A stretch of 64,000 nt of DNA from a virus. Made by a program: the position numbers and the translations under genes. Of this stretch, positions 1-64,000 are shown in pieces; within the stretch, counting starts at the first letter, position 1; the number at the start of each line of letters is the position of its first letter. The stretch is from UHGV virus genome UHGV-0236300; one strand, given 5' to 3'. The notes below the pieces were generated by a model. That model saw only the letters and a program-made list of their open reading frames with translations. It searched no databases and was not told where the DNA came from.

Positions 1-763
1 TAACAAATATCTATTAAACCCAGATGACCATTATAAAAGTTGGACGTGGTGCGGTATTGCCGATGCGTTTGCAAAGGCCAATGGCTATAAAGATACAAAA
101 GAAGCCAAGAAAAAACTGCCTGATACATTTGATGATGAATTAGCACAATTTGCAATTGATAATGCAGAACGTGTATTTCAATCCGTTGCAATTGGCGGTG
201 GTGCCAAAATAAAGAGAAAAGAAACTATCGAGAAGTCAAAGAAAGATAGGGATAAGGTTTATGTACATCCAAATGAGGATGTCGAAGGCTTTTATATCGC
301 AAATGGTAGGCAAATGGTCTTTTATTCCAATAGGCTTTTGGAAATTGACGGCAAGATGCAGCCTGCTGAACTAATAACTGATGTTTGGACTGACATTAGT
401 TGGAATGGAATAGCAAATGAAGGCGGCGTTAGTTTCAAAAATGGAAAAAAGCCCGAAGCGCTTTTGAAGCGAATTTTCGAAATGTGTACGCGAGAAGGAG
501 ATTTAGTCTTGGATTCATTCGGCGGTTCAGGAACTACTGCTGCCGTAGCTCACAAGATGAAAAGACGTTGGATCTCTGTCGAGTTAGGTGATCATTGTCA
601 TACCCATATCATCCCGCGCTTGCAAAAAGTGATCGATGGCAAAGATCAAAGTGGTATTTCTAAATCTGTAAACTGGCAAGGTGGCGGGGGCTTTCGCTAT
701 TACAAACTTGCCCCGAACTTAGTTATGAAAGATAAGCTTGACTCAGAAGAAGATTTAGAGTAA
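1..763 (+). CDS. DNA methyltransferase (beta-class amino-MTase, N6-adenine or N4-cytosine type), C-terminal part; 5' end outside window
   Basis: ORF open from nt 2 to stop at 761-763; AdoMet motif DSFGGSGTT and KKPEALLKRIF segment typical of Mod-like MTases. Confidence 0.75.
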   Translation, partial: NKYLLNPDDHYKSWTWCGIADAFAKANGYKDTKEAKKKLPDTFDDELAQFAIDNAERVFQSVAIGGGAKIKRKETIEKSKKDRDKVYVHPNEDVEGFYIANGRQMVFYSNRLLEIDGKMQPAELITDVWTDISWNGIANEGGVSFKNGKKPEALLKRIFEMCTREGDLVLDSFGGSGTTAAVAHKMKRRWISVELGDHCHTHIIPRLQKVIDGKDQSGISKSVNWQGGGGFRYYKLAPNLVMKDKLDSEEDLE

Positions 764-822
764 TATTTAAAATATCTAAGGGTAGGTCTACTCTTCACAC
801 AAGATAAGGAGAACACCAAACG

Positions 823-1065
823 ATGAAGCGTTATAAACCATACACTTTTGAAATCGATTTCGAACTTGACGATATGCTCACTGTAGAAGCTCAGGCAGTT
901 GTCCAGTTGCCAGATCCGGAGTGCCGTGATTCTGATGTTGATTATTATGGATTTAGACAGATTACTGATGTGCATGTTTACCACACAACGGAGAAGAGGT
1001 GGATTTTCACCAGTTACCAAACGATCTGCGCCACTCGATTTACAAACGTGCAGCACGTGAACTAG
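823..1065 (+). CDS. hypothetical protein
   Basis: 80-aa ORF with AAGGAGA RBS upstream of ATG. Confidence 0.5.
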   Translation: MKRYKPYTFEIDFELDDMLTVEAQAVVQLPDPECRDSDVDYYGFRQITDVHVYHTTEKRWIFTSYQTICATRFTNVQHVN

Positions 1066-1126
1066 AGTCCTATCTGGATGCAGCGACGACAGCGGCAGCA
1101 TTTGCTGAAGAAGTAGGAGGCTTCTA

Positions 1127-1525
1127 ATGATTACAGATGTGAAGATTATCCAATACCACCTAACCAAATTAGAAGATGCTGAAAAAGAGCTTGCAGAAGT
1201 TCTGAACAGTGGGTATACTTTACTGACATGCTCCTGCTCAGACACATACATTGTGTGGACACTTGCTAAGAAGGAAGAGCCTGCATGGATCTTGGTGCCA
1301 AACCCAGAGATCGCTAGTGAAGTTGATGGCTACTCCCAAGATAACGGCTTGCCAGAAGGTTGGGAAGTGTGGGAAGGTGGTGAAAACCCTGCACCAGGTA
1401 AGTGGGTAAAATACAAACTACGTAGCGGTGCACAGTATGCTGACTACTCTGATGACCTAGACTGGAGTCACTCTTCACCAGGATCATCTGCAAGTGCATA
1501 TGATATTGTTGCTTTTCAGGAATAA
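1127..1525 (+). CDS. hypothetical protein
   Basis: 132-aa ORF, RBS GTAGGAGG upstream. Confidence 0.55.
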   Translation: MITDVKIIQYHLTKLEDAEKELAEVLNSGYTLLTCSCSDTYIVWTLAKKEEPAWILVPNPEIASEVDGYSQDNGLPEGWEVWEGGENPAPGKWVKYKLRSGAQYADYSDDLDWSHSSPGSSASAYDIVAFQE

Positions 1526-1537
1526 GGAGAGGGTGTT

Positions 1538-2020
1538 ATGTCAGATTTTATGTGGAAGGTAGGTTATGCCTCTCCTGAAATGTGTGAGGCTTGTTTTGTG
1601 AAAATAGGCCGCGAGGATATTGACAAAGTGATCCTTAAGTTTCGTGATGTGTCTGTAATCGGCAACCGAGTTCTTAAGCACTTAAAGAATCTGAAGCTCA
1701 CCAAGAAGAAGTTCTTCGGACTTTTCGAAGAGAAAGTTGATGCTTGGACCCATTGCATTCAGGAAGCTAAATCTCACTACAGTGCTATCGTTACTCCGGA
1801 ACGGGTAGCCAAGATGGAAGGATTCATCAACAGCACGGAGTTTGAGTGCCTAAAGGCTGCCCTTGATAGCTATCCAAAGTGCCTCAAACACCTTGACAAG
1901 TATGTAGAAAAGGATGGTGAAATGTATCTCACCCTGGACGCATACTATGAGATGCAAGAAATTTTAAATTTAGATTTGACATTGGTATCCACCGAGTATA
2001 CAATAGGTATCCGGGTTTAA
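1538..2020 (+). CDS. hypothetical protein
   Basis: 160-aa ORF, RBS AAGGAGAGGG upstream. Confidence 0.55.
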   Translation: MSDFMWKVGYASPEMCEACFVKIGREDIDKVILKFRDVSVIGNRVLKHLKNLKLTKKKFFGLFEEKVDAWTHCIQEAKSHYSAIVTPERVAKMEGFINSTEFECLKAALDSYPKCLKHLDKYVEKDGEMYLTLDAYYEMQEILNLDLTLVSTEYTIGIRV

Positions 2021-2027
2021 CACTATG

Positions 2028-2053
2028 CCCTGCCCGAAAGGGTGGGGCTTTTT
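2028..2053 (+). terminator. rho-independent terminator
   Basis: 8-bp stem CCCTGCCC/GGGTGGGG (G-U wobbles), GAAA loop, then CTTTTT; near-identical copy at 13029-13056. Confidence 0.6.
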
Positions 2054-2071
2054 GCATTAGGAGACAGCAAA

Positions 2072-2836
2072 TTGAAATTTATCTACAAAGAACACTACCA
2101 CAAAGGTGTCGTGTGGAGTCTATTTGACGGGTCTGGTGGTGCAGTTATTGACTGGGCAAAAGCTGGGTACCTGTGCCTGTGCTTTAATGCAGAAGGTGCT
2201 GACCACGGTAGTTATGCAGAGGTGATAACCGATCATCCTAACATTCACTATGTGGATTATTGGATTGATCCATGGTTCCCTCAAGAAACTTTTTGCATGT
2301 ATCCAGCTCCAGACTTTATTCTTGCATTTCCTCCGTGCACGCATTTAGCAGTATCCGGAGCTGCACACTTTAAGAAAAAGCTGGCTAAGGACCCACTGAT
2401 CCAAATTAATGCTGTGAAAGATGCTCGGGTTGCAGAAGAGTTGGGAGAGATTTATGATTGCCCGTGGCATGTAGAGAACCCTGTAGGAGTTATGTCAACA
2501 CTGTGGCGAAAACCTGATTACCGTTTTCATCCTTCGGATTATGGTGGGTATCTACCAGAGGACGATGTAAACCCATGGTTTCCTGAATTTATAGCTCCAC
2601 GTGATGCCTACCCAAAAATAACTTGCGGTTGGATAGGCAATGGATTTATAATCCCCGCCACAAAACCTGTCCCGCAAATAGTTGATGTGGTTAGTGGTTA
2701 TTCCATGCAACACGCTAAGCTAGGTGGAAAGAGTGCAAGGACGAAGATGATTCGAAGCCTTACACCACGTGGCTGGGCAAGAGCTGTATTCTTAGCAAAC
2801 GAGCCTGCAGTAAGGAGAAGAATTAATGGGCAGTAA
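2072..2836 (+). CDS. C5-cytosine methyltransferase-like protein (divergent, small)
   Basis: Motif I-like LFDGSGG, motif IV-like FPPCTHLAVSGA (PC dipeptide), motif VI-like HVENP; start taken as TTG 2072 after AGGAG, since GTG 2042 lies inside the terminator stem. Confidence 0.45.
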   Translation: MKFIYKEHYHKGVVWSLFDGSGGAVIDWAKAGYLCLCFNAEGADHGSYAEVITDHPNIHYVDYWIDPWFPQETFCMYPAPDFILAFPPCTHLAVSGAAHFKKKLAKDPLIQINAVKDARVAEELGEIYDCPWHVENPVGVMSTLWRKPDYRFHPSDYGGYLPEDDVNPWFPEFIAPRDAYPKITCGWIGNGFIIPATKPVPQIVDVVSGYSMQHAKLGGKSARTKMIRSLTPRGWARAVFLANEPAVRRRINGQ

Positions 2837-4904
2837 ATTCATGGCATCTGCATACAACCGTTTCGGTGAGCCAAACCCGAAAGCAACTAAGTATAAAAGT
2901 GGGGGAAGTGTGAAACGAGACTATCGTGATGAAAAAGAAGTTGAAACTGTAGAGACTGTTTTAGAAAATACTAAAATTGTCCCTGTTCCACAACAAAATA
3001 TTGGACTGATGGCTGCACAATATTTTGGTGTACGATCATCGCTATCCCAAGAGGATGGTGTAACTGTTACTGCCACCTACTTTCCGTATTATGACCGCTA
3101 CGGTAATCTATCTGGCTTTAAAAAGCGGGACTGGACAATCCCTAAAGAGCAAAGGGGCCATTTCTCGGTTGTTGGCATAGTAAAGGCCAACTCCCAGATG
3201 TTTGGTCAAAAGCTGTGTGCATCCTCCAACAACCGCAAGCAGATTAACGTTTGTGAGGGGGAAGGAGATGTTATTGCAGCGTGGCAGGCTGCATATCAGG
3301 TACAAGTAAAAGGAATTCTCACCAATACTAAAGCCCCGGCGAAGGTGAAGCAGTGGGCTAAAGAAGTCCAGGATGGGATTGATGCAGTTATCAACGGCGG
3401 TGATCTGGCAGGAAAACCATGCCTGCCTTTTGTCGGAATTAACTGCGGGTGTGCAAACGCCGTAGACACTTTTGCGAACAATGAGAAATTTATCCGTAGC
3501 TACGGAACAGTAGTCCTTGCAATGGACAACGATGCAGCTAACGAGGTAGAGAAGCAAAAACACGTTATCAAAGGTGTTGAAGCTACGCATAATATCGCAG
3601 CATTTTTGATGGCTGACAACGTTTACCACGTGGAATACCCAGGTGAGGTAAACGACCCTGATGGTGTAAAAGATATTCGTGACATGCTGAAGGCTAAAAA
3701 GCTGGAAGATATTGTCAACATGTTCCGTCACCCAGTCAAATATGTGCCTGATGCTGTATCTGATTTAGAAGACTTCTCCATTGAATCTCTTCGTAAGAAG
3801 ACTTCCAATGGCGTGGATATCAGTGCAGAGTTCCCTAAACTGCAGAAGATGCTGAAAGGACTCCACAAAGGCACCTTGATGATGCTGACAGGCCCGTCTG
3901 GCGGTGGTAAAACAACTGTAGCCAAGAAGCTGGAACATTGCATTGCAAGATACTTGATGGACCCAACATGCCCTAAAGCTGATGATTATGAAGAGGATGA
4001 TCGCCTGTGCCTGATTCACCTTGAAGAGGATCCTGAGGAAGCAATCAACTCTCTGTACGCTAACCAGCTGGGGTTTGATGTTAAAGAGTTTGTTGAAGAC
4101 CCCAGTCAGTTCCTGACCGATCAGGAGCACGCTGAGATTCATCAATCTTGGGCCAAGGCCGGAAAAATCAAAGTGTTCAAGCATTTCGGCTCCATCCCTG
4201 TAGATGAGCTGATCACTAAGCTTAAACAAATGGTGTGCCTGTATCACTGCCGTTACATTGTGCTGGATCACTTGTCTATGGTGATTTCAGGGCTTAATGT
4301 TAAGGATGAGCGTAAAGAGCTTGACATGGCTATGACTCAACTAGCCGCGTTCTGTAAGCAGTTTAATGTGTTTATCTTGGTGATTGCTCACCTGAAGCGC
4401 ACAGAGATTGTACCTCCGAAGGATAAGGATGGAAATCCGTTACCTTTCTGGTACCCTGTACGAAAAGAGAACCTTCGCGGTAGTGCCGGATTGGAGCAAC
4501 TTAGCTGGGTGGTTGTCGGGGTAGAGGCAGAGGAGATGGTGGATCGTTCCCGTGGGCGTGTCCGGCTGGTAGGTCTTAAAAACCGCCCAGCAAAAACCTT
4601 AGGTATTGCGGACACTCTAGTTATGGATCCCCACACAGGCAAGTTCCACGATGCCAGCAATTGGTATTGGGATAAAGAGATGCAGATGTTTACAGACGGG
4701 GAAGGTGGAGAGGTTGTTTGGAGACCTCAAGCTATGTTTGAGGATCAGGAGCATGCAGTTGTAGAAACACCTGTGGGCAAGGTTGTGGCTGATAAGGTTA
4801 TAACTCCTGCTGTTAACCCTGTTGACACACAGGAAGATCTTCAGTATGATGATCCGTCCTCTAACCACGTTCCTGGTTTTGAAGACGACGAAACACCTTT
4901 TTAA
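2826..4904 (+). CDS. DNA primase-helicase (T7 gp4-like)
   Basis: TOPRIM-like CEGEGDVIAAW; Walker A GPSGGGKTT; Walker B-like FILVIAHL; acidic C-terminus ending EDDETPF; RBS AAGGAGA. Confidence 0.85.
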   Translation: MGSKFMASAYNRFGEPNPKATKYKSGGSVKRDYRDEKEVETVETVLENTKIVPVPQQNIGLMAAQYFGVRSSLSQEDGVTVTATYFPYYDRYGNLSGFKKRDWTIPKEQRGHFSVVGIVKANSQMFGQKLCASSNNRKQINVCEGEGDVIAAWQAAYQVQVKGILTNTKAPAKVKQWAKEVQDGIDAVINGGDLAGKPCLPFVGINCGCANAVDTFANNEKFIRSYGTVVLAMDNDAANEVEKQKHVIKGVEATHNIAAFLMADNVYHVEYPGEVNDPDGVKDIRDMLKAKKLEDIVNMFRHPVKYVPDAVSDLEDFSIESLRKKTSNGVDISAEFPKLQKMLKGLHKGTLMMLTGPSGGGKTTVAKKLEHCIARYLMDPTCPKADDYEEDDRLCLIHLEEDPEEAINSLYANQLGFDVKEFVEDPSQFLTDQEHAEIHQSWAKAGKIKVFKHFGSIPVDELITKLKQMVCLYHCRYIVLDHLSMVISGLNVKDERKELDMAMTQLAAFCKQFNVFILVIAHLKRTEIVPPKDKDGNPLPFWYPVRKENLRGSAGLEQLSWVVVGVEAEEMVDRSRGRVRLVGLKNRPAKTLGIADTLVMDPHTGKFHDASNWYWDKEMQMFTDGEGGEVVWRPQAMFEDQEHAVVETPVGKVVADKVITPAVNPVDTQEDLQYDDPSSNHVPGFEDDETPF

Positions 4905-4962
4905 TGTTTAACCAAGAGTGGGAGGGGTAGTACAACCGCCTCCCCTTTAAGGAGAACTGTAT

Positions 4963-7386
4963 ATGAGCATGTGGTCGTTCGATTTTGAGGCCTCTGGCTT
5001 GCTGGAAGACCCAGATCTTTATTATCACTGCGGTTTGTTTAAAGAGCTGAATAAGAACCGTTTTATGCTGTTCCTTCCCCTAAATGACCGCACACACTAC
5101 TCTGAAGAGGATGTGGAGAAAGCTAAGAACTTCATTCTGGCAAAGAAGACCCTTTATACAGATTTTGAGGCTCGCATAGCAGATTTTTCAGAGTTGGAAG
5201 GCTGGCTTACAGGCAATTCAGACTGGTCACCTACGGCTTTGAACTGTCATAACTGCTACAGTTACGACTTTATGCTGATGGAAAGATTATCCGGTATTCA
5301 TTTTGATATGTTCCGTGATCCTAAATGCATGGGAACTATCAACGACCACCAGGTTAATCTGTTTGATACGTTAGCGATGAGTCGAATCTTGTGGCCTGAC
5401 CGCCCTTTGCCAAAAGGTTGTCCAGACGCAGTATTCAATCCAGTTACCAAGAAAATGCAGCCTGTTGGACCTCATGGTCTTATGGCATGGGGCTATGCCC
5501 TTGGTAACCAGAAAGTTCAAATCGATGACTGGCGGGAGCTTCCGCTGTGGAAGTATGTGGATCGTGTGTTCGAGGACGTTATCATTCAGGAGTTGCTCTG
5601 GAAGGAGTTGGTAGCGGAATCAAAAGGTGTATTCTACGGCAAATCTGACATGCAGAACTTTATGTACGATCCTGCCAAAGAGAAGCCGAAAGGCTTCAAG
5701 AAGATCACCTGGAAGAACGCATTACGCCGAGGCATGTTACAGCACTTCCTGATGGAGCTGCAGGCTCGACAGGGGGTGTATTTCGACATAGATGGGGCTA
5801 TTGCTTTACGTGATCGTTGCGATGCGTGGATGAAAGAGATCGCTGATCGTGTTGAACCACAGCTTCCTTTAAAAGAGTTATCAATGTCTCAGCGGCCTAA
5901 GTTCCCTGAAAAGCCGTTTAACCAGGATGGGACAATCTCCAATAATGGTTGGAAATGGTTAAAAGACAAGCTTGGCTATCCTGTGGACATGAGTGCTTTA
6001 GAATTTAAAGCCCCTCCTAAGCGAGCATTTACCTCCACAGGGGATGTAAGTAAGATGGGGATAAAATGGTGTGAAGAGATGGGCTGTAAAGACCCCGATA
6101 AGATGGCTGATTTCTTGAGGGGGTATATCAAAGGAACTTCTACACCACACCCTTTACCTAAAGAGCTGATGGATCAGGCGATAAGTGACCTACAGCAGAA
6201 GCGAATGCCTGACTGCAAGATACCCATGAAAATCAGCAATCAGGACGACATCAAGCGATACCTGATCAGTGCTGGTTGGCTCCCAACAATGTGGAGAACT
6301 AAGGATGTAACTAAGGATAGCAAGAAGAAAGCTTTACCTGATGCAGATGTTGATGCACGAGTATATGCATATATGGACGAGCTTTTGGAGTCAGAGTATT
6401 GTGACCTAATTATCAACTTCTGGAACAAAACTGATGCTAAGTTCCAGACAACTGTACATAAGTTCAGAAGCTTCCCTAACTCTGAAAGAATTAAAAAGGA
6501 AGTGTTCGGGAAAATACGTAGAAAAGCCAGAGCGCTTATTACTTCTCCGCAACTGAAAGATACGTTTGGGCACCTGTGCCCGAATCTTGAAAAATTGAAC
6601 GGAGAGATGGCTAAAGATATCGTTTTGTGGTTATCATTGCGAAACCGTAGATCGGTCCTTGATCCAATCAAGGAAGATAAGGTTGATACTGGTCTTCTTA
6701 ATCATCCACGTTTGAAGATTGACCACAAACTTCCTGCTAAAAGTTCTGGATTAACAAACACTTCCAGACAGAAACATAGTATTTGTGCAAACATGCCTAA
6801 ACCATCTCCTAAAGTGGTTATGGGTAAAGAGATGCGTAGTCTGTGGGGTGTTCCTCCGGGATACTTTGAGATCGGTATTGACGGGTCCAACTTAGAGCAG
6901 CTCATCGGGGCCTGGGGTGCCTTTGAGTTTGACAACGGTCTGTATTATGATGTTGTAAGTAACGGGGACGCGCACCAAAACAATGCTGAGGCATATACAA
7001 AAGTAGCAGGTAGAGAGGTGTCCCGTAACGATGGTAAACCTATCACGTATGGGGTTATGTATGGGGCACAAAAAGATAAAGTTGCAGATATGCTGGATAT
7101 CTCTCCCGAACTGGGGCAGAGAGTAATCGATGCTCTCTGGGATGCCAACCCAGGTCTTAAGGGGCGCAAAGAGGATCTGGAGAAATTCTGGGAAGCAACA
7201 GGTAAGAAATTTATCTACTCTTTTGACGGGCATGCTATTTGGACACGCTCTAAACACTCTTTGCTTAATGCATATCAGCAAAATGGCGGTGCATCACTGT
7301 GTGACCTAGTTGGGATACTCATGCACCACCAGATGGTGAAGCGTGGATGGTATGATGAGGGTGTTCGTCGTATTATTTATTACCAT
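4963..7386 (+). CDS. DNA polymerase, family A, exon 1 (proofreading domain, motifs A and B)
   Basis: Exo I FDFEASG; motif B RxxxKxxxYGVMYG; QQNGGASLCD segment like T7 QSAGALICK; frame hits stop at 7390-7392 just before the expected motif C. Confidence 0.85.
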
Positions 7387-8228
7387 AAATAACATTGTGG
7401 CTTCGTGCAGTGATGCACGTCGAAAACCTCTTTAATTGACGGGAAGGCTAAGTTGACTTTTACGCCTAAACATGGTAAAAGCTCAATATGCTAATCCGCA
7501 GCGAAGACTAAAGGGGTGTAGTTAAAATGGCTAGATCAGTTGATTATCACGGATATACCGTGTTTGATGATGGAACAATACCTTTATCGAAACGTGATCA
7601 TACAACAATGTTTTGTTTTGATAATGGTAGAGGTTACCTTTGCGTAACCATGCTCATCGAGGGGAAGCAGTGCACAAAAGGTGTCCACCACTTGGTTGCT
7701 GAATGCTTTGTACCGAACCCTGATCCTGAAAAGCTCACATGGGTGAACCATAAGGATGGAAATAAGTACAACAATGCATACTGGAACTTGGAATGGACTA
7801 CCCCTGGCGGAAATATCAAACACGCCTACGATAATGAACTCAGAGTAAGGCCAGTCGGTGAGTATAATGCCAACGCTGTACTGACCGAGGATGAGGTAAC
7901 GGAGATTTGTGAACTGTTGCAGAGTGGTCTACGACAATGCGAGATTAGGGATCTTGGGTATCCTTATGAGACGGTTAGGGCCATAAAGCAAAGAAGACAG
8001 TGGAAACATATCTCTAAAAACTACACCTGGTAGTAACGTTCAGAGACTATCGAAAGCATAGCTCCAACATAGTTTGGTGTGAAGAAGCGAGTAGAGTAGG
8101 CCAGCAAGTGCGGTCGAAATGAGAGGTGCCTTGGTGACAAGGCAGTGAGATAGTCCGATCCATACAGGAAACCGTATGGCTGTGCACGTAATGGTGCGGG
8201 GTAGCTTAACGACCTACCTGAACTATTG
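7387..8228 (+). mobile_element. group I self-splicing intron with HNH endonuclease ORF, interrupting the DNA polymerase gene
   Basis: Core elements P AATTGACGGGAAGG (7434-7447), Q AATCCGCAGC (7493-7502), R GTTCAGAGACTA (8038-8049), S AGATAGTCC (8148-8156); upstream exon ends in U (7386), intron ends in G (8228); candidate P1 between exon CCAU and intron GUGG (7397-7400). Confidence 0.8.
7527..8033 (+). CDS. HNH homing endonuclease (intron-encoded)
   Basis: HNH motif HHLVAEC...NHKDGNKYNNAYWNLEW; ORF sits between intron elements Q and R. Confidence 0.8.
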   Translation: MARSVDYHGYTVFDDGTIPLSKRDHTTMFCFDNGRGYLCVTMLIEGKQCTKGVHHLVAECFVPNPDPEKLTWVNHKDGNKYNNAYWNLEWTTPGGNIKHAYDNELRVRPVGEYNANAVLTEDEVTEICELLQSGLRQCEIRDLGYPYETVRAIKQRRQWKHISKNYTW

Positions 8229-8582
8229 GATGAGTACCAACTTCAAGTGCCTGACACACCTAAGTATAAAACTGTATACACCTTCGACACAATTGAAGAG
8301 CTGGAAACATTTAAAGCCCAACAAGAGGCTAAACTTCATGTGTTCGACGGTCATAAGTACAAAAAGGCACGCAAAGATGAGGACGGAAACGAAGTGGTTG
8401 ACAAGGACGGAAATACGGTATACGATCCTATCTTGAACGATGACGGAAAGCTTGAACTTATCTGGAGCCCTGTGGGCGAAATGGTGGTGCATTGCTTCTG
8501 GCAGGCTTCTAAAATGATGGGCGTTCCGTTCCAGATCACAGGTGAATACTTGTGCGGTCGTAACTGGGGCGATTGTCACTAA
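8229..8582 (+). CDS. DNA polymerase, family A, exon 2 (motif C and C-terminus)
   Basis: Begins GAT GAG directly after intron 3' G; with exon 1 gives YYH|DEYQ (motif C HDE); ends GRNWGDCH with terminal His as in T7 gp5. Confidence 0.7.
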   Translation, partial: DEYQLQVPDTPKYKTVYTFDTIEELETFKAQQEAKLHVFDGHKYKKARKDEDGNEVVDKDGNTVYDPILNDDGKLELIWSPVGEMVVHCFWQASKMMGVPFQITGEYLCGRNWGDCH

Positions 8583-8633
8583 TGTAAACTATCAACACAC
8601 GGAAGTGTTGTTAGACAAAGAGAGGAGACTTTT

Positions 8634-8918
8634 ATGGTAGTAGAACCAACAAAAACATTTACCTCCATGACTATCCCTGTCATTATGCAGGTAGAGTGCG
8701 TTCAGGTGTCCCAAGTGTGGCCCGGTACTAAAATTCCAACAGGGCCTGATTTCTTTCAGGTCGGCAAAGTGTATAATGTCTGGAAGGCACCGGATTGTTA
8801 CCCTTTCATTAAAGATGACCGTGGAATGTTATGGTATCTGGGGAATGATTTGACACTGCATCTTGGAAATGCTATTATTGCAGTGTTCCGGCTCAACAAG
8901 AAGGAGACAGATCAATGA
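8634..8918 (+). CDS. hypothetical protein, tandem paralog family member 1 (KDD-G-W motif)
   Basis: RBS GAGAGGAG; shares GKVY...KDDRG.LWYL with the next two ORFs. Confidence 0.5.
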   Translation: MVVEPTKTFTSMTIPVIMQVECVQVSQVWPGTKIPTGPDFFQVGKVYNVWKAPDCYPFIKDDRGMLWYLGNDLTLHLGNAIIAVFRLNKKETDQ

Positions 8919-9142
8919 CAACTTTGGTTAAAGCTACGTTTGTAGAAGAAAAGATGACAGACCTGTCATTCTTTGAAGAAGGTAAGGTCTACAAGGTTTA
9001 TTACGATAAGGATCGCAGGAACAATATGATCGAAGACGAGGACGGTATCTCCTGGTATATCTCCCATCTGTCAAATGGTGAGTATCATATCTATGGGACC
9101 ACCCTACTTGCCAAGTTTGCAGTTGTTGAAGAGGATCTATGA
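8915..9142 (+). CDS. hypothetical protein, tandem paralog family member 2
   Basis: ATGA-coupled start; GKVYKVY...EDEDGISWYI motif. Confidence 0.5.
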   Translation: MTTLVKATFVEEKMTDLSFFEEGKVYKVYYDKDRRNNMIEDEDGISWYISHLSNGEYHIYGTTLLAKFAVVEEDL

Positions 9143-9333
9143 AAGTAAAGTATCTGGCTGAAGGTATGAGTAGGTATTTTACCCTTGGGGAAGAGTATTG
9201 GCCCTTCACGGAAAATGGAGATGTATACGTGAAGGATGACCAAGGTGTGCCGTGGTTTCTGCACCCTAATGGGTTGGGATATTCCATCTACTGCGGTGCG
9301 GTGAACAACACAACCCTTGCAGAGTTTGTATAG
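9139..9333 (+). CDS. hypothetical protein, tandem paralog family member 3
   Basis: ATGA-coupled start; VKDDQGVPWFL motif. Confidence 0.5.
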   Translation: MKVKYLAEGMSRYFTLGEEYWPFTENGDVYVKDDQGVPWFLHPNGLGYSIYCGAVNNTTLAEFV

Positions 9334-9343
9334 AGGAGGTAGA

Positions 9344-9715
9344 ATGTTAGTAAAAGGTACCCACACAGTCAAGCAACGTATTGAAGTTGAGATTGATGAT
9401 TGTGAGCTGAAGCATATTTTACGGTCATGCTCCAACGTTTTGCTCCTTAGTATTCTTCAGGAGCGAGCGGAGAACGAGTTCTTAAATGCACTGGCAGGCC
9501 GTCCTGGGGACTTCTGTGTGCGTAAGCGTGAAGATCGTAAGTCATGGTTGTGGGAAATCGATGCCGACTGGGATTACCACAAAAATGAGGGTATAGATGA
9601 GCCTATTCGTGAATTGACAGACAAAGAGATTCAGATGTACAATGAAGTTTGTCATTGGGCAAAACGCCAACAAATTTACCTCGACCCTGTGTGGATGATT
9701 GAAAATAGTCATTGA
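9344..9715 (+). CDS. hypothetical protein
   Basis: ORF; ATG 9344 preceded by GAGGAGG. Confidence 0.5.
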   Translation: MLVKGTHTVKQRIEVEIDDCELKHILRSCSNVLLLSILQERAENEFLNALAGRPGDFCVRKREDRKSWLWEIDADWDYHKNEGIDEPIRELTDKEIQMYNEVCHWAKRQQIYLDPVWMIENSH

Positions 9716-9740
9716 CAAGAGGTAAGATTGGATATAAGAT
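9712..9740 (+). promoter_or_regulatory. sigma70-like promoter (candidate)
   Basis: TTGACA at 9712-9717, -10-like TAAGAT 17 nt downstream. Confidence 0.35.
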
Positions 9741-9791
9741 TCTTCACACAAACAGAGATTTGATTTTTAAATAATTGAGGAGACTGCTAAG

Positions 9792-10046
9792 ATGCAAATC
9801 ACTTTGAAGCCAGAATGCGTTGCAAATGACCGAGCTTTTAAAGATTGCACACTCGGTGCAATTTATGAAGCAGAATTTTGTGAGAACCCTCTGGTAAAAG
9901 CCCTTCTGGAAGAAGGAACCTATTTATCACAAGAAGAGCTTGATGAGTTGGAAAACTCGGCCCAGTGTCTTACCTTTAAAGATGATGAAGGGGATTCTGT
10001 CTGGTGCACTGTTAACGAAGTAGTTTTTGTAAAACCTGAGCATTAA
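9792..10046 (+). CDS. hypothetical acidic protein, paralog of 10110-10382
   Basis: RBS GAGGAG; RAFKDCT and KDDEGDSVWCT motifs shared with next gene. Confidence 0.55.
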   Translation: MQITLKPECVANDRAFKDCTLGAIYEAEFCENPLVKALLEEGTYLSQEELDELENSAQCLTFKDDEGDSVWCTVNEVVFVKPEH

Positions 10047-10049
10047 TAC

Positions 10050-10078
10050 TTGACAATAGAGATGGGGTCTAATATAAT
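10050..10078 (+). promoter_or_regulatory. sigma70 consensus promoter
   Basis: TTGACA, 17-nt spacer, TATAAT (perfect consensus). Confidence 0.6.
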
Positions 10079-10109
10079 GGCCCTATCAAAACGAAAGGAG
10101 ACCACAGCA

Positions 10110-10382
10110 ATGACCAAACAATATCAACGAATTAAAGCCAAGGTTAAGCCAGACTATCTGGAGAAGGACTCTGCTTTTCGGGACTGCACAGCAGACAAAA
10201 TTTACACAGGGGCCGTCCTGCTAAACGATGAATTTGAAGTGGATGTGCTAGGTAAGGAGGCTACTATCAAGGATGACCAGGGGGATTATGTTTGTTGCAC
10301 CACCAGAGAGCTGGAGGTATTAGAATACTTCGGTGAAATCTTCACCTCTCTTGATGATTACTTAGATGACGAGGAAGCGTGA
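10110..10382 (+). CDS. hypothetical acidic protein, paralog of 9792-10046
   Basis: ATG 10110 after AAAGGAGA; SAFRDCT and KDDQGDYVCCT motifs. Confidence 0.55.
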   Translation: MTKQYQRIKAKVKPDYLEKDSAFRDCTADKIYTGAVLLNDEFEVDVLGKEATIKDDQGDYVCCTTRELEVLEYFGEIFTSLDDYLDDEEA

Positions 10383-10783
10383 TGAAAAACATTTGGGATA
10401 TTAATATCTTTGAAGCCTCTGAGCTTGACGGTGCCGATGGAGTTATTATAGTCTCTGATGGAAAGGTAACATTGACCTCTGGACTGACCTATGAGGACAC
10501 TACCTACGCACTGGGAGATCTTGCCTTGTTGAAATCAACAGGTGACTCTCTGGAAGAACGTCTGCAAGGATTTGCCTTTAAAGAAGGCACAAGCACCACA
10601 CTGATGTGCACTACACGCACTGTTCAGTTGGGCAACGGGGTCTATATGGTCATTGCAGTGTGCCCCAAATTCAGCAACATCAATAAAGATGATGCTGACG
10701 CTGTCAACGACGTGGTTGTCCTCTTCGTTGGTGACGCTATGGCAGATCTGATGAATGCAGGAGAAGCAGCAAATGAAGACTGA
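10379..10783 (+). CDS. hypothetical acidic protein
   Basis: ATGA-coupled ORF, RBS GAGGAAG. Confidence 0.5.
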   Translation: MMKNIWDINIFEASELDGADGVIIVSDGKVTLTSGLTYEDTTYALGDLALLKSTGDSLEERLQGFAFKEGTSTTLMCTTRTVQLGNGVYMVIAVCPKFSNINKDDADAVNDVVVLFVGDAMADLMNAGEAANED

Positions 10784-11075
10784 AAACATCAACCCAACAG
10801 GATTCTTGAAAGTATACCGTGAACTGCTATATACTACAGAGGACAGTGTTCTAGAGTACCCAGAATACCTTTTGCTGTATAAGTATCTACAAGAAGCTGG
10901 TGAAAATCTACCAGTTAGTGCAGAAGGCGGTCCGAACTGGATATACAGCGCATGGAGAAAGGTTGACATTCTCCCAGATCCAGGAAAAGATATGGTAGTT
11001 TGGCAGCTTATCAACAACATCGGGATTCCAATCTTTGATGAAGCTGTTAAAATCTATTTTGAACTTGACGATTAA
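10773..11075 (+). CDS. hypothetical protein
   Basis: ATG 10773 after AGGAGAAG. Confidence 0.45.
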   Translation: MKTENINPTGFLKVYRELLYTTEDSVLEYPEYLLLYKYLQEAGENLPVSAEGGPNWIYSAWRKVDILPDPGKDMVVWQLINNIGIPIFDEAVKIYFELDD

Positions 11076-11092
11076 TATCAGGAGACCTTAAG

Positions 11093-11338
11093 ATGGCTGG
11101 AGTAGTTGCTCGCGCAGGACAGAAAGTACGTTGTGTTGAAGTTGGTTTCGGCGGCAAAGGTTGCCAGAACCTAACACAAGGTAAGGAATACGCTGTTATT
11201 TCTGGTGGTGGAGATAAGAGCATTGTGTTCGATGATCATATTCTGGATGCTGAAAACTTTGAAATATTTGACGATGATGGCGATCCGATCACCTGCCTGC
11301 TGAACGGAAGCTGGGGCACTTTCGAAGTAATTGGCTAA
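11093..11338 (+). CDS. hypothetical protein
   Basis: 81-aa ORF, RBS CAGGAGA. Confidence 0.5.
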   Translation: MAGVVARAGQKVRCVEVGFGGKGCQNLTQGKEYAVISGGGDKSIVFDDHILDAENFEIFDDDGDPITCLLNGSWGTFEVIG

Positions 11339-11375
11339 CAAATAGCTGTTGTAATTTACAGAAGGAGATGCTAAA

Positions 11376-11786
11376 ATGGTGTCTCCTTTATGTTGTTCAA
11401 ATAAAATCGGAGATTCCACAATGGAACAAATGAACGATCAAGCGTCGGTTGCGATGAACGAGCAAGAACAACCTCAAGAATTTTTCTTAGGGTTAAGCAA
11501 AGATCAAGTGTCTCTTCTGCTGGTACTTTCTTCTTTCATGGGGAGACTTCAGGAGCTCACACAACAACCAGAGGCTGAACAGTTATTCCAGGCTCTGCGA
11601 GAAGAAGAGAAATATCGTCGTTTGGATTATGCCTTAGGTTGGGTAGCTCAACAACGAGATATGCTAATGGCCCTTTCTGGGACGACGAGTTTTGCAATGG
11701 GCCTGTTAGCTCAAGTCCAGGACAAATTAATTCAAGCAGGGTTTGCACATACATCAACCACTAACGAAGAACAAGGAGATAAATAA
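11376..11786 (+). CDS. hypothetical protein
   Basis: 136-aa ORF, RBS GAAGGAGA. Confidence 0.5.
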   Translation: MVSPLCCSNKIGDSTMEQMNDQASVAMNEQEQPQEFFLGLSKDQVSLLLVLSSFMGRLQELTQQPEAEQLFQALREEEKYRRLDYALGWVAQQRDMLMALSGTTSFAMGLLAQVQDKLIQAGFAHTSTTNEEQGDK

Positions 11787-13012
11787 TGAGCGTTATCCAA
11801 CAATTTGCTAACCCGATGAATCCGCGTGAAACTGTTTTACTGGCTCACGGTATGATTAAACGTGTCAGCATCAAGCCCATTAAAGGTGCTGATCCTACAA
11901 CAGGTATTAAAACCACTGTGTGGCAAGGTAAGAAAATTGAATCCAGCCACACCATCTCTTTACTGATTTCTGAACTGGACTCCTCTGATAACCTGCTCCA
12001 AGGTGGTGAAGAAGTTTGGATCAGCATGGGTGATAAGCTGCTTAAGCCTGGTCATCAAGACTCCGTCTCTGTTAAAATTGATGACAAGTGGGAAACAGTA
12101 ACGCCAGGATGGATCGTAAATATCCCTTTAAAGGCAAATGAGCATAACGGTAAGACCTACTACAAAGGCTCACTGGCTAAAATGGTTAAGTTGGGGGCAG
12201 GAGAGGCTCCATCAGCTCCACAGCAACAAAAACAGCAACAAGGCACACAATCACAAGGCCAGAAGCAGAAACCTCAGCAGAATGCCAATCAGGACGTTTT
12301 ACGCATCTATGGTGATGTGACTCAGATTGTTGGTAACGTGGTTACTGTCAATGACCACAAGATTGGCGAAGGTGCTATGGTTGTCTCCGATGAGCAGCTT
12401 AAAGACCTGGTGGTTGGCGGTCGTGTTGCAGCTATTGTTGACAAAGACACCGGGAATATTATCAGCGGCTTCAAGGCCTACCCGCCTAAAGCAGAGAACG
12501 GTACACAAGGTTCTGGTGGTAAGCGTAAATCCTCTTACGACCCCATCGGTGTAGAGACAGGGCACAGTATCAATGCATTGCAGATCATCCTGGATCGCGG
12601 GTTTAAGATTGACAGCCCTTTAGATGTGGCTAAAACACTGCACGTGGTCACCATCGAGCTTAAGAAAGAGTACGCTCAAGCCACTAACCGAACTGAAGAT
12701 GAAGTAGGTGCCAGTGTTGGTAATGCGGTATTGAACGCTTGTCGCCGTATTGACAAGAAAACGAAAGTTGATGATTTTGCAGTAGCAATTACTGCAGAGG
12801 CAAAAGATGTCTTGACTAATCTTGCTGAACCGTTGTATGATTGGATCAAGAACGGTGCTGGAGCCACTGACCATCAAGAGCCTCAAGCTGCCAAACAGGA
12901 AGCCGCCCCACAGCAAAACACTGTAGACGCTCCTCCTGTAGATGATGCGGAAGACGACCCGATGGATCAGAATCCGGCACAGTACGCCTTTGATGATGAC
13001 ATACCTTTTTAA
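11786..13012 (+). CDS. putative ssDNA-binding protein with SSB-like acidic C-terminal tail
   Basis: Q-rich linker (PQQQKQQQGTQSQGQKQKPQQ) and C-terminal ...AFDDDIPF, identical to the E. coli SSB C-terminal hexapeptide; sits in the replication module. Confidence 0.5.
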   Translation: MSVIQQFANPMNPRETVLLAHGMIKRVSIKPIKGADPTTGIKTTVWQGKKIESSHTISLLISELDSSDNLLQGGEEVWISMGDKLLKPGHQDSVSVKIDDKWETVTPGWIVNIPLKANEHNGKTYYKGSLAKMVKLGAGEAPSAPQQQKQQQGTQSQGQKQKPQQNANQDVLRIYGDVTQIVGNVVTVNDHKIGEGAMVVSDEQLKDLVVGGRVAAIVDKDTGNIISGFKAYPPKAENGTQGSGGKRKSSYDPIGVETGHSINALQIILDRGFKIDSPLDVAKTLHVVTIELKKEYAQATNRTEDEVGASVGNAVLNACRRIDKKTKVDDFAVAITAEAKDVLTNLAEPLYDWIKNGAGATDHQEPQAAKQEAAPQQNTVDAPPVDDAEDDPMDQNPAQYAFDDDIPF

Positions 13013-13028
13013 CATCTAGTTAACATAG

Positions 13029-13056
13029 CCCTACCCGAAAGGGTGGGGCATTTTTG
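13029..13056 (+). terminator. rho-independent terminator
   Basis: Stem CCCTACCC/GGGTGGGG, GAAA loop, then CATTTTTG. Confidence 0.6.
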
Positions 13057-13074
13057 TATAGAGAGGACTGAAAA

Positions 13075-13491
13075 ATGACATTAGAAGATATCATTGTTAA
13101 ACCTGAGAACTATGACCAATACAATCTATCAACCCAATCTGTGGACCTTGGATGCGCCACTGTCAGTGCGTGGCTGGTTAACGGAAAAGAGTTGGATAAA
13201 TGCTTAGAAGCTCACATGACTGTGAACAAGTTCCTTGATGAAAATACTCACTGGCTGGAAGGTGCAGGTGTATACGCTTCGTGGCTAGAGAGTATGGGAT
13301 TTGACTACCAATCTGAAGAGGGGTGGTGGAGCTATCTGGCTATCTGTCCAGAGACATTGCAATGCTTCATGAAATATTCTGAAGATTTGGAGTACCGGGC
13401 GGTGGTTGACAGTGCTATTGCTCGTTATAGCCGTAAACCTTTTTCCCACGACATTAAAACTGTGGAAGAATTTGTTGAAGTTTTCTGTTGA
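13075..13491 (+). CDS. hypothetical protein
   Basis: 138-aa ORF, RBS GAGAGGA. Confidence 0.5.
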   Translation: MTLEDIIVKPENYDQYNLSTQSVDLGCATVSAWLVNGKELDKCLEAHMTVNKFLDENTHWLEGAGVYASWLESMGFDYQSEEGWWSYLAICPETLQCFMKYSEDLEYRAVVDSAIARYSRKPFSHDIKTVEEFVEVFC

Positions 13492-13587
13492 CACAGGTTG
13501 TAAGGTGTGCAATTATAACCTTGTAGAGCTGGAGGATGTGATGAACGAAGAAAACTGGGATGTGTAACTAACAGGAGGCCACTGCCC

Positions 13588-13785
13588 ATGATTTATCGAA
13601 TCCGTGTGAGAGAAGATGCACCAGGTTGTTACTTTGACTGGCGTGGGTGGTGGTTTCTCCACCCAATGGATGGACTCACAGATAGAATGCTGGATGCTGC
13701 CCTTTACACAGATACCGACATAGAGTATAATCTTTACTTGAAAGATGGTATCGATAACGGCCTGTTTGAAGCAATTCCTGCGTAA
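13588..13785 (+). CDS. hypothetical protein
   Basis: 65-aa ORF, RBS CAGGAGG. Confidence 0.45.
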   Translation: MIYRIRVREDAPGCYFDWRGWWFLHPMDGLTDRMLDAALYTDTDIEYNLYLKDGIDNGLFEAIPA

Positions 13786-13850
13786 GAGAATGTGATCGCC
13801 ATGTTTTATGATCTTCCTGTAGCACCACCTATTGATCCTGGAGAACTACG

Positions 13851-14276
13851 ATGATTTATGAAATGCCAAAACTGATTCGTGACGATGCACGAAACGCCCA
13901 CACCTTTATTATGGGCAAGCGCATGGATATTATTTGTCACAAAGACTTCTGGGAAGGGAGCTACTTCACAGAATATTTTGGAAAAATGGATGATGGCCTA
14001 CTGATCCAGTTTTACACCGATGCGGAAAACAACATTAGTTGGGAGTTCGAGACCGAAGATATCCATAAACTTTTCACCTTCCTTGGTATTAAGATTAAGG
14101 CCAAGTTTGAAGAGGGAGAGTGCGACGATTGTGGATTTTATGAGGTAACAGATTTCTATCTTCCGAGCGGTAAAAACCTTTACTATGAAAGCCACTTCGG
14201 TAACTCCAATATGCCACAGTGCTGGACTGAGTTTTTTGAAATTGTGGAAGAGGAGCTGGAATATCGTGATTATTGA
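13851..14276 (+). CDS. hypothetical protein
   Basis: 141-aa ORF, RBS CTGGAGA. Confidence 0.5.
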   Translation: MIYEMPKLIRDDARNAHTFIMGKRMDIICHKDFWEGSYFTEYFGKMDDGLLIQFYTDAENNISWEFETEDIHKLFTFLGIKIKAKFEEGECDDCGFYEVTDFYLPSGKNLYYESHFGNSNMPQCWTEFFEIVEEELEYRDY

Positions 14277-14724
14277 TACTGTAGAGGGAGATTTAATCTC
14301 CCTTTTTAAGAGCGGTGCTGGTCACCTGATCCACGGTTGTAACTGCTTCCACACAATGGGTAAGGGTGTAGCAAAACAGATTGCCCGTGAGTTCCCTCAA
14401 GCATTGGAAGCTGATAAAATGACTATGCACGGTTGCCTAAGTAAACTGGGCGCGTTCTCCCGCTGGGAGCACTTATCTCCGAGAGGTATTGTCTACGGAA
14501 TAAATCTGTATACTCAGTTCTACCCAGGGCCTAATGCTGAATATTTCTCAATACTGAAAGGATTTGAGCGAGTCAATGAAGTATTTGAGGGGTCGATTTT
14601 ACCATTCTACATCCCTAAGATCGGGTGCGGCATAGGCGGTTTGAAGTGGGAACATGTAGAGGACATTATTAACCTTGCCACTTTTGATATAGATATTATC
14701 GTGGTGGAGTACAAAGAGTGTTGA
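14266..14724 (+). CDS. macro-domain protein (ADP-ribose binding/hydrolase family)
   Basis: LIHGCNCFHTMGKGVAKQIAREF resembles the macro-domain Gly-rich ADP-ribose site; IPKIGCGIGGL resembles the second macro motif; GTG start 14266 after AGGAG, overlapping upstream stop. Confidence 0.6.
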   Translation: MIIDTVEGDLISLFKSGAGHLIHGCNCFHTMGKGVAKQIAREFPQALEADKMTMHGCLSKLGAFSRWEHLSPRGIVYGINLYTQFYPGPNAEYFSILKGFERVNEVFEGSILPFYIPKIGCGIGGLKWEHVEDIINLATFDIDIIVVEYKEC

Positions 14725-14749
14725 CAGCTATATTTTAAGGTGGTATAGT
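14721..14749 (+). promoter_or_regulatory. sigma70-like promoter
   Basis: TTGACA, 17-nt spacer, TATAGT. Confidence 0.55.
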
Positions 14750-14778
14750 CACCACAACGATTAAGACAGGGGAGCACT

Positions 14779-14973
14779 ATGGAGACTAAAATCTTAATTC
14801 TAGCTGTGATAGATACAACAGAAGGAGCCATGTTTGAATCTGCAGGAGGGTATTTCTACCTGCCCTACGGAAAAAGAACTTCCGAGCCGAGTAAAGATTC
14901 AATCCTCAAAGTGTTCCCGTGTGCTTTCTGGCTGGAGATTCTGGTAGAAGATTGCAGAGGCTTGGGGAGATAA
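14779..14973 (+). CDS. hypothetical protein
   Basis: 64-aa ORF, RBS AGGGGAG. Confidence 0.45.
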   Translation: METKILILAVIDTTEGAMFESAGGYFYLPYGKRTSEPSKDSILKVFPCAFWLEILVEDCRGLGR

Positions 14974-14975
14974 TT

Positions 14976-15170
14976 ATGAGAAACAAGAAAGAGCTTTACT
15001 CTGGCGAGTGGATAAACGATCAACAGGTAGGAGAGGTAACCTGCTTCCGTTGCTTTACTCGGTACAATCTTAAAACTGCACCAAAAAGTGTTCCAAAGAC
15101 TGACGGTTATTACATAAAAGAACCTCATTGCCCGAAGTGTAAATGCCGAGTATACTGGAGTAACCTGTAA
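14976..15170 (+). CDS. hypothetical zinc-ribbon protein
   Basis: ATG after GGGGAGA; CFRCF...CPKCKC cysteine pairs. Confidence 0.5.
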   Translation: MRNKKELYSGEWINDQQVGEVTCFRCFTRYNLKTAPKSVPKTDGYYIKEPHCPKCKCRVYWSNL

Positions 15171-15174
15171 AAGG

Positions 15175-15202
15175 TTGACATCTGAAAACTGCGGTATATA
15201 AT
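15175..15202 (+). promoter_or_regulatory. sigma70-like promoter
   Basis: TTGACA, 16-nt spacer, TATAAT. Confidence 0.55.
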
Positions 15203-15233
15203 ATAAACATAAACTAGCAGAGAGGGATAAATT

Positions 15234-15425
15234 ATGGTAATTTTTAATCGAGACGGTATCATAGTTAGACAGCACCCATTCCTTGAATACTATCAGGTTG
15301 AGCAATGGTGTTACGGTGATTGCAGTCATTCCTATGGGCAAAGTTGGGGATATCGCACAGTTTTTGAATCAACAGATCTTGATAAAGTAAAACAGAAAGT
15401 CTTAGAACTTCTTAACAACAAGTGA
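15234..15425 (+). CDS. hypothetical protein
   Basis: 63-aa ORF, RBS GAGAGGGA. Confidence 0.5.
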   Translation: MVIFNRDGIIVRQHPFLEYYQVEQWCYGDCSHSYGQSWGYRTVFESTDLDKVKQKVLELLNNK

Positions 15426-15435
15426 GTATTATACT

Positions 15436-15768
15436 ATGGTAACATTAGAAAGACGTAAAGCTATCGCCGCCACACTGGCAGACATCTTTTGGGATTGCAA
15501 TTTAAAAGATACCCGATATTGCGGCGCATCTGTAGATGTATTATTCCCACGGCCCACCATTGTTGCAATGGGTAGCCTGCTGGGTGTAGTTGCAGGTGCA
15601 TGGGATAAGGAAGGTGGTTTCTATATCTGGCAGCCTGACTACGGGACCTGGAAAGAAGTAAGGGGTGCTGATGACTTTGGGCCTGCAGTTGCTAAGATGG
15701 ATGGCTGGGAAATTTATGTTGGAAACGACATGAAGCTGAAAGGTGAGATTGTTTACTGGTTACCTTAA
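15436..15768 (+). CDS. hypothetical protein
   Basis: 110-aa ORF in co-oriented array. Confidence 0.45.
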   Translation: MVTLERRKAIAATLADIFWDCNLKDTRYCGASVDVLFPRPTIVAMGSLLGVVAGAWDKEGGFYIWQPDYGTWKEVRGADDFGPAVAKMDGWEIYVGNDMKLKGEIVYWLP

Positions 15769-15788
15769 TAAAACGCAGGAGATAAAGT

Positions 15789-16034
15789 ATGAACAAAGGG
15801 TGGACATTTGTAGACGGCGTTAAAAACATGCCTCTAGGAAAGTATATTGTAGCCATGGCAGATGAGAATGGCAAGGTGGATTTCGGAGTTTGCGAGATTG
15901 TTCTTGCAGGATCTGGTGACTATGCCCACAAAACTGGGATAATTAACGGTCATTTCTACTTTGATTACAACCCTGTTGTGGCGTATATGGCTATGCCAGA
16001 GTTAGAGCTCCCAAAGGAGGGTGCAGATGTTTAA
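15789..16034 (+). CDS. hypothetical protein
   Basis: 81-aa ORF, RBS CAGGAGA. Confidence 0.5.
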   Translation: MNKGWTFVDGVKNMPLGKYIVAMADENGKVDFGVCEIVLAGSGDYAHKTGIINGHFYFDYNPVVAYMAMPELELPKEGADV

Positions 16035-16224
16035 GCTTAAATCTGCATGGAACATTGCTGTGGGTGATGAGATCCGCATCCCTGGTGGGAAGACCGTTAT
16101 GAAGATATCTCGTATTGAATACGAAGGCGACCGTGTATTCCACATCTTTGCAGAAGATGGTCGGGAAATTTATGTACAAGCGGGCTCTCACATCTATATC
16201 CGTAAGAAAGGGGATGACAAATGA
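16027..16224 (+). CDS. hypothetical protein
   Basis: ATG 16027 after AAGGAGGG. Confidence 0.45.
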   Translation: MFKLKSAWNIAVGDEIRIPGGKTVMKISRIEYEGDRVFHIFAEDGREIYVQAGSHIYIRKKGDDK

Positions 16225-16550
16225 CAGAGATCATTATTTCAACTGCAGGGTATGTATTCCTGACAATCATTGCTCTGACCATTTTGGTGGCGGTATATGG
16301 ATTTGTTATTCTACCTATTCTTGAGACAATTAGTTTGTGTCGGTGTTGGAGAAAGGCTTACGGTCCACAGCCGTGGAGGGACTGGCCCCACCTGGTTCGC
16401 ATAGCGTTCTCTTATGCTTATGATCACGCCAGCAGTGCATGCATAACCGGGTATCACGCTCACAATTGGAACTGGGAGGGGTTGGGTAGATGGAATGTTA
16501 TAAAGACCATACCTCTACGTATGCACAAGCCTAAAAACAAAGACAGTTGA
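16221..16550 (+). CDS. hypothetical membrane protein
   Basis: ATGA-coupled; N-terminal hydrophobic helix YVFLTIIALTILVAVYGFVILPIL. Confidence 0.5.
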   Translation: MTEIIISTAGYVFLTIIALTILVAVYGFVILPILETISLCRCWRKAYGPQPWRDWPHLVRIAFSYAYDHASSACITGYHAHNWNWEGLGRWNVIKTIPLRMHKPKNKDS

Positions 16551-16599
16551 TACTTGAAAATCCCTGGCACATCAAGTATAAGGAGGATTTCTAAAATGG

Positions 16600-17050
16600 A
16601 CTTCCTCCTTTTGATATTTTACCTGGCCGGATATTTTAAAATTCTTAGAAAATCAGAAAATGGATCGAAAACTAAAATGGATTTTTCAAGACAGGCGCGA
16701 TAAGATGTGCTGCTCATTCTATCGTTCGCACCGTACTTTAAGTTACTATTCCAGATTTTCCGCACATACTCTCACCCTTCTACCAGAACTTTCCCAGCTT
16801 ACCTTTGACCCTTTATAACAATAAACCCATTATTCTCAGTAGGTTTTGATACATCTCTCTCAGTACTCGATCTGTTTTTCGTTTCAAAGATTGAATTTTC
16901 TGAAAATTTTTCTCGATAAATTTCTTAGTACTCGATCTGTTTTTCGTTTTCTGAATCAGATTTTCTGGAAATCGTTCCGGAGCTCGACCTGAAATTTTTG
17001 GGGACGAAATCGATTTTTCGTTTTCGGAAATGGATTTTTAAAATTTGTAT
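16600..17050. repeat. AT-rich non-coding region with short direct repeats
   Basis: AGTACTCGATCTGTTTTTCGTTT at 16861 and 16929; AAAATGGAT repeats near 16650; TTTTTCGTTTTC motifs. Confidence 0.5.
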
Positions 17051-17157
17051 ATGGAAATACTTAAGGAGGTATTATTTTATATAGAATTGTCACGGTAGGT
17101 AATTAGCATGCTAACTAAATTTATGAAATGCGAAAAGTTCTCATTTAGAATTTTGAA

Positions 17158-17350
17158 TGATAATCATTCTCGTTTGCAGAATAACGGGCACCCCCGGTGA
17201 TTGTCTCCCGGCCCCTGTTGCCCCGGCTTGTTATTATAGTATCACACAGGACAAAGAAAGCAAGGATTTTTTGCATAAATTTTTAAATGATAATGATAAC
17301 CGTTCTCATTTTATGCAGCGCCCATCCCCGGTGGTTGTCTCCCCCGTCAC
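17158..17350. repeat. duplicated ~65-nt element (two diverged copies)
   Basis: Both copies contain AATGATAAT...TTCTC...GCAG...CCCCGGTG.TTGTCTCCC; downstream CCTGGCGGGGCC repeats at 17389 and 17449. Confidence 0.5.
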
Positions 17351-17773
17351 CGGTGCCTGCCGTCCTTTCGATAGGTATATTGTGCCACCTGGCGGGGCCG
17401 CTGTCAACACTTTTCAAAAAAATTCTAACCTGATGCGCTAACCGTTGCAACCTGGCGGGGCCAGCCTGGCAGGGCTATGCTATAGGGTAGGCAACAACTG
17501 AAGAGGAGGTACAAAAATAAAAGGTAATATGATCCCTGGAAATGTAGCGATTAATGACGCTGAGGCTATCGCCCTGGTTGAAAAGGCTATGGCGGGAGCG
17601 TTGGAACATAAAGAAGAGTACGAAAAAATGATGGTTAACCTGGCAGGGGCGGCGGCTGGAGAATTCTGCCCAAAAAATAATTCTAACTAATGGTTGACAG
17701 CTCGGATAGTTCTGTTATTCTTATCCTCGCAAGGTGAACAACACCACACTAATTAACAGAGAGGATAAAAATC

Positions 17774-17971
17774 ATGAACGCCTACGGAATTAAAGTACGT
17801 CGCAACACTCGCCAGGCCGTCACCGATCAAATGATTTGCCAGGTGGACGTAACCATCAACAACGGGCAAGGCCTTTATAAATTCCGTCGCGGTCAGAGCT
17901 ACACCCGGCAACAGCTTAATCGTTGCGCCCTGACAAAAGGCCAGATCAACCACTGGTTTAATAAAAAATAA
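17774..17971 (+). CDS. hypothetical early protein
   Basis: 65-aa ORF, RBS GAGAGGA. Confidence 0.5.
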   Translation: MNAYGIKVRRNTRQAVTDQMICQVDVTINNGQGLYKFRRGQSYTRQQLNRCALTKGQINHWFNKK

Positions 17972-17974
17972 GTA

Positions 17975-18003
17975 TTGACATACAGTCTGACACCAAATAC
18001 ACT
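17975..18003 (+). promoter_or_regulatory. sigma70-like promoter
   Basis: TTGACA, 17-nt spacer, TACACT. Confidence 0.5.
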
Positions 18004-18035
18004 AAAAGCACAAAAGACACTAAGAGGATAAAATC

Positions 18036-18434
18036 ATGAAAACCACTACCTTTAATTTTGATAATGCGGACTTTTCTTTTTCTGATGTCAAGAACTGCCG
18101 CCGTGATCGTGGATTTTACAAGGCCTATAATCTGGTGGGCCTGGACGATGACAATAATTTGCACGAAGTAGCTGAGATCCGGTATTATGCCGCCGCCAGC
18201 GGGAACACTCAATACTGCGTTTTTTGGATTCACGACAACAAGAACAATAAGTACGGTTATACTGGCGGGAAGGCGAGCGGTCACGGTTACGATAAAGCTA
18301 ATGCAGCACTTGAGAGCGCATTAAATGCTATGGGGATCACTGCCAACGGCTGGATCTATGAAGAAGAGTTTTTGTCGGCACTTGCTAACCACCTGGGCTA
18401 TAAAAAGCACATTGTAACATGCGCCCACGAATAA
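18036..18434 (+). CDS. hypothetical early protein
   Basis: 132-aa ORF, RBS TAAGAGGA. Confidence 0.55.
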   Translation: MKTTTFNFDNADFSFSDVKNCRRDRGFYKAYNLVGLDDDNNLHEVAEIRYYAAASGNTQYCVFWIHDNKNNKYGYTGGKASGHGYDKANAALESALNAMGITANGWIYEEEFLSALANHLGYKKHIVTCAHE

Positions 18435-18440
18435 AAATTG

Positions 18441-18468
18441 TTGACACGCTGCAAAATTCAAGTAAACT
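18441..18468 (+). promoter_or_regulatory. sigma70-like promoter (weak -10) with conserved 5'UTR hairpin downstream
   Basis: TTGACA then TAAACT; hairpin GGCGGGAATGTTTCCCGCC at 18479-18497. Confidence 0.4.
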
Positions 18469-18516
18469 AATCACAAAAGGCGGGAATGTTTCCCGCCAAC
18501 ACAAAGGAAAAAGATC

Positions 18517-18921
18517 ATGAATAAGAACGTACGCCGCATCATGAATGAACTGGCAAACGATGAAAAAATTATTGATATGCATTTGGTGAACATTTGCCGC
18601 CGTTGTGTAACATATAACAACCGCGCCGCAAAAGCGCGTGAGATGAACGCAAAAGGCACCTTAAAGCCCTTCCAGGTGGTGGTAAAGGCCATCAAAGATG
18701 TAACTAATACGGCAAACCAGGTACAGGGGAACACCAACGAGAGTACCGATATTGATCCGGCTTACATCATGAAACGGATCCGGACCTGCAAGAACAAAGA
18801 GCAAGTGTATAACGTCATAGACTGGTTGGATTCTATGGGCGACGTGGTGTACAATAGGTTTTCTGCAGCTATCGAGATCCAGCTTGACAGGTTGGACGGG
18901 AAAGTACTGAAAACTTATTAA
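18517..18921 (+). CDS. hypothetical early protein
   Basis: 134-aa ORF, RBS AAAGGAAA. Confidence 0.55.
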   Translation: MNKNVRRIMNELANDEKIIDMHLVNICRRCVTYNNRAAKAREMNAKGTLKPFQVVVKAIKDVTNTANQVQGNTNESTDIDPAYIMKRIRTCKNKEQVYNVIDWLDSMGDVVYNRFSAAIEIQLDRLDGKVLKTY

Positions 18922-18924
18922 GTT

Positions 18925-18970
18925 TATTTTTAGATGGCCTTGACTCCAGGGCCATCAATAAAGTAAACTA
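18925..18970. repeat. conserved stem-loop element, copy 1 (possible terminator or RNA processing site)
   Basis: TTTATTTTTAGATGGCCTTGACTCCAGGGCCATCAATAAAGTAAACT, stem GATGGCC/GGCCATC; identical copy at 19544-19589. Confidence 0.5.
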
Positions 18971-19001
18971 GTCTCAACTAAGCGAAAAAGGGGGCTTTAA
19001 G

Positions 19002-19121
19002 ATGAGCACTACACGCCAATACACAAAGGTAACTATTATCGTTTGCGTTGTCGGTTACATCCTGGCGCAAATGTTAATGAGTAGCGCCAACAGTTTTGCA
19101 AAATTTTTCTTAAATTTTTAA
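19002..19121 (+). CDS. small hydrophobic peptide (39 aa)
   Basis: RBS AAAAGGGGG; MSTTRQYTKVTIIVCVVGYILAQMLMSS... predicted transmembrane. Confidence 0.35.
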   Translation: MSTTRQYTKVTIIVCVVGYILAQMLMSSANSFAKFFLNF

Positions 19122-19122
19122 T

Positions 19123-19176
19123 TGACAAGCTAACCCAAATCAGTATACTTAAGCACGTAAACGGGAAAACTTCCCA
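19123..19176 (+). promoter_or_regulatory. sigma70-like promoter plus conserved 5'UTR element
   Basis: TTGACA ... TATACT, then CACGTAAACGGGAAAACTTCCC (identical 22-mer also at 21013-21034). Confidence 0.5.
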
Positions 19177-19200
19177 GAACACACAAAAGGAGAAAACACC

Positions 19201-19533
19201 ATGACTACTATGACCGCCGCAGAAAAAGCTATTCAGGTTGCCGCACTGAAAAAACAGATCGCAGACCTTGAGAACAAGATCGATAACTTTGAAATCGACG
19301 AGGACAAGTACGACGAAAACTATGATGAATGGTTAGACGAGGTCTACGGCGAAATCATGATCGGAAACATTTCTTTTCTTCCGTCGCGTATCCTCAAGGA
19401 GCTAGATCCTATCGCTTACCGCTGCGGATTTAGCGACTACATCGACAGCCTGGATATTGAGGACGATGAAGAGTACCAAGAATTGCAAACAGAGTTGGAA
19501 GAAGCAAAAGAAGAGCTTGCAGAACTGGAATAA
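19201..19533 (+). CDS. hypothetical highly acidic early protein
   Basis: 110-aa ORF, RBS AAAGGAGAAA; D/E-rich. Confidence 0.55.
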   Translation: MTTMTAAEKAIQVAALKKQIADLENKIDNFEIDEDKYDENYDEWLDEVYGEIMIGNISFLPSRILKELDPIAYRCGFSDYIDSLDIEDDEEYQELQTELEEAKEELAELE

Positions 19534-19543
19534 AACGAGTAAA

Positions 19544-19589
19544 TTTATTTTTAGATGGCCTTGACTCCAGGGCCATCAATAAAGTAAAC
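19544..19589. repeat. conserved stem-loop element, copy 2
   Basis: Same 46-nt sequence as 18925-18970. Confidence 0.5.
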
Positions 19590-19628
19590 TTTACACTGTT
19601 AACACTGAACTAATGAGGAGTTAAAACC

Positions 19629-19874
19629 ATGGCAGCACTAATCACCAAATATTATGCGCCTACCAACACCAAAAGCGCCCGTATCATGGTAAAAGGCTTC
19701 GGACGTAAAAAGGTCTACACCTGGGATTATGCCTTAGATATGGAAGACAACTACACCAACGCAATGACCGATTTTATTAATGATCTGAATAAACAGATCT
19801 TAACCGACTACAAAGTGACCGATATTGCCTACGTCGGGGAAGGCGGGATCTGTTTTGTGGGCATTGTGAAATAG
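19629..19874 (+). CDS. hypothetical early protein
   Basis: 81-aa ORF, RBS TGAGGAG. Confidence 0.5.
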   Translation: MAALITKYYAPTNTKSARIMVKGFGRKKVYTWDYALDMEDNYTNAMTDFINDLNKQILTDYKVTDIAYVGEGGICFVGIVK

Positions 19875-19949
19875 TTATTTTTTCGGTGGTCCTGGCTGCA
19901 GGGCCATCTATAAAGATAATTTATTAACACCATGAAAGGAGAAAGTAAC

Positions 19950-20303
19950 ATGATCAGCGGTGCAAGTTTTATCATTGGCGCTATTGCTACGGCTTTAATT
20001 GTAAACAAGATCCAGGATAAAAAGGAAAGAGGAAGCACCGCCCTTGCAGAATATCCATTTTGGGCATTCAACGATAACGAAGATTATATTATAAAGTATA
20101 AAAATAAAGAAGGTGACCAAGTAACACCGCGACCGATCCCGGCTTACAAGATGCAGGAAACACTATACCGCCTGGAGGCGGGGGGCGCAAAAATTGTGGA
20201 CTTTTGGGGATACGATCACACAGATCAGGAAGTTATAAAGCGCCGTATCCGGGCTATTCAGGCCAATATTGAAGTTAGCAAGGGGGGAATATATGAAGAT
20301 TAA
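19950..20303 (+). CDS. hypothetical membrane-anchored protein
   Basis: ATG 19950 after AAAGGAGAAAG; N-terminal hydrophobic segment. Confidence 0.5.
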   Translation: MISGASFIIGAIATALIVNKIQDKKERGSTALAEYPFWAFNDNEDYIIKYKNKEGDQVTPRPIPAYKMQETLYRLEAGGAKIVDFWGYDHTDQEVIKRRIRAIQANIEVSKGGIYED

Positions 20304-20490
20304 TTTTGAGAAGATTGTAAAGCGATCTCATGATTCCGAAGAGTTGCCGGAACGCCGCCAGCGTAACAATAAACTGAATAAGCCAAAAAGATTTGGAAAG
20401 ATCTGGCGAAATCATTATGATCGTAAATTGCCTGGCCTACTTTTGGAACGTGAACGACAGGCAGAACGATACCGCCATAAAGACAAATAA
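20293..20490 (+). CDS. hypothetical basic protein
   Basis: ATG after AAGGGGGG; K/R-rich. Confidence 0.4.
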   Translation: MKINFEKIVKRSHDSEELPERRQRNNKLNKPKRFGKIWRNHYDRKLPGLLLERERQAERYRHKDK

Positions 20491-20498
20491 CAACCAAC

Positions 20499-20527
20499 GC
20501 CCCGCCATTGTGCGGGGCTTTTTATTT
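20499..20527 (+). terminator. rho-independent terminator
   Basis: Stem CCCCGC/GCGGGG, loop CATTGT, then TTTTTATTT. Confidence 0.6.
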
Positions 20528-20670
20528 CTATTCTACGAATAGCGCCCCTGGTTGGCCCTGTAAGCGCCAAAAAGGCCCCCACCTATGCAATCGCCCCTTT
20601 AACCTGAAAACATCGCCCAGGGCCGTTTTATGGCGTTAAAAATATTATTGGCAGTGATTTTATTTAAAGC

Positions 20671-20698
20671 TTGACATCTTAAACAGGTTAGCTATACT
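20671..20698 (+). promoter_or_regulatory. sigma70-like promoter
   Basis: TTGACA, 16-nt spacer, TATACT. Confidence 0.55.
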
Positions 20699-20730
20699 AA
20701 CCACATCAAAGAGAGAAAGGAGTAAACGCC

Positions 20731-20991
20731 ATGCGTAAATTAAAAAATTTTGATAAAGTTGATGTTATCCTGAATAATTTTTACTACTGCAACAACAAGG
20801 CCATTTGGTGGCGTGATAGTTCCACCGATAAAGTCAAGGCGCGCTTTCTCCAGGGGCACTGGCAAGGCCGTCCAGTGATTAAAATCATGGGGCAATTGGT
20901 AGCGTTTAAAAATTGCCGCCGTGTTGATGACGTTGAAGAGATTTTAAACATTTTGCGCCACAATAATTTAAAAAATAGTGTTGACAAGTAA
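20731..20991 (+). CDS. hypothetical early protein
   Basis: 86-aa ORF, RBS GAAAGGAG. Confidence 0.55.
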   Translation: MRKLKNFDKVDVILNNFYYCNNKAIWWRDSSTDKVKARFLQGHWQGRPVIKIMGQLVAFKNCRRVDDVEEILNILRHNNLKNSVDK

Positions 20992-21035
20992 ATCTCGATA
21001 AGTATACTTAAACACGTAAACGGGAAAACTTCCCG
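20981..21035 (+). promoter_or_regulatory. sigma70-like promoter plus conserved 5'UTR hairpin
   Basis: TTGACA, 16-nt spacer, TATACT, then CACGTAAACGGGAAAACTTCCCG. Confidence 0.55.
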
Positions 21036-21065
21036 CCACTAACAAAGAAAATAGGAGAAAATATC

Positions 21066-21689
21066 ATGACCACCGTTAACATTACCACAGGTTGCAATTT
21101 ATCTTTCGACGTGCTGACCGACGAACAAAAAGAAAAAGCTATTGAAATGGTCCGCGAAAGAGAAGAACACAGCGGAGAGGATTTTTTCGCAGAAAGTGTA
21201 ATTGAATATTATAAAGAACAAGTTTTTCCAGAGTACGGCCTTGAAGATACCGAAGTACATTGGTCCGGCTTTTGGTGCCAGGGTGACGGCGCGTCAATCA
21301 GTGCTGAAAACGTGGATTTAGAAAAATTCTTGCGTAAAGTAAAGGCCCTGACCAAGTTCCGATCAATTCGTCACTTGTTCGGCACAATGCACGATGGCGA
21401 GTTATCAGCCAGTATTGAACGCGACAAGTACAGCCATTACAGCCATGAAAACACTGTAAGCGGATACATTGATACCACCTGGCTAGATCTGACCGCCAAA
21501 CAAGAAAACAAAGTGGAAGACCTGGAAGAGCTGATCACCGAGACGGTACGGGAGCTATCCCGCAAGGTTTATGTAGACCTGGAGGAGTCCTATCTTGAAC
21601 AGTTTACTACCGAAAACCTGATCGGCCTTATTGAAGCCAATGATTGGCGGTTTGATGTGGATGAATATGGTGAGATGAGTTTTTCATAA
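21066..21689 (+). CDS. hypothetical early protein
   Basis: 207-aa ORF, RBS ATAGGAGAAA. Confidence 0.55.
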   Translation: MTTVNITTGCNLSFDVLTDEQKEKAIEMVREREEHSGEDFFAESVIEYYKEQVFPEYGLEDTEVHWSGFWCQGDGASISAENVDLEKFLRKVKALTKFRSIRHLFGTMHDGELSASIERDKYSHYSHENTVSGYIDTTWLDLTAKQENKVEDLEELITETVRELSRKVYVDLEESYLEQFTTENLIGLIEANDWRFDVDEYGEMSFS

Positions 21690-21780
21690 ATAAAGTGTTG
21701 CAATAATCTAAAAACCTGCTATATTTAAAACTCAAGGGGGTGAGATGACTTGCCTCCCACAAAACAAAGAGGAAAACATC

Positions 21781-22044
21781 ATGAAACGTCTTGACCAGCT
21801 CAAACTAGTTCAGTACATGGCTTACAGAATTCTTGAAGTCCAAAAAGGTAGCAAAAAAGAAGTTTGCGAGAAAGCGTACAAGATCTTTACTCGCAAAAAA
21901 GACGATTGGATGTTACGCCAGACCAAAAAAGCCGATATCTTGGGGTACCTGGAAGAAGAGATCCGGCTTGAAGAACAAGAAGAGATCCGCCGTAGTGAGG
22001 CAGATTATCAGGCAGCTTGGGAAAACTGGATGAGCAACAAATAA
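21781..22044 (+). CDS. hypothetical protein
   Basis: ATG 21781 after AAGAGGAAA. Confidence 0.5.
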   Translation: MKRLDQLKLVQYMAYRILEVQKGSKKEVCEKAYKIFTRKKDDWMLRQTKKADILGYLEEEIRLEEQEEIRRSEADYQAAWENWMSNK

Positions 22045-22110
22045 TACAACAGGTTGCATGGTCAGGGGCGATAAAGCCCCTTGATCACATAAAAATTATG
22101 CTATCCCTTG

Positions 22111-22139
22111 TTGACAGGGATCGGCAGTTTTGCTATATT
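22111..22139 (+). promoter_or_regulatory. sigma70-like promoter
   Basis: TTGACA, 17-nt spacer, TATATT. Confidence 0.55.
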
Positions 22140-22188
22140 CTTTTTTGAAGGGAAGTTGTAAGAAAATTAACTAAGAGGTAAAAACACC

Positions 22189-22608
22189 ATGAACATTAAA
22201 TCTGATAATCCGGCATATAGCTTTGATAACGCTTTTTGTCACGGTCCGGCGGCGAAAGGATTCGAAATCGATGGTAAACTAATTATTGTCAATGTTGACG
22301 GGGAAGAGGTTGCAGTATATCCGGTGGCAGACGTTAAAAGCCGTCTACAATGCCGCATAGATGTTACCGCCTATCAGCTTGATCCGGTCCGGGTAGTTGC
22401 CCTGGTCCTGGAAGAAGAAATTAAAGCAATGCACCACAGCAACAAGTTTATTGGTGACGCTCAAGATAATATGCAGGTATGCCGCTATAAAGTTAATGAA
22501 GTGCTTAAAGAGTACGGCTATAAGGATTTAATGATCAAGCGCGATGAAAAATTCCGCTACCGTAACGACCTGGCAAATCGGATTTTTGAAATATACGAAT
22601 CATTATAA
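22189..22608 (+). CDS. hypothetical early protein
   Basis: 139-aa ORF, RBS TAAGAGGT. Confidence 0.55.
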   Translation: MNIKSDNPAYSFDNAFCHGPAAKGFEIDGKLIIVNVDGEEVAVYPVADVKSRLQCRIDVTAYQLDPVRVVALVLEEEIKAMHHSNKFIGDAQDNMQVCRYKVNEVLKEYGYKDLMIKRDEKFRYRNDLANRIFEIYESL

Positions 22609-22626
22609 TTTCTTAACTGAATTATC

Positions 22627-22652
22627 AAGGGGCTTAAAGGCCCCTTTCTTTT
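22627..22652 (+). terminator. rho-independent terminator
   Basis: Stem GGGGC/GCCCC with TAAA loop, then TTTCTTTTT. Confidence 0.6.
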
Positions 22653-23263
22653 TGTCTGCTCTTCTCCTACCATAAACGGCCCTACCTGGCAAGTGGAATA
22701 ATTGACTAGCCATCAATCCCACATACTGTACAAATATACATGGAAAATAACTATTGCATAATCTTTCATTGTGTGGTAGCAGGGCCATTTTTACCCGTTT
22801 TCTCTCCCAAAAGTGCACGTAATGCCGCTATTGCACAAATTTTAACCTGATGCACATCTCCAATATCTTGTCAACAACTAAAAATCTTTATAAGTCATAC
22901 ACTTACACAGCATCGAAAGCGTGTTCTACGCGAAAAATCGAGTATAACTATAGCCGCCAGATCTCAGAATTCACGTACGCACGCCATTCTATAGTCTGCA
23001 AAGTATTTATTCCAACCACAGAATAACGGAATAGTCAATACCTGCATAAAATAATTATTCGTGTAAACTGCATAACATAAATCAGCTCAGGTGTCAACAT
23101 TTTTCGTAAACAGTTCGAAATTGTCACGATAAGTTATTATACACAGAGAAATCTTTAGTCGTCTAATGTTTACTGTACATTACTATACTGACTGGAATCA
23201 TTAGATGACTAAGAGAAAGATAAGAAATAATTAATAATGTAATTGTTTTACCTGTAACAATAA

Positions 23264-23440
23264 GGCAACTATGCAAACGAATGGCATGGCGCGACGGAGT
23301 CGCGACATAATATAAAAGCAGTAACAATCACCCCCGTGATAGTTTTTCTGCAATCTATTATTCAGATCATAGTTGCCTTGTATTTAGTTAATCATGACAT
23401 AACAAGCAAGGCAACTATAGATCTTCTAATAGTTGCCCTG
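23264..23440. repeat. CATAGTTGCC direct and inverted repeats
   Basis: Motif at 23264 (rev), 23368 (fwd), 23410 (rev), 23429 (fwd); 23368-23420 is a 13-bp-arm imperfect palindrome. Confidence 0.5.
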
Positions 23441-23529
23441 CTTTTATATTATGTCATAGATTGTTATCTTGTTAATTGTTTTCATGCAAACGAATGTCAT
23501 GGCTTATCATCTCTGTGTAAACAATTTGG

Positions 23530-23585
23530 GCGTAAACTATTCAGATGAAAACTATTCAGGCGTAAACAGTCTATGCGTAAACAGT
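23530..23585. repeat. CGTAAAC(AG) motif cluster
   Basis: GCGTAAAC at 23530, 23560, 23575; also 23897 and 23105; the same core occurs in the early 5'UTR 22-mer. Confidence 0.5.
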
Positions 23586-23610
23586 GAGATATGGAATAGT
23601 AACAGCCGTT

Positions 23611-23682
23611 ATTGTGTCATATTGTGTCATTGTGTCAAAGGTAAAAGTGTCAAAAGTGACAATTTTGTCACATTGTGTCAGA
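23611..23682. repeat. TGTGTCA / TGACA iteron-like repeats
   Basis: ATTGTGTCAT x2, TGTGTCAAA, GTGTCAAAAGTGACAA, TTGTCACATTGTGTCAGAC. Confidence 0.5.
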
Positions 23683-24204
23683 CAAGTTTTTCTCCTCTTT
23701 GTCAAGTGCCGCATGAAAAATTTACAAACTGGTATGGTAGCATTTTTGCGGCCCTGTTTACATTCAGGAATGTATGTATAATCCTTGCTGTGTGGGCGTT
23801 TAGACGTCTGGACGGTCAGAAGTCAGCAGGTCAATATCTAATCTATTGGTTGCTAACTATATCCCACACAAATAGTAAGAAATATAATTGTTATGTGCGT
23901 AAACAGTAACTCATGTTATCAATCCCTGTATGTATCGCCAGTGGTGCGCATAATGGGTATTATGTTAAATTGCCCGTAATGATAACCATTCTCACAATGA
24001 TAGGTATTCTCATTCATCCCCACAAGATAGATTGCAAATGTTGTGCCACTGTGTGAACGGCCTCACCTATTAATTTGCCTCACTGCCTCGATATTTGAGA
24101 ATTATTATAAAAAATGAGAAGTATTCCCATTCCGTCCGCCTGGCAGCACTCCTGTAGGACAAGCACAACATCGGGGTATAACTGGACCTGTTCAGATATT
24201 TCTG

Positions 24205-24345
24205 GCTGACTCTTCAGGCCTGTGTGGGAAAAGCCAACCTCTCCGGCGGCGGGGAGGGGGGTCAATTAAAAAATTTACGTGGTGTATGAAGCGCTCTTCA
24301 GGCAAGGTGTGTATTATGGGATGAAACCCTCTTCAGGTGATGATA
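24205..24345. repeat. CTCTTCAGG repeats and G-rich repeats
   Basis: CTCTTCAGG at about 24211, 24296, 24330 (and 24739); CCGGCGGGGA(G/T)GGGG at 24244 and 24388. Confidence 0.4.
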
Positions 24346-25113
24346 TTTGTGGGGGGATATTTGCTGGAAAGCCAGATATGACGGGGCTCCCGGCGGGGAT
24401 GGGGTAGTACAGACAGGGAAAATGTGGGGATGTGGTGGGAGTAAATTGATCAAGTAGGTAGGATATGGAATATGTTACAAGTATGTTAAATATAGAGGTA
24501 GGATATTTGTGAGATTTGTGTGTAAAATCAAAGACTTAGGTGGTGTTGTGGTATTTTCTATAAATAATTCAAGTTTAATAGGTGATATTTGTCTCCATCC
24601 ACTTTGTGTGGTAAACAGCTCCTAATTGAATTGGTTTACAAGTGTATATAAAGTATACAAATTAAAGATATAAGAAACCCCCCTCCCCCTTCGGCTACCA
24701 TTCACCTTTTCCTCTGACTGGTACTTAAACACTTATTCAGACTCTTCAGGTTATCACCCCTATACTATATGGCAGTGACTGGTGTCCTCCGGCCCCTCTT
24801 TCGCCACCCGTCCGCTTCGCCATGCTAATGCCATAGCCAAAGGTTCGGTTGTTCACCCTGTTCACTCAGGTGTATCTCCATACCCCTTCAAACCGAAGAG
24901 AACAGAAAACCCGAATTACTCGGTAAAAGAAAAGAGAAGAACTTAATTTTATCAAGATAGGCAAGAATGTCAAGGGATGACTGCTCACTAAACAAGCAAA
25001 CAGTCATGTGTGGTAGGTAAGTAACTGGGTTGGTAGGAAATTTAGTTGGAAGATGTTATAGGTGCCTCCAGAACCTTAGCTGGGCAGCTAAACCTGCAAA
25101 GCAGACTTGTGTG

Positions 25114-25329
25114 TCAGTCCAAAGGTTCATCTACTACTTCACTGAAATCAATGTTCAGGGTCTCTTCCCAACCATCAATCTCAGCACCAGAGTAGAGATC
25201 TTTAGGGTCTACATCAAGGGCTTCCGCAACAGCATCTATATTTAACACTTCTGGCAGGTAAGATTCATCGAATTCAAGGTAAATCAGGCCACGAGTGTTG
25301 TCAGTCCCACCAAATATTTCTATTTTCAT
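25114..25329 (-). CDS. hypothetical acidic protein
   Basis: ATG preceded by AGAGGAG. Confidence 0.45.
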   Translation of the reverse strand: MKIEIFGGTDNTRGLIYLEFDESYLPEVLNIDAVAEALDVDPKDLYSGAEIDGWEETLNIDFSEVVDEPLD

Positions 25330-26133
25330 GAAATCTCCTCTGGAAATGAGAGTGTGAACAGGGTTTATACGTTCCAATACGCTGGAATTATGCACGTTTG
25401 CCTCTTCAGGCCATGCTTTAGCATGATAAACTTATGTGGGCTCGGTGCTTCATAGTCTCCCACCTCTGAACTCTTCGTGCTCGGGCATAATAGAGAACCA
25501 GATGGCTATGATATCTTCCCACGTTAGGTCATCAGCCTCAGGATCCACCTGGGACGGAGATAGAGAATCCTCAGAATTGAAGTTTTCCTCTATCACTCCT
25601 TCAGATGTCTCTGTAGATGCATGTGTGTTGGTCATGTTCCACCCGTGAGTATTCCGGCAACATGTTTAAAAAATAAGACTTTATCAACATATGGCCGGAA
25701 CGTGTCGATGCCATAAGCATATTCCTGCAACAGCCGCTATGGACGTAATGATCATCAGGATCACCACTAAAACCTCTGACAATGTTTTCATTGTGTATTC
25801 CATATTATCCAAACAATGTGTGGATACTATCACAGGGGCGGTAATGTGTCAACAGAAGCGCCGCGAGGGTTTGGTTAAAATCCGAGCGTATGGTGATTTG
25901 GGTCAAAACGGGCGTGCGTTCTCGCTACGCTCGAAATAGAGAGTTGTTTGTAGGATGACTTTAAACGCTCTGTAAGGAGATTAATTGTCTAAGGTATGGA
26001 ATCGTGCACCAGATAAAGAAAAGGACGCCACAGAGCGTCCTAGGTGCCTTAAATTTGATATTTTGCTATACCCATGAGGGCTTGTCTAGGTTGGAGTAAC
26101 TGAAGGGGGTCAAAAGGTGACTGTCAAAATCTT

Positions 26134-26364
26134 TCAAACTGTCCAAGTCTTTTCCTCGTCCTGACACCATCTGTGCCTGCATTTATTGTTGTAGTGCATG
26201 GAATGCATAGCGTTCTGCAACTTAATAGGTACAAGTGATTCAGGAGTAGATAGAATTGTTGGGTATGCCAGGACTATCTCGAACAATGGAAACACATCGA
26301 AACTGAAGTCTATTTCTGCTGAGGTTGCTGGCATATAGGAGTATTTAGCTGTCGTTGTAGACAT
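26134..26364 (-). CDS. hypothetical protein
   Basis: ATG after GAGGTGG; coupled to upstream gene. Confidence 0.4.
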   Translation of the reverse strand: MSTTTAKYSYMPATSAEIDFSFDVFPLFEIVLAYPTILSTPESLVPIKLQNAMHSMHYNNKCRHRWCQDEEKTWTV

Positions 26365-26372
26365 AATCCACC

Positions 26373-26699
26373 TCACACAGGCTTGATAATACCTTCACCG
26401 AATAACTCTTCATATTTAATCTTATCAGGATCCCACTCCTGGATAATTTCGAAGACAATATCCAGCCCAGGGATAATCACTTCTCCGGTATCAAGTCTGG
26501 CAAGAACAAAACCGGAAGGTTGAATGGTTTCCCAGTTGCGACGATTAGAATAGAGAACTTCGAAAATATCGCCAACCGCAATCTGCTGATCAAGGTGCTC
26601 AAGATTCTCTTTCATATAAACGCAGCGTATTTTCCGTGCAGGCCACAGGCCCCCTGCATCACGTTCATTTAGCTCTTTTACAGTAATCGGCATTAGCAT
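26373..26699 (-). CDS. hypothetical protein
   Basis: 108-aa ORF, RBS GGAGAAG. Confidence 0.5.
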   Translation of the reverse strand: MLMPITVKELNERDAGGLWPARKIRCVYMKENLEHLDQQIAVGDIFEVLYSNRRNWETIQPSGFVLARLDTGEVIIPGLDIVFEIIQEWDPDKIKYEELFGEGIIKPV

Positions 26700-26752
26700 T
26701 TCTGATCTTCTCCATAGATAGTAAAAAGAGGGGCCAAGACCCCTCCTCGTTG

Positions 26753-27058
26753 TTATTCTGCAGAGCGTTTGAACAGAATGTCTGCTTCAGACATGTGCTC
26801 AACCTCTTCTTCGATTTTAGCTCGACGTTTTTCAGCTTCGTAGCGGATATCGAATTCGGTAGCCACCAATGACTTGATAAACTTAGGAGAATACAGGTGA
26901 TCCTGTTTCTCGACAAGAATAATATCCTTGATAGCGTCTTTCAGATCTTTAATCTGAAGCTGAAGTTCCACCAGCTCTTCAATTGTTTTACGGAGGCGAT
27001 CACGCTCTGCAGTGTCAGAAGGCAGAGAGGTGAACAGTTCAACTTTAGATTTAGCCAT
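26753..27058 (-). CDS. hypothetical coiled-coil protein
   Basis: 101-aa ORF, RBS AAGGAGA. Confidence 0.5.
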   Translation of the reverse strand: MAKSKVELFTSLPSDTAERDRLRKTIEELVELQLQIKDLKDAIKDIILVEKQDHLYSPKFIKSLVATEFDIRYEAEKRRAKIEEEVEHMSEADILFKRSAE

Positions 27059-27086
27059 AGTAAGAGTCTCCTTATATTGTTTTAAA

Positions 27087-27338
27087 TTAACGTTCTACAA
27101 AAATACCGTTCAGTTCAATAACCAGGAATTTCTGGTCTTCACTATCGTCACGTGCCAGCACCTCACAGACGTAACGGTCATCTCCGTCATCATCACAGTC
27201 AAACACAAGGCTGAGGACTTTATCATGATAAACCTTCGCCACTACCGCCTCGTAAGTGTTGCCGATTGTGAATCCAAGATAATCCCCGATGCATTTGACA
27301 ACAACATGGTCGCCAGCATTTAAGTCAATCTTCGTCAT
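27087..27338 (-). CDS. hypothetical protein
   Basis: ATG after AAGGAGC. Confidence 0.45.
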   Translation of the reverse strand: MTKIDLNAGDHVVVKCIGDYLGFTIGNTYEAVVAKVYHDKVLSLVFDCDDDGDDRYVCEVLARDDSEDQKFLVIELNGIFVER

Positions 27339-27493
27339 TACTGTGCTCCTTGGGTGATAATACGGTATGTAAAACTCTAACCAGAGATGTGAATAACGCC
27401 CCAAAACACACCGATAGCGCTAAAACAGATAAGGCCATCATTAAAGCTTCAGTAAAATCAGTCATTCCTCACCTCTTGTTAGTCACTATACTA

Positions 27494-27757
27494 TTATTTA
27501 TCTTTGCCGTCAAGAACTTTTTTAAATCTCTCAGGAATATCTCCTGTTCTTAGATAGTTCATGACCTCACAAGGTTCCCACTTAAACTTCTTGCACAGCA
27601 GAGCGGCTGAGATTGTCTCATTGCGAAAAGAAAGGATATCAATATCCCACTCTGAGAACCCTAATTTCCGAAGAGTGGCTATAGAAATCCTCACAGCAAC
27701 CCAACAAGAGAGGCACGCAACAAACGCCACTGCCACAACCCACACCAAGATGTTCAT
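27494..27757 (-). CDS. hypothetical membrane protein
   Basis: ATG after AAGGGG; N-terminal hydrophobic helix. Confidence 0.4.
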   Translation of the reverse strand: MNILVWVVAVAFVACLSCWVAVRISIATLRKLGFSEWDIDILSFRNETISAALLCKKFKWEPCEVMNYLRTGDIPERFKKVLDGKDK

Positions 27758-27845
27758 ACAGCCCCTTAATGAAATACAAGACATAGTGCCAAGGTCACTA
27801 TTCAGCAAATAATTAACAGTGCCGTTGCAACCTTGGCAAGATTTA

Positions 27846-28133
27846 TCATAGCGTCTCTAAAATTTCATACCCTTCGGGTCGGAAAACAAGCCACTCAGGT
27901 GCTCCATTTGGTCGATACGCTTTATACAGAACAACCTGATCTCGGCACATACACATTGCTACATAGTTTTCATCCACACCTGCAGCCTGCATTGCATCTT
28001 CTTCTCCGGCAACCGCTTTGCTTACAACTTCCTTGGTAGGCAGGTGGGCGATCAGCTCGTCACCATCGTTAATTCCAAAATGGCTGAGTTCTCCATTGGT
28101 GTCTTTAATCTTGATCTTAACCAAATCTTTCAT
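27846..28133 (-). CDS. hypothetical small acidic protein
   Basis: RBS GGGGGAAG; coupled array. Confidence 0.5.
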   Translation of the reverse strand: MKDLVKIKIKDTNGELSHFGINDGDELIAHLPTKEVVSKAVAGEEDAMQAAGVDENYVAMCMCRDQVVLYKAYRPNGAPEWLVFRPEGYEILETL

Positions 28134-28462
28134 TAGTCTTCCCCCAAGTTCAAAGGTCCTAAGATTTCATATGCCAGATTAGAAGTTACCAGGGGATCTT
28201 CTGCATCTTTAGTATTATACCACCCGTGAATAACCAGAGTCCCACTTTTCTTCATGTCTAACTGGAACTGTTCTGCCGTTTCCTCATCCACCTCCAAGAT
28301 CTCCATGAGGTATTTGATGTTAGGAAGGTATGCAGCTGTTACAGTCCCCTCTACCCGGCCTTCAGGCCAACCTACATCCGGATGACAAGTAGGGACCAGA
28401 GAGGTCAGCTTGATAGTGTATGCTTTTTCTGCACGAGCCTTCAGTAACGGATCAATCTTCAT
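28133..28462 (-). CDS. hypothetical protein
   Basis: RBS GAGGAGGAAG; ATGA-coupled. Confidence 0.5.
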   Translation of the reverse strand: MKIDPLLKARAEKAYTIKLTSLVPTCHPDVGWPEGRVEGTVTAAYLPNIKYLMEILEVDEETAEQFQLDMKKSGTLVIHGWYNTKDAEDPLVTSNLAYEILGPLNLGED

Positions 28463-28812
28463 TATTCTTCCTCCTCTTCGGTGCCTGCTTCCAGTAGTAA
28501 GTTAAGAACATCTTCAGCAGAAGGTTCGTAGAACTCTTGGCCTTCGTTGTCGATGATGCGATAGTCATCACCACGAATAATCAGAGGATCGTCATCAAAA
28601 CCTTCAAGACCTTTAACAACGACAACACGGTCGATTGCCATCATTGTAAGAACTTTATCGACATCTTCCTCTGCTACACCATACTGCAGCAGAATGTCTT
28701 TGGTAGGAGGGACAGCATCCACCACAACACCGTTACTAAAACCTTCCGGAAGTTTAGCTAAAATATCTTCCGGAACCACATTCATATCAAAACCTGTGAT
28801 CTCTACTTTCAT
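28462..28812 (-). CDS. hypothetical small acidic protein (MKV... / acidic-tail family)
   Basis: RBS GAGGTG; C-terminus TEEEEE. Confidence 0.5.
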   Translation of the reverse strand: MKVEITGFDMNVVPEDILAKLPEGFSNGVVVDAVPPTKDILLQYGVAEEDVDKVLTMMAIDRVVVVKGLEGFDDDPLIIRGDDYRIIDNEGQEFYEPSAEDVLNLLLEAGTEEEEE

Positions 28813-29073
28813 TTACAGCACCTCTTCGTCAACTACTTCATAAAAATGGCTAGGGATTGCAATAGCGTTCTCACCTTCACCTACAAACACAGTCCCGTCA
28901 AGGATCAACATCATAAGAATGTCTGTAATATCCTCCTCCGGAACGTTGCCAAAACCTTTAATCAACTTATATGTCGGGACATTCGCCTCTAGGATGTCGC
29001 CATCTTTAGAACGGAAATCCACACCTTCCTGAATCTCTGCCATTTCAAGGTTTTTCAATCTAATCTTCATCAA
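28813..29073 (-). CDS. hypothetical small acidic protein (family member)
   Basis: RBS CAGGAGA; C-terminus YEVVDEEVL. Confidence 0.5.
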   Translation of the reverse strand: MMKIRLKNLEMAEIQEGVDFRSKDGDILEANVPTYKLIKGFGNVPEEDITDILMMLILDGTVFVGEGENAIAIPSHFYEVVDEEVL

Positions 29074-29102
29074 TCAGTCTCCTGTCTTGTTAAGATGAAG
29101 GT

Positions 29103-29131
29103 ATTATTGCACACAGGGTTGGTGTTGTCAA
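29103..29131 (-). promoter_or_regulatory. sigma70-like promoter (candidate)
   Basis: Minus-strand TTGACA (29131-29126), 17-nt spacer, AATAAT. Confidence 0.35.
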
Positions 29132-29149
29132 CACCTGTGTGGCATAAAA

Positions 29150-29545
29150 TTACTGAAACAGTGCAGATAAATTACCTTCTGGTGGGAACTTATCTGCCAG
29201 GAATGGGGTTAGAACAGTGGCCTTCTGAAGATCTGGGGTCCACTCGTTGTTCAGAACATCCCAGTAATACGCAATGTTGCTATGTGGGTGCCGCATTACG
29301 AACTTTTTCCCTTCGTAGTCAGTTGAAACCTCTACAGAAGAAATAACAACAGAATCTTCAAGGGTTTCTTCATAGAAAGATCCACCCTCAAATTTCCAAC
29401 GAGATGCAAGAGCTCCTGCCTTGAACGCTGCAGATAACGGACTGTCTGCAAGAACATACATTTCTTGCACTCTGTCACTGCGATCTTTGCTTCTTACGTT
29501 GTATACAGTATCCGAGCTATACTCAACACGGTATAGACTTACCAT
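29150..29545 (-). CDS. hypothetical protein, paralog of 31353-31751
   Basis: RBS GAGGAGG; shared HP.S...YW.....WTP motif. Confidence 0.5.
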   Translation of the reverse strand: MVSLYRVEYSSDTVYNVRSKDRSDRVQEMYVLADSPLSAAFKAGALASRWKFEGGSFYEETLEDSVVISSVEVSTDYEGKKFVMRHPHSNIAYYWDVLNNEWTPDLQKATVLTPFLADKFPPEGNLSALFQ

Positions 29546-29877
29546 TACCGAGCCTCCTCAATAACTTCCACATCTGAACCCACCACAAATGCAAAAGGGC
29601 AGGTTTCATGAAAGATATCCGGATCTCCACCAAGCTTGCTAACTATCTCTCCACCACTAATAAACACAAGCTCACCAATATTCATCAGATTGCTAAAATA
29701 GTAGCCATAATGATTGAAGAATGCAGCTGGGTCAGGTAGACTGGTGGCCTCAAGCTCTACATTGCTTGAGATCACTTTCTTATCATACCCTCTCGCCTTT
29801 TGAGATGCAAGATCTGCAGAGTCTTCAGGAGACCGGAGATGCACAGGAATTGTTTCACCAATAAAGCGTACTTTCAT
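29545..29877 (-). CDS. hypothetical small acidic protein
   Basis: ATG 29877 just after upstream stop; C-terminus VEVIEEAR. Confidence 0.45.
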   Translation of the reverse strand: MKVRFIGETIPVHLRSPEDSADLASQKARGYDKKVISSNVELEATSLPDPAAFFNHYGYYFSNLMNIGELVFISGGEIVSKLGGDPDIFHETCPFAFVVGSDVEVIEEAR

Positions 29878-29881
29878 ATTC

Positions 29882-30145
29882 TTACCCCACAACCATAGCT
29901 TCAAAAGGTGTCATAAACGAATAAACAGCATCATCATCTGCTTCAGGGAATGCCCCCAAAGACTTTATGTCTGATCCCTTGACAAATACAAGGTTTTGAT
30001 CAAAAGCTTCTTGTGGATCAATCCGATACATATCTCGTAGGATACCACTTACCTCCTCATCAAGAGGCGAGTATGCTGTGCACGTTTTTCCAATCAAGCT
30101 TTGAGAATCAGGGTATCCACCTGAAGTTTTAAAATAAACAATCAT
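29882..30145 (-). CDS. hypothetical protein (GSD-I/L-xx-GA motif family)
   Basis: RBS GAGGTGA; KGSDIKSLGAFPE. Confidence 0.5.
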   Translation of the reverse strand: MIVYFKTSGGYPDSQSLIGKTCTAYSPLDEEVSGILRDMYRIDPQEAFDQNLVFVKGSDIKSLGAFPEADDDAVYSFMTPFEAMVVG

Positions 30146-30237
30146 ATAGTATCACCTCTGGTAAGAGATGGGGATTCCTTTCCCACAAATAATTACAAAC
30201 CTTTCTTGTCGAGGAAAGTATGCTAACCCAAGTAGGA

Positions 30238-30507
30238 TTACTCTTCTACAACCTCATACACATCCGGAGTTACAATCAACTCTTCTCCGTTACCTGGTGC
30301 AACAAACACTACCAAACCTTCCGGTGTGTGCTTTTTAGCCATCTCGATGACATCTTCTCGCAGAGCTGGCTCCATCAGATCAAAACCTTCACCCAGAGCA
30401 TCACGAACCACCTTCATGTAGTCAACTGGTTGTGCTTCAACGATCATGCCTTCAACCAGTCCACAGTTTTTGTCTGCCAGCTCAGTTTGGAATAATTTAA
30501 TTTTCAT
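30238..30507 (-). CDS. hypothetical small acidic protein (family member)
   Basis: RBS GAGGAGA; C-terminus YEVVEE. Confidence 0.5.
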   Translation of the reverse strand: MKIKLFQTELADKNCGLVEGMIVEAQPVDYMKVVRDALGEGFDLMEPALREDVIEMAKKHTPEGLVVFVAPGNGEELIVTPDVYEVVEE

Positions 30508-30533
30508 TTAGAGGTCTCCTCAATTATTTGATA

Positions 30534-30635
30534 TTAATAGCCGTAACCTAACACATTAACTACAACTGCGATTGCAAACATAATTTCAAAGCATGCAATC
30601 TCTACATTTGGGACTAATTTCTTAATCATGCCCAT
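30534..30635 (-). CDS. small hydrophobic peptide (33 aa)
   Basis: RBS GAGGTG then ATG; MGMIKKLVPNVEIACFEIMFAIAVVVNVLGYGY. Confidence 0.3.
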   Translation of the reverse strand: MGMIKKLVPNVEIACFEIMFAIAVVVNVLGYGY

Positions 30636-30650
30636 TGTAGCACCTCAATC

Positions 30651-30962
30651 TCAAAAGTCAATCTTTACTTTACCTTTTCCCTTACCTTTCTTTCCACCGC
30701 ATTTAGCCAACTGGCGTGCTGCAACATCCACCATACGGTCAGTTGCCTCGTAAGCATCGCTACCTTTAGCTTTGGCGATAACTTCTTTCCCAGAATTGTC
30801 AAAAATGAAAGCCATAACTTCCTGGTGATCATTTTCAACTTTTACACTCACACGTGCATAGTTGGCAGAGGGGTGCAAACGCTCCAGCTTGGACATTTTG
30901 TGGGAAATGAAAGACACCATACCTTCAGTGATCTCTACGTTGCCAGTGATTTCAATCTGCAT
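30651..30962 (-). CDS. hpf: ribosome hibernation-promoting factor homolog (HPF/RaiA, S30AE family)
   Basis: MQIEITGNVEITEG...KLE...VKVE...GKEVIAKAKGSDAYEATDRMVDVAARQLAK matches E. coli HPF along its length (recalled from memory); RBS AAAGGAGC. Confidence 0.75.
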   Translation of the reverse strand: MQIEITGNVEITEGMVSFISHKMSKLERLHPSANYARVSVKVENDHQEVMAFIFDNSGKEVIAKAKGSDAYEATDRMVDVAARQLAKCGGKKGKGKGKVKIDF

Positions 30963-31009
30963 AACGTGCTCCTTTTAAAGAAGAGGGAACCAAACCCTCT
31001 TTGAAAATA

Positions 31010-31038
31010 ATGATACTAAAGATCAAATGTTGTGTCAA
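31010..31038 (-). promoter_or_regulatory. sigma70-like promoter upstream of hpf
   Basis: Minus-strand TTGACA, 17-nt spacer, TATCAT; hairpin AGAGGG/CCCTCT in the 5'UTR. Confidence 0.45.
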
Positions 31039-31044
31039 CAGTTT

Positions 31045-31335
31045 TTACAGCTTGTCGTCGATAGTTTTTAAAATATCCACTGCAAGATCTGCCATTTTAC
31101 GAACATACTCTGCAAACTCAACAGGATCCTTGATCAATGAGTTCACAGGGTCATACCCTAAAGCGTTTAAAATGGCTACAGCATCCACAACCTTCTCATC
31201 ATTTGCGAAGATCTCACCGTCAAACTTGTAAGTCCATTTTGAGTCAATCTTGGCATGGCAGGATTGGTCCATGCTTATTACACCATCTTTTTTAAACGAT
31301 TCGGTGTTATCAGTATCCAAAACTAAATCCATCAT
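31045..31335 (-). CDS. hypothetical protein
   Basis: 96-aa ORF in coupled array. Confidence 0.45.
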   Translation of the reverse strand: MMDLVLDTDNTESFKKDGVISMDQSCHAKIDSKWTYKFDGEIFANDEKVVDAVAILNALGYDPVNSLIKDPVEFAEYVRKMADLAVDILKTIDDKL

Positions 31336-31352
31336 GTAAGTACCCCACTATT

Positions 31353-31751
31353 TCAGCTTATCTTTTCTTCAACAACCCCGTAGCTCGGGGCAGAGTCAAG
31401 AGCTTTCTGGTTTAAAAGTGGTGTAGCAGAATCTGCAAACGGTGTCCAGGTTTTTGTTCTGGCATTCCAGTAATGCTTTACTCTGGAATCTGGATGCACT
31501 ATAACAAAAACTTTTTCACTTGTCAACACATTAATTTCTTCTACACCCTTGCTGATAATCTCTCCGTCATAGCCACCAGTCTGGTATCCTTCGTACCAGG
31601 TTCTTGCATAGGCATAGCCAGCCTGCCAGCATGCAGCCTCCTCCGAGGTGGAGACTACGTAGAAGTCTTTCTCAAATTCGGGGATACGCCCTTGCTTTAC
31701 GCTCCAAGCTCCGCGAATTTTCATTGTAACTTTGAACAGTTTATTTTTCAC
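31353..31751 (-). CDS. hypothetical protein, paralog of 29150-29545
   Basis: GTG start after GGGGAA; HPDSRVKHYWNARTKTWTP motif. Confidence 0.5.
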   Translation of the reverse strand: MKNKLFKVTMKIRGAWSVKQGRIPEFEKDFYVVSTSEEAACWQAGYAYARTWYEGYQTGGYDGEIISKGVEEINVLTSEKVFVIVHPDSRVKHYWNARTKTWTPFADSATPLLNQKALDSAPSYGVVEEKIS

Positions 31752-31763
31752 AACAGTTCCCCA

Positions 31764-32018
31764 TCACAGCTCTAAAATATCTGCATCTGACCCTGTCCCA
31801 AAGGCATAATACGAGTCCTCTCCGAAATAATATTCCGGGGCACCAGCCGCGATCAGGTCTGATCCCAAGATGAACACCACATTGTGGCCTACATGGCTGT
31901 GATTTTGCCGCACAGGATCGTCCCACGGCAACCCTTCGAAGTATACAGCAGGTACTACCTTTCCTTTCAGGAAGGATTGTCCCAAGTAGACGTTAGAGTC
32001 AAGAATTTTAACCTTCAT
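31764..32018 (-). CDS. hypothetical protein (MKVK / DLIAAGA family)
   Basis: RBS GGAGGA; MKVKILDS... SDLIAAGAPE. Confidence 0.5.
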   Translation of the reverse strand: MKVKILDSNVYLGQSFLKGKVVPAVYFEGLPWDDPVRQNHSHVGHNVVFILGSDLIAAGAPEYYFGEDSYYAFGTGSDADILEL

Positions 32019-32232
32019 GATCGTCCTCCACTATCTCCACATCCTCTCCTAGGGCAAAGTTGTAGGTCCACTGACTGTCAAAGCATTCCTGGGATGCACC
32101 AGCGGCAATAAGATCTGCACCTTTTATTTTTAAAAGGTCAGGATAATCTTCGTTAGGGATAGCGGTAAACACTTTCCCCACTAAGGGCTCCTGACCAATA
32201 TAGAAGCTTGAATCTAAAACTTTAACTTTCAT
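32008..32232 (-). CDS. hypothetical protein (MKVK / DLIAAGA family)
   Basis: RBS GGAGAC; MKVKVLDS... ADLIAAGASQ. Confidence 0.5.
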   Translation of the reverse strand: MKVKVLDSSFYIGQEPLVGKVFTAIPNEDYPDLLKIKGADLIAAGASQECFDSQWTYNFALGEDVEIVEDDHEG

Positions 32233-32516
32233 CAGCGGTCTCCATCGGGCGGTTGTGGAACGTAAACACTGTTACGAATCTCGTCAGCAGTATAGTAACA
32301 AGTTTTCCCCTCTCTGTCTCTGGCAGCAATGTATTCAGCTATACCAATAAGTGCCATAGCCTTGGTTGCGTATCTCTTAAGCTCGTTAGCTCCCCAGCAA
32401 AATCTCTGCCAAAACGGTATGAAACCGAATAGGTACACTTTCTGTTTCACTATCCAATAAGTTCCTTTACAGATCACTTTAAACTCTGCAGCACTATTGC
32501 TAACACCATTGCTCAT
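32232..32516 (-). CDS. hypothetical protein
   Basis: RBS AAGGAGAAG; ATGA-coupled. Confidence 0.5.
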   Translation of the reverse strand: MSNGVSNSAAEFKVICKGTYWIVKQKVYLFGFIPFWQRFCWGANELKRYATKAMALIGIAEYIAARDREGKTCYYTADEIRNSVYVPQPPDGDR

Positions 32517-32528
32517 TATCTTCTCCTT

Positions 32529-32813
32529 TTATTTTTCTGGATTTGGCAGATATTGCACATTGGCAGGAGGAACACCGGATAGCTCCCAAACAACCATAGT
32601 GCTGTACCCTGGCACACTTCTAACATTTAAAAGAGTAGGAGCACCAACACATTTAAACTTCCTTTTCCCAAATCCGTTCTCCATCATAACCCAGTATCCG
32701 GTATCCTGATCACCGGGAATTTGTGTTCCATCATCGTCCACCCAGCGGACGGTCCATTTCGATACAGCAACAGCCTGGTATTTAAACTTTTTAAACCACT
32801 CGAACAGTTTCAT
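32529..32813 (-). CDS. hypothetical protein
   Basis: RBS GAGGCTG. Confidence 0.5.
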   Translation of the reverse strand: MKLFEWFKKFKYQAVAVSKWTVRWVDDDGTQIPGDQDTGYWVMMENGFGKRKFKCVGAPTLLNVRSVPGYSTMVVWELSGVPPANVQYLPNPEK

Positions 32814-32816
32814 AAT

Positions 32817-32906
32817 TCAGCCTCGCATAGCCATAATAACTATAAACAGACAAAGAATGAATCCGAATGCCACGCCACCCATAAACGTTAATATTGATGC
32901 GACCAT
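32817..32906 (-). CDS. small hydrophobic peptide (29 aa)
   Basis: RBS GAGGCTG; MVASILTFMGGVAFGFILCLFIVIMAMRG. Confidence 0.3.
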   Translation of the reverse strand: MVASILTFMGGVAFGFILCLFIVIMAMRG

Positions 32907-32908
32907 AA

Positions 32909-33094
32909 TCAATCAGCCTCGTTTGGCAGCTCTTCCATTTTGACATACCGGAAAGTGTTGCCGTAATAGTTGATCCATGACATCAGCTCACTTTCTTGCT
33001 CTTCCTCTGGGATGGACTCTCGAACGCTGACAAGTTTTAAGAAAACCCAATCACAATCCACCCCCATCCTACCAGACAGACAATAGTGCTTCAT
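32909..33094 (-). CDS. hypothetical protein
   Basis: RBS GGGAGGG. Confidence 0.45.
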   Translation of the reverse strand: MKHYCLSGRMGVDCDWVFLKLVSVRESIPEEEQESELMSWINYYGNTFRYVKMEELPNEAD

Positions 33095-33112
33095 AAAACC
33101 CTCCCGCCTGGT

Positions 33113-33307
33113 TTAGAATACTGCTTCTTCCATTGCACCTGAGAGCAACAAAGAGGTAATCTGGCTAACATTCATCTCAGACTCCACTTCCTCCCCTTTG
33201 AAAGGTTCGCGGCAGAATAGGACTGTTTCAGGATTTTTACTTCGAACAATATAATACAAATCATTCAAAGTGTTGTAGTAATAAGTGTTAAAACGTAAGT
33301 TTTTCAT
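33113..33307 (-). CDS. hypothetical protein
   Basis: RBS AAAGGGGA. Confidence 0.45.
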   Translation of the reverse strand: MKNLRFNTYYYNTLNDLYYIVRSKNPETVLFCREPFKGEEVESEMNVSQITSLLLSGAMEEAVF

Positions 33308-33591
33308 TTTCTAGTCCCCTTTTTAGATTTTTGTGCAGAAACGCTTTCTGCAATACGAGACAGGCGTTCTTCTGAAGCTTTACCTACTCCAGGTTTCTTG
33401 AGCGGGCTATCTTTATGACCGCAATCCAATTGGATGCTAGATACATCCCCAACCTTGTAAGTCAATTCTAGCAAAAGGTTGTCGTCCTTGTCAAATGTTT
33501 TTACGATAAATTTTTTATCGTCCTCCTTAACTTCATATCTAGTACCTGCAGTGTACAGCATGGTGCCATCAGCGTAGGATATCCAGATCAT
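33304..33591 (-). CDS. hypothetical protein
   Basis: RBS GAAGGAGG; ATGA-coupled. Confidence 0.5.
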   Translation of the reverse strand: MIWISYADGTMLYTAGTRYEVKEDDKKFIVKTFDKDDNLLLELTYKVGDVSSIQLDCGHKDSPLKKPGVGKASEERLSRIAESVSAQKSKKGTRK

Positions 33592-33908
33592 TGCACCTCC
33601 TTCTGCTGCAACAGCATCAACTCTTTGTTGGAAATCTTTACTGCTGTCTTTATTGTCCCATCTTCACGGAACCACGACCAGAATTCTACAGTGTCACCAC
33701 TATCAAGCAAGGCATGACCATGGTAAAAATCTTTGTCCTTAGACAGTTTCTCATCTATATCTGCATCGACACATTCGTGATCCATAGCATTCTGCCTGAA
33801 TGCATCGGTTATGCCAATGCACGCCTTACTCTCAAGGCTGGTATACCCAATATCTTTTAATTCAGTTCCCAAGTCCAGTATCCTACAAAAGCTACAACAG
33901 CCACCCAC
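33588..33908 (-). CDS. hypothetical protein (start uncertain)
   Basis: ORF beginning with GTG; overlaps a better-initiated 25-aa hydrophobic ORF (33857-33934) in another frame. Confidence 0.35.
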   Translation of the reverse strand: MGGCCSFCRILDLGTELKDIGYTSLESKACIGITDAFRQNAMDHECVDADIDEKLSKDKDFYHGHALLDSGDTVEFWSWFREDGTIKTAVKISNKELMLLQQKEVQ

Positions 33909-33994
33909 ATTAATATCGATTTAATCTTTGACATTCTCTCTACCTCTTTCTTAGTTTATTTAATTATGGCACATCCTTTGTGCCATAATGCACA

Positions 33995-34456
33995 TTACTT
34001 AAACAACAGTTCAAAATAGTGCAAAATTAACAGAAGTTGAATTACGCCTAGCACAACGGCGAGTATGTTGATCTTAGAATCAAAAAACTTCTTAACTTTT
34101 ACCCTAAAAGGCTCCTTAATGTCCTTTACGATCCTATTTATAGATGATTTCATATCCCTGATTACCATCCTAAACATTAGGGACGGATCTTCCTTCTCTG
34201 TAACGGAATCGAAAACATACTCTCTTCGGTCATAAGGACCTCCAGATCTGCGTATTAACCTCTCCACAGATACCTCGTACGACACACCTGTAACGTAATC
34301 ATCTATGACAAGTAGTGACGGATCTTTATCGTCCAAAGGTATTAAAGTTATCTTTCCAGATTTTGTTAAAATTTCTCCTTTTTCAAGCAGTGTGTACCAA
34401 TGCTCTCTACCAAGGTTGTTGAGGCACGTTTTTACATATTTAACAAACATCGTCAC
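33995..34456 (-). CDS. hypothetical protein with C-terminal transmembrane segment
   Basis: RBS GAGGGGTG; C-terminal ILAVVLGVIQLLLILHYF. Confidence 0.5.
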   Translation of the reverse strand: MTMFVKYVKTCLNNLGREHWYTLLEKGEILTKSGKITLIPLDDKDPSLLVIDDYVTGVSYEVSVERLIRRSGGPYDRREYVFDSVTEKEDPSLMFRMVIRDMKSSINRIVKDIKEPFRVKVKKFFDSKINILAVVLGVIQLLLILHYFELLFK

Positions 34457-34638
34457 CCCTCATCGCACGTCTGATATAGCCATTCTATGAAATCTTGATA
34501 CCACTCTCCCTCTGAGCGCTCCGTAGGCCAATAATCTTCCCCCTCTCTTGCATTAAAATCTGAGTATTCAACTTTCCACTCCTTTACCAGCTCGTGGAGA
34601 AGGTTTTCAGCCTGTTCTAAGGATTTATTTTTTGTCAT
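34453..34638 (-). CDS. hypothetical protein
   Basis: ATG after AAAAGGGGA; TAATG coupling with upstream small ORF. Confidence 0.45.
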   Translation of the reverse strand: MTKNKSLEQAENLLHELVKEWKVEYSDFNAREGEDYWPTERSEGEWYQDFIEWLYQTCDEG

Positions 34639-34744
34639 TACTGTCCCCTTTTTCAAGATAATTATACATCAGCGCCGCACCACCCAAAATGGCTACCAGC
34701 AGTAATACCCCAGAGAGCATTTCAATAAACATGGCTTGAAACAT
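34625..34744 (-). CDS. small hydrophobic peptide (39 aa)
   Basis: RBS AGAGGGGG; MFQAMFIEMLSGVLLLVAILGGAALMYNYLEKGDSNDKK. Confidence 0.3.
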   Translation of the reverse strand: MFQAMFIEMLSGVLLLVAILGGAALMYNYLEKGDSNDKK

Positions 34745-34875
34745 TAGAAGGCCCCCTCTAATTTCACGCACCATTTTAAATACATATTCTTTTCCCATAA
34801 AGGTGCCCGGCTAAGATCTGTGTAGAACGCAATCTCTTTAAGAACAGTATAAACAGTTTTAGGTGCGGTATCCAT
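34744..34875 (-). CDS. small protein (43 aa)
   Basis: RBS AAGGAGAG; TAATG overlap with next ORF. Confidence 0.3.
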   Translation of the reverse strand: MDTAPKTVYTVLKEIAFYTDLSRAPLWEKNMYLKWCVKLEGAF

Positions 34876-35095
34876 CCCTACTCTCCTTTTTCTCCTTACG
34901 GGTATTCTTGTAGTAATCAACCAGACACATTATTACGATGAAGACAACCACAGGCCAAAAAGGTGCAGCAGTGATGATGGTGATAAAATCATCAAACTTC
35001 ACCCTTCGTGTAGACACGATGCATATACCTGTCAAGATTACTGCTGTTATAACAGCTACTACTAGGTAACCTATTAGCACAGCATTTATACTCAT
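34859..35095 (-). CDS. small membrane protein with two TM helices and charged C-terminus (holin-like topology)
   Basis: RBS GAAGGAGG; two hydrophobic segments then KNTRKEKKESRDGYRT. Confidence 0.5.
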   Translation of the reverse strand: MSINAVLIGYLVVAVITAVILTGICIVSTRRVKFDDFITIITAAPFWPVVVFIVIMCLVDYYKNTRKEKKESRDGYRT

Positions 35096-35113
35096 TGGCT
35101 CCTCCTTCGTAGG

Positions 35114-35650
35114 TTAAATTGTGCACTTCAGGTGGTTGTCGATGGTGTCAAGAAAATTATCCCGTTCTTTCTCAGAGTTTTCACGGATGTAGCTGAAAAA
35201 CATATCTAGAATAACCTTATTGATATATTCCAACTCCTCTGTGTTCAAGTACTTAGCAGGATCTACAATGACATCCCAAGTATCATACAGACCGCACTCA
35301 TGATACCCCCAACGCCGCTCAATTGTCAAACTGATCGGCAAATCTTTACCGTCACAAACAACCCTCCATCTACAGATACTGGTATCTGGGCGTACCTGTG
35401 CACGGTATACCTGTACAAAATCCAATTTGAATTTGAGGTACTCGTCATACAATTTAAGCACAAAGCTCTCGATTTGTGGAGACACTTTTGCAGCAAACTG
35501 TGCGTATTTGTACTTGCACTGGATGATCTTTCTGCGTTTTGCAGTTAAATTTTTTGCAGCCAGTTGTTCTTCAGTGTACCTCCACCTACGATCAACAAAC
35601 GCAACAGGGTCTTTGTCCCCATAGAGGTCTTCCCAGTTAATCAGAAGCAT
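35114..35650 (-). CDS. hypothetical protein
   Basis: ATG after GGAGGAG. Confidence 0.5.
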   Translation of the reverse strand: MLLINWEDLYGDKDPVAFVDRRWRYTEEQLAAKNLTAKRRKIIQCKYKYAQFAAKVSPQIESFVLKLYDEYLKFKLDFVQVYRAQVRPDTSICRWRVVCDGKDLPISLTIERRWGYHECGLYDTWDVIVDPAKYLNTEELEYINKVILDMFFSYIRENSEKERDNFLDTIDNHLKCTI

Positions 35651-35655
35651 ACCTG

Positions 35656-35889
35656 TCACTCCTCCACAACTTCAAGGCCTTTACCGCCTCGCTCTGGCAG
35701 ATTGCCTAAAGATAGGTAATACGTATAATCAGGAGAGATCCTACCAGACTCTGCACCTGCAGCTAGTAAATATTTTCCCTTAACCATGACAACATTATCG
35801 TTTGCAGATAGCCGTTTTGCTTCCACAATTTTACCAACGCAGTCAACCAAGGAAGGGTACCCTAAATCTGTAAGAAATTTAACTTTCAT
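35656..35889 (-). CDS. hypothetical protein (MKVK / LAAGA family)
   Basis: RBS GTAGGAGG; MKVKFLTD... KYLLAAGAES ... LEVVEE. Confidence 0.5.
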   Translation of the reverse strand: MKVKFLTDLGYPSLVDCVGKIVEAKRLSANDNVVMVKGKYLLAAGAESGRISPDYTYYLSLGNLPERGGKGLEVVEE

Positions 35890-35928
35890 GCTACCTCCTA
35901 CTTCTACCGTCCCTGGTAAGATAAATTA

Positions 35929-36327
35929 TTACTGAACAGAGCGCGGAGCTGGGAAGGATAACTCTTCTAAAGAGAATATTTCATTTCCCACAATCCATGT
36001 TGCCGGATCATCCGGGTTGACTGGATAGATAATCATCACCTCATCAGTGTTACATACCCGCTTTTTACCTGTGGAGTTATCAGCAACTAGCATGCGAGGC
36101 TCTTCAGAGATACACAGGTATCCGCCACGTCCAACTGTCCCTTCTACAGGGTCCTGACCTTTTATTACGATGAATATCTTCTCTCCTGAGGTGATATTAC
36201 CTTGCACACTTACCGTTTGACCAACCTTGGATGTACCAATCTTAGTGACTTCGAACATTACATCACGGATAACTGTTGCATAGTTACCAGAGACTTTCTT
36301 ACCTTCTTCAGTAATCTCAATCTTCAT
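35929..36327 (-). CDS. hypothetical protein
   Basis: RBS TAAGGAGC. Confidence 0.5.
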   Translation of the reverse strand: MKIEITEEGKKVSGNYATVIRDVMFEVTKIGTSKVGQTVSVQGNITSGEKIFIVIKGQDPVEGTVGRGGYLCISEEPRMLVADNSTGKKRVCNTDEVMIIYPVNPDDPATWIVGNEIFSLEELSFPAPRSVQ

Positions 36328-36563
36328 AATCTAGGCTCCTTAAATGAATCTATATAGTCAATTAAATCCCAAGCATCCCTATGACCTGTCAGAGGGTATA
36401 CTTCTCCAAGAGGGATCATAGCAATAAGCCTATCAAAAACCCAGTCTGGACGCAACATTTTATGATGATATTCCCACTCACCTTCCACAGATTTTTTCTG
36501 AGTGATCAGAATCTCTGTGTAGTGTTTTGCCTGTCTTGAGTAAATTGAAAATGACTTATACAT
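36324..36563 (-). CDS. hypothetical protein
   Basis: RBS AGAGGGGGGG; ATGA-coupled. Confidence 0.5.
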   Translation of the reverse strand: MYKSFSIYSRQAKHYTEILITQKKSVEGEWEYHHKMLRPDWVFDRLIAMIPLGEVYPLTGHRDAWDLIDYIDSFKEPRL

Positions 36564-36600
36564 AGATGACCCCCCCTCTTGTTGAAAACAAAATACACTA

Positions 36601-36885
36601 CTACCAGGTCACTGTCAAGTAGGCAACTGTGTTATTTTTCTCCGGGGAGATGCCAACAACATCCACCCGCAGACCTCCTGCCCTCAAATCCCCAACGATG
36701 TGTGGGAAGTAGTCTGAGAGGTGTGATGGAAGATTTATCGAAAATCCGCATCCCAGAAAGCCTGCTAACGCCTTATTTTGTATCTCCCCTACAATCGCAT
36801 CATAAATGGAGTTAAGCTCGTCAGGGAGAGTTACAGGACGTTTTAGCGCTAACTGGTGCAACTTGTCCTTAGCACTCATTTTCAT
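36601..36885 (-). CDS. hypothetical protein
   Basis: ATG overlapping stop of upstream MTase gene. Confidence 0.45.
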   Translation of the reverse strand: MKMSAKDKLHQLALKRPVTLPDELNSIYDAIVGEIQNKALAGFLGCGFSINLPSHLSDYFPHIVGDLRAGGLRVDVVGISPEKNNTVAYLTVTW

Positions 36886-37415
36886 TTCAAGTCTGCCTCC
36901 GGAGGTGCCAACCACATAAATGGTGGTAGGTCTAAACGGTTCTTCTTGTCCCACACAAAATATGCATATGCTTGCCCGTCAGTTCTGCCATTAGATTGGA
37001 ATGATGGACGCTTAGATATTGTGATCACAGTGGTAGGGGCATTATCAAGCCACCATTCAAATCTGGCCTTGCTTTCCAGAAAATTAAGACGCAAAAGCAT
37101 AATAACTACGTCAGCATCTTTCAACGCCTTGTCCACAAACTCACGAGCCAGGCTGTACGGCGGGTTGGTGATAATACAGTCAACATGGTTGTATTCCGTA
37201 TTCAGATAGTCAACACCTTCTTGGATTTCTCCCCATGCAGATCCTAACGGCATACGGGAGTAGAATACACCTGAGGCGCTATTCCTGCAAGGCTCCAAAT
37301 AGGTCCAATCTTCTGGGAACGGAATGAGGTTATACAACCCTTCTGCACACCACTCTGGTGTCACATATTCATCATAGGCGTTACGTTGTTCGTCAGGTTT
37401 TCTAGCACAAGTCAT
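36882..37415 (-). CDS. DNA methyltransferase (NPPY-type, N6-adenine or N4-cytosine)
   Basis: Catalytic motif IV IITNPPYS; RBS TGGAGAT. Confidence 0.65.
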   Translation of the reverse strand: MTCARKPDEQRNAYDEYVTPEWCAEGLYNLIPFPEDWTYLEPCRNSASGVFYSRMPLGSAWGEIQEGVDYLNTEYNHVDCIITNPPYSLAREFVDKALKDADVVIMLLRLNFLESKARFEWWLDNAPTTVITISKRPSFQSNGRTDGQAYAYFVWDKKNRLDLPPFMWLAPPEADLK

Positions 37416-37426
37416 GCAAATCTCCA

Positions 37427-37454
37427 GATCATAAAAGCCCTCCGAAGAGGGCTT
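37427..37454 (-). terminator. rho-independent terminator
   Basis: Minus-strand hairpin AAGCCCTC/GAGGGCTT followed by TTTTAT. Confidence 0.55.
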
Positions 37455-37466
37455 TAAGATTAATGT

Positions 37467-38516
37467 TTAAGCTTCTTCGACAATTCCTGCGCCCAGGATT
37501 TTTTCATTGAGCTCTTTTGCTGTTTTAATAATATTGTCAACCAGACGCTTGCGGGTCTTATCTTTAACCTGAACTTCTTCACCTCCGTTCAGGGTGGTTT
37601 TCAATTGGGACAAAATGTCCTGAAGCTCTACCACAGAGAATCGCTGCAGATCTTCCGAGGTAATCTCACCCAGTGCAATCTTAACGGTCTCACCACTCTC
37701 CATCTGCAGATTCAGGAACACAGTGTGAACATCACCTTTCATACCATTTGCTTTTGCAGACTCAACAGCATGAACCAGCTCGTCCAGAGATGTGCATTGG
37801 TGAATCTCTGGCAAACCTGCTTCACCTAGCACACCTTCTTCATCACTTTTTGCCAAAAGCTTTTTCGGTTTCTGTCCATTCTGAATGTGCTGAATGTTTT
37901 CATCGTCCAGAATGATAGCACCAGTTCGAGATGCCAGCTCTTCTCCATCCAACCACACTTCGCCACCAGCTGTGATGGATGCGATCTCATCTTCTGTCAG
38001 AACCCCACCGTAGTATTTTTCAATCAGGCGTTCAAAACGTTTCTTCCAGTAGTTAACCTGGGTATTCATGTTCACACCGTTGCCATAGGTGCCACCTTGA
38101 TAGTAGTGGAACATAAACTCTGTGTCCGGAGCCACAGTTCGTTCTTTGCACCCCAGCCATAAGATTGTTCCTGCTGAGCAGCACATCCCTTCAGCGTGTA
38201 CAACAACGCTTGCCTGAGACTCGCGAAATGCCTGCAAATACGCCATAGCAATGTGAACGCAACCACCAGGGCTGTTAATGATTACACGGATACTTTCTTC
38301 TGGCTGTGCCATACGAATTGTTTGCAAACGTGACATATGATCCTGCAAGTCTTCAAGATCGTCAATATAAAGGACGTGGTCAACAACTGGCGTTGGGTAG
38401 CTATATGTTTCCATAATACCACCAGGCATACCGAACATTTTATTACTCATCGGTTCGAAGCCGTTCTGTTTTTCTTTCATACCGTGTACCATGGTGCTAC
38501 GAGGTGTTAAATTCAT
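37467..38516 (-). CDS. ClpP-like serine protease with N- and C-terminal extensions
   Basis: VIINSPGG, catalytic-Ser context GMCCSAGT, His context MFHYYQGG, Asp context VWLDGEEL in ClpP order; C-terminal ~130 aa helical extension. Confidence 0.6.
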   Translation of the reverse strand: MNLTPRSTMVHGMKEKQNGFEPMSNKMFGMPGGIMETYSYPTPVVDHVLYIDDLEDLQDHMSRLQTIRMAQPEESIRVIINSPGGCVHIAMAYLQAFRESQASVVVHAEGMCCSAGTILWLGCKERTVAPDTEFMFHYYQGGTYGNGVNMNTQVNYWKKRFERLIEKYYGGVLTEDEIASITAGGEVWLDGEELASRTGAIILDDENIQHIQNGQKPKKLLAKSDEEGVLGEAGLPEIHQCTSLDELVHAVESAKANGMKGDVHTVFLNLQMESGETVKIALGEITSEDLQRFSVVELQDILSQLKTTLNGGEEVQVKDKTRKRLVDNIIKTAKELNEKILGAGIVEEA

Positions 38517-38577
38517 GTGAGGTCCTTAATGTTGGAAAGTTAAAAGCGATCTATTTAAACCTGATTATCATTTACCT

Positions 38578-38889
38578 TTATTTAGCAATTACCATGGAAT
38601 ACTTACAATTGTCAGAAGCATCACAGGTCAACGATTGCCAGTCTACAACATACCACGTATCATTGTCAACAATTACTTTATCGCCTGTTCTGTAAAAGGT
38701 GTTGCTTTCAATAACACGAGACTCAGTGAAGAATCGGTGTCTCCGCTCACGCAGTAGTGCTAAGTTGATTATATTACCACCGCTGTCCTTAATCCACACA
38801 TTCTTGTATCCTTTGTTTGCCAAAATTGTCTCGCCGTTATAGACAAATAGGCAGTATATTTTATTCAGTCTCTCTTGTATTGTAGCCAT
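38578..38889 (-). CDS. hypothetical protein
   Basis: RBS AAGGAGAATG. Confidence 0.5.
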   Translation of the reverse strand: MATIQERLNKIYCLFVYNGETILANKGYKNVWIKDSGGNIINLALLRERRHRFFTESRVIESNTFYRTGDKVIVDNDTWYVVDWQSLTCDASDNCKYSMVIAK

Positions 38890-38914
38890 ACTGTCATTCT
38901 CCTTGCCTTGTTCG

Positions 38915-38943
38915 ATAATATCTAAAACTTATCCGTTTGTCAA
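38915..38943 (-). promoter_or_regulatory. sigma70-like promoter
   Basis: Minus-strand TTGACA, 17-nt spacer, TATTAT. Confidence 0.5.
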
Positions 38944-38988
38944 CAATTGTTTTAGGTATTTAAGGGTGGAATAAACCACCCTTTTGTA

Positions 38989-39777
38989 TTACTCGGAAAC
39001 AGGGGTCCAAATATGATTTGCACGATCCTCAATGAGATTGAGTGCAATCTGACGACCCAACCCGGAACGAACAACATCGTCTGGACTATCAAAGCTGATC
39101 ATTCCGACCTCAGGATCTGGATGGCGAGTAAAGAAATCCGTAACCCACGCAAGGCCAGATTTACCAGGAATGTCACGTTGGCTGTTATCGCCCATAATTA
39201 CAAGGGTTGCCTGATCAGAGATCCTTGTGATGATTGACAACATCTCTTCAGGGTTGGTTTGCTGTGCTTCATCAATAAGGACAAAGCATCGTTCATCAAA
39301 ACTACGACCACGAATGCTTTCAACCTCACAAATCTCGATACGGCTGTTCTGACCATCCCCAAGCATTGCTGCAAAAGCACCTTTGCCGACACGTTTGCAA
39401 ATCGTGTCCATCATACTGCGAAGGTAAGGCCACAGTTTCTGCATTGCATTTCCAGGTTTAAATCCTGAAGTCTTTCCTGTTTGAACGTAAGGGCGTGCAA
39501 CAATGATCTTATCAATCTCGTTCTTACGCAAAAGATCACCTGCATATGCGGATGCCATGAATGTCTTACCGGATCCAAACACACCGTTTACAATAATAAT
39601 CTTACGCGATCCTAGATAATCAAGATACTTTTGCTGCTTTTTGTTCATTGGTCTAAGAGCTGGAGCTGTGTGCTCTCGTTCGTCAGCAAATTTCTCAGCA
39701 GCCTTACGCAGGCGATCAGATTTGCGAGCCTCTCTGGCTTCATCACGCATGCGTTTTGTTTCTTTAGCTCGACCCAT
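38989..39777 (-). CDS. phoH: PhoH-like ATPase
   Basis: Walker A GVFGSGKTF; VLIDEAQQ; GDNSQRD; RBS AAAGGAG. Confidence 0.8.
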   Translation of the reverse strand: MGRAKETKRMRDEAREARKSDRLRKAAEKFADEREHTAPALRPMNKKQQKYLDYLGSRKIIIVNGVFGSGKTFMASAYAGDLLRKNEIDKIIVARPYVQTGKTSGFKPGNAMQKLWPYLRSMMDTICKRVGKGAFAAMLGDGQNSRIEICEVESIRGRSFDERCFVLIDEAQQTNPEEMLSIITRISDQATLVIMGDNSQRDIPGKSGLAWVTDFFTRHPDPEVGMISFDSPDDVVRSGLGRQIALNLIEDRANHIWTPVSE

Positions 39778-39815
39778 GTTGGGACTCCTTTCAGATTGAG
39801 ATGTGTCAAGGACTT

Positions 39816-40166
39816 TTACTGCAACAGTTTTTCAATAGCCGCTTCCATGCTGCTTGCAACAGCCTGAACTCGGATATTCATCTCTTCTTGGCGGATCAGC
39901 TCCTTAAGCTCTTTAACGGTAAATTCTTTAGAGAAACCTTCCACCATAATCTTGTGCAAGGCTTCTTGCGTGTCTACTTGCAAGAACTTTTCCAGTTTGT
40001 TGGCAGAGGCCTCTAAATCGGCCCGAATACGTGGGTCATCTGTTCGGTTCAGCATTAGGCGTAAGCCATCAAGATTGGTAGAAATAGCGTCTGCATGTTG
40101 AGTAACCAACCGTGGCAAAATGAGATCTACAAACTTACTGGCTAAATCAATACGCTCTTGTGTCAC
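39816..40166 (-). CDS. hypothetical protein
   Basis: GTG start overlapping stop of upstream small basic ORF. Confidence 0.45.
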   Translation of the reverse strand: MTQERIDLASKFVDLILPRLVTQHADAISTNLDGLRLMLNRTDDPRIRADLEASANKLEKFLQVDTQEALHKIMVEGFSKEFTVKELKELIRQEEMNIRVQAVASSMEAAIEKLLQ

Positions 40167-40276
40167 TGTTGCACCCCCTCTTCATCTTCATGATATTTCT
40201 TTTCACGCTTGTGTTTTTTCTTAAGCTCAAGCGCAATCTCTTTCTTGTACGCCTTCTTCAAGGCTTTTTTAGCCAT
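40163..40276 (-). CDS. small lysine-rich basic protein (37 aa)
   Basis: RBS GGAGGTG; MAKKALKKAYKKEIALELKKKHKREKKYHEDEEGVQQ. Confidence 0.35.
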   Translation of the reverse strand: MAKKALKKAYKKEIALELKKKHKREKKYHEDEEGVQQ

Positions 40277-40338
40277 TTGGCACCTCCTCTGCTTTCATTA
40301 TGATAATTATAACCAACTTATCAAAGCTTTGTCAACGA

Positions 40339-40812
40339 TTAGTCAACCTGAACCCAACCGCCTGCTACCTTTTTAAACATTCTTTGGTTATCGCTGCCTC
40401 GGAATGGTTTCTTTGTTGGTAAATCTTTTACATACTTTCCATCAATGACGATATCAGCCAGTTTAAGAACATCACTAGAGATATGCTCAAATGTGAACCC
40501 AGTATACACAAGAATAGTTTTCTTGTCACCAAACTTTTCCTTAATTCTCCTCATAAGGTCTATAATACCTGGCTCATTATAAGGAGCCAAAGGCTCTCCA
40601 CCAAGTAAAGAAATACCGCATACAGATTCATTGTCTAAATCCGACAAAATTTTCTGCAAATCTTCTTCGGTGAACTCCCTTCCTTTATCTTTTGACCAAA
40701 ATGCTTGATTAAAGCAACCAGGACAAGCGTGTGGGCACCCAGATACCCACAAAGCTGTCCTAATGCCTGGCCCCTCGGTGTAAGATATCTCTGTATACCC
40801 GACAATATTCAT
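40339..40812 (-). CDS. nrdG: anaerobic ribonucleotide reductase activating protein (radical SAM)
   Basis: CPHACPGC cysteine cluster; T4 NrdG-like length; start taken at MNIVGY. Confidence 0.8.
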   Translation of the reverse strand: MNIVGYTEISYTEGPGIRTALWVSGCPHACPGCFNQAFWSKDKGREFTEEDLQKILSDLDNESVCGISLLGGEPLAPYNEPGIIDLMRRIKEKFGDKKTILVYTGFTFEHISSDVLKLADIVIDGKYVKDLPTKKPFRGSDNQRMFKKVAGGWVQVD

Positions 40813-40925
40813 ACGTACTCCGCATCGCATTTAGGACAATGCCAAATAAAATCGTCCAGTGCCTTACACCAACGAAGATTGCAATGACAACCACACTTGC
40901 AAATTTTATAAATACCTGTAGACAT
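40809..40925 (-). CDS. small Cys-rich zinc-ribbon protein (38 aa) between nrdD and nrdG
   Basis: RBS AGGAGG 6 nt before ATG; MSTGIYKICKCGCHCNLRWCKALDDFIWHCPKCDAEYV; stop overlaps nrdG start (ATGA). Confidence 0.5.
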   Translation of the reverse strand: MSTGIYKICKCGCHCNLRWCKALDDFIWHCPKCDAEYV

Positions 40926-40988
40926 ATTGCACCTCCTAGTTTACTGTGTGACAACAATATGCCACATCCTTGTGACTTTTGTCAAGTA

Positions 40989-43109
40989 TCAGCAACCACA
41001 ACTTCCGTAGTGCTTAACCCGTTCTATAACCTCAGCCTGCTTACCCTTATTGTAAGGGCGGGAGTTTGGACTAGACAGATACCCGGATACGCGTCTGATC
41101 ACACTGATCGTTCCTTCTTCATGGTTTCCACACTCTGGGCATACAAAGCCTTTAGCTGTTGCACTGAACTCGCCAGAGAATCCACACTTAAGACATTTAT
41201 CCACAGGCTGGTTAATACCAAAATACATAATGTGTTTATACCCGAAATCGACAAGAGCTTCTAAAGCATCTAAGTTGTTTTTCAGGTTAGGTGTTTCTAT
41301 GTATCCAATGTTGCCGCCAGAAGAGATCATAGCAAAACCTTCCTCATACTTCCACTTGTCAAAAGGTGAGCTATTGATCCACACGGGTTGGTGGAAACTG
41401 TTGGTAAGGTATTCGTGCTCGTGCTTCAACACTTCAGGATATTCACGATCTAGACATGTTGCAGCCTTATAGCACAAGCTCTCTGAAGGAGTGCCGTACA
41501 AGCTGAATGCCAGACCACTTTCTTTTTTGTACCGATCACAAGCATCTTTCATGTGTTGAAGGATCCCAAGAGCTAAGGACTTGTCTCCCTCTCTGCCTAA
41601 AATCTGGCAGGTTTCATACACACCAATATACCCAATACTTATGGAAGCATACCCGTCATAGAAGAGTTTATCAATACTCTCTTCAGGATCCAGGCGAGCA
41701 AGGGCCCCTTCACACCACATGATGGGGTTCTGCCCTGCCTTTGTTCCTTTTAGACGGTTAACTCTTACAAGGTGAGCCTCGTATGCCAGATCCAAGTACT
41801 CGTCAAGAACTGCAAAGAAATCAACACCTTCCGTTTTAGCTTTTGCCGCAATCATTGGTAGGTTAAGGCTAACAACACCCAAGTTGAATCTGCCAAGGTA
41901 TTTTTCATCACCCTCCGAGGTAACGTATTTGCCAAGGAACGACCTACATCCCATGCTTGTTACTTTGCCATCTGTTGAACCTGTCACTTTACGATTTAGC
42001 GGAACAGAAACAAAGTCAGGATAAATCCGCTCTGCAGAGCATTCTAGGGCCAATCGTTTCAAATCATAGTTAGGATCCCCAGGGTTCATGTTGACACCAT
42101 CTTCTAAGAAGAACAGCACTTTAGGGAACACAGGCGTGATCCGTTCTTCACCAAGACCCATTTTGTGGACTTTCAAGTAGTTTTTGGTAATCATTCTACC
42201 AAAGACCGAAGTATCCAGCCCTAAACTTAATGTGATGAATGGGGTTTGCCCGTTGACAGAAGTTAACGTATTGATTTGGTAGAGCAAAGTTTGCATACTA
42301 TCAAACACGTCTTTATCGGTCATTTGCATTGCAACAGTCTCAGCATCTGGCAACCAATGTTCCTGACAAAATTTAAGGTTCTTCTCATAAGTTGCTTCAG
42401 CATATTGTGCCAGATAATGATCAATATGGCTCATAGTTTGACCACCATATTGAGCACTAGCTACTGCACTAGAGATTTGACTAAGGATTGTTGTTGCAAC
42501 CCCTATTGACTTCGGCTTACTGACATGGGCGTTGCCAATGTTGAATCCGTTTTCCAGCATATCCGGATAATTTACCAAACAACAGTTTGTTAACGGACTG
42601 ATCAGGTAGTCAAGATCATGCACATGGATGAAGCCCTTGTTGTGCTCTTCTGAGACACGATCTGGCAGGATCTGTGTTGATGCAAGGTGTTTGCTAAGGA
42701 TGCCTGCAAGCAGGTCACGATGAGTGTGTACATGATTAGTAGGCTTATTTGCGTTTTCTTTTGTAAATTCATCACAAGTACGATCCAAAAAGCCACTAAT
42801 ATCTGCAAGCAGTTTTCCACCTGCCTCTCTGTTATTATCTCTTGTCTGTCTATACTGGATGTATTCTCTGGCTGCACATTTTAAACCCATATCCATAAGA
42901 GCATCTTCAACAAGGATATGGATATTTTTTACAGAGATCGTGCACTGGTCGGTTGGCAGATTGTTGGCAACAACTTCATTAACCGCGCAGGCAATCCGGT
43001 AAGCTTCTTCTTCAGTATGCCCAGACTCAAGTAAGGCGGACTCTGCCGCCTTGATCACCTTAATTCCGTTATAAAACTCTTCTCTACCGTCCCGTTTTAC
43101 AACTTTCAC
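40989..43109 (-). CDS. nrdD: anaerobic ribonucleoside-triphosphate reductase
   Basis: Collinear with T4 NrdD as recalled; C-terminal Cys cluster and glycyl-radical-like RRVSGYL; GTG start overlapping upstream stop. Confidence 0.85.
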   Translation of the reverse strand: MKVVKRDGREEFYNGIKVIKAAESALLESGHTEEEAYRIACAVNEVVANNLPTDQCTISVKNIHILVEDALMDMGLKCAAREYIQYRQTRDNNREAGGKLLADISGFLDRTCDEFTKENANKPTNHVHTHRDLLAGILSKHLASTQILPDRVSEEHNKGFIHVHDLDYLISPLTNCCLVNYPDMLENGFNIGNAHVSKPKSIGVATTILSQISSAVASAQYGGQTMSHIDHYLAQYAEATYEKNLKFCQEHWLPDAETVAMQMTDKDVFDSMQTLLYQINTLTSVNGQTPFITLSLGLDTSVFGRMITKNYLKVHKMGLGEERITPVFPKVLFFLEDGVNMNPGDPNYDLKRLALECSAERIYPDFVSVPLNRKVTGSTDGKVTSMGCRSFLGKYVTSEGDEKYLGRFNLGVVSLNLPMIAAKAKTEGVDFFAVLDEYLDLAYEAHLVRVNRLKGTKAGQNPIMWCEGALARLDPEESIDKLFYDGYASISIGYIGVYETCQILGREGDKSLALGILQHMKDACDRYKKESGLAFSLYGTPSESLCYKAATCLDREYPEVLKHEHEYLTNSFHQPVWINSSPFDKWKYEEGFAMISSGGNIGYIETPNLKNNLDALEALVDFGYKHIMYFGINQPVDKCLKCGFSGEFSATAKGFVCPECGNHEEGTISVIRRVSGYLSSPNSRPYNKGKQAEVIERVKHYGSCGC

Positions 43110-43384
43110 TTTTTCTCTCCAAAACCATTCTTAACAAAAGAGATGAAATCGTCAGCACCACCTATGTGGAGACTGTCAAGGTTGCTTTCCAAGAAGATCT
43201 GAGGCAACGTTCTAGGAACAAATGGGCTACACTTCTCGATAAGCTCTTCTTTTGTGTATCCTTCACCCAGCGTCTTGTATACGAAAGGTATGCCTTTGCT
43301 GACTGCAAATTCTTTTGCTCTTACACAATGTGGGCAGTTATCCTTGCCGTAAATGATGATGAAAAAAGATTTTTCGCAGCTCAT
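43106..43384 (-). CDS. glutaredoxin/thioredoxin-like protein (T4 NrdC-like)
   Basis: Redox motif CPHC; HIGGADDF segment. Confidence 0.75.
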   Translation of the reverse strand: MSCEKSFFIIIYGKDNCPHCVRAKEFAVSKGIPFVYKTLGEGYTKEELIEKCSPFVPRTLPQIFLESNLDSLHIGGADDFISFVKNGFGEKK

Positions 43385-43387
43385 ATA

Positions 43388-44476
43388 TTAAAACTCCCAA
43401 ATTTCTTCTTCAGCGTCGTTAACAGTTGTGTTGACGCGGTAGTCAGTGTTAGACATTTCCTGGTTAGCCGTCTGTTGCAGTGAAGGTTTCATCCACACCT
43501 GCATAAACGGTAGCGGGTCTTTTGTTGGCGGCACAAAGTCTTTGTCGATATTGTAGTAATCATAAATCGGTGAGCAGTTATAGTCAACCCATTCTTTAAG
43601 TAATGGTGAGTTAAGACCTATAATTGCTCTTCCTTCGCTGAAAATATAGTCACTCCAACCGTACTCCTTGATTCGCACTTCGTCAAGAATTTCTTTTAAC
43701 TCACCCTTAATCTCAAGAAAGCTTTGCTCCCATGCAGGGTCATCAAGCAGGATATCGATGATAGCAAAATCACCTTTCGAATGCAGCATTTCATCAAGCA
43801 TAATTTTTTGAACGAGTTGTGCAACTTGAACAAAAATACCTTGCTCAGCTACTGCGAACGTACATGCAAAACTTGCAATAAACTCAATACTCTCTAGAGC
43901 TAAAAGTGCAAAAAGTGCTCTAAGGATACATTTCCGTACAACATCTTCTTCAACACTGGAAGGATCCAGTCGGTATTTTGCACCAATAACCTCAAGCTCT
44001 TGCATATATTTGACAATAACTCCAGACCTGCTCAGCACGTTCTGGTTTTCCTGAATCTCTTCTATAATCTCACGAGCATTAGGAAGGCATTGTCTAACAA
44101 TCTCTGAGTAAGTTAGTGCATGAAGAACCTCAATCTCAGACTGCTTCATCAACAAGGTGAAAAGTTCACTATTGGTGATAAATGGTGAAAACAGACAAAT
44201 GATAGATCTTGCTGCAACACTGTCTGCCTCCCATTGCCACATCAGTGTCTGCACCATCACATCGTAAGTTGACTTTGAGCATGTTACGAAATCCGAAATA
44301 GACTGTGACAGATCTACTTCGTCCTCTGCCCAATCTTGTTCTTTTTGTTTTTTGTATAGTTCAAACAGCTGTGGGTACTTTTTGTTAATAGAGTCGTACA
44401 TCCCCATCTGCTGTCCTAAAAACAGTGGATAATCACCAGTTTTATGAGCAGTGTTCTCAGTATTAAATACAGCCAT
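43388..44476 (-). CDS. nrdB: ribonucleotide reductase class I beta subunit
   Basis: Ferritin-like E..H pairs (EIEVLHALTYSE, DEMLH); start at MAVFNTEN after AGAGGTAG. Confidence 0.8.
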   Translation of the reverse strand: MAVFNTENTAHKTGDYPLFLGQQMGMYDSINKKYPQLFELYKKQKEQDWAEDEVDLSQSISDFVTCSKSTYDVMVQTLMWQWEADSVAARSIICLFSPFITNSELFTLLMKQSEIEVLHALTYSEIVRQCLPNAREIIEEIQENQNVLSRSGVIVKYMQELEVIGAKYRLDPSSVEEDVVRKCILRALFALLALESIEFIASFACTFAVAEQGIFVQVAQLVQKIMLDEMLHSKGDFAIIDILLDDPAWEQSFLEIKGELKEILDEVRIKEYGWSDYIFSEGRAIIGLNSPLLKEWVDYNCSPIYDYYNIDKDFVPPTKDPLPFMQVWMKPSLQQTANQEMSNTDYRVNTTVNDAEEEIWEF

Positions 44477-44488
44477 TATTCTACCTCT

Positions 44489-44510
44489 AAAATGGGGCCG
44501 AAGCCCCTTT
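44489..44510 (-). terminator. intergenic hairpin between nrdA and nrdB (partial terminator or stability element)
   Basis: GGGGC TTCG GCCCC flanked by A-run and T-run. Confidence 0.4.
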
Positions 44511-44516
44511 TTTAAA

Positions 44517-46832
44517 TTACAGTGCACAACTTTCGCAATATGGATCTTCAACTGAACTATCTGCAATCAAAGGATAGTTCTTTCTGGTTTCATCTTCAGC
44601 CTGTTTCTTCGCGTGAAGCTCCTCTGTCAAAGAGTCACCAGCACCAACCCGAGAGTTTAAGTAATACCATGTCTTCATCCCGAATTTAGTAGCACGGATA
44701 AGATACCCCAGCTGCTCCTTCATTGAAATTTTACCATCTTTCAACTTGGTGTAATCAATATATAGGTCAGCACTGATTGCCTGTCCTGTGAATTTTTGAA
44801 TCACAGCATACATATCAATCATGTCGTTAGTATCAACGTCCCAAGCCGAGGTATAATACTCTTTCAGTTCATCATATTCAGGAACGATAAACAGCACCTG
44901 TCCTTGTGGCGACTTTTTAAAGATAATGTGCTCACGGACAGGATAAACCCCGTTAGTGGTGTTTGTTGCCAGCGAAGAGCTTTCATTAGGCATATATGCT
45001 TCAAGAACGCTATTACGTAGCCCACCATTTTCAATGATTTCTTTACGTAACCCTTCCCAATCCTGCTTAAGAGAAGGATCTTTCACCACACTATCGACCT
45101 CTTTGTTATAGGTGTCGATTGGTAACCAACCATCCGGGTATTTTGTTTTATGCATCCACTCACAGACACCACGCTCTTTTGCCAATCGTAAACTTGCCTT
45201 ATGCAAGCTGTAGCTGTGGAGCTCTGCAAGATCGTGAACAAGCTGTTTACTTTCAGGAGACCCGTAAGCAACCTTGTGGCTGGCAATAAAATGTGCAACA
45301 TTGGTAAGGCCAACCCCGATGGATCTGCGTTTTTTAACAGTGCTCTCCATATTTTCATACGGATATGTCATGATTTCCATAACATTGTCAATCATAAGCA
45401 CAGTGTAGTATGCAACATCCTCATACTCCTCTGGGGTAACCCTTCCAGCTACAAGAGATGACAGGAAGCACAATGCAACTTCGCCATCATCAACATCGTA
45501 CTTGAAGATATTACGCATATCTGAATAGCCTTTTGTCGGGAGGGCTATTTCTGCACACAGGTTACTTGAATAGATCACATCTTTAAAAGGTGTATGTCTA
45601 TTCATCTCATCTGTCCAGTATACGTACAGCCTGCCAACCTCGGTACGCTGCGTGATCAGTTCAACAGCAAGGTCTCTAGCACGGATCCATGTTTTAGGAA
45701 TGCTGTCATCTTTAGCAATACGATCAACCTCTGCATCAAACTCCTCCATAGACATGGTGAAGATACCCTCATGCAGTTGAGGCGCGTGCTTATAAGAAAC
45801 AAGCATCCAATCTAAATTCTTAGCCACACGGTTGATAAACGACCTATTAATACCTATAGAGTAATCCATGGTGTTGATTCTTTTTGAAGCAACAGTCATA
45901 GGGTTTCTCAAACGGATTAGCTCATCAATCTGCGGGTCCAGTGCAAGGAATGATACTGTTGCAGAACCGCCACGTGATTGTTGTCTGTTCTCCTTAACCC
46001 CAGCATCAATACCTCGATAATATGGAATCTTGCCCATATGTTTAATAGTGTTACCACGAACACCATCACCTGCAGATCTTGATGATAAATAGTATCCAAT
46101 ACCTGCTTGGTTAACCGTCATTGTGTATGCAACTTCACGTGCCACACCAATAGATTTTGCTGTATCGTCAGCTTTTATTACACAACAAGATGCATACCCT
46201 GTCTTGCCTGTGCGTAGACCGTTTAAGTACGGTGTCGGGGCATTGATCTTTAAGTCTGACAGATAAGTGTATAATTTTACAACATCGTCAATACGGCGTT
46301 CTTTCGGCATATTTTTCATGACAGCCATCGCTATCCCCATAAACATCATCTGTGGAGATTCGAACAGGGTGTCTTTAAGAGTATCCTTGATCCCGTATTT
46401 GTCTCGAAACTGTTTAAGGACTGCATAGCCATAACCAAGGTCTTTACTGTGATCAATAACAGTGTCTAAAGTGTTTAACTCGGTAAAGCTATAACCCATA
46501 TCCTCCCAATACCCTTTATCAACCATGGTATTGTAAAATGATGGTAAGGAAGGGATCTTTGTGAATCCTCCAAAAGCCTCTTTATAAATCTGACCGATAA
46601 GAACACGACCAGCCATACGAGAATGTGCTTCGTCCTTACGGCTAACACAGGAGTCTATAATAGCTTGGTTAACTTCTTTGGTTGTGCATCCATCATACAG
46701 CCGTTTGTATGCATCAAGTGCAATATGTGACCAATTGCCGTTACCGTCGTCACCGAAAATAGCTGCCTTATTTAAACGTTCCGGATCGAATGCCACTTCA
46801 CATCCGTTGCTTTTAATTACCTTAGTGATCAA
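44517..46832 (-). CDS. nrdA: ribonucleotide reductase class I alpha subunit
   Basis: Active-site NLCAEIALPT; C-terminal CESCAL; TTG start after GGAGGA, overlapping upstream stop. Confidence 0.85.
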   Translation of the reverse strand: MITKVIKSNGCEVAFDPERLNKAAIFGDDGNGNWSHIALDAYKRLYDGCTTKEVNQAIIDSCVSRKDEAHSRMAGRVLIGQIYKEAFGGFTKIPSLPSFYNTMVDKGYWEDMGYSFTELNTLDTVIDHSKDLGYGYAVLKQFRDKYGIKDTLKDTLFESPQMMFMGIAMAVMKNMPKERRIDDVVKLYTYLSDLKINAPTPYLNGLRTGKTGYASCCVIKADDTAKSIGVAREVAYTMTVNQAGIGYYLSSRSAGDGVRGNTIKHMGKIPYYRGIDAGVKENRQQSRGGSATVSFLALDPQIDELIRLRNPMTVASKRINTMDYSIGINRSFINRVAKNLDWMLVSYKHAPQLHEGIFTMSMEEFDAEVDRIAKDDSIPKTWIRARDLAVELITQRTEVGRLYVYWTDEMNRHTPFKDVIYSSNLCAEIALPTKGYSDMRNIFKYDVDDGEVALCFLSSLVAGRVTPEEYEDVAYYTVLMIDNVMEIMTYPYENMESTVKKRRSIGVGLTNVAHFIASHKVAYGSPESKQLVHDLAELHSYSLHKASLRLAKERGVCEWMHKTKYPDGWLPIDTYNKEVDSVVKDPSLKQDWEGLRKEIIENGGLRNSVLEAYMPNESSSLATNTTNGVYPVREHIIFKKSPQGQVLFIVPEYDELKEYYTSAWDVDTNDMIDMYAVIQKFTGQAISADLYIDYTKLKDGKISMKEQLGYLIRATKFGMKTWYYLNSRVGAGDSLTEELHAKKQAEDETRKNYPLIADSSVEDPYCESCAL

Positions 46833-47059
46833 TTTGCTTCCTCCACTTCATCAACGTATTTATCAAGGCAGGTATCAGTATCTTGTTGGGTAAAGGTATC
46901 CTCTTCTACAGAGATATTTATAATTTTACCTGTATACTCGTCATAATAAACATCATCATACATTTTAATATCGTTTGTCAGGCCATTGAACCAAAGCCAA
47001 CCAACATATTCTGCCCGACTTGCAAAACCAAGATCCTTCCACTTGGAGTTATGACTCAT
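46829..47059 (-). CDS. hypothetical protein
   Basis: ATG after AAGGTGG. Confidence 0.45.
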   Translation of the reverse strand: MSHNSKWKDLGFASRAEYVGWLWFNGLTNDIKMYDDVYYDEYTGKIINISVEEDTFTQQDTDTCLDKYVDEVEEAN

Positions 47060-47069
47060 CTTCACCACC

Positions 47070-47531
47070 TTAGCTTTCAATACCGAATAATTTTTCCAGG
47101 AGATGCAGATCTTCAAAATTGAAAGGTTCATCAACAATATGAATATCTTCAGCCTTTTCAGATTGTTTTGTATACTTTCTTACATTAACACGATCTTCTA
47201 CAGGGATATCATATGGAAGATCTTGAACAAGCATTGTCTCACCGGGTGCTTTATCTACATCGAGAATATCTACACCATTATACATTTGTGGGTATCTAAA
47301 GTCTGCACGCATGACACCAGCAAATACATCGGCCTTTCGATAATGAGTTGGTTTATTTTTGCATCTAACGTTTTTTCCACGAAGAACATCAATATTTTTT
47401 AAATCAAACCCTACGGCAAAGAGTGCAGCTCGAAGACCGTTTCGTGTGCGAACGTTAAACCCGGGAACGGTAGATAGGAAATCTAAAGTAACTGAAATAA
47501 ATGTCTTTTTAGGAATCATAACATCACTCAT
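47070..47531 (-). CDS. hypothetical protein in nucleotide-metabolism cluster
   Basis: ATG after AAGGGAGA; no confident motif match. Confidence 0.45.
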   Translation of the reverse strand: MSDVMIPKKTFISVTLDFLSTVPGFNVRTRNGLRAALFAVGFDLKNIDVLRGKNVRCKNKPTHYRKADVFAGVMRADFRYPQMYNGVDILDVDKAPGETMLVQDLPYDIPVEDRVNVRKYTKQSEKAEDIHIVDEPFNFEDLHLLEKLFGIES

Positions 47532-47629
47532 ATCTGTCTCCCTTTCTGGCTCACCAACAAAGTGAGCCACTATTATAGATTATCTAATGCTATTAGTCAA
47601 CACAAAAGTTACCTATCGCTGTGATAGGC

Positions 47630-48613
47630 TTACCCTTTCATGAAGTGGTTATTAAGCAACTGTCTGTGCTGAACCCACCCACAAAAGTTGGCAGACCAGA
47701 ATTTACCATCGCGGTCTTGATGGGTTACACCTTCCTGCCAAACACAACTATCTTGTGTGATTTCACATGAAGACAGGTAGTAGTTTAAACGTTCCATTGC
47801 ATTGTCGTGATCCATAGGTGTCGCCTGGTGCTCGTAAGGGCTTGCATGAATACGATCCCCACCAATCAATTTTTTAGCCACACTATCTGCTTTTTCAAAC
47901 GTGCTGTCAATATTGCGATAAGATACTTGTGCACAGCAGCTCGCACTAATAGATAGAGCTTCTCCAGTATCGAGAATGCATAGCTTCCCTTCTGTGTCAC
48001 GCACAGCATAGTTAAACTCACCGTCCAAATAAACGTGTTCTACATATGGGGTGTGCCATTGACCTGGTTTAAGGACTTCAGGAGTGCTATTCACAAGAGC
48101 CTCCCACATACAATTAGCCAACATCTGAATCGTAGGATCCGCATCGTGCCAGCAACGGAGGTGGAAAAAATTATTCCACTCGGTGCTTGTTACAACTGTT
48201 TTCATGCGTTGAAAAGGTTCCACTAAGCGGTTACATACTTGCTTATGGTAACCAGCAAGGGCGAACTTCTCTGCATGCCAAGCGGCGTTTTTTGCAGCTT
48301 CTTTCCAAAACTCTTCAGGAGTCAGCTCCATGTCAGTGTATTCTACACGGATCTTTTGATCGTGTTCCCCACCATCTTCCATCCCTCGCTTATTTACACC
48401 GAAGCGAACTGGCATTGCCGGATTCTCCACGATCTGCTGCAGCATCTTGCTGACAGGTACTGCACGAGAAGACATAGCGTTTCGGCTGAACACTCGATGT
48501 GTCATAAGCTCTGAGTGAATAATTCGAGGATATTCTAGCTCAAAAGTGGTGATACGCTTACCTTTCTCGGAAATGCTGTCGGCAATAATCTTTGCAGTGC
48601 ACAGTTTTAGCAT
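47630..48613 (-). CDS. thyX: ThyX-like flavin-dependent thymidylate synthase (divergent)
   Basis: ThyX-type signature THR-x7-SSR (ELMTHRVFSRNAMSSRAV); RBS CAAGGAGAG. Confidence 0.55.
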   Translation of the reverse strand: MLKLCTAKIIADSISEKGKRITTFELEYPRIIHSELMTHRVFSRNAMSSRAVPVSKMLQQIVENPAMPVRFGVNKRGMEDGGEHDQKIRVEYTDMELTPEEFWKEAAKNAAWHAEKFALAGYHKQVCNRLVEPFQRMKTVVTSTEWNNFFHLRCWHDADPTIQMLANCMWEALVNSTPEVLKPGQWHTPYVEHVYLDGEFNYAVRDTEGKLCILDTGEALSISASCCAQVSYRNIDSTFEKADSVAKKLIGGDRIHASPYEHQATPMDHDNAMERLNYYLSSCEITQDSCVWQEGVTHQDRDGKFWSANFCGWVQHRQLLNNHFMKG

Positions 48614-48813
48614 TATTTAGCTCTCCTTGTTTTAATTTTGGAAATTTCGTCTGGGTTTATGTTGGCCTTAAATGCAAGGTATCTGTTGAACATATCGGAG
48701 CACATATCTTGGGTGATCCTAGAGGCATACACCAGCTTACCACCCAGATCATACACCTCTAGCCAGTCACCGTATCTGACTACAGGATCGCCACCCTTAG
48801 AACATCTGCCCAT
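48613..48813 (-). CDS. hypothetical protein
   Basis: RBS GAAGGTA; ATGA-coupled. Confidence 0.45.
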   Translation of the reverse strand: MGRCSKGGDPVVRYGDWLEVYDLGGKLVYASRITQDMCSDMFNRYLAFKANINPDEISKIKTRRAK

Positions 48814-48814
48814 T

Positions 48815-49408
48815 TCAAATACCTTCTAAAAACTTCCCTATTTTATACCAGCTGTTAGCGGTATAGTCAACACTAACCTTCAACTCCTCGAATTGCTCAT
48901 AAGGAGTGTCTTTTAAGATTTTAATAACTTCAGGGCGTGAAGCGAATTGGTTCAGGTATTCATGCCTGTCGTCAATTATAACATCTACAGCCACATTACC
49001 TTTGAAATGTGTGGCGTAGAAGCCGTGACCCTGGGTGTGATCGTCCAGATCCATAAAATCGCTGGTCCAACGCTTTAAGAACCTTGATTTAGATGCAAGG
49101 TGACCTTTCTTGCATACAGAGATAAATGCAAGCTTGTGACCACGAGCCACCAAATCTTTCATAACCTCAATAGCCCCCTCTTCAGGCTTAAGAAAGTCGT
49201 AGAGGAACGGGTCACTCCAGAAATCAAAAGGTCCTATGATGTTTTCTTTGGGGCGATCAGGCCAATACTTTGACAGATCGTAATACATCAGCCCGTTAGA
49301 AGGTTTAGCAACTGTCTTGCTGGCTGGACCATATAAACGCTCTAGCCACTCCCACCATGCTGTTCCTGAGTCTACCAGTGTTAAATCTACATCAATTCCG
49401 ATCAGCAT
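48815..49408 (-). CDS. HAD-family hydrolase, likely 5'(3')-deoxyribonucleotidase
   Basis: HAD motif I GIDVDLTLVD (DxDxT); later IIDD; RBS AGAGGT. Confidence 0.6.
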   Translation of the reverse strand: MLIGIDVDLTLVDSGTAWWEWLERLYGPASKTVAKPSNGLMYYDLSKYWPDRPKENIIGPFDFWSDPFLYDFLKPEEGAIEVMKDLVARGHKLAFISVCKKGHLASKSRFLKRWTSDFMDLDDHTQGHGFYATHFKGNVAVDVIIDDRHEYLNQFASRPEVIKILKDTPYEQFEELKVSVDYTANSWYKIGKFLEGI

Positions 49409-49413
49409 TGTTC

Positions 49414-50016
49414 TCAGACCTCTTTAGCATCAATATACTTGCACACAATCTCAGATGCGCACTCCCAAGGAGACCCCTCAGGGTTAACAACATCAAACTC
49501 GATACCTTTTATCCCGTTCTTCTCTAGGCTAAGGTAAGTTCTGGAATCATTCCCCCAATCATACCCTGCACGGTGGATACGGAACAGTAGAAGATCACCA
49601 CCTGTGCTGTATGCGTACTCGCCAAGGCATGCCAGCTCCTCTTTGAAGCCACCATCGGAGTAAACAACAACCCCTTTACCTTCAGGGAAATCTTTCTTCA
49701 AGGATGCTACTGCGGCCTTACCGAAAGCGTCTTCACCAAAGATAGGTTTAATCAGATTTTCACTACAATGGATCATCCATTCTCGCGGAGAAACATGCTT
49801 GCCGTCTATCATTAAGAACGGGCACGGTTCTTCTTTGTAGCGGCGATCATAGAGTGCATTCCACAACTGTGGTGAAATACCAGCTGCCTTAATTGCCACA
49901 CTGAATAGCATTTCCTTTACCTCGCGGTGATGCGAGTTTGGAATGGCTTCCAACAAAAGATCTGCGATATGGTCTTTTCCAGAACTTGGTGGAGCATTAA
50001 GAACAATAATATCCAT
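49414..50016 (-). CDS. deoxynucleoside monophosphate kinase-like protein
   Basis: P-loop variant SSGKDHIAD as in T4 gp1 (RSGKDTTAD); RBS GGAGG. Confidence 0.5.
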   Translation of the reverse strand: MDIIVLNAPPSSGKDHIADLLLEAIPNSHHREVKEMLFSVAIKAAGISPQLWNALYDRRYKEEPCPFLMIDGKHVSPREWMIHCSENLIKPIFGEDAFGKAAVASLKKDFPEGKGVVVYSDGGFKEELACLGEYAYSTGGDLLLFRIHRAGYDWGNDSRTYLSLEKNGIKGIEFDVVNPEGSPWECASEIVCKYIDAKEV

Positions 50017-50207
50017 TAAAAACCTCCGTGGTATTCTTCAACTGCATCAATAATACTTTTACACTTATCTACCAGCTCGTTAGCCACTACAGCATCGTCT
50101 TCCCAAACAGCCTCCTCAATCTGGTCAAGCAGTGATCGCATCTTTCCCATCATTTCTGGAATAAAGCTTTCTGAAAAGCTGTCTGGGATTGTTAACTCTG
50201 GTGTCAT
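50016..50207 (-). CDS. hypothetical acidic protein
   Basis: ATG after GGAGAC. Confidence 0.45.
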   Translation of the reverse strand: MTPELTIPDSFSESFIPEMMGKMRSLLDQIEEAVWEDDAVVANELVDKCKSIIDAVEEYHGGF

Positions 50208-50234
50208 TGCGGTCTCCAATCATACTGTGCGTTA

Positions 50235-50675
50235 TTAGAAGTTTGTTTTTACACGTCCCTTTTCATCTACTTCGTTGTTAGCTAAAAGCGTTACAAAGTC
50301 TGTAAAACGAACATGAAGAACTCTTTTCTTATCTAGGTATCCTAAAGCCACACCTGAGAAATTTACCATCAAAGGGGCTAAAGAAGCTCTGGCACTGAGA
50401 TGTTGCTGTTCCACTCTTCCAACACCTTTAGTATAAGAAGGGTTGAGATTGTAAGTTCTGAATCCAAGTTTTGTTGGAGCTTTAGAATTAAAAACAACTT
50501 TATAACGTTTCTTACTCAGCTTATGTTCCAGAATAAGCATCCCCTTTTCACCACGGATAAGCTGAAAATCTGTAAAATGCTCTTTTAAGACAAAAGGTAG
50601 TGCCAGGCCCATAGCCTGCCCCCTTTGCACAGCTGTCTCACCAAAAGCTTTTGCATCAGTAAGCTCTTTAGTCAA
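50235..50675 (-). CDS. hypothetical protein (start uncertain; alternative ATG at 50612)
   Basis: ORF with TTG start at 50675; internal ATG at 50612 has AAAGGGGG RBS. Confidence 0.45.
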   Translation of the reverse strand: MTKELTDAKAFGETAVQRGQAMGLALPFVLKEHFTDFQLIRGEKGMLILEHKLSKKRYKVVFNSKAPTKLGFRTYNLNPSYTKGVGRVEQQHLSARASLAPLMVNFSGVALGYLDKKRVLHVRFTDFVTLLANNEVDEKGRVKTNF

Positions 50676-50677
50676 GT

Positions 50678-51469
50678 CTATAGATCATACCTGGTCTCCA
50701 AAATGTATTGTAGTTCTTTCTTGCCTATACTCTTCATTCCAGCAGTCTTACCTGCTTCTTCTTGAAAAGAAGAATAGCATTCAGCAAACACTCTGTCAAC
50801 ACCGTCAACTAAAGATTTTATGAAATATGTTGATTCTTCAGATTTTGGGTCATCATCCCCCAATACTTTTCCAGCATTATACCCAACACGTCTTATGCAG
50901 AAGTCGTAGTCATCTGGTGTACTAAAAGAAAATAGCTTATTCTCCCCAATCTCTACAGGATCCCTATTGCACACCTTTTTCTCCCAAATTTGGAAAACAC
51001 ATGGCACGTCATAAGGTTTGCCGTTGAGTAAAAACGAGTTCTTGGGGCACCTTTCACTGTAAATAAGGTGCATCGACATGTCCAGTTTGTTTGCAAAAAA
51101 TATTTTTTCAAATGTCCGTGGCAAGATGAAGGCTATAGCCCCACCAGGCTCTAGCAATGATGCGCAGTGGTTAAAAAACTTGCAAGCTAAAGACGAATTT
51201 TTGCCGAATGGGGGATTACCTATGAAGACATCAGCCTTAGGGTACACCTCTAAGAAGTCTGCCTTAATACACGGTGTTGGGCCTTCAAATTCAGGATCTG
51301 GTACCAAATCGTACGACAGTATCTCTGAAAATAGTTTTGAAAAAGAACCCTTTCCAGCAGAAGGCTCAACGTATGCACAACTCCCATACTTACCTTTTAC
51401 TTTACCAACAAGATATTCTGCATACTCAGGGTCTGTGTAATATTTGTCGTTGGACTCTTTCTTGCTCAA
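50678..51469 (-). CDS. DNA N6-adenine methyltransferase (NPPF-type)
   Basis: Motif I VEPSAGKGSF; motif IV IGNPPFG. Confidence 0.7.
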   Translation of the reverse strand: MSKKESNDKYYTDPEYAEYLVGKVKGKYGSCAYVEPSAGKGSFSKLFSEILSYDLVPDPEFEGPTPCIKADFLEVYPKADVFIGNPPFGKNSSLACKFFNHCASLLEPGGAIAFILPRTFEKIFFANKLDMSMHLIYSERCPKNSFLLNGKPYDVPCVFQIWEKKVCNRDPVEIGENKLFSFSTPDDYDFCIRRVGYNAGKVLGDDDPKSEESTYFIKSLVDGVDRVFAECYSSFQEEAGKTAGMKSIGKKELQYILETRYDL

Positions 51470-51477
51470 AGTGCCTC

Positions 51478-51510
51478 CAAAAATGAAAAGGGAGGCGCAA
51501 GCCTCCCTCT
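51478..51510 (-). terminator. rho-independent terminator
   Basis: Minus-strand hairpin GGGAGGC/GCCTCCC then TTTTCATTTTT. Confidence 0.6.
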
Positions 51511-51515
51511 ACTTG

Positions 51516-52499
51516 TCAGATTATCTGAATCAGGGTGTTTTTCATCTCTTCTCTGGTACGGATGTTGTTACGATCACGAACAACAGATCCACAACCTTCG
51601 CAGCGGTATGTTTTAAATGCACTCAGCTGAGTATACGCCAAAGCTTCTTCCTCGTGAAGGTGTTCTCCACCACAACGTGGGCAACGAACTTTTGACTCCT
51701 CATCTTGGTAGTACAATGACATGTTAGGGTGCTGCTTGGCAAACGGACGCGCCAGCAAATACAGGCCTTCCAGAGACAAGATGTCCCCAACATTATACTC
51801 CCGCATCTGTTTAAACGCCTCAAGATCACCATGAACACACTTGATCCACATTTCAAATGTGTGGTCAATCAGCTTCTGTCGGGCCAGTTGGAAGTATTTA
51901 CATGCATACTCTAACGTGTTTGCATTCAAACGGAATGCCTTTTTAATCATCTTGAGGGTGTCAACCTCTTTGTATGGACTTGTTGGCGGCAAACCGTGAA
52001 ATGCAAATCGTTGGTTGGCCCACCCACAGTCAAAACCAGAGTTGTGCGCTACTGCGACATCACATTTATCCAGATAATACCACAAATCTTGAATCAGTTC
52101 AAGATCGTTGTGGATATCCTCGCCCCACATTTTGTAATCGGGAAGAGCACAGTCAACCACGCTAGGGCTGTCTAACCATTTACCTGCGAAAGTTAGCATA
52201 TAAGGCATAATTTCAATACCGCAGGTTTGAATGTTGGTCTTATAGTGCCCAAAGAACCAGCCGTTTGTTGGGGATGTCTCTGTATCATACACCCAAACTT
52301 TAGCGCCCTTGTGTTCTTCAAGGAAGCGCTCCGTTGCCTCCCCTACAATCTCTGACATATTCTCTTGTGCACGTTTAAGCTGTAGCCGGATCCAGCTCTC
52401 ACGTGACTCACGACCTAAAAATTCACGAGCAATCTGTCTATTAGTGTATCCCTGTTGCTTTAGTGTTAAAATTTGCTCAAGAGTTAACTTTGTCATCAT
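51516..52499 (-). CDS. DnaQ-like 3'-5' exonuclease (DEDDh) with C-terminal zinc ribbon
   Basis: Exo I VWVYDTETS; HNSGFD; C-terminal CPRCG...CEGCG; RBS AAGGAA. Confidence 0.6.
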   Translation of the reverse strand: MMTKLTLEQILTLKQQGYTNRQIAREFLGRESRESWIRLQLKRAQENMSEIVGEATERFLEEHKGAKVWVYDTETSPTNGWFFGHYKTNIQTCGIEIMPYMLTFAGKWLDSPSVVDCALPDYKMWGEDIHNDLELIQDLWYYLDKCDVAVAHNSGFDCGWANQRFAFHGLPPTSPYKEVDTLKMIKKAFRLNANTLEYACKYFQLARQKLIDHTFEMWIKCVHGDLEAFKQMREYNVGDILSLEGLYLLARPFAKQHPNMSLYYQDEESKVRCPRCGGEHLHEEEALAYTQLSAFKTYRCEGCGSVVRDRNNIRTREEMKNTLIQII

Positions 52500-52511
52500 C
52501 GTTAAGATTCC

Positions 52512-52733
52512 TTAGTAAAACTGAAGAATGTCTTTTAAAGCGAAGTCACGATATTCGCCCTTGTCTACATCAAATGCATGCATCAACCACTGATCTTCTT
52601 TATGATAATCTGTAGAGCCAAACCATAAACTAGGCTCAGTAACGCAGCGATCTGCAACAACACCTTTCCAGTTACGGTATTTCATCCTGATCAGAACTGA
52701 ATCGCAAGGATTGAATACCTTTTTCATCTCCAT
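52512..52733 (-). CDS. hypothetical protein
   Basis: 73-aa ORF. Confidence 0.4.
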   Translation of the reverse strand: MEMKKVFNPCDSVLIRMKYRNWKGVVADRCVTEPSLWFGSTDYHKEDQWLMHAFDVDKGEYRDFALKDILQFY

Positions 52734-53277
52734 AGAAATCTCTCTCCTCAGTTTTCTTTATAAACTCCTGCATGTAGGCCTCAATAGCCTCATGCTTGGT
52801 ATACTCTGAATTAATGACAAGATCTAGATCCGATTCTGCCCGTGCAATAATCGTAGCTTTAGAGCATCTCCTCAAGAACTTTGTCATATCGTCCCTGTAG
52901 TTTTTGTGGAGCGGGAAGTCGCTGTAGTCTTTCTCCAGATAGTCAGCCATCCGGCGCAACGCCTCTGATAAACTGCAATCTGTATACTCGTTACAGTATT
53001 TCATCCAGTATTTAAGCACATACCCCTCAAAGGTATTAGTGCATTGGGACAAAACACCCCTGCAACGACCAGTCAGATGATCATGATCTAAACAAGGCTT
53101 ACGAAGTGGTTCGCACAAGATCGGATCAAGACCATCCTGCTCTTCTGACAATTCTTTCCGAAAGTTAGCTATGTCCTTAGAATCTTTTAGCCACCCGCTA
53201 TGAACGGGGGCTTTGACAGCTTTCTTTCTTATTTTACGCTTTGCGATAATCCCTCCAGATGCGCCCTGCCTATCCAA
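52672..53277 (-). CDS. endonuclease VII-like (His-Me finger) nuclease
   Basis: CLDHDHLTGRCRGVLSQCTN matches T4 endo VII catalytic core (HDH...GxxRGxLCxxCN). Confidence 0.6.
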   Translation of the reverse strand: MDRQGASGGIIAKRKIRKKAVKAPVHSGWLKDSKDIANFRKELSEEQDGLDPILCEPLRKPCLDHDHLTGRCRGVLSQCTNTFEGYVLKYWMKYCNEYTDCSLSEALRRMADYLEKDYSDFPLHKNYRDDMTKFLRRCSKATIIARAESDLDLVINSEYTKHEAIEAYMQEFIKKTEERDFYGDEKGIQSLRFSSDQDEIP

Positions 53278-53858
53278 TAAGCATCTGCGAGATCGGCCTT
53301 ACCTTGTACCAAATTGATCCCATCTAGGAACCCCGGTTCAGATACTTCGCAGGCCTTAACCATCAACTTTTTATCCATCGTAACAGGTTTCTTCACAGTA
53401 AGCTCCTTACCTGTCCTTTTGTCAAGCTTTTTCTTCTCCTCAAAAGCAAGTTCTTCAGGAAGATGACTACGAGCAAACTTTTTGGCAGTTGTTGGTGTCA
53501 CTGTGTGAACCTTAAACAGGCCGTCATTTTCACAATCTGCTAAAGCATCCCAAAGCATAACTTCAAGACCGTAAAACAACCCAGCCAGTTCACGTGTGGC
53601 ATCTCCTCGCGATCCGAAGGAGAGCCCTTCCATAACCACGGTGTCAACGCCGTGCGTGTGGATATAATATCTAACCTGTTTGCAGATCCAGTCAATACGC
53701 TCAGCAGCTGTTGCAAAAGAAACCGTCCCTGGTTTCTTCTCTTTTGCAGACGAGCTTTGGGTTCGTAACACAACCTTATGAACAGGCCTACCATCGTCCC
53801 ATACAACGCAGGCAGTGTGGGTAAGAGACTGGTCTATAGACAGCAGTCTTTCTCTCAT
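53229..53858 (-). CDS. RuvC-like Holliday junction resolvase
   Basis: N-terminal SIDQSLTHTACVVWDDG and MEGLSFGS segments typical of RuvC fold; RBS AGAGGA. Confidence 0.5.
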   Translation of the reverse strand: MRERLLSIDQSLTHTACVVWDDGRPVHKVVLRTQSSSAKEKKPGTVSFATAAERIDWICKQVRYYIHTHGVDTVVMEGLSFGSRGDATRELAGLFYGLEVMLWDALADCENDGLFKVHTVTPTTAKKFARSHLPEELAFEEKKKLDKRTGKELTVKKPVTMDKKLMVKACEVSEPGFLDGINLVQGKADLADAYWIGRAHLEGLSQSVK

Positions 53859-54181
53859 GCTGTTTCCTCTTCATCTGGGGCATAAGCTTTGTCTTTGAAC
53901 AACACAAGGGAGCAAAGCTTAACATCTGTTTCCACACTGGTAAACATGCATAACCGCTCGCCCTCGATCAGCTCACAGTCCTCTTTTAAAACAGCAGACC
54001 ATACACGATCATCTGCGTAATCATCAGTATACAAGATGTATGCAATAGTATCATCTTCATACAATCGCCACATACCTGTGGCAACAATAAATGTATTTTT
54101 TGTTTTAATGGTGCCTGTTGTATGATCATCCTCAAAAACAGCTTCCATAATTGCATTATCTACAGAATTTTTAGTCATCAA
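53855..54181 (-). CDS. hypothetical protein
   Basis: 108-aa ATGA-coupled ORF. Confidence 0.45.
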   Translation of the reverse strand: MMTKNSVDNAIMEAVFEDDHTTGTIKTKNTFIVATGMWRLYEDDTIAYILYTDDYADDRVWSAVLKEDCELIEGERLCMFTSVETDVKLCSLVLFKDKAYAPDEEETA

Positions 54182-55317
54182 ATTGCTCCAACATTTCTAA
54201 GAACGTTAACAAGTTTTGTTTGATCATTGAATGTTCGCTTCATATACAAACAGTCAAAAATTATACTCATCCACTGGCCTACGGAAATCCTACGGTCGAT
54301 ACCATTGAAATCAGTATACTTAACGGCACCTTTCGGAAACCATTTTTTATACTGATCAATAATTGCTAACCACATCTCTTTCGGTGTGCTGCACTGAGAC
54401 AGTAAGGAGAATGCAGATGCATCTCCAAACTTTCCTTTACCAATAAGCCCTTGGTAAGGCTTAATATTGTCAGCCGAGTCACCACACAGCATTTGATAAC
54501 CGAAGAACAACATTCCATACCCACCAACATCGCCGTTTGGTTTCATGAATATGTTACCCATACCGTTATCAATGAGCATAGGTGTCTCTCTTACAAAATC
54601 ACCTTTATCGTTCCTCATCGGATCGAATACAAGCCCAGGAAGTGTTCGCTGGTCCTTATCTATAGAGATAATAAACTTGTTGAACTTTCCTGTTTTCTGG
54701 TAGTGGTTCCAACCTTCAAATTGCTGGATAGCTAACCAGTCGTCAGCTTCAATACCGTTGATCACTTGAGCGTTATATTGCTTTTGTAGATACTGTCTTG
54801 CATCTTCAAGCAACAGTGGTCGAAGAGTATTGTTACGGTTGGCTTTATATCGTTCCGGCATGGGAAGATCTAGTCTGAAATTGCCTGTTCCTCCAAGCAC
54901 CCCTACGCACCGATCTTCAGGAATACCGAGATAGTTAAGGACTGCATTAGCTTTACACTTAATTGTGTGCAAGCAGTTCTCTACAGGATCAGGGGTTTGG
55001 ATATCCAAGACATCAAAATCTTCGCGTGTCCACGGAATAAACTCCTTGCCAGCTTTTTTACATGCAGCTTCACGGTTGGTGTTCTCAGCCTTTAACCAAC
55101 CGCCAACTGCGTTCTTCTGCCTCCCCCAAAATTCTGTTCGTGTTTTAAACACCTTCTTACGTCCGGAGGCTTTATGTGTTACCTCAATTGTCCTTTTTTC
55201 ACAACTTGCTGCAGCTTGATATGCAACCTGATCGAAGTCATAATAAACTATAGCGTCAGGTTCAAGAAGATCAGCTAGACAATCTATAGACTCAATAAGT
55301 GGATATTCTCTACTCAA
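54178..55317 (-). CDS. 5'-3' exonuclease / flap endonuclease (FEN family)
   Basis: INGIEADDWLA and GDSADNI motifs; TTG start after AGGAGGG. Confidence 0.75.
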   Translation of the reverse strand: MSREYPLIESIDCLADLLEPDAIVYYDFDQVAYQAAASCEKRTIEVTHKASGRKKVFKTRTEFWGRQKNAVGGWLKAENTNREAACKKAGKEFIPWTREDFDVLDIQTPDPVENCLHTIKCKANAVLNYLGIPEDRCVGVLGGTGNFRLDLPMPERYKANRNNTLRPLLLEDARQYLQKQYNAQVINGIEADDWLAIQQFEGWNHYQKTGKFNKFIISIDKDQRTLPGLVFDPMRNDKGDFVRETPMLIDNGMGNIFMKPNGDVGGYGMLFFGYQMLCGDSADNIKPYQGLIGKGKFGDASAFSLLSQCSTPKEMWLAIIDQYKKWFPKGAVKYTDFNGIDRRISVGQWMSIIFDCLYMKRTFNDQTKLVNVLRNVGAI

Positions 55318-55618
55318 AGACCCTCCTGTTAGTTACTCTGCAAGATGGTTGGATGCTGTAATGGAATGCATCATCACTCTCTGCAATAAGAGACTCAACA
55401 TCCCAATATTTTTCAAAAAGGAACGGATTAGACCCCCAGTGGTGGGTTATTTTCATCAAGGAGTCTGGTATCAGATAGCCACAAATCTTAATTACATCAC
55501 CAGGTTGAATGGTGTTTTCATGAAGGTTGCTTGCCTTCTTCAGGATCATACCTTTATGATTCTCGTTTGCATACAACTGGACAATATCTTTATCTTCAAC
55601 AATAAAAATTTTAAGCAT
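55310..55618 (-). CDS. hypothetical protein
   Basis: RBS TAGGAGAA. Confidence 0.5.
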   Translation of the reverse strand: MLKIFIVEDKDIVQLYANENHKGMILKKASNLHENTIQPGDVIKICGYLIPDSLMKITHHWGSNPFLFEKYWDVESLIAESDDAFHYSIQPSCRVTNRRVFE

Positions 55619-55677
55619 GTCTAGTTCTCCTAGTTTATAAATATCTGACTGATAATATCAGATTAATAGAACTTTTG

Positions 55678-55968
55678 TCAAGACTTTTTAGTCTTTCTTG
55701 GAGAGCCTTTTGTTGATCTTTTCCTTTTGTGGTAGATTCCAAGTGCGGCGTTTTCTTGGGCGCACGTTTTAACAGTTCTCAGACAAGAACTTTCAGCTTT
55801 AGGCAGGTTTAACTCCCACCAACCAAGCCAGTAAAGTTCTGATTCAGACAATTGCTCAGATTCAGCCTTCCGATACAATGATTGCATACCTCTGATAATG
55901 TCGTCCAGAGGCGTATCAAATACAAAAGCTGTCTTATCGAATTTCTCTTTTACAGGTTTCTTAGCCAT
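55678..55968 (-). CDS. hypothetical basic protein
   Basis: RBS GAGGGT. Confidence 0.45.
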   Translation of the reverse strand: MAKKPVKEKFDKTAFVFDTPLDDIIRGMQSLYRKAESEQLSESELYWLGWWELNLPKAESSCLRTVKTCAQENAALGIYHKRKRSTKGSPRKTKKS

Positions 55969-56425
55969 CAAGGTAACCCTCTATCCACGAAAAGTCAGTC
56001 TTCCATTCCGGAACTTTACTAAGCTCACGCCACTCTGCAAAGCAGTCTCGGTAATACGCCTCTGCCATACCCTTGGTGATCTTATTCACCTTAGCCAACT
56101 GATTAACTGCCTGAGCATACTTTCCACGGATATTTGCTAACCCAGGATGCACCGATGTGTGACAATCTGGGCACAACGCTATCAGTCCGACAAGCCGGAT
56201 CACTCCCTCTTCGAAAGTGTAAAGTTCATGACACTCCACCGGATGTTTGCTGCCTTTACCGCCGCACACCTCACAAGTATAGTTGGCTTCTCTGTAGCAC
56301 TTCTTACGGATCTTATCCCACTCACTCTTCTTCACAGCGTTTCGGAGATTATTATACCAAGCTGTCTCTGGGATCAGCTGTACAATAAGCCTGCGTTCAG
56401 ACTTCATTAAACGTCCGTCTTCCAC
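55961..56425 (-). CDS. HNH-family endonuclease (free-standing)
   Basis: CEVCGGKGSKHPVECHELY ... LCPDCH (paired Cys plus His/Asn). Confidence 0.55.
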   Translation of the reverse strand: MEDGRLMKSERRLIVQLIPETAWYNNLRNAVKKSEWDKIRKKCYREANYTCEVCGGKGSKHPVECHELYTFEEGVIRLVGLIALCPDCHTSVHPGLANIRGKYAQAVNQLAKVNKITKGMAEAYYRDCFAEWRELSKVPEWKTDFSWIEGYLDG

Positions 56426-56434
56426 GTATCCTCC

Positions 56435-56641
56435 TCATTCAAAGAAATGGGTGCGAGGGCAGGAACCTGCCTCGCCTTGTTTCACAAGCTCGTAGAGCTC
56501 ACCTTGGCTTGTCTCATAAAGGCAAATACGTTTACCATTGTCCCGATATACATCCACAAGATACGCTGTTTCACCTGCAAACACGACACCACAGGCAAGG
56601 CATGCTGCCATGAACAAAATTGCCAACAGAAAATCTTTCAT
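56435..56641 (-). CDS. small lipoprotein (signal peptide plus lipobox)
   Basis: MKDFLLAILFMAACLACG with L-A-C lipobox; RBS AGAGGGT. Confidence 0.55.
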   Translation of the reverse strand: MKDFLLAILFMAACLACGVVFAGETAYLVDVYRDNGKRICLYETSQGELYELVKQGEAGSCPRTHFFE

Positions 56642-56704
56642 GGTTAAACCCTCTTGAGTACTTTATGAGGTAACAATACCACATCCATGTGGTCATGTCA
56701 ATGA

Positions 56705-57175
56705 CTAATCTAGGACAACACCGCCTGACTTTTTAAACACCTCGATCAACTTTTCGATCTTCTGTTCGTGCTGACCATACCCTGCACCAGGAAGGCTTGC
56801 CCATCGGGATCTGCAAAGATGGATGGCCTGATGAATACGACCTTCATCAATATCATCGAGCGCCTTGCACTCACGGATCAATTGTAGTGCGATCTTATCC
56901 TGACTGGCAGGGCCAAAATCTGGTAATCCTAACTGTTTCATATAGTGTTTAGCAAACTTCTCCAAAACTTGGTAGCGACCCGCAGCAGAGGAGGTAAGTT
57001 TAGCATTTAGCTTAACGTACACACCTGGATGCTTACTGTAATCGCTAAACAGCTTGCCACCGACTATGACATCATAGCCACGATCCTTGGTAGGTTGTCT
57101 ACCATTATCTGTGCCTTCTGAATATGCGATCATATCCAAGAAAGCTTTTCGTTGAACATTTTTATCAAGTTTCAT
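56705..57175 (-). CDS. endolysin, lambda R-type lytic transglycosylase
   Basis: RKAFLDM.A.SEGTDNGRQ...GYDVIVGG...WASLPGAGYGQ, estimated ~65% identical to lambda R from memory; RBS GGAGAG. Confidence 0.9.
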   Translation of the reverse strand: MKLDKNVQRKAFLDMIAYSEGTDNGRQPTKDRGYDVIVGGKLFSDYSKHPGVYVKLNAKLTSSAAGRYQVLEKFAKHYMKQLGLPDFGPASQDKIALQLIRECKALDDIDEGRIHQAIHLCRSRWASLPGAGYGQHEQKIEKLIEVFKKSGGVVLD

Positions 57176-57299
57176 TTTTCATACTCTCCAGTTTACTCAT
57201 AACTAACCAGATCAACAACACTGCATAATGTGGTTATGCAGGGGCCAATTGAAAAACCATCATTCAATTGGCTACCGTTATCTACTGAACATCCCTACA

Positions 57300-58583
57300 T
57301 TATTCCAGCACCTCCCAAGTGTCTGGGTTAACATTTCGGACACAGATGCCGACAGGGAATTGGTAGTTGTTGTCTTCTGTCCTTGCTTGATATTTGAAGG
57401 TGACAAACTTGCCGATCATTTCCTGCATCCTGTCATAGCTGCGCTCCTCGTGCGTACCTTTCATCTTCATTTTAACAACGATACCTTCCTTGTCAACACA
57501 GATAAGAACACCTTCATCATTCTTATCTTTCTCAACGTCAATAACTTTCACCTCAGCATCGTTGAACTTTTTCCATTTCAATGCTTCGGATGTTCGCTGA
57601 CCGTATTCGTATTTACCACAGAAGTTACGCATGATAGTACCTTCATATCCTTCGGACATGAATACACCAACAGATTCTTCGCAATGATCAACTGTGTACG
57701 CAAGCTCTGCGTCAACAACCTTGATATTGTCAAGCATCAGAGTGGCAATGGTATCTTCTGCATCCATGAGATCCTTGCATCGTCCAGATTCTGTTTCCGG
57801 ATCCCACCATACCTTGTCACTAGGGATGTCGAAAATATGATACTCTAAGTCATAGCTACAGTACCCTCCGTAACGCAAATCATCACGAACAGGCTCAACA
57901 TCAACAGGAATATCTACCTTATTGAAGTTTTTGTATGTTGATAAGCCTGCCTTAATTGCGGCATGACGGCGTTTTTTATCTGCCTCGTAGTCTTTATCGA
58001 TCTCGGCCTGAATCTCTTCCTGTGTGCGCCACCGTTTAGCAAGAGACACTATTTTCTGCAGAGGCAGACCATGAATATAGATCTCTCCGTCGAGCTGTTT
58101 AATCCCGGTGGTGAAGTGGAAAGAACGAAGTTGCTCCAGAAGCTTTCCTTGAATAGGGTAGGACTTATTACCACGGGAAATAAATTTAGGCTCACCGTTT
58201 TGGAAAACAACCAGTAGACGAAGGCCATCTAACTTACGCAAGATCCAGCAAGGCAATTTAAGTGCCTTTCCACGCTTCAGGTAGTCATGCACCAGCATGG
58301 GTAAAAGGTCAACACCCTGCTCGCAATCTTCCATATTTTCAACATACCCCAGACGGACTTGTTTTTCCCACTTACTGATCGCTTCCAGCTCAGCCTGTTG
58401 CTCAGCTGTAGTTTCATTGGCACGACCCACGTTCTTAGGTGTGCAGATCGTCTCTTTGTATTGCAGTTTACCATCAAGCTTGCCAAACTCTACGATAACC
58501 TTATCACCATCCGTGAATACTTTCCACTGTTGGTAGCTGCCATCTTTGTTCAGTGCGTACAGTGTTGTTTTAATCTGATGCAT
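57300..58583 (-). CDS. ATP-dependent DNA ligase
   Basis: Adenylation motif I KLDGLR; RBS AGGAAGAGG. Confidence 0.6.
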   Translation of the reverse strand: MHQIKTTLYALNKDGSYQQWKVFTDGDKVIVEFGKLDGKLQYKETICTPKNVGRANETTAEQQAELEAISKWEKQVRLGYVENMEDCEQGVDLLPMLVHDYLKRGKALKLPCWILRKLDGLRLLVVFQNGEPKFISRGNKSYPIQGKLLEQLRSFHFTTGIKQLDGEIYIHGLPLQKIVSLAKRWRTQEEIQAEIDKDYEADKKRRHAAIKAGLSTYKNFNKVDIPVDVEPVRDDLRYGGYCSYDLEYHIFDIPSDKVWWDPETESGRCKDLMDAEDTIATLMLDNIKVVDAELAYTVDHCEESVGVFMSEGYEGTIMRNFCGKYEYGQRTSEALKWKKFNDAEVKVIDVEKDKNDEGVLICVDKEGIVVKMKMKGTHEERSYDRMQEMIGKFVTFKYQARTEDNNYQFPVGICVRNVNPDTWEVLE

Positions 58584-58852
58584 TACTCAGCCTCTTCCTT
58601 AAAAATTTTAAACATCTCTTCTTTGCTCATTACCAACCAGTCTCCCATAAAGTCAACTAACCAATCCCCTTGGTACAAGACCAGGTTACCAAACGGCTCG
58701 ACAAGCTCACACATGCGGAGAATATCTCTGGTCCGAACAGGTGACGGTGTAAACACACCTGTATCAATCCACCGTTGCAGATCAGATACTGATGAAGAGC
58801 TTCCGTCAAACTGGTGTGCTTCTACAGGTTTAGCAAGATTAAATAACGGCAT
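58583..58852 (-). CDS. hypothetical protein
   Basis: RBS GAAGGAGG; ATGA-coupled. Confidence 0.5.
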   Translation of the reverse strand: MPLFNLAKPVEAHQFDGSSSSVSDLQRWIDTGVFTPSPVRTRDILRMCELVEPFGNLVLYQGDWLVDFMGDWLVMSKEEMFKIFKEEAE

Positions 58853-59147
58853 TGCAGTCCTCCTTCTCTAATAGGTCTTTTATCGGGTAAACAAGTAGGT
58901 GTGGATCGTAATAATTTATAGTTTTATTCTGCCACACTATGAACTTAATTACAACTAAATTTACCACATCTTTATCTCCATGCAGTCCAACACACAGATT
59001 TGTCCATACTTTGTGGTTGAATACTTTGCTGTCGATATAGATCTTAGTGTCAAACTTATCCTCTATCCTACCTATAAGTTTAACCAATTCTTTCATCTGA
59101 TCCCCAAACACATCATCGTTTTCAAGATCTCTGGAGTGCTTGTACAT
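58839..59147 (-). CDS. hypothetical protein
   Basis: RBS GAGGTAG. Confidence 0.5.
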   Translation of the reverse strand: MYKHSRDLENDDVFGDQMKELVKLIGRIEDKFDTKIYIDSKVFNHKVWTNLCVGLHGDKDVVNLVVIKFIVWQNKTINYYDPHLLVYPIKDLLEKEDCNAVI

Positions 59148-59169
59148 AACTTTCTACCTCACTTGCATA

Positions 59170-59204
59170 CTTTCCGAAACAAGTAAAGCCGGGATCGCCC
59201 CGGC
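59170..59204 (-). terminator. rho-independent terminator
   Basis: Minus-strand hairpin GCCGGG/CCCGGC then U-rich CTTTACTTGTTT. Confidence 0.55.
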
Positions 59205-59211
59205 TATGTTA

Positions 59212-59925
59212 TTAAATATATTCTGTTACATCCTTGAAGCTTGAAGGCTTCATAATCTTACCTTTACTGTCGAGGAATATGATAACTTTATTTCCGTTGT
59301 AGAATTCTTCTTTAGCAACAAAACCTTCATAGCGACCATCAAAGCGTCGCTCAAGATCTTTAATCTCCAACTCGATGAGTTGTTCAGCAGGCATATCTGC
59401 ACTGGCACCGTGTGAATGCCGCAGATGGTTGACACGTGCAAACTTGCTGTCATTAGATTTTAGAACCTTCCGCATCATCCCGCACACATCACCGCGAAGC
59501 TGGAACAGTAAAGCCGTTGACAGCTCTGCTAAGCGGTAAGCAGACGCTCTTTGCTTAGAGGTATTTTTCGCAGCGATCAGTGTATCATAAAATTCACCGA
59601 TCTTAAACTTAAGACCTCGCGGATTATCAAACAGGTTTGACCACTTTTCATGGTTATCGTTAACAAGATAAGCGGCATAACTTGTGACAACGTGAAGATC
59701 GCAGGCCTCTTTTAGGAGATGATCCCCACCATCACCTTTCTCCAACTCTTCCAAAACTTCATTGAACTCTTCCTCAATGAAACTCAGCTGAAGTTCGAAT
59801 GGTGTGTATGATTTTTTCACTTTAGCTGCTACACGGTTCCAATTTTCCACCCAGTTGGCAGACCAAAGGTAGTTTTCAGGCTGAGACAGTTTTTCCAGGT
59901 TGTCGATCAGTTTAGTATTCAGCAT
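59212..59925 (-). CDS. MazG-like nucleotide pyrophosphohydrolase domain protein
   Basis: IEEEFNEVLEELEKGD...LLKEACDLHVV matches the MazG EExxE...D...E..D core; RBS GGAGG. Confidence 0.55.
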   Translation of the reverse strand: MLNTKLIDNLEKLSQPENYLWSANWVENWNRVAAKVKKSYTPFELQLSFIEEEFNEVLEELEKGDGGDHLLKEACDLHVVTSYAAYLVNDNHEKWSNLFDNPRGLKFKIGEFYDTLIAAKNTSKQRASAYRLAELSTALLFQLRGDVCGMMRKVLKSNDSKFARVNHLRHSHGASADMPAEQLIELEIKDLERRFDGRYEGFVAKEEFYNGNKVIIFLDSKGKIMKPSSFKDVTEYI

Positions 59926-59939
59926 TAAAAGGCCTCCGC

Positions 59940-60701
59940 TTACAGTTCCATAAAGTTTTCTACGATGTCAATAAATGTTTTATCAGAGAAAGCGTCAACC
60001 GCCCCGTTAAACCAAACTGGGATGCCGCGATCCTCATACTGGTAAATGTCACTACGTGAAATGCCATTCTCCCCTAAATGCTGTGAGTCGTATTTGTTGA
60101 CGATCAGCAGTTTGGTTCCCTTATTACAGGCAGGGAATAGCTCCCAGTTAAAATTGATAACTGTGTTGGAGCACCCTACAAGGATAACCATATCATTGCT
60201 CGTCAGAGAAGTCAACAGGTCATACATGTCTGTATACTTTGGAGCTACTTCTCCGAAAAACACTACATTAGGCTTAACCCAAGTATACTTGCTTGCGTCT
60301 ACCTCAGAGTATCCAATGTCTTTAATGACGTCACTCCCTTCATCATCCTCGTAGACTATTTCTGGCAAATATCCGTGGACATGTAAAATATCTTCATGTT
60401 TTACACCAGCACGCTCCAGCAAATCATCTACATTGGTTGTCAGGTTGATCACACGACCAGACCAGCGTGAATACCACTCAGCGATCCGGAGATGTGCAAG
60501 GTTAGGATCAACACTGCCCAAAGCTACACGCCGTGCATTGTAAAAGTCATGCACCTTATAGTAGTTCTTGGCAAAGGTGTGGATGTTACACACCTCATCG
60601 ATGCTGAAATTCTCCCACATTGCAGTGCCACCAGATCGGAAAGTGGGGATACCAGATTCAGCGCTCAAACCAGCACCGGAGATAATGATCAGTCGTCGCA
60701 T
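59940..60701 (-). CDS. Sir2-family (sirtuin) NAD-dependent deacylase / ADP-ribosyltransferase
   Basis: GAGLSAESGIPTFR, TTNVDDLLERAG, catalytic His in LHVHGY, VVFFGE, ILVGCSNTV; no obvious Zn-ribbon cysteines; RBS GAGGA. Confidence 0.8.
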   Translation of the reverse strand: MRRLIIISGAGLSAESGIPTFRSGGTAMWENFSIDEVCNIHTFAKNYYKVHDFYNARRVALGSVDPNLAHLRIAEWYSRWSGRVINLTTNVDDLLERAGVKHEDILHVHGYLPEIVYEDDEGSDVIKDIGYSEVDASKYTWVKPNVVFFGEVAPKYTDMYDLLTSLTSNDMVILVGCSNTVINFNWELFPACNKGTKLLIVNKYDSQHLGENGISRSDIYQYEDRGIPVWFNGAVDAFSDKTFIDIVENFMEL

Positions 60702-60709
60702 AAGTGTCC

Positions 60710-61060
60710 TCAGTAGATGTTTTGTTTAATCTCTATTCCAAACTTTTTAAACGAGTCAGCAGCAAGCATGAATTTACGAGCCGCTGATGGGTTAGAAGTA
60801 TGCACGAAAATCTTCACGTTGTCAACTACAGGAGGCTTACCAAATACAAATTTTTCCTCCAGCATAGATAGGCAATCGTACCCTTCAAATACCTCTCCAA
60901 GGTCGTTGTCCATGTGCCACTCAGAAACGCGCCTGTAGAGCTTTCTCTTATCGTTAATAAAATCCATAAACTCAGAGGAATTCTTTAGCCAAATAGCATC
61001 TGGGAGCCCATAATTTGACGGATCTCTCAAGTCATCCAGCCACACAATCAACTTCTTCAT
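60710..61060 (-). CDS. hypothetical protein upstream of the sirtuin gene
   Basis: 116-aa ORF, RBS GAGGA; N-terminus MKKLIVWLDD. Confidence 0.5.
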   Translation of the reverse strand: MKKLIVWLDDLRDPSNYGLPDAIWLKNSSEFMDFINDKRKLYRRVSEWHMDNDLGEVFEGYDCLSMLEEKFVFGKPPVVDNVKIFVHTSNPSAARKFMLAADSFKKFGIEIKQNIY

Positions 61061-61992
61061 TGCATATAGTCCTCGTTGTGGAAATAGCAGTCAAGTATCT
61101 CACTGCGTTCCTGCTCTAGGAGGCAGTTCCACACATCTTCTGTGTAATTGTTACGAATGAAGTTTACCATGCCGTAAAACTCTTCGTCAATACGTTTAAA
61201 GATATCATCATCCCAAATCTTCCAAGCTTTACCCCTCATTACGGCCTTCCGTGCCAAATAGTATGGAGACTTGATCTTCAGCTGCAGATCATAAGGGTAG
61301 TAAGGCTTACGAATCATATACCCTTCACCTCTTGTTTCTGCAGCTAATTCTTTTGCATAGCTGAACGGAATTTCACGCACAGTGTGAGGACGTTTTGCAC
61401 CAAGGTATTTGGCAATCCCATCTAAAGCTGCTTCTGGTAGCATTATTCCAGAATCATTATATCTGCAACCTATCAAATATGCGCCATGATCTTCCTGAAC
61501 AATATGCGGATCTGAAGGGTGACAAATTTCAAACATGAATGTCATGTTTTCATGGCCCATAACCCTCTTGATAAGATCTAAATTACCACATTGCTCCTGG
61601 ATTGTTTCCTTTGCGAGGTTACAATATGGAGAATCAAGAGACCCGGTTGTTGAGAACAATAGTTCACCTTTATGAGATGATACCACACCAAGGAATCCGT
61701 TCTTTTTCTCTACCGCCGTCACAAGTTTATTGTCAGGCAGGTTGGTGGAATTTTCTCCCAAGTTAAACACTTTTGTGAAGGGCCATGCCACAACATTTCC
61801 TTCATTACCGACAACAATGCCTCGGCACTCCAGCAAACGAGGAGACAAATGCCATAAATTGTTGTAGAATACTTTTCTGGCATATTTATAGATCTTTAAC
61901 CCAAGATCCGGGTAATATCTGCTGGTTACAAGACCTTTGTCAACTAGGTCGTCTGCATTAAAATACTTCATTATACATTCCTCATTTGTCAT
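61057..61992 (-). CDS. RNA ligase 1 (T4 Rnl1-like)
   Basis: LECRGIVV, KVFNLGEN and KKNGFLGVVS match T4 Rnl1 LECRGIMF, KFFNLNEN, KEDGSLVS (recalled from memory). Confidence 0.75.
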   Translation of the reverse strand: MTNEECIMKYFNADDLVDKGLVTSRYYPDLGLKIYKYARKVFYNNLWHLSPRLLECRGIVVGNEGNVVAWPFTKVFNLGENSTNLPDNKLVTAVEKKNGFLGVVSSHKGELLFSTTGSLDSPYCNLAKETIQEQCGNLDLIKRVMGHENMTFMFEICHPSDPHIVQEDHGAYLIGCRYNDSGIMLPEAALDGIAKYLGAKRPHTVREIPFSYAKELAAETRGEGYMIRKPYYPYDLQLKIKSPYYLARKAVMRGKAWKIWDDDIFKRIDEEFYGMVNFIRNNYTEDVWNCLLEQERSEILDCYFHNEDYMQ

Positions 61993-62046
61993 TTTGTCCC
62001 TTTATCCTGCCACACAAATAACTTGGTGTCAACACTTGAAATTAAC

Positions 62047-62075
62047 AAAACAGTTAGGTATACTATCATTAAAAT
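62047..62075 (+). promoter_or_regulatory. sigma70-like promoter
   Basis: TTGAAA, 17-nt spacer, TATACT. Confidence 0.5.
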
Positions 62076-62092
62076 TAAAACGGAGAGTTACT

Positions 62093-62503
62093 ATGTCTAA
62101 AATGCTATATATCGTGCGTGGTCTACCAGGGTCTGGCAAATCAACACTGGCAAATGCGCTATCTTTAGAAGGTCTGTATCCACATTTTGAGAACGATATG
62201 TTCTGGTACGACGATGACGGCAATTACAATTGGGATGCAAGTAAAGTAACACTTGCAGCAAAATGGTGCAAAGATAACGTAGAAGATATGATGCGTATGG
62301 GCTACGACCGTATCGTGGTAAGTAATACGTTTACAAAAGAAAAATATGTGCAAGAATATATTGACATGGCGATCAGTCATGGATATAGTTATACCGTGAT
62401 CGTGGTTGAAAACCGCCATGGTAATAAAAGCATTCATGATGTTCCAGACAGGGTTGTGGATCGTATGGAACGCCAGCTTAAAAACTGCATTAAACTTAAA
62501 TGA
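62093..62503 (+). CDS. polynucleotide 5'-kinase (T4 Pnk kinase-domain-like)
   Basis: Walker A GLPGSGKST; C-terminal ENRHGNKSIHDVPDRVVDRM resembles T4 Pnk RNSKRGTKAVPIDVLRSM; RBS GGAGAG. Confidence 0.7.
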   Translation: MSKMLYIVRGLPGSGKSTLANALSLEGLYPHFENDMFWYDDDGNYNWDASKVTLAAKWCKDNVEDMMRMGYDRIVVSNTFTKEKYVQEYIDMAISHGYSYTVIVVENRHGNKSIHDVPDRVVDRMERQLKNCIKLK

Positions 62504-62510
62504 GGAATGT

Positions 62511-63065
62511 ATGAAATACTTTGTAACAAGCGACACACACTTTCTCCACCAGCGGGTAATGGAGTTCGACTCATGTCAAAAACACAGATCTCAGTATGAT
62601 CACAATCTTGACAGTATGAATGCGGGAATCATCACCAAGTGGAACTCTGTTGTGTCACCTGCAGACACTGTGTTTCACTTGGGGGATATTGCGTGCACTA
62701 ATGATAAGAATATCAACAAATTGCTTCCAGATGTTCTAAATATGTTGAACGGACATATTATTCTTGTTCGTGGTAACCATGACACAAAGACGACTGTCAG
62801 AATTATGAAAGAGTTCGGTCATGAGGTTGTAGATTATTACGAGCTTCGCCACAACAAGAATTTGATCTGTATGAGCCATTACCAGTTTGCAAAGTGGAAC
62901 AGAAAGCCTCACGGATCAGTCCAACTGTTCGGTCATGCTCACGGAACCACACAGCAGTTGTTTGGCAGGCAGTTTGATGTCGGTTGGGATGTGTGGGGGA
63001 GACTCTTACCATTAGAAGAGGCATACCGTATTGCAATGAGTCTTGCTATTGACAGCGGGGAGTAA
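62511..63065 (+). CDS. calcineurin-like metallophosphoesterase (candidate 2',3'/3'-phosphatase)
   Basis: DTHF, GDIAC and GNHD metal-binding motifs; RBS GAGGA. Confidence 0.65.
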   Translation: MKYFVTSDTHFLHQRVMEFDSCQKHRSQYDHNLDSMNAGIITKWNSVVSPADTVFHLGDIACTNDKNINKLLPDVLNMLNGHIILVRGNHDTKTTVRIMKEFGHEVVDYYELRHNKNLICMSHYQFAKWNRKPHGSVQLFGHAHGTTQQLFGRQFDVGWDVWGRLLPLEEAYRIAMSLAIDSGE

Positions 63066-63112
63066 TCCCTGCTATTTTAAAGAAAATTGCCACACAAGGA
63101 GAATCAGGAGAT

Positions 63113-63463
63113 ATGAAAGATGGGGATAAGCTGCTATATCTTAAAGTCCCCCTTGAAATACTGTCTATGTCAAAAGTTTTGAATGACACAACTGGGGAGG
63201 TTGTTGTTCTTGACTTATATGACAAGATCGTATACTGCTACCTGCACAACTGGTATAAGCTTGGAGAAAATTCACGCTTCACACCCAGCACAAGGAAAAT
63301 TGCAGCAGATGTTGGGATAAAGAAAACAAAAGCAGCAGCGTGCGTTAAAACTTTAGAATGTGCAGGAGTGGTTGAAATATCCACACAAGGGAGAGGTAAA
63401 AGATGCACATTTTCCAAAGTTTTGCCACCAGAAGAAGTTATTCGAATGTCAACAACTGGTTAG
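63113..63463 (+). CDS. putative DNA-binding (HTH / winged-helix) protein
   Basis: STRKIAADVGIKKTKAAACVKTLECAGVVEI resembles an HTH; followed by operator-like repeats; RBS AAGGAGAATCAGGAGA. Confidence 0.5.
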   Translation: MKDGDKLLYLKVPLEILSMSKVLNDTTGEVVVLDLYDKIVYCYLHNWYKLGENSRFTPSTRKIAADVGIKKTKAAACVKTLECAGVVEISTQGRGKRCTFSKVLPPEEVIRMSTTG

Positions 63464-63545
63464 ACCAGTAAAAACTTAAACATCTGTACTATAAGGATTT
63501 GTATGTTTTATGTTCACTATGGAACAGAGGTTAGTAACTGTCCGT

Positions 63546-63632
63546 GATACGGACACTACTGTCCGTCACGCGGACACATCTGCCCGTAATACGGACACTA
63601 ACTGTCCGTGATACGGACACATAAAGAATATA
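63546..63632. repeat. four tandem palindromic sites (operator/iteron array)
   Basis: ACTGTCCGTGATACGGACAC-type units at 63546, 63567, 63590, 63610 (about 21-22 bp spacing), each an inverted repeat GTCCG-N5-CGGAC. Confidence 0.7.
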
Positions 63633-63660
63633 ACTAAAATAACTAAATAATAAAAAATAA

Positions 63661-63725
63661 AAGATCTAGTACTTATGGTACTAAAGTACATATACTTAAC
63701 TTATGTAGAATATACTAGATCCTAA
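63661..63725. repeat. AT-rich segment bounded by a 9-10 bp inverted repeat
   Basis: AGATCTAGTA ... TACTAGATC with internal GTACTAAAGTAC palindrome. Confidence 0.45.
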
Positions 63726-64000
63726 GCACCATGTTTTAAATTTATTACTTATTATGGGTAGTGTCGGCCCTTCATTGGCACTCGCCTACGAGGGGCGAGA
63801 TGCCGGGCCTCCATAGTGCACACAATAACAGAAGTGCATACATGCAGGACTGTTAACATGTGTGGGAGCGAAGCGATAGCGCAGGCCAAAGGCCGAGCAC
63901 TAATGTGGACCACCGACGAAAGCTTGCCAGCGCCGGAAGGAGTCGGTTGAGAGCCTCCCGCGCGAGTTCGGATAAAGTTTATGTGTGGAAACTGACAAGA

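Follow-up and report, generated by a model that had tools for sequence, protein, structure and literature searches.

In a 64,000-nt stretch of the virus genome UHGV-0236300 (hereafter, the window), a cysteine-rich open reading frame (ORF) of 38 codons lies between nrdD and nrdG, the genes for the catalytic subunit and the activase of the class III (anaerobic) ribonucleotide reductase (RNR), raising the question of whether so short an ORF is a gene at all and, if so, whether its product serves the reductase. The window belongs to an rV5/FV3-like Vequintavirus, and its nrdD–nrdG region, which is matched by 122 phage records, is 96.5% identical to that of phage FV3. The genes are arranged on the minus strand in the order nrdD, a 63-nt gap, the 38-codon ORF, and nrdG. 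The upstream neighbor, nrdD (40989..43109), encodes an uninterrupted 706-aa protein that matches NF006732 with 824 bits and in which PF13597, the Gly_radical domain, and the ATP-cone are all present; the downstream neighbor, nrdG (40339..40812), encodes a 157-aa protein scoring 152 bits against TIGR02491 (cutoff, 126) and matching PF13353 at 3.9e-43. The ORF itself occupies 40809..40925, stop codon included, and its translation, read from 40925 down to 40809, is MSTGIYKICKCGCHCNLRWCKALDDFIWHCPKCDAEYV, followed by the stop. The true start of nrdG is the ATG at 40812 (MNIVGY), rather than an alternative upstream ATG at 40830, because TIGR02491 aligns from residue 3 and because, in the JES2013-type sequence (L002), the upstream extension MRCGVR contains an in-frame TGA, as read by eye.

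The original prediction had described this ORF, an AGGAGG 6 nt before its ATG, and an ATGA overlap of its stop codon with the nrdG start at MNIVGY, and all three are present in the minus-strand sequence. The Shine-Dalgarno sequence AGGAGG (40932..40937, minus strand) is separated by the 6-nt spacer TGCAAT from the ATG (40925..40923). The combination AGGAGG-N6-ATG occurs at five sites in the 64-kb window, as compared with 0.57 expected, and five sites were reached in none of 100 shuffles; furthermore, a strong Shine-Dalgarno sequence (AGGAG or GGAGG core) is retained in all 10 of the Vequintavirus-like copies compared. At the other end of the ORF, its stop codon TGA (40811..40809) and the ATG of nrdG (40812..40810) share the tetranucleotide ATGA (40809..40812, minus strand), and a GGAG (40818..40821, minus strand) located 5 nt upstream of the nrdG ATG, inside the Ala/Thr-Glu codons of the peptide, may act as the Shine-Dalgarno sequence of the downstream gene. 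A sigma-70-like promoter sequence, TTGACA-N18-CATATT with a TG (40956..40985, minus strand), is found in the gap between nrdD and the ORF; it shows 10 of 12 matches plus the extended −10 and is conserved in rV5, and is regarded as a candidate only, since promoter-like matches in the region are not above those in shuffled sequences (7 versus 5.9). An RNA element in the same gap was considered and rejected: no unusual RNA structure was detected there (fold z-score, −0.02), and a weak terminator-like hairpin of 6 pairs overlaps the promoter-like sequence.

The length of 38 codons is not significant on its own, since 120 ORFs of at least 25 aa were listed in 9 kb. The pattern of substitution is more informative. 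In a sample of 14 copies from the fetched loci, comprising four forms and few divergent copies, variable sites are distributed 10/4/24 over the three codon positions (chi-square p = 2e-4), and Nei-Gojobori dN/dS values range from 0.03 to 0.13 for the divergent pairs (32–33 core codons), with dS saturating in the most distant pairs. The alternative frames are interrupted by stop codons—that is, the +1 frame, which is the frame of the annotated ORF 114 of rV5, in 6 of the 14 copies and the +2 frame in all 14. Each of the seven Cys codons switches between TGT and TGC, with Cys always being encoded, and 22 residues are invariant across 16 variants, including two Trp, Gly, Pro, and the seven Cys, which are kept in every variant. 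When the window is compared with two members of a divergent sister lineage, L007 and L011, the peptide core is 82–85% identical, NrdD 70–86%, NrdG 52–55%, and PhoH 48–50%; conservation of the peptide core is about equal to that of the catalytic NrdD and far above that of NrdG or PhoH. Judged from these comparisons, the 38-codon ORF is a genuine, strongly constrained, and translated-looking gene, with selection apparently acting on the peptide sequence itself. In a conservation check in relatives that had been set beforehand, the ORF was found to be retained right after nrdD in approximately 120 Vequintavirus genomes and in the sister lineage (L007, L011, and L012), the gene in the Vequintavirus genomes always following nrdD immediately or with only a homing-endonuclease insert in between.

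Database searches showed the family to be confined to a small group of phages. By tblastn, the peptide was detected at 87–100% identity in approximately 120 Vequintavirus records, some of them mislabelled as "Campylobacter phage", so that the gene is nearly universal in this genus and not patchy, and at 74% identity in a single podovirus, vB_EcoP_ACG-C91. When the family alignment was used to query a database of 5.8e9 protein clusters, only 14 were returned, and these fall into four forms by length: 36 aa, 38 aa, 41 aa (CKHCGC), and 53–54 aa, the last having a tail rich in K/E. An exhaustive HMMER search with the family profile covered 1.84e9 representatives and yielded only two real ones, scans of viral, metagenome, and genome collections added only Vequintavirus-like contigs, and no credible match to the peptide was found in 185,579 species genomes. 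An origin from the host or a prophage copy was rejected, since blastn matched none of 5,426 E. coli genomes, as were two apparent relatives: P0015, which is a tandem-repeat artefact, and the Thorarchaeota match L027, which has only the knuckle FIWYCPKC in common with the family. Searches for remote homology (Pfam, NCBIfam, PADLOC, PDB profiles, the HMMER search of 1.84e9 representatives, and the folds of BFVD and the PDB) retrieved nothing beyond the family and generic zinc ribbons. From this distribution, the peptide therefore represents a narrow, coliphage-only orphan family shared by Vequintavirus, its sister lineage, and a small number of SP6-like podoviruses.

The ORF had been taken to be unannotated, which is correct for the records of FV3, PDX, and ECML-10 and incorrect for those of JES2013 (gp108), NHEP1 (CDS0062), and others, in which it is an annotated CDS. 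The peptide matches the family HMM of phrog_20137 over its full length (residues 1–38 on profile positions 1–38 of 38; E = 6.3e-30, 103.9 bits), and this family also includes JES2013 gp108, NHEP1 CDS0062, a protein of V18, and UniProt A0A9E7SGM6 from phage A51.2. Where annotated, as in JES2013, NHEP1, and V18, the product is usually named "ribonucleotide reductase" or "hypothetical protein", and the UniProt and BFVD entry for a family member reads "Uncharacterized protein". In the FV3 record, the peptide ORF is omitted and nrdG is annotated 18 nt too long, and in the rV5 reference, ORF 114, which is overlapping and out of frame, is annotated in its place. The phrog_20137 label "ribonucleotide reductase" implies an enzyme subunit, whereas the peptide has no RNR domain, has no Pfam or NCBIfam match, and also occurs in phages lacking RNR; the label most likely reflects guilt by association. 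Indeed, scans of Pfam and NCBIfam returned no family at E ≤ 10, including rubredoxin (PF00301) and ferredoxin, and no similarity to YfaE or NrdI, and at the same threshold neither the short nor the long form matched any PADLOC defence-system model. In the paper on the rV5 genome, only the RNR subunits are listed and the peptide ORF is left undiscussed (PMC3606486), a CRISPRi-ART study used phage EdH4 for selected genes only (PMC11879866), and no functional study of the family was found in the literature. Overall, the peptide family is not new, being already in PHROGs, RefSeq, and UniProt, and is functionally uncharacterised under a label that is probably wrong.

With respect to structure, AlphaFold2 (AF2) run with the family alignment predicts a three-stranded sheet (strands 16–20, 25–30, and 35–37; core pLDDT 72–80, model pLDDT 67–69), with one Cys knuckle before strand 1 and one between strands 2 and 3. 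The 54-aa long form gives the same core, with its Lys/Glu-rich N-terminal tail predicted at low confidence. In a Foldseek comparison with the PDB, all top matches are zinc ribbons (RPB9, the NudC-type Nudix ribbon 3cng, and ZifS 8yoz), with TM scores of ~0.7 and rmsd values of 1.1–1.5 Å over 32–34 residues, and with E-values (at least 0.47) that are not significant because the query is so short. A CPxC knuckle, as found in the peptide, is typical of zinc ribbons. The zinc ribbon proposed for this ORF is borne out by the three-strand topology seen in two AF2 runs together with these matches and this knuckle, and a zinc-ribbon-like fold can be assigned with moderate confidence. The peptide would accordingly be expected to bind metal: in the predicted first site, C13 and C15, in the knuckle before strand 1, and C30 and C33, in the CPxC knuckle, would hold one Zn, with C9, C11, and C20 forming a predicted second site or a site bridging to a partner. 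Both the Zn assignment and the split of the Cys ligands derive from the strand positions of a medium-confidence model (pLDDT 67–69) and from motif spacing.

Classical C4 zinc ribbons (RPB9/TFIIS-type, eL43/L37ae, the NudC-type Nudix ribbon, and Thermus ZifS) likewise have a three-stranded sheet and two Cys knuckles, and ribosomal eL43 contains a knuckle, IWHCPKC, identical to the second knuckle of the peptide. Unlike these, however, the peptide has seven invariant Cys rather than four, with the cluster C-x(1,2)-C-G-C-x-C, and is a free-standing protein of 36–54 aa; sequence homology to classical zinc ribbons was not detectable by a PDB sequence profile search or by the exhaustive HMMER search. 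The haloarchaeal small CPxCG-related zinc-finger proteins (PDB 8q5b) are of a similar size class and have CPxC-type knuckles, but their organisms are unrelated to coliphages and no shared function is known; 8q5b is the best PDB sequence match and is not significant (E = 0.15), covering 22 positions of the long form, all within its N-terminal tail and first knuckle. The knuckles of rubredoxin are alike by direct reading (C-x-x-C-G in the long form, and W-x-C-P-x-C), whereas the segment between the knuckles is far shorter in the peptide. The C-terminal zinc ribbon of NrdD, C-x2-C-x14-C-x2-C, would have the same spacing if C13/C15 and C30/C33 are the ligands of the peptide. That the peptide is a split-off copy of this ribbon was rejected, since BLASTP against the last 70 residues of the window NrdD gave no alignment at E ≤ 100.

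The original prediction also held the ORF to be coupled to nrdG. This is so in the window but proves to be allele-specific. In the FV3-type arrangement, to which the window belongs, the order is nrdD, gap, peptide gene, and nrdG joined by ATGA, and approximately 86 records carry this nrdG allele at 90% identity or more. In the rV5-type arrangement, the peptide gene ends in TAA and is followed by a 34-aa ORF and then by a 78-aa ORF, which is ATGA-coupled to a 54%-identical nrdG; this uncoupled form, with TAA and ~385 nt before nrdG, is found in rV5, A135, and two metagenome contigs. Since the flanking NrdD and PhoH are 97–99% identical, the rV5-type nrdG represents an allelic replacement. In the sister lineage, the long-form peptide is coupled to a further nrdG allele, the overlap being GTGA in L011, so that the peptide is retained alongside three nrdG alleles. 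That residue 32 of the peptide (K/E) covaries strictly with the nrdG allele was considered and rejected, L026 and P0002 being exceptions. Just upstream of the peptide gene, homing-endonuclease-like genes are found in typing phage 14, A135, and L011, a different one in each, and these inserts are consistent with the nrdD/nrdG region being a homing hot spot, as is known for T4-like phages (PMC2988022).

A second genomic setting is provided by SP6-like podoviruses (ACG-C91 and the contigs L008–L010), in which the peptide gene lies between a nucleotide kinase gene (DUF3310) and an ATP-dependent DNA ligase gene, overlapping the latter by ATGA. Compared with LL11 and SP6, in which the kinase gene abuts the ligase gene, the peptide gene of ACG-C91 is a precise 108-nt insertion at the junction, and in vB_EcoP_R the same slot is occupied by an unrelated 57-aa ORF. 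Approximately 57 phage records share the ligase at 95% identity or more, and ACG-C91 alone is positive for the peptide by tblastn. No RNR was detected in ACG-C91, tblastn of NrdD, NrdG, NrdA, and NrdB against its genome giving only spurious matches. These genome comparisons show that the gene is a cassette capable of moving between phages that are unrelated. The 3′ end of the gene reads GCG/ACG-GAG-TAY-NTA-TGA, placing a GGAG and an ATGA overlap before two unrelated downstream genes, and GCG/ACG-GAG is invariant in all 14 copies, the ligase-linked ones included.

This shared 3′ end, together with the strong Shine-Dalgarno sequence, is what would be expected of a pure translational-coupling leader, in which only the act of translation matters, delivering ribosomes to nrdG or to the ligase gene, and the peptide is irrelevant. 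Such a leader, however, would account neither for a dN/dS of ~0.05–0.1 and the invariant Cys, Trp, Gly, and Pro residues, nor for the intact peptide of the rV5-type genomes, where TAA stands ~385 nt before nrdG; moreover, SP6 and LL11 couple the kinase straight to the ligase without any peptide. We regard a leader of this kind as very improbable.

As for function, it had been suggested that the ORF encodes a small metal-binding accessory of the anaerobic RNR, such as an electron-transfer or assembly factor. The description as a real small zinc-ribbon gene with a strong ribosome-binding site stands, whereas the RNR-specific helper role is weakened by the RNR-less podoviruses, the uncoupling in rV5-type genomes, and T4-like operons that lack the ORF. 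As an RNR accessory, the miniprotein would be a Zn- or Fe-binding protein that aids the reductase either as an electron donor to NrdG [4Fe-4S] or as a chaperone of NrdD–NrdG docking or glycyl-radical formation, and it could do so on both phage and host NrdDG. The constant position directly 3′ of nrdD in approximately 120 Vequintavirus genomes and in the divergent sister lineage agrees with an RNR-linked role no less than with a host-directed one, and the ATGA coupling in the FV3-type and L007-type arrangements and the rubredoxin-like reading of the knuckles point in the same direction. Class I RNR operons encode small redox helpers, namely YfaE (a 2Fe-2S ferredoxin, class Ia) and NrdI (a flavodoxin, class Ib), and we know of no class III RNR accessory of the Cys7-miniprotein kind. 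The likeness of the peptide to YfaE, NrdI, and rubredoxin is one of functional analogy only, all being small metallo- or flavoproteins, with YfaE and NrdI located within RNR operons.

On the other side, the peptide does not follow the class III enzyme across phages: 2,238 phage records contain NrdG but only approximately 122 the peptide, nrdD overlaps nrdG directly with no ORF between them in the two T4-like phages inspected, and the nrdD annotation overlaps the NrdG match in four phi92-like genomes. Nor is it restricted to genomes with this enzyme, as ACG-C91 and related podovirus contigs carry it beside DNA ligase, and phages of the T7/SP6 type derive most of their dNTPs from degraded host DNA. 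In addition, the peptide remains 82–91% identical while NrdG is swapped for 52–57%-identical alleles, and in rV5-type genomes it is the different 78-aa ORF that is coupled to nrdG. The tie between peptide and NrdG thus appears weak at the level of gene order and sequence. Since the peptide persists when nrdG is replaced, when it is uncoupled from nrdG, and when it is transferred to phages without RNR, its partner is probably not phage NrdG specifically, and the occurrence in RNR-less phages leaves a reductase-specific helper role unproven. The podoviruses that carry the peptide have E. coli as host, and because this bacterium encodes NrdDG itself, the lack of RNR in these phages does not refute RNR as the target. 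Taking together the allele-specific coupling, the other nrdDG operons, the RNR-less podoviruses, and the lack of similarity to redox proteins (no Pfam or NCBIfam rubredoxin or ferredoxin match at E ≤ 10), we regard a role in electron transfer or assembly for class III RNR as a minority hypothesis, and an accessory function of this general kind is unlikely on present evidence. A more specific and still more doubtful proposal is that the Cys7 miniprotein would be the first dedicated class III RNR accessory, rubredoxin-like or zinc-bridging, promoting the NrdG-dependent glycyl radical on NrdD and acting also on the host enzyme; action on the host enzyme would then explain why podoviruses without RNR acquired the peptide.

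Mobility of the gene can also be read as selfishness, the mini-ORF spreading with free-standing homing endonucleases, or as their target, without benefit to the phage. The three different endonuclease-like genes directly upstream of it, the T4-like hot spot (PMC2988022), and the sporadic, precise insertion in one Vectrevirus branch, represented by ACG-C91 only among the ligase-sharing records, are in keeping with such an element. A functionless passenger would not be expected to show strong purifying selection at the amino-acid level alongside saturated synonymous change, the exhaustive profile search revealed no similarity to any endonuclease domain, and the near-universal presence of the gene in the genus also speaks against selfish spread, which we consider quite improbable.

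The presence of seven Cys in 38 aa immediately upstream of a radical-SAM gene raises yet another possibility—a RiPP-type precursor, that is, a Cys-rich peptide modified by the adjacent radical-SAM enzyme, as in SCIFF/ranthipeptide systems. This was rejected as extremely improbable: the neighbor is a true NrdG equivalog of 157 aa, scoring above the TIGR02491 cutoff and having no SPASM or twitch domain, NCBIfam contains no SCIFF or RiPP match at E ≤ 10, the podovirus and rV5-type contexts have no adjacent radical-SAM gene, and the predicted fold is that of a zinc ribbon. Overall, amino-acid-level selection and the range of contexts disfavor the coupling leader, the RiPP precursor, and the functionless selfish element alike.

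The reading that we prefer, with a probability of roughly 0.55, is that of a portable metal-binding miniprotein of 36–54 aa, with a zinc-ribbon core and seven invariant Cys, that probably binds a conserved host partner. Its gene would be a portable accessory cassette occupying translationally coupled slots in nucleotide- and DNA-metabolism operons of E. coli phages, namely the slot after nrdD in Vequintavirus and its sister lineage and, in a few SP6-like podoviruses, the slot that follows nucleotide kinase and precedes DNA ligase. In the window, it would be translated from its own strong Shine-Dalgarno sequence, possibly after transcription from the sigma-70-like promoter just after nrdD, and the GGAG and ATGA overlap at its 3′ end would pass ribosomes on to nrdG. 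The peptide would work through binding, its conserved surface (NLRW and LDDFIW) most likely contacting a putative conserved partner that every infected E. coli cell contains, and not phage NrdG specifically.

The locus thus presents a real small phage gene that has been annotated inconsistently—omitted in FV3, placed in the wrong frame in rV5, and called "ribonucleotide reductase" without evidence in PHROG-based pipelines—and correcting these annotations is of practical value. Conservation at the level of NrdD and the precise movement of the cassette between myovirus and podovirus lineages point to a specific, probably host-directed interaction. If the partner is another host protein, the peptide would join the few phage zinc-ribbon miniproteins that have been characterised; if it is the anaerobic RNR, the peptide would be the first accessory factor known for a class III RNR.

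Two alleles of nrdG, only about 54% identical, were found among Vequintavirus genomes that are elsewhere 97-99% identical (minus strand of the window, 40339-40812; rV5 RefSeq locus L021, 3617-4475; locus L006, 3116-3974). The rV5-type allele is accompanied by a 34-aa Lys-rich ORF and by a 78-aa ORF that is ATGA-coupled to it and annotated as a "putative minor capsid protein." The two alleles encode almost the same ~25 residues at the NrdG C-terminus, with no differences there between the window and rV5, a pattern suggestive of a recombination boundary within the gene. Directly downstream of nrdG, on the minus strand, a perfect (12/12) sigma-70 consensus, TTGACA-N18-TATAAT, occupies 40306-40335 and corresponds to the annotated rV5 promoter P118. 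It is followed by a second tiny ORF (40163-40276, minus strand; 37 aa, MAKKALKKAYKKEIALELKKKHKREKKYHEDEEGVQQ). Like the Cys7 peptide gene, this ORF has a perfect AGGAGG-N6-ATG (its Shine-Dalgarno sequence lies at 40283-40288). Its conservation in rV5 and A135 is 100%, and the beginning of the next ORF (116 aa) overlaps it. The 37-aa product is Lys/Glu-rich, as is the N-terminal tail of the Cys7 peptide in its long form.

On the other side of the peptide gene, three endonuclease-like genes (L005, 279-1439; L006, 1982-2947; L011, 4279-4971) are inserted downstream of the nrdD stop/promoter-like element and ahead of the peptide's Shine-Dalgarno sequence, at a site equivalent to ~40926-40955 in the window. 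Two of them are related, forming a family in which HGDKYDYS modules are repeated; the other one contains DUF723 and HNH_3 domains. With three such inserts at a single site, the nrdD-peptide gap is a homing hot spot. The nrdD gene itself is interrupted by inserts in FV3, L007, and L011 (the latter two of the sister lineage), and uninterrupted in the window. About 18 UNVERIFIED "Campylobacter phage" records (MG0656xx, including MG065690.1, the source of L006) represent typical Vequintavirus genomes with 92% identity to E. coli phages; the Campylobacter host assignment is doubtful.

Annotation of the peptide gene is inconsistent between records. In the rV5 reference, rv5_gp109 ("ORF 114"; L021, 3436-3663) is read in a different frame from the conserved 38-aa gene (3501..3617) and is probably a mis-annotation, since its frame contains stop codons in 6 of the 14 homologous copies. 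The FV3 nrdG annotation is 18 nt too long and overlaps the peptide.

Two natural variants have a disrupted peptide. In P0014 (62 aa), a deletion variant, the C-terminal portion of the 78-aa ORF is joined to the first 20 residues of the peptide, and in P0003 (61 aa, phage Alma) the final residues are replaced through read-through or frameshift. Thus, either phages can at least occasionally do without an intact peptide, or assembly errors account for these sequences.

In SP6-like podoviruses, the kinase/ligase junction holds the Cys7 peptide in ACG-C91 (L004, 3998-4108), is empty in SP6 and LL11 (L019/L020, ~899-901), and contains an unrelated 57-aa ORF, R_9, in vB_EcoP_R (L018, 731-904). This junction is a slot for small genes with translational coupling, and its occupant varies from phage to phage.

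Follow-up and report, generated by a model that had tools for sequence, protein, structure and literature searches.

A nucleotide-metabolism gene cluster with an atypical ThyX-like protein in an rV5-like phage genome

A run of DNA-precursor genes that includes a divergent ThyX raises the question of whether the phage carrying it makes canonical dNTPs or a non-canonical nucleotide. The window analysed is a stretch of 64,000 nt from virus genome UHGV-0236300, for which a preliminary description had taken the gene cluster at 40339-50016, together with four methyltransferases, as a possible sign of the latter. We consider it highly probable that the cluster is a standard Vequintavirus nucleotide-metabolism module supplying canonical dNTPs for phage replication, with a ThyX that is atypical in architecture and not demonstrably in product.

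Gene content and phage identity

The contiguous dNTP-synthesis module described earlier was recovered in full by Pfam and PHROG matches, with every gene in its place on the minus strand in the order NrdG, NrdD, glutaredoxin, NrdB, NrdA, a 76-aa ORF, a 153-aa ORF, the ThyX-like protein, a 66-aa ORF, an NT5C/HAD protein and a dNMP kinase (40339-50016). Nucleotide comparison with GenBank gave 122 phage records that match the region at 95-99% identity, FV3 and the BASEL phage Bas59 among them. Annotation there follows the same gene order, and more than 100 near-identical genomes carry the module in annotated form. The window is a Vequintavirus (rV5/FV3-like coliphage), and the cluster is the ordinary, already catalogued DNA-precursor gene set of an rV5-like E. 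coli phage.

All genes of the module lie on the minus strand. The nrdG gene (40339..40812), for the radical SAM activase of the anaerobic RNR, matches Pfam Fer4_12 (4.4e-43) and Radical_SAM, and a CX3CX2C motif (CPHACPGC) can be read in its translation; the mechanically called ORF runs to 40830, the annotated gene of relatives is 474 bp, and the true start is likely 40812. An intact nrdD (40989..43109) encodes the class III anaerobic ribonucleoside-triphosphate reductase (Pfam NRDD 5.9e-161, Gly_radical 4e-23, ATP-cone 4e-13), followed by a glutaredoxin with a CPHC motif (43106..43384; Pfam Glutaredoxin 2.4e-8). The class Ia RNR is encoded by nrdB (small subunit, 43388..44476; Pfam Ribonuc_red_sm 7.8e-29) and nrdA (large subunit, 44517..46832; Pfam Ribonuc_red_lgC 7.8e-101, Ribonuc_red_lgN 4e-14). 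The mechanical nrdB ORF runs to 44566, and translation probably begins at the ATG at 44476, matching the 1089-bp CDS annotated in relatives. At the other end are a HAD-superfamily 5'(3')-deoxyribonucleotidase-like protein (48815..49408; Pfam NT5C 27.1 bits against a cut-off of 24.8, phrog_420) with HAD motif I (DVDLT), and a P-loop protein of the T4 gp1 type (49414..50016; motif PPSSGKD) that matches the deoxynucleoside monophosphate kinase family phrog_139 (2.6e-43) and has no match in Pfam or in PDB sequence searches.

In the proposed pathway, NrdAB, with the phage glutaredoxin as its likely reductant, would carry out aerobic NDP reduction, and NrdD, activated by NrdG, would reduce NTPs in the absence of oxygen, a capacity suited to a host living in the gut. 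The ThyX-type flavoenzyme would convert dUMP to dTMP with CH2-THF and reduced flavin, a route for which DHFR would not be needed; neither ThyA nor DHFR is among the annotations of the curated relative Bas59. The gp1-like kinase would phosphorylate the new dTMP and dNMPs freed from host DNA, and the nucleotidase may trim or balance dNMP pools.

A rearranged ThyX in a widespread phage clade

The ThyX-like protein (47630..48613, minus strand; 327 aa) matches phrog_85 (1e-112) and Pfam Thy1 (38.5 bits against a cut-off of 24.8, profile positions 60-190 only), and scores 40.3 bits with TIGR02170, whose cut-off is 87.9 (positions 60-208). The top Foldseek matches of its AF2 model (pLDDT 81) in the PDB are all ThyX or PolB, with probability 1.0. 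Residues 20-185 (48059..48556, minus strand) form the catalytic core, which hhalign aligns colinearly with T. maritima ThyX residues 61-213, R129 corresponding to Tm R147 and R153 to Tm R174. Within the core, the motif region T38-H39-R40 ... S48-S49-R50-A51 (48464..48502, minus strand) was read in translation as T38-H39-R40-x7-S48, with Thr for the first Arg of RHR and Ala for the Tyr lid. The THR signature reported previously is thereby confirmed, and T38 is invariant in 31 homologues and kept in distant members of the clade.

The N-terminal part of a canonical ThyX was found on the far side of this core. Residues 222-262 (ISASCCAQVSYR...HASPYEH; 47828..47950, minus strand) are homologous to the FAD- and folate-binding residues 21-59 of the canonical enzyme (LSAVRAARVSF...HETPFEH), with an hhalign score of 30.5 (E 3.5e-5). 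Over 200 column shuffles the score averaged 10.4 (sd 2.3, maximum 17.7), placing the match about 8.7 sd above them, with the HxxPxEH motif in register. When residues 222-262 were moved before residue 20, the Thy1 score rose from 38.5 to 55.5-56 bits as one continuous match over profile positions 15-190, and the TIGR02170 score from 40 to 57.8 bits, also as a single continuous match and still below the cut-off of 87.9; a control re-ordering with another segment gave no gain. Sequence comparison thus indicates that, in this phage clade, the canonical N-terminal FAD/folate-binding helices and HxxPxEH sit after the catalytic core.

It seems very unlikely to us that this order is an alignment artefact, in a protein that is in fact colinear with canonical ThyX but has diverged at its N-terminus and carries an unrelated extension at its C-terminus. 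Foldseek does align the model sequentially with PBCV-1 ThyX over up to 227 columns, and residues 220-260 are modelled with a pLDDT of just 58-67; the three-dimensional placement of the segment is predicted from sequence. Such a reading leaves unaccounted for a segment score well beyond the best of the 200 shuffles, and a gain of about 17 bits that bridges the junction unbroken in two independent curated models and is absent from the control. In addition, profile comparison found no match between the native N-terminal 200 residues and canonical residues 1-62, and only 19 residues precede the core, against about 60 in canonical ThyX.

With the rearranged order, both the length of the protein and its weak profile scores are explained by the shuffling of sequence segments; clade members also have extra beta-elements and a remodelled flavin site. 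The earlier view of the protein as an atypical ThyX thus stands and extends to the whole clade, but 327 aa is not unusually long within that clade, where the listed homologues have about 313-347 aa. Three replacements are clade-wide (T. maritima numbering): Arg78 to Thr, Tyr91 to Ala and Arg165 to Thr. In canonical ThyX the first Arg of RHR hydrogen-bonds flavin and dUMP, the Tyr forms a lid over C5/N5, and Arg165 binds the FAD phosphate (PMC6514825). Because these three functional residues are replaced, ordinary activity would require compensation by clade-specific residues, for which H187, N309 and R317 are candidates. Clade alignments show little or no variation at the positions equivalent to the dUMP ligands S88, R90, R147 and R174 and to H53, E58 and H59, and the folate-binding His (H256) is conserved.

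The long THR-type ThyX was found by tblastn in 1,036 phage records from unrelated groups, including ICP1, Pakpunavirus, N4-like and phiCbK-like phages, and is a widespread phage type, not one special to this phage. Its gene usually adjoins RNR or dCTP-deaminase genes: RNR genes in Pakpunavirus, CR9 and Ccr29, and dCTP deaminase, downstream of which it lies, in N4-like phages. These neighbours fit a conversion of dUMP to dTMP. In Rhodovirinae (roseophages), thyX and dcd are co-distributed, with a dN/dS of 0.18 (PMC11934525).

Product of the ThyX-like protein and nature of the DNA

A literature search found no enzyme assay of any member of the THR-type clade, and two other roles were weighed against dTMP synthesis. 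The protein might not methylate dUMP for DNA precursors at all, acting instead on another uracil substrate (UMP, as PolB does, or RNA) or, having lost catalysis, contributing to a nucleotide-synthesis complex as a structural or regulatory component. The presence of PolB (UMP/dUMP methylase; 4p5a) among the structural matches, the replacement of several FAD-contacting residues and the low scores against curated ThyX models would fit such a role. We nevertheless judge it very unlikely: the residues equivalent to S88, R90, R147 and R174, which bind the dUMP phosphate and uracil, and to H53 and E58 show no change across 34-55% sequence divergence, implying a maintained active site; the dN/dS reported for the clade in roseophages is 0.18 (PMC11934525); no second thymidylate synthase is annotated in the curated relative; and thyX is consistently placed among dNTP-synthesis genes.

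The other possibility is that the enzyme makes a modified pyrimidine nucleotide, such as 5-hydroxymethyl-dUMP, by water capturing the exocyclic-methylene intermediate, with the nucleotidase removing dTMP, the kinase phosphorylating the modified dNMP, and virion DNA being non-canonical. The Tyr that keeps solvent away from C5/N5 has indeed given way to A51 and the first Arg of RHR to T38, the protein falls below the TIGR02170 equivalog cut-off, and a nucleotidase and a dNMP kinase are encoded near thyX. A base-replacement pathway of the kind found in SPO1-type phages would need both of these enzymes. The same clade, however, is spread over about 1,000 phages from unrelated groups; its association with dCTP deaminase and RNR is what dTMP synthesis would predict, and H256 and every dUMP ligand are conserved. 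Known thymidine hypermodification starts with a ThyA-family hydroxymethylase, not ThyX (PMC8989533), and searches of the module with Pfam and PHROG found no glycosyltransferase, 5-HMUDK-type kinase or similar gene. Vequintavirinae are reported to be "exceptionally susceptible" to restriction-modification systems in the BASEL study (PMC8594841), and DNA of the related phage CB7 is reportedly cut by BglII, SspI, BamHI and ClaI, where the pattern obtained with ClaI was interpreted as Dam methylation (PMC7344957). Sensitivity to restriction-modification is compatible with a small modification such as 5-hmdU, but nothing points to an exotic DNA base, and we regard synthesis of a modified pyrimidine as highly improbable.

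The four methyltransferases noted previously were all found in the window by PHROG matches. They are a short ORF of 149 aa (314..763, plus strand; phrog_67, DNA methyltransferase, 1.5e-28, a partial match to profile positions 266-379 of 743); an ORF at 2042..2836 (plus strand; phrog_757, 5.8e-87), whose counterpart in Bas59 is annotated as a Dcm-like C5-cytosine methyltransferase; a Dam/EcoRI-methylase-like ORF (36882..37415, minus strand; phrog_799, 8.8e-67, weak Pfam Dam and EcoRI_methylase); and an ORF at 50678..51469 (minus strand; phrog_5172, 1e-123; phrog_799, DNA methyltransferase, 8.7e-15; weak Pfam Eco57I and MTS), annotated in relatives as an N6-adenine methyltransferase. Since all four match DNA methyltransferase families, they would act after replication, leaving simple m6A/m5C marks. 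Taken with the ordinary Vequintavirus background, the clade's distribution beside RNR and dCTP deaminase, the reported restriction sensitivity and the ThyA-based nature of known pathways, this leaves the suggestion of a non-canonical nucleotide unsupported.

Small ORFs and transcription signals

Two genes embedded in the module, said earlier to have no assignable function, indeed have no Pfam or NCBIfam match and belong to PHROG families of unknown function. The 76-aa ORF (46829..47059, minus strand; phrog_5488, 3.4e-41) overlaps the nrdA start with its stop, and at this position Cronobacter phage CR9 also has a 231-bp ORF, a likeness of length and position alone. For the 153-aa ORF (47070..47531, minus strand), the first gene of the RNR block, the profile search proposed previously returned this same result, and no fold match was found. 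In its product a small alpha/beta domain (residues 10-100) is followed by a conserved DLPYDIPV..KVNTRKYTK motif and an acidic tail; we would tentatively take the protein for a partner or regulator of the RNR/ThyX machinery without enzymatic activity of its own. The 66-aa ORF (48613..48813, minus strand; phrog_4903, unknown function, 5.6e-35; no Pfam match) overlaps the thyX start with its stop. All three are conserved phage-specific accessory proteins.

A weak terminator-like stem-loop lies directly 3' of the thyX stop codon (47611..47629, minus strand), and the gap between thyX and the 153-aa gene holds a sigma-70-like promoter candidate, TTGACT-17-TATAAT (47572..47600, minus strand), a consensus match at 11 of 12 positions of a kind no commoner in the region than expected by chance. 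The module appears to be divided into two transcription blocks, kinase-HAD-66aa-thyX and 153aa-76aa-nrdA-nrdB-grx-nrdD-nrdG, as judged solely from these promoter and terminator consensus matches, whose count is not above chance. Because of the promoter candidate at 47572..47600, the ATG at 47531 is a more probable start for the 153-aa gene than the GTG at 47570.

Gene content of the dNTP-synthesis module

A complete dNTP-synthesis module is indeed present at 40339-50016; it is the known dNTP-supply cluster of a well-sampled phage genus and shows nothing out of the ordinary for that genus. Window positions 46000-50100 are 95-99% identical to 122 phage records, including FV3, NHEP1 and BASEL phage Bas59 EduardKellenberger of the genus Vequintavirus, the rV5-like coliphages, to which the window also belongs. 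Gene content and order of the module are identical to those of the Vequintavirus cluster (rV5, FV3, Bas59, NHEP1), with no substantive difference. All genes named in the preliminary description were located in place on the minus strand, and the RNR genes among them were confirmed by Pfam.

Pfam matches and the translations identify both a class III and a class Ia RNR. The class III system consists of NrdD (40989-43109, -), with NRDD (6e-161), glycine-radical (Gly_radical, 4e-23) and ATP-cone domains, and the radical-SAM activase NrdG (40339-40830, -), with Fer4_12 (4e-43) and radical SAM matches and the CX3CX2C motif CPHACPGC. The class Ia system consists of NrdA (44517-46832, -; 8e-101 and 4e-14; large-subunit barrel, all-alpha domains), NrdB (43388-44566, -; 8e-29, ferritin-like small subunit), for which relatives carry an annotated start at 44476, probably the true one, and a glutaredoxin (43106-43384, -; 2e-8) with the CxxC motif CPHC. 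The nrdD gene is intact in the window; in phage HMD-6 (L001:1227-4112) it is annotated as two CDSs with an HNH homing endonuclease gene in between, and the annotated nrdD of Bas59 is shorter (1911 bp).

Upstream of thyX, the protein encoded at 48815-49408 (-) matches NT5C, the HAD 5'(3')-deoxyribonucleotidases, at a marginal 27.1 bits against a cut-off of 24.8, and carries HAD motif I (DVDLT) at residues 6-10. The ORF at 49414-50016 (-) is dNMP kinase-like, with a match to phrog_139 (phage dNMP kinases) at 2.6e-43 and a P-loop (SSGKD); it had no Pfam, NCBIfam or PDB sequence match, and a PDB sequence search gave no useful match for either the kinase or the HAD protein. The 76-aa (46829-47059), 153-aa (47070-47531) and 66-aa (48613-48813) ORFs, all on the minus strand, match PHROG families without a functional label and no functionally labelled family among the Pfam, PHROG and NCBIfam profiles, in agreement with the earlier observation that the first two have no assignable function. 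The 76-aa and 66-aa ORFs each overlap the start codon of the downstream neighbour and are conserved but uninformative.

The T4/T5-type set of enzymes (T4 gp1 dNMP kinase, T5 Dmp 5'-deoxyribonucleotidase, NrdAB/NrdDG) channels host-derived and newly made nucleotides into DNA. The window module resembles it in having a kinase, a nucleotidase and both aerobic and anaerobic RNR, and differs in using ThyX rather than ThyA and DHFR and in having no dCMP hydroxymethylase or dCTPase; in a further difference, it takes PHROG or a marginal Pfam score to recognise the window kinase and nucleotidase at all. No ThyA, DHFR, dCMP deaminase or dUTPase is annotated anywhere in the curated Bas59 genome, which leaves the ThyX-like gene as the sole thymidylate synthase that can be recognised.

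Segment order and active site of the ThyX-like protein

The ThyX-like protein (327 aa; 47630-48613, -) scores 38.5 bits against Pfam Thy1 (PF02511; gathering threshold 24.8), over profile positions 60-190 only, and at 40.3 bits falls short of the TIGR02170 equivalog cut-off of 87.9. A phmmer search of PDB chains with the single sequence gave no match, and a profile search of the PDB gave only marginal matches to Thermotoga maritima ThyX (E about 0.3). Since PDB sequence searches gave little, structure prediction and profile-profile comparison were used. In an AlphaFold2 model (pLDDT 81, pTM 0.79) the protein is predicted to have the ThyX fold: the top 50 Foldseek matches in the PDB were all ThyX or PolB (probability ~1.0, best E 2.6e-4), with identities of 12-18% and a target TM-score of about 0.5. 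Profile-profile alignment to Thermotogae ThyX placed residues 21-198 on T. maritima residues 61-213. The phage protein therefore shares its fold and a colinear core with canonical ThyX (T. maritima TM0449, PBCV-1 A674R).

It differs from these in what surrounds the core. The phage core (residues 20-185) is preceded by only 19 residues, compared with about 60 in canonical ThyX, in which HxxPxEH and the N-terminal helices come before the core. The canonical N-terminal segment 'LSAVRAARVSF…HETPFEH' (T. maritima 21-59) was recovered after the phage core, at residues 222-262 ('ISASCCAQVSYR…HASPYEH'), with an hhalign score of 30.5 (E 3.5e-5); 200 column shuffles scored 10.4 on average (sd 2.3, maximum 17.7) and a reversed control 11.6. 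The order was tested directly by moving residues 186-262 (or 214-262) ahead of residues 20-185. In this order the protein matched Thy1 without a break across profile positions 15-190 (55.5-56 bits) and TIGR02170 across positions 20-208 (57.8 bits, still below that cut-off). The native protein and the isolated core stayed at 38-41 bits over positions 60-190/208, and so did a control that brought residues 263-327 to the front. Only the re-ordered sequence, not the native one, thus matches the canonical colinear order continuously and at full length. From the segment match and the re-ordering test together, the protein is a ThyX with a rearranged segment order and about 100 additional residues, and the rearrangement and the extra residues account for its greater length and its poor scores against curated models.

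All re-ordered variants scored ~56 bits over positions 15-190 whether native strand 6-15 or strands 192-205 was taken as canonical beta1-beta2, and these scores fit a true circular permutation and a transposed segment equally well. A degenerate second W-V-Q-H-R (WxQHR) is present at residues 313-317 (window 47667-47681) and resembles canonical W76-F-R-H-R80. It could be a remnant of a partial tandem duplication behind the rearrangement, but the second match is weak and not significant (hhalign alternative score 14.2, E 0.11, matched by 3/150 shuffles), and such an origin is kept as no more than a hint.

The signature motif RHRX7S reads T38-H39-R40-x7-S48, with the first Arg replaced by Thr and the rest of the motif kept, as the preliminary description had noticed. 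All 31 aligned homologues of 55-82% identity have T38, which is also kept at 34-55% identity. Other residues are conserved with canonical ThyX (T. maritima residue first): H79/H39, R80/R40, S88/S48, R90/R50, R147/R129, R174/R153, H53/H256, E58/E261 and H59/H262. The dUMP-binding residues, identified by profile alignment as S48, R50, R129 and R153, are invariant or nearly so, and the FAD/folate-site motif H256-A-S-P-Y-E261-H262 is conserved in a non-canonical chain position. Replaced across the clade of long phage ThyX proteins with THR (the THR-type clade) are R78 (T38), E86 (A46), Y91 (A51), R165 (T144) and H178 (D157). A review of ThyX structures gives roles to three of these residues: the first Arg of RHR hydrogen-bonds the isoalloxazine ring and helps to keep dUMP in place, the Tyr acts as a lid above uracil C5 and flavin N5, and the Arg at the R165 position binds the phosphate of FAD (PMC6514825); the equivalents of the Tyr lid and the FAD-phosphate Arg are A51 and T144 in the phage protein. 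The conserved and replaced sets thus indicate an intact dUMP site and a remodelled flavin site. Candidates to compensate for the lost flavin-site residues are H187 (in 'WHxPY'), N309 and R317, which lie in the added segments, are invariant throughout the clade and are specific to it.

Aeromonas phage 2L372D (MK804893.1, L005:3783-4493) encodes a colinear ThyX of canonical length (236 aa) that reads K-H-Q for R-H-R ('LGKHQSGFSWNERSMRY'), which shows that RHR can vary in phage ThyX in the absence of any rearrangement.

Distribution of the THR-type clade and the question of a non-canonical nucleotide

By tblastn, the ThyX-like protein was found in 1,036 phage records, at full length in 983. Clade members include Vibrio phage ICP1 (gp193), Pakpunavirus, the N4-like phage Bp4 (annotated as similar to N4 gp30), DFL12phi1, Cellulophaga phage phiST, Flavobacterium phage Fpv3 and the phiCbK-like phage Ccr29. 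The N4 gp30 family (Bp4), ICP1 gp193 and the Pakpunavirus, Ccr29 and phiST proteins have the same architecture as the window ThyX at 34-55% identity, and the long THR-type proteins have in common THR, SSR(A), HASPxEH and the C-terminal N309/R317. The preliminary description had called the protein atypical for its THR and its 327 aa; both do set it apart from canonical ThyX, but 327 aa is ordinary within its own clade (about 313-347 aa in the listed homologues), and neither length nor THR is peculiar to this phage.

The rearranged order and the three absent hallmark active-site residues, which explain why curated ThyX models under-score the clade and why its annotation is inconsistent, were not found described in the literature searched, nor was any biochemical study, assay or structural description of THR-type proteins. 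With ~1,000 phage genomes (N4-like, ICP1, rV5-like), it may be the commonest phage form of the enzyme. Surveys demanding an exact RHRX7S would miss it, and one ThyX survey tolerated up to two mismatches to that motif (PMC2826268). As a natural experiment, the clade can show which flavin-site residues ThyX can do without, and the enzyme family is one pursued as a target for antibacterials. The rearranged ThyX should matter somewhat to ThyX enzymologists and to annotators but little as a genome-scan finding, and the module itself matters little.

The neighbours of clade ThyX genes vary. In N4-like phages the gene lies two to four genes downstream of dCTP deaminase, and elsewhere it adjoins RNR genes, as in Pakpunavirus, CR9 and Ccr29, a canonical dNTP-synthesis context in unrelated phages. 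Roseophage thyX and dcd show co-distribution and evolve under purifying selection (dN/dS 0.18; PMC11934525). The 153-aa and 76-aa ORFs accompany clade ThyX only in Vequintavirinae-like and some Aeromonas phages.

It had been proposed that the module, the divergent ThyX and four methyltransferases might together point to synthesis of a non-canonical nucleotide. Four DNA-methyltransferase-like ORFs were indeed located in the window by profile (314-763, 2042-2836, 36882-37415 and 50678-51469), and since they match DNA methyltransferase families they would account for simple m6A/m5C marks. The proposal itself is not supported by the dNTP-synthesis contexts, the sensitivity of relatives to restriction-modification or the enzyme content of the module, and the evidence, though indirect, speaks against an exotic base in the phage DNA. 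The BASEL study describes Vequintavirinae as 'exceptionally susceptible' to restriction-modification and as lacking effective protection (PMC8594841), and DNA of the related Certrevirus CB7 was cut by BglII, SspI and BamHI, its ClaI pattern being reported to indicate Dam methylation (PMC7344957). Known thymidine hypermodification begins with a ThyA-family dUMP hydroxymethyltransferase and continues with post-replicative enzymes (PMC8989533). Pfam, PHROG and NCBIfam profiles found neither in the module, which, with the restriction sensitivity of Vequintavirinae, argues against thymidine replacement or hypermodification. The module is like the SPO1, ViI, M6 and PaMx11 pathways in that the gene for an enzyme modifying pyrimidines at C5 sits together with genes for a nucleotide kinase and a phosphatase, but those pathways use the ThyA-family and post-replicative enzymes that the module lacks.

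In a variant of the proposal, THR-type ThyX would itself have an altered chemistry, making 5-hydroxymethyl-dUMP or another C5-substituted dUMP, and together with the nucleotidase and kinase would supply this phage and many others with a non-canonical thymidine analogue for their DNA. Such chemistry might follow from loss of the first RHR Arg and of the Tyr that keeps solvent out, and restriction sensitivity would be compatible with a small change such as 5-hmdU. An altered-product ThyX would, if real, be the first ThyX-based route to modified phage DNA; we consider it very improbable, and favour supply of canonical dNTPs as the role of the module.

The 153-aa protein and other features of the genome

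A profile search of 47070-47531, as proposed in the preliminary description, placed the 153-aa protein in a small phage-only family with no assignable function. A word-indexed search returned 9 clusters, an exhaustive profile search of 1.84 billion proteins returned 22 representatives, and tblastn found the ORF in 239 phage records. It holds the position between thyX and nrdA in Cronobacter phage CR9 and in Aeromonas phage 2L372D, where the colinear K-H-Q thyX lies upstream of it. The predicted structure (pLDDT 81, residues 10-100 >90) is a small alpha/beta domain, beyond which the sequence carries the basic motif 'DLPYDIPV..KVNTRKYTK', which is conserved, and an acidic tail. From its conserved position and lack of catalytic signatures, our guess is that the protein could assist or regulate the RNR/ThyX enzymes as a partner, which makes the gene, always found between thyX and nrdA, a candidate accessory factor of phage dNTP synthesis. 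The 153/166-aa ORF (47070-47570) is called 'thymidylate synthase' in KR698074.1 (APECc02), PQ505080.1 (HMD-6) and MK883717.1 (ECP26). That assignment was rejected, and looks like a propagated mis-annotation, because profile, sequence and fold give it no support.

The only sizeable gap in the module contains a promoter-like site (TTGACT-17-TATAAT, 47600-47572) and a stem-loop (47629-47611), which weakly suggest two transcription units; they also make the ATG at 47531 the likelier start of the 153-aa gene. A 12/12 sigma-70 consensus promoter (TTGACA-18-TATAAT) is present at 40335-40306 (-), just downstream of nrdG, and a strong terminator-like 10-bp GC-rich hairpin with a T-run at 51510-51487 (-), between the exonuclease and methyltransferase genes. 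Such promoter- and terminator-like sites are consensus matches only, and their count in the region is not above shuffled expectation.

Other nucleotide- or NAD-related genes lie outside the module: a nucleotide pyrophosphohydrolase-like ORF (59212-59925, -; phrog_671, 1e-21), a Sir2-like protein (59940-60701, -; phrog_2162), a macro-domain protein (14185-14724, +; Pfam macro, 2e-7) and a PhoH-like ATPase (38989-39777, -; Bas59 annotation). HNH and endonuclease VII-type genes (Pfam HNH_3, Endonuclease_7) are scattered among the replication genes at 7527-8033 (+), 55961-56425 (-) and 52672-53277 (-); they are annotated as homing endonucleases in relatives and are likely mobile insertions differing between related phages. 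Between 19 and 24 records named 'Campylobacter phage' (host Campylobacter jejuni), among them MG065652.1, MG065661.1, MG065662.1 and about 20 others, are 97% identical at the protein level to E. coli rV5-like phages, and their host labels look doubtful. GC skew changes sign near ~26000 and ~62000, from positive values at 1-26 kb to negative values at 26-62 kb, and the switch coincides with the passage from plus-strand to minus-strand genes.

What the first reader, a model, noticed from the sequence alone, without database searches (positions are those of the whole stretch)
56435..57175. Lambda R-type endolysin with no adjacent holin; a lipoprotein gene downstream instead
The endolysin is unambiguous, but the 124-nt upstream gap holds no holin ORF. 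The downstream gene encodes a 68-aa lipoprotein that is not proline-rich, so it is unlike Rz1. The only holin-like topology nearby is 34859-35095, about 21 kb away. The lysis cassette therefore seems dispersed, or the lipoprotein has another role such as superinfection exclusion.
Basis: partly seen in the sequence, partly recalled or inferred. Interest (0 to 1): 0.4.

Follow-up and report, generated by a model that had tools for sequence, protein, structure and literature searches.

The report
rV5-type phage endolysin plus secreted miniprotein
This is the ordinary, already published scattered lysis-gene layout of rV5-like E. coli phages; the small gene after the endolysin most likely encodes a separately transcribed secreted periplasmic protein of unknown function, not a lipoprotein.

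Summary
The window comes from a Vequintavirus (rV5-like E. coli myophage), 93-98% identical to published genomes. The endolysin call is right. ORF 56705-57175 (-) is a soluble lambda R-type lytic transglycosylase. The 124-nt gap upstream holds no holin-sized ORF.

The scattered lysis genes are not new. The rV5 paper (2013) reported the lysin without a neighbouring holin. It proposed the same 78-aa two-TMD protein (window 34859-35095) as a distant holin. The LL12 paper (2019) placed the i- and o-spanin next to the large terminase and could not identify a holin. In the close relative MaxTheCat a canonical, proline-rich spanin pair lies about 10 kb past the endolysin, outside this window.

The lipoprotein reading is not supported. 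Across about 120 family members the N-terminal cysteines are not conserved. What is conserved is an A-x-A type signal peptide and a 43-48-aa mature domain with two invariant cysteines, under strong purifying selection. The gene has its own sigma-70-like promoter, which stays with it when homing-endonuclease genes separate it from the endolysin. It also occurs in other Vequintavirinae genera that have no R-type endolysin beside it. Its function is unknown; an early periplasmic role such as superinfection exclusion is only a guess.

The parts
56705..57175 (-). Endolysin, lambda R-type lytic transglycosylase, 156 aa, soluble (no signal or SAR segment); orthologue of rV5 gp89
   Evidence: 1AM7 E=3e-56 with the catalytic SEGT motif aligned. 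About 63% identical to lambda R and 97% to phage V5 endolysin. PHROG 90 endolysin. Pfam itself gave no hit at E<=0.01.
56435..56641 (-). Small exported protein, 68 aa: signal peptide about residues 1-22 (predicted cleavage VFA|GE) and a 46-aa mature domain with invariant Cys40 and Cys61; orthologue of rV5 gene 90; PHROG 4641, unknown function
56673..56701 (-). Sigma-70-like promoter of the small gene (TTGACA, 17 nt, TATTGT, with TG upstream of the -10), lying in the 63-nt spacer after the endolysin stop; equals promoter P090 predicted in rV5
   Evidence: Scan. rV5 Table S4 lists P090 at 72039-72084. The same element is about 60 nt upstream of the small ORF in MaxTheCat, B9-1, CM1, FV3, GAP31, KB57 and L014. 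Function as a promoter is inferred, not measured.
57176..57299 (-). 124-nt ligase-endolysin spacer: no holin-sized ORF; two inverted repeats (about 57245-57271 and 57221-57241); GGAG ribosome-binding site before the endolysin ATG
   Evidence: Sequence. Terminator-like hit. Spacer nearly invariant across five Vequintavirus genomes. RNA fold not exceptional, z=-1.4. No Rfam match.
57300..58583 (-). ATP-dependent DNA ligase, the upstream neighbour (replication-module context)
   Evidence: Pfam DNA_ligase_A_M and DNA_ligase_OB_2; annotations of relatives.
55961..56425 (-). HNH homing-endonuclease-like gene, the downstream neighbour; starts 10 nt after the small ORF, behind a GGAGG site
   Evidence: PHROG 5200 HNH endonuclease, 2.4e-72; sequence.
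34859..35095 (-). 78-aa two-TMD protein with a Lys/Arg-rich C-terminus: the holin candidate published as rV5 gp129
   Evidence: Hydropathy scan. rV5 paper. PHROG 10061, unknown function. Found only in Vequintavirus, 116 records. Holin function untested.
16221..16550 (+). 109-aa single-TMD protein, the alternative holin candidate (MaxTheCat bas57_0112 'putative holin')
   Evidence: Hydropathy scan. MaxTheCat annotation. PHROG 2531, unknown function. Found only in Vequintavirus, 117 records. Function untested.

Best explanation
The region holds two functionally separate genes of an rV5-like (Vequintavirus) myophage.

(1) A soluble lambda R-type lytic transglycosylase. It is the endolysin of a lysis system whose parts are scattered over the genome. 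The spanins sit upstream of the large terminase, outside the window. The holin is elsewhere and still unidentified; the candidates in the window are 34859-35095 and 16221-16550.

(2) A small gene with its own sigma-70-type promoter. Its product is exported by the Sec pathway, most likely cleaved by signal peptidase I after VFA22, and released as a 46-aa disulfide-locked beta-sheet miniprotein in the periplasm.

The small gene belongs to the conserved backbone of the subfamily Vequintavirinae. The R-type endolysin sits beside it only in Vequintavirus and one sister lineage, so the adjacency is positional and not a lysis operon.

Shown: the identity of the endolysin, the absence of an adjacent holin, the family-wide signal-peptide architecture, the conserved promoter motif, and the synteny.

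Inferred: early transcription by host RNA polymerase, cleavage at residue 22, and the disulfide bond.

Guessed: that the miniprotein acts early in the periplasm as a binder, for example in superinfection exclusion or envelope modulation.

The confidence given applies to the anatomy: an orphan R-type endolysin in a known dispersed lysis system, next to an independent secreted non-lipoprotein gene. The guessed function alone would rate about 0.2.
For: - Genome identity: 93-98% to Vequintavirus genomes.
- Endolysin.
- Published dispersal: rV5 lysin gp89 with only gp129 (78 aa, two TMDs) as a distant holin candidate. LL12 has the endolysin, i-spanin and o-spanin identified but no holin. Spanins lie next to TerL in rV5, PVP-SE1 and CB7, and rV5 is listed among the 'separated' spanin families.
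- MaxTheCat i-spanin (N-terminal TMD) and o-spanin (lipobox LLCGC, Pro-rich) lie directly before TerL.
- Small protein: the leader cysteines are not conserved. The A-x-A site and two mature-domain cysteines are conserved in 119/119 sequences that could be aligned.
- Purifying selection on the small gene.
- The promoter motif is conserved even where an HNH gene, not the endolysin, lies upstream (FV3, CM1), and in Seunavirus and Mydovirus. It was predicted independently in rV5 as P090.
- Homologues in GAP31, KB57, P7_Pc and ABPH49 sit in the same MazG...HNH/exonuclease slot without an R-type endolysin. In ABPH49 that enzyme is 13 kb away.
- Distribution: the small ORF is in 193 phage records across several genera, while both holin candidates are confined to about 116 Vequintavirus records.
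Against: - The endolysin and the small ORF remain adjacent in a diverged lineage (L014/L015: endolysin 64% and small protein 63% identical) although the flanking genes differ. This could hint at a functional link.
- In this phage's own sequence, MAAC at residues 11-14 fits the core lipobox pattern (my reading), so signal peptidase II processing in the rV5 clade cannot be excluded without a trained predictor or an experiment.
- The N-terminal hydrophobic stretch here is 19 residues, long for a cleaved leader, so it might stay membrane-anchored.
- Promoter activity and timing are predictions only.
- No evidence bears on the actual function of the miniprotein.
Confidence: 0.7

Rival explanations
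1. In the rV5 clade the 68-aa product is a true outer-membrane lipoprotein, lipidated at Cys14. It would act like T5 Llp or T1/phi80 Cor to block a receptor (superinfection exclusion), or act as an unconventional outer-membrane lysis factor.
For: MAAC at residues 11-14 satisfies the core lipobox pattern, and K2 lies in the n-region (sequence). The variants P0001-P0003 keep M[AT]AC. Small size and two further cysteines recall Llp (my own knowledge, not tested here).
Against: - The cysteine is absent from same-genus orthologues P0005-P0010 and from nearly all of the family.
- Cys14 lies earlier than the usual 15-35 range (my own knowledge of the PROSITE rule).
- Lipidation there would leave nine hydrophobic residues and an intact A-x-A site on the mature protein.
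- A canonical o-spanin already exists in relatives.
- No sequence or fold match to any known lipoprotein family.
Confidence: 0.12
2. The small periplasmic protein is a lysis regulator tied to the endolysin or holin. It could be an RI-like antiholin that binds the periplasmic part of a holin, or a periplasmic inhibitor that protects against endolysin from neighbouring lysed cells.
For: - It lies directly downstream of the R-type endolysin in Vequintavirus and in the diverged L014/L015 lineage despite different flanks.
- It is periplasmic and probably disulfide-bonded, as T4 RI and Spackle are (my own knowledge).
- rV5-like phages carry rIIA and rIIB.
Against: - It has its own conserved promoter.
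- Homing-endonuclease genes sit between it and the endolysin in FV3 and CM1.
- The family is present, in the same slot, in genera whose R-type endolysin is absent from that locus or 13 kb away.
- Both holin candidates have a narrower distribution than the small protein.
- The window protein has no match to the T4 Spackle Pfam model, and no Pfam match above E=0.06 to anything.
Confidence: 0.15
3. The small ORF is the missing holin: a single-TMD, type II membrane protein.
For: It has one strongly hydrophobic N-terminal segment (Kyte-Doolittle mean 2.74 over residues 4-22). Several records label it 'putative membrane protein'.
Against: - Only three residues precede the hydrophobic segment.
- There is no charged cytoplasmic tail.
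- In Seunavirus and Mydovirus homologues the hydrophobic core is about 10-12 residues followed by AFA|T, too short to span a membrane.
- The C-terminal domain is acidic and folds as a beta sheet.
- An early sigma-70-type promoter is atypical for a holin.
Confidence: 0.03

Closest known systems
Escherichia phage rV5 gp89 (lysin), gene 90 with promoter P090, and gp129 (putative holin), from Kropinski et al. 2013 (PMC3606486)
   Same: Orthologous genes in the same order. The small protein is 100% identical to that of phage V5 and the endolysin 97% identical. The paper draws the same conclusion, that the holin is separated from the lysin 'as in phage T4'.
   Different: Nothing material. This window is another isolate of the same genus. 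The paper did not analyse the signal peptide of gene 90.
Lambda R lytic transglycosylase (PDB 1AM7, 3D3D)
   Same: Full-length homology, aligned catalytic Glu, same length, soluble.
   Different: Not embedded in an S-R-Rz/Rz1 cassette. It sits after a DNA ligase in the replication module, with no adjacent holin or spanin.
Lambda Rz1 and other o-spanins
   Same: A small exported protein encoded near an endolysin.
   Different: No conserved lipobox, one proline in the mature part, and no i-spanin partner beside or around it. The genus already has a canonical spanin pair next to TerL.
T4 Spackle (gp61.3), an early periplasmic inhibitor of the tail lysozyme gp5 that gives superinfection exclusion (PMC7677548)
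   Same: A small phage protein with a signal peptide, predicted to be expressed early and exported to the periplasm.
   Different: The window protein has no match to the Pfam T4_Spackle model. One distant family member scores 16.5 bits against a cut-off of 27, mostly over the leader. The predicted fold is a beta meander, whereas Spackle is helical (my own knowledge). This is a functional analogy only, untested.
T5 Llp and T1/phi80 Cor superinfection-exclusion lipoproteins
   Same: Small size, export, cysteines in the mature part.
   Different: Those are true lipoproteins encoded next to receptor-binding protein genes. This family lacks a conserved lipobox and lies in the replication module.

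Membership tests
Lambda R-type lytic transglycosylase endolysin (GH104) | Full-length sequence homology to lambda R | tested here: met
   1AM7 E=3e-56 over residues 4-154; about 63% identity by tblastn; PHROG 90.
Lambda R-type lytic transglycosylase endolysin (GH104) | Catalytic glutamate in the N-terminal SEGT motif (lambda Glu19) | tested here: met
   'AYSEGTDNGRQ' aligns with lambda 'AWSEGTDNGRQ'. That Glu19 is the catalytic residue is from my own knowledge.
Lambda R-type lytic transglycosylase endolysin (GH104) | Soluble cytoplasmic enzyme with no signal or SAR segment, hence holin-dependent | tested here: met
   No hydrophobic window passed the threshold in this ORF in the hydropathy scan; sequence.
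Lambda R-type lytic transglycosylase endolysin (GH104) | Transglycosylase activity on peptidoglycan | not testable with these tools
   Needs an enzyme assay.
Bacterial lipoprotein (signal peptidase II substrate) | Lipobox [LVI][ASTVI][GAS]C at the end of the h-region | tested here: inconclusive
   In the window protein, MAAC (11-14) fits the core pattern, but the Cys is at position 14 and is followed by nine more hydrophobic residues and an A-x-A site. CLAC (14-17) has Cys at -3 (my reading).
Bacterial lipoprotein (signal peptidase II substrate) | The lipidated Cys is conserved among orthologues | tested here: not met
   Replaced by S, M, V or F in P0005-P0010. Lipobox-like 4-mer in 11 of 119 members, any leader Cys in 25 of 119.
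o-spanin (Rz1-like) | Outer-membrane lipoprotein signal | tested here: not met
   See the lipoprotein rows.
o-spanin (Rz1-like) | Proline-rich periplasmic domain | tested here: not met
   One Pro in 46 mature residues. In contrast the MaxTheCat o-spanin is Pro-rich.
o-spanin (Rz1-like) | Cognate i-spanin gene embedded, overlapped or adjacent | tested here: not met
   The neighbours are the endolysin and an HNH gene. The genus's i-/o-spanin pair lies before TerL.
Holin | At least one membrane-spanning segment retained in the inner membrane, plus a charged cytoplasmic tail | tested here: not met
   For the 68-aa ORF, the hydrophobic segment is a leader with an A-x-A site and is only about 10-12 residues in other genera; the C-terminal part is an acidic beta domain. 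ORF 34859-35095 does meet these topological criteria, but its function is untested.
T4 Spackle (Pfam PF25676) | Match to the family model above the gathering score | tested here: not met
   The window protein has no hit. The distant member P0139 scores 16.5 bits against a cut-off of 27.
Sec/signal peptidase I secreted protein | n-region with a positive charge, hydrophobic core, and small residues at -3 and -1 | tested here: met
   K2, then FLLAILFMAACLACGVVFA, then V-F-A|G. After allowing for a one-residue register shift in the GAP31-type sequences, -1 is A, S or G in 119/119 members. This is a rule-based check; no trained predictor was available.

The most novel reading that the evidence does not exclude
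The 46-aa disulfide-locked beta miniprotein would be a subfamily-wide, early-expressed periplasmic effector with a fold that has no known relative. One possibility is a Spackle-like inhibitor of the tail lysozyme of superinfecting Vequintavirinae. Another is a binder of a host envelope component. The same mini-domain occurs as tandem C-terminal copies in about 500-aa bacterial proteins carrying MORN and peptidoglycan-binding domains, which would point to a cell-wall-associated target.
Probability: 0.15. Interest if true: 0.5.

Novelty: already known. Interest (0 to 1): 0.15.

Why it matters
It matters little for the finding as stated. The scattered lysis genes of rV5-like phages, the orphan endolysin and the distant two-TMD holin candidate have been in the literature since 2013.

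Two residual points have modest value:
- The holin of this widely used therapeutic and biocontrol phage group is still not identified experimentally. Two different genes are annotated as candidates in different records.
- The gene after the endolysin belongs to an uncharacterised family of small secreted proteins. The family is conserved across Vequintavirinae, is under strong purifying selection and has its own promoter. It is a reasonable target for a deletion or exclusion assay. Several database records label it 'putative membrane protein' and one labels it 'lysozyme'; the evidence here does not support either label.

Tried and rejected
- Pfam, NCBIfam, PADLOC and PDB sequence searches of the small protein and its family profile gave no meaningful hit.
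- The exhaustive HMM search found only 42 relatives, all unnamed. Two distant members sit on contigs too short to give context.
- I looked for a structured RNA or Rfam family in the conserved 124-nt spacer. There was none, and the fold z-score was -1.4.
- I looked for a holin directly upstream of R-type endolysins in ABPH49 and in L014. The neighbours have no TMD.
- The MaxTheCat label 'putative glycosidase' for the gene beside the two-TMD candidate (window 35114-35659) has no Pfam or PHROG support. This is therefore not a holin-hydrolase pair.
- The literature search for Vequintavirinae transcriptomics found nothing usable. A search for superinfection exclusion and periplasmic factors in Vequintavirinae, with one candidate paper read, found nothing on this gene.
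- I did not attempt an AF2 complex of the endolysin with the miniprotein.

Full report
**What the window is.** The 2.7 kb around the finding matches 124 phage records at 90-98% DNA identity. Nearly all are Vequintavirus, the rV5-like E. coli myophages of about 136 kb. Examples are B9-1 at 98% and MaxTheCat/Bas57 at 94%. Gene order is the same as in those genomes, reading the - strand: Sir2-like, MazG-like, two small ORFs, ATP-dependent DNA ligase (57300-58583), endolysin (56705-57175), a 68-aa ORF (56435-56641), an HNH endonuclease (55961-56425), two small ORFs, and a 5'-exonuclease.

**Check of the observation.**
- The endolysin is unambiguous. It aligns with lambda lysozyme 1AM7 over residues 4-154 at E=3e-56, with the SEGT motif conserved. 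It is about 63% identical to lambda R and 69% to endolysins of Salmonella siphophages.
- It has no hydrophobic N-terminus, so it needs a hole-forming holin.
- The 124-nt gap to the ligase contains no ORF longer than 11 codons on the coding strand.
- The 68-aa ORF is a real gene. It differs from MaxTheCat by seven synonymous and no nonsynonymous changes. Against a 74%-identical orthologue the mature part has dN 0.089 and dS about 1.8.

**The dispersal is already published.**
- The rV5 genome paper states that gp89 is the lysin and that no holin homologue was found. It reports that the only protein with two predicted TMDs is the 78-aa gp129 with a Lys/Arg-rich C-terminus, and concludes that the putative holin is separated from the lysin 'as in phage T4' (PMC3606486). 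That protein is window ORF 34859-35095.
- The spanin survey lists rV5 among the 'separated' two-component spanin families (PMC6139136).
- The CB7 paper notes that in rV5, PVP-SE1 and CB7 the spanin pair lies next to the large terminase and not in a lysis cassette (PMC7344957).
- In MaxTheCat the pair is annotated at 1-399 and 396-683, directly before TerL. The first product has an N-terminal TMD. The second has a lipobox (LLCGC) and a proline-rich body. On that map the pair lies about 10 kb beyond the endolysin and about 3 kb beyond the end of this window.
- MaxTheCat also labels a different gene as 'putative holin': a 1-TMD protein corresponding to window 16221-16550. The holin is therefore unsettled. 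Both candidates are confined to the genus, in 116 and 117 records.

**The 68-aa product is most likely not a lipoprotein.**
- Among the close relatives found in the large protein collection, the two cysteines are replaced by S, M, V or F in half of the sequences. The downstream part, from G23 on, is almost invariant.
- A profile search recovered 234 relatives, all 63-90 aa.
- In the 119 relatives that could be put in register, the leader ends in an A-x-A type site (AFA|T, AHA|S, VFA|G, AWS|G) with A, S or G at -1. Only 11 have a lipobox-like 4-mer and only 25 have any leader cysteine.
- The mature domain is 43-48 residues with two invariant cysteines and the motif L-x-D-x-Y...C-x-Y-S-D-G...G-A-G-x-C-P.
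- AlphaFold2 on a 57-sequence alignment gives a leader helix followed by a four-stranded beta meander, mean pLDDT 83.5.
- An exhaustive HMM search adds a few dozen distant small secreted proteins. It also finds tandem C-terminal copies of the domain in about 500-aa proteins with MORN repeats and a PG_binding_1 domain.

**The small gene is a separate transcription unit.**
- The 63-nt spacer after the endolysin stop holds TTGACA, 17 nt, then TATTGT with an upstream TG. The rV5 authors predicted the same element independently as promoter P090.
- The element lies about 60 nt upstream of the small ORF in MaxTheCat and B9-1. It also does so in FV3 and CM1, where a homing-endonuclease gene, not the endolysin, is the upstream neighbour.
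- With other spacer sequences, it is present in Seunavirus GAP31, Mydovirus KB57 and the metagenomic lineage L014. The promoter therefore travels with the small gene.

**The neighbourhood is positional.**
- Homologues of the small gene, 33-42% identical but with the same motif, leader type and cysteines, occupy the same slot between the MazG-like gene and the HNH/exonuclease genes in GAP31, KB57, Pectobacterium phage P7_Pc and ABPH49.
- In GAP31 and KB57 the upstream gene is an SPFH/Band 7 protein. In P7_Pc the upstream genes are small hypothetical ORFs.
- In ABPH49 the R-type muramidase lies 13 kb away, between glutaredoxin and PhoH.
- The family spans 193 phage records in several genera of Vequintavirinae, wider than either holin candidate.
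- One observation points the other way. In the diverged lineage L014/L015 the R-type endolysin (64% identical) still directly precedes the small gene although the ligase is not there. I give a functional link about 15%.

**Most likely mechanism.**
- The endolysin accumulates in the cytoplasm and reaches the wall through a holin encoded elsewhere. The spanin pair next to TerL then disrupts the outer membrane. This is standard three-step lysis with scattered genes (family knowledge).
- The small gene is probably read by host RNA polymerase from its own promoter. Its product would be exported by Sec, cleaved after residue 22 and oxidised to a compact periplasmic miniprotein.
- What the miniprotein binds is unknown. 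An early periplasmic role such as superinfection exclusion is plausible by analogy with T4 Spackle. It rests on location and predicted timing only.

**Verdict.** The endolysin observation is correct but ordinary. The 'dispersed cassette' interpretation is right and already known. The 'lipoprotein' premise is not supported. The remaining open items are the holin and the role of the conserved secreted miniprotein. These are modest leads, not surprises.

Noticed in passing
window 57176-57299 (compare L012 2877-3000, L013 2350-2500): The 124-nt ligase-endolysin spacer and the first 10 nt of the endolysin gene are almost invariant across Vequintavirus. This holds even in Shigella phage CM1, whose endolysin protein is only 51% identical. 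It looks as if the endolysin body was swapped by recombination between conserved flanks. The spacer carries two inverted repeats of unknown role. FV3 has a 28-nt insertion between them.
   Followed up: partly
L013 2982-3665 (FV3) and L012 3553-4314 (CM1): HNH or AP2-type homing-endonuclease genes are inserted between the endolysin and the small ORF in FV3 and CM1. A further HNH gene follows the small ORF in all of them. The slot is a hot spot for mobile genes.
   Followed up: partly
window 56680-56693 (-), inside the promoter spacer; L004 and L005 upstream of 3486: The spacer of the small gene's promoter contains a palindrome: CCACATGGATGTGG here and CCACACGGACGTGG in relatives. GAP31 and KB57 have a different inverted repeat (GGCCCG...CGGGCC) across the -10. 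This could be an operator or a transcript 5' hairpin.
   Followed up: no
P0137, P0141, P0155 (about 500 aa) and P0157 (124 aa): The miniprotein domain occurs as two tandem C-terminal copies in long proteins with MORN repeats and a PG_binding_1 domain, and as two copies in a 124-aa secreted protein. Their source organisms were not determined.
   Followed up: partly
L004 2532-3422 (GAP31_159) and L005 2533-3423 (KB57_117): In GAP31 the gene upstream of the small ORF is annotated 'lipoprotein' but is an SPFH/Band 7 domain protein (Pfam 2e-21). KB57 carries the same 'lipoprotein' label on the syntenic gene, which I did not test.
   Followed up: partly
window 35114-35659 (-): MaxTheCat calls the orthologue (bas57_0169) 'putative glycosidase'. 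Pfam finds nothing and PHROG 13467 is 'unknown function'. The two-TMD holin candidate just downstream is therefore not paired with a recognisable hydrolase.
   Followed up: yes
phage records MG0656xx (for example A135, D1, A116): About 19 records named 'Campylobacter phage', with host given as C. jejuni, carry this E. coli Vequintavirus region at 95-100% protein identity. The host label looks doubtful.
   Followed up: no
NC_041869.1 67700-67903 (APECc02): The feature listed under the small ORF in this RefSeq record is 'lysozyme' (H25). This is probably a mislabelled or merged annotation.
   Followed up: no
window 16221-16550, 19932-20303 (+); 25684-25833, 27325-27465, 27494-27808, 34625-34798, 40760-40957 (-): Many small single-TMD ORFs lie on the coding strands among the early or hypothetical genes. 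Any of them could be a membrane effector or a holin-type protein. None has a known family.
   Followed up: no
MaxTheCat record 57768-58268 (outside the window): A 'putative cell wall hydrolase' gene lies directly upstream of rIIA and rIIB in the relative. Two virion-associated wall hydrolases are also annotated. The genus thus has several peptidoglycan-active proteins besides the R-type endolysin.
   Followed up: no
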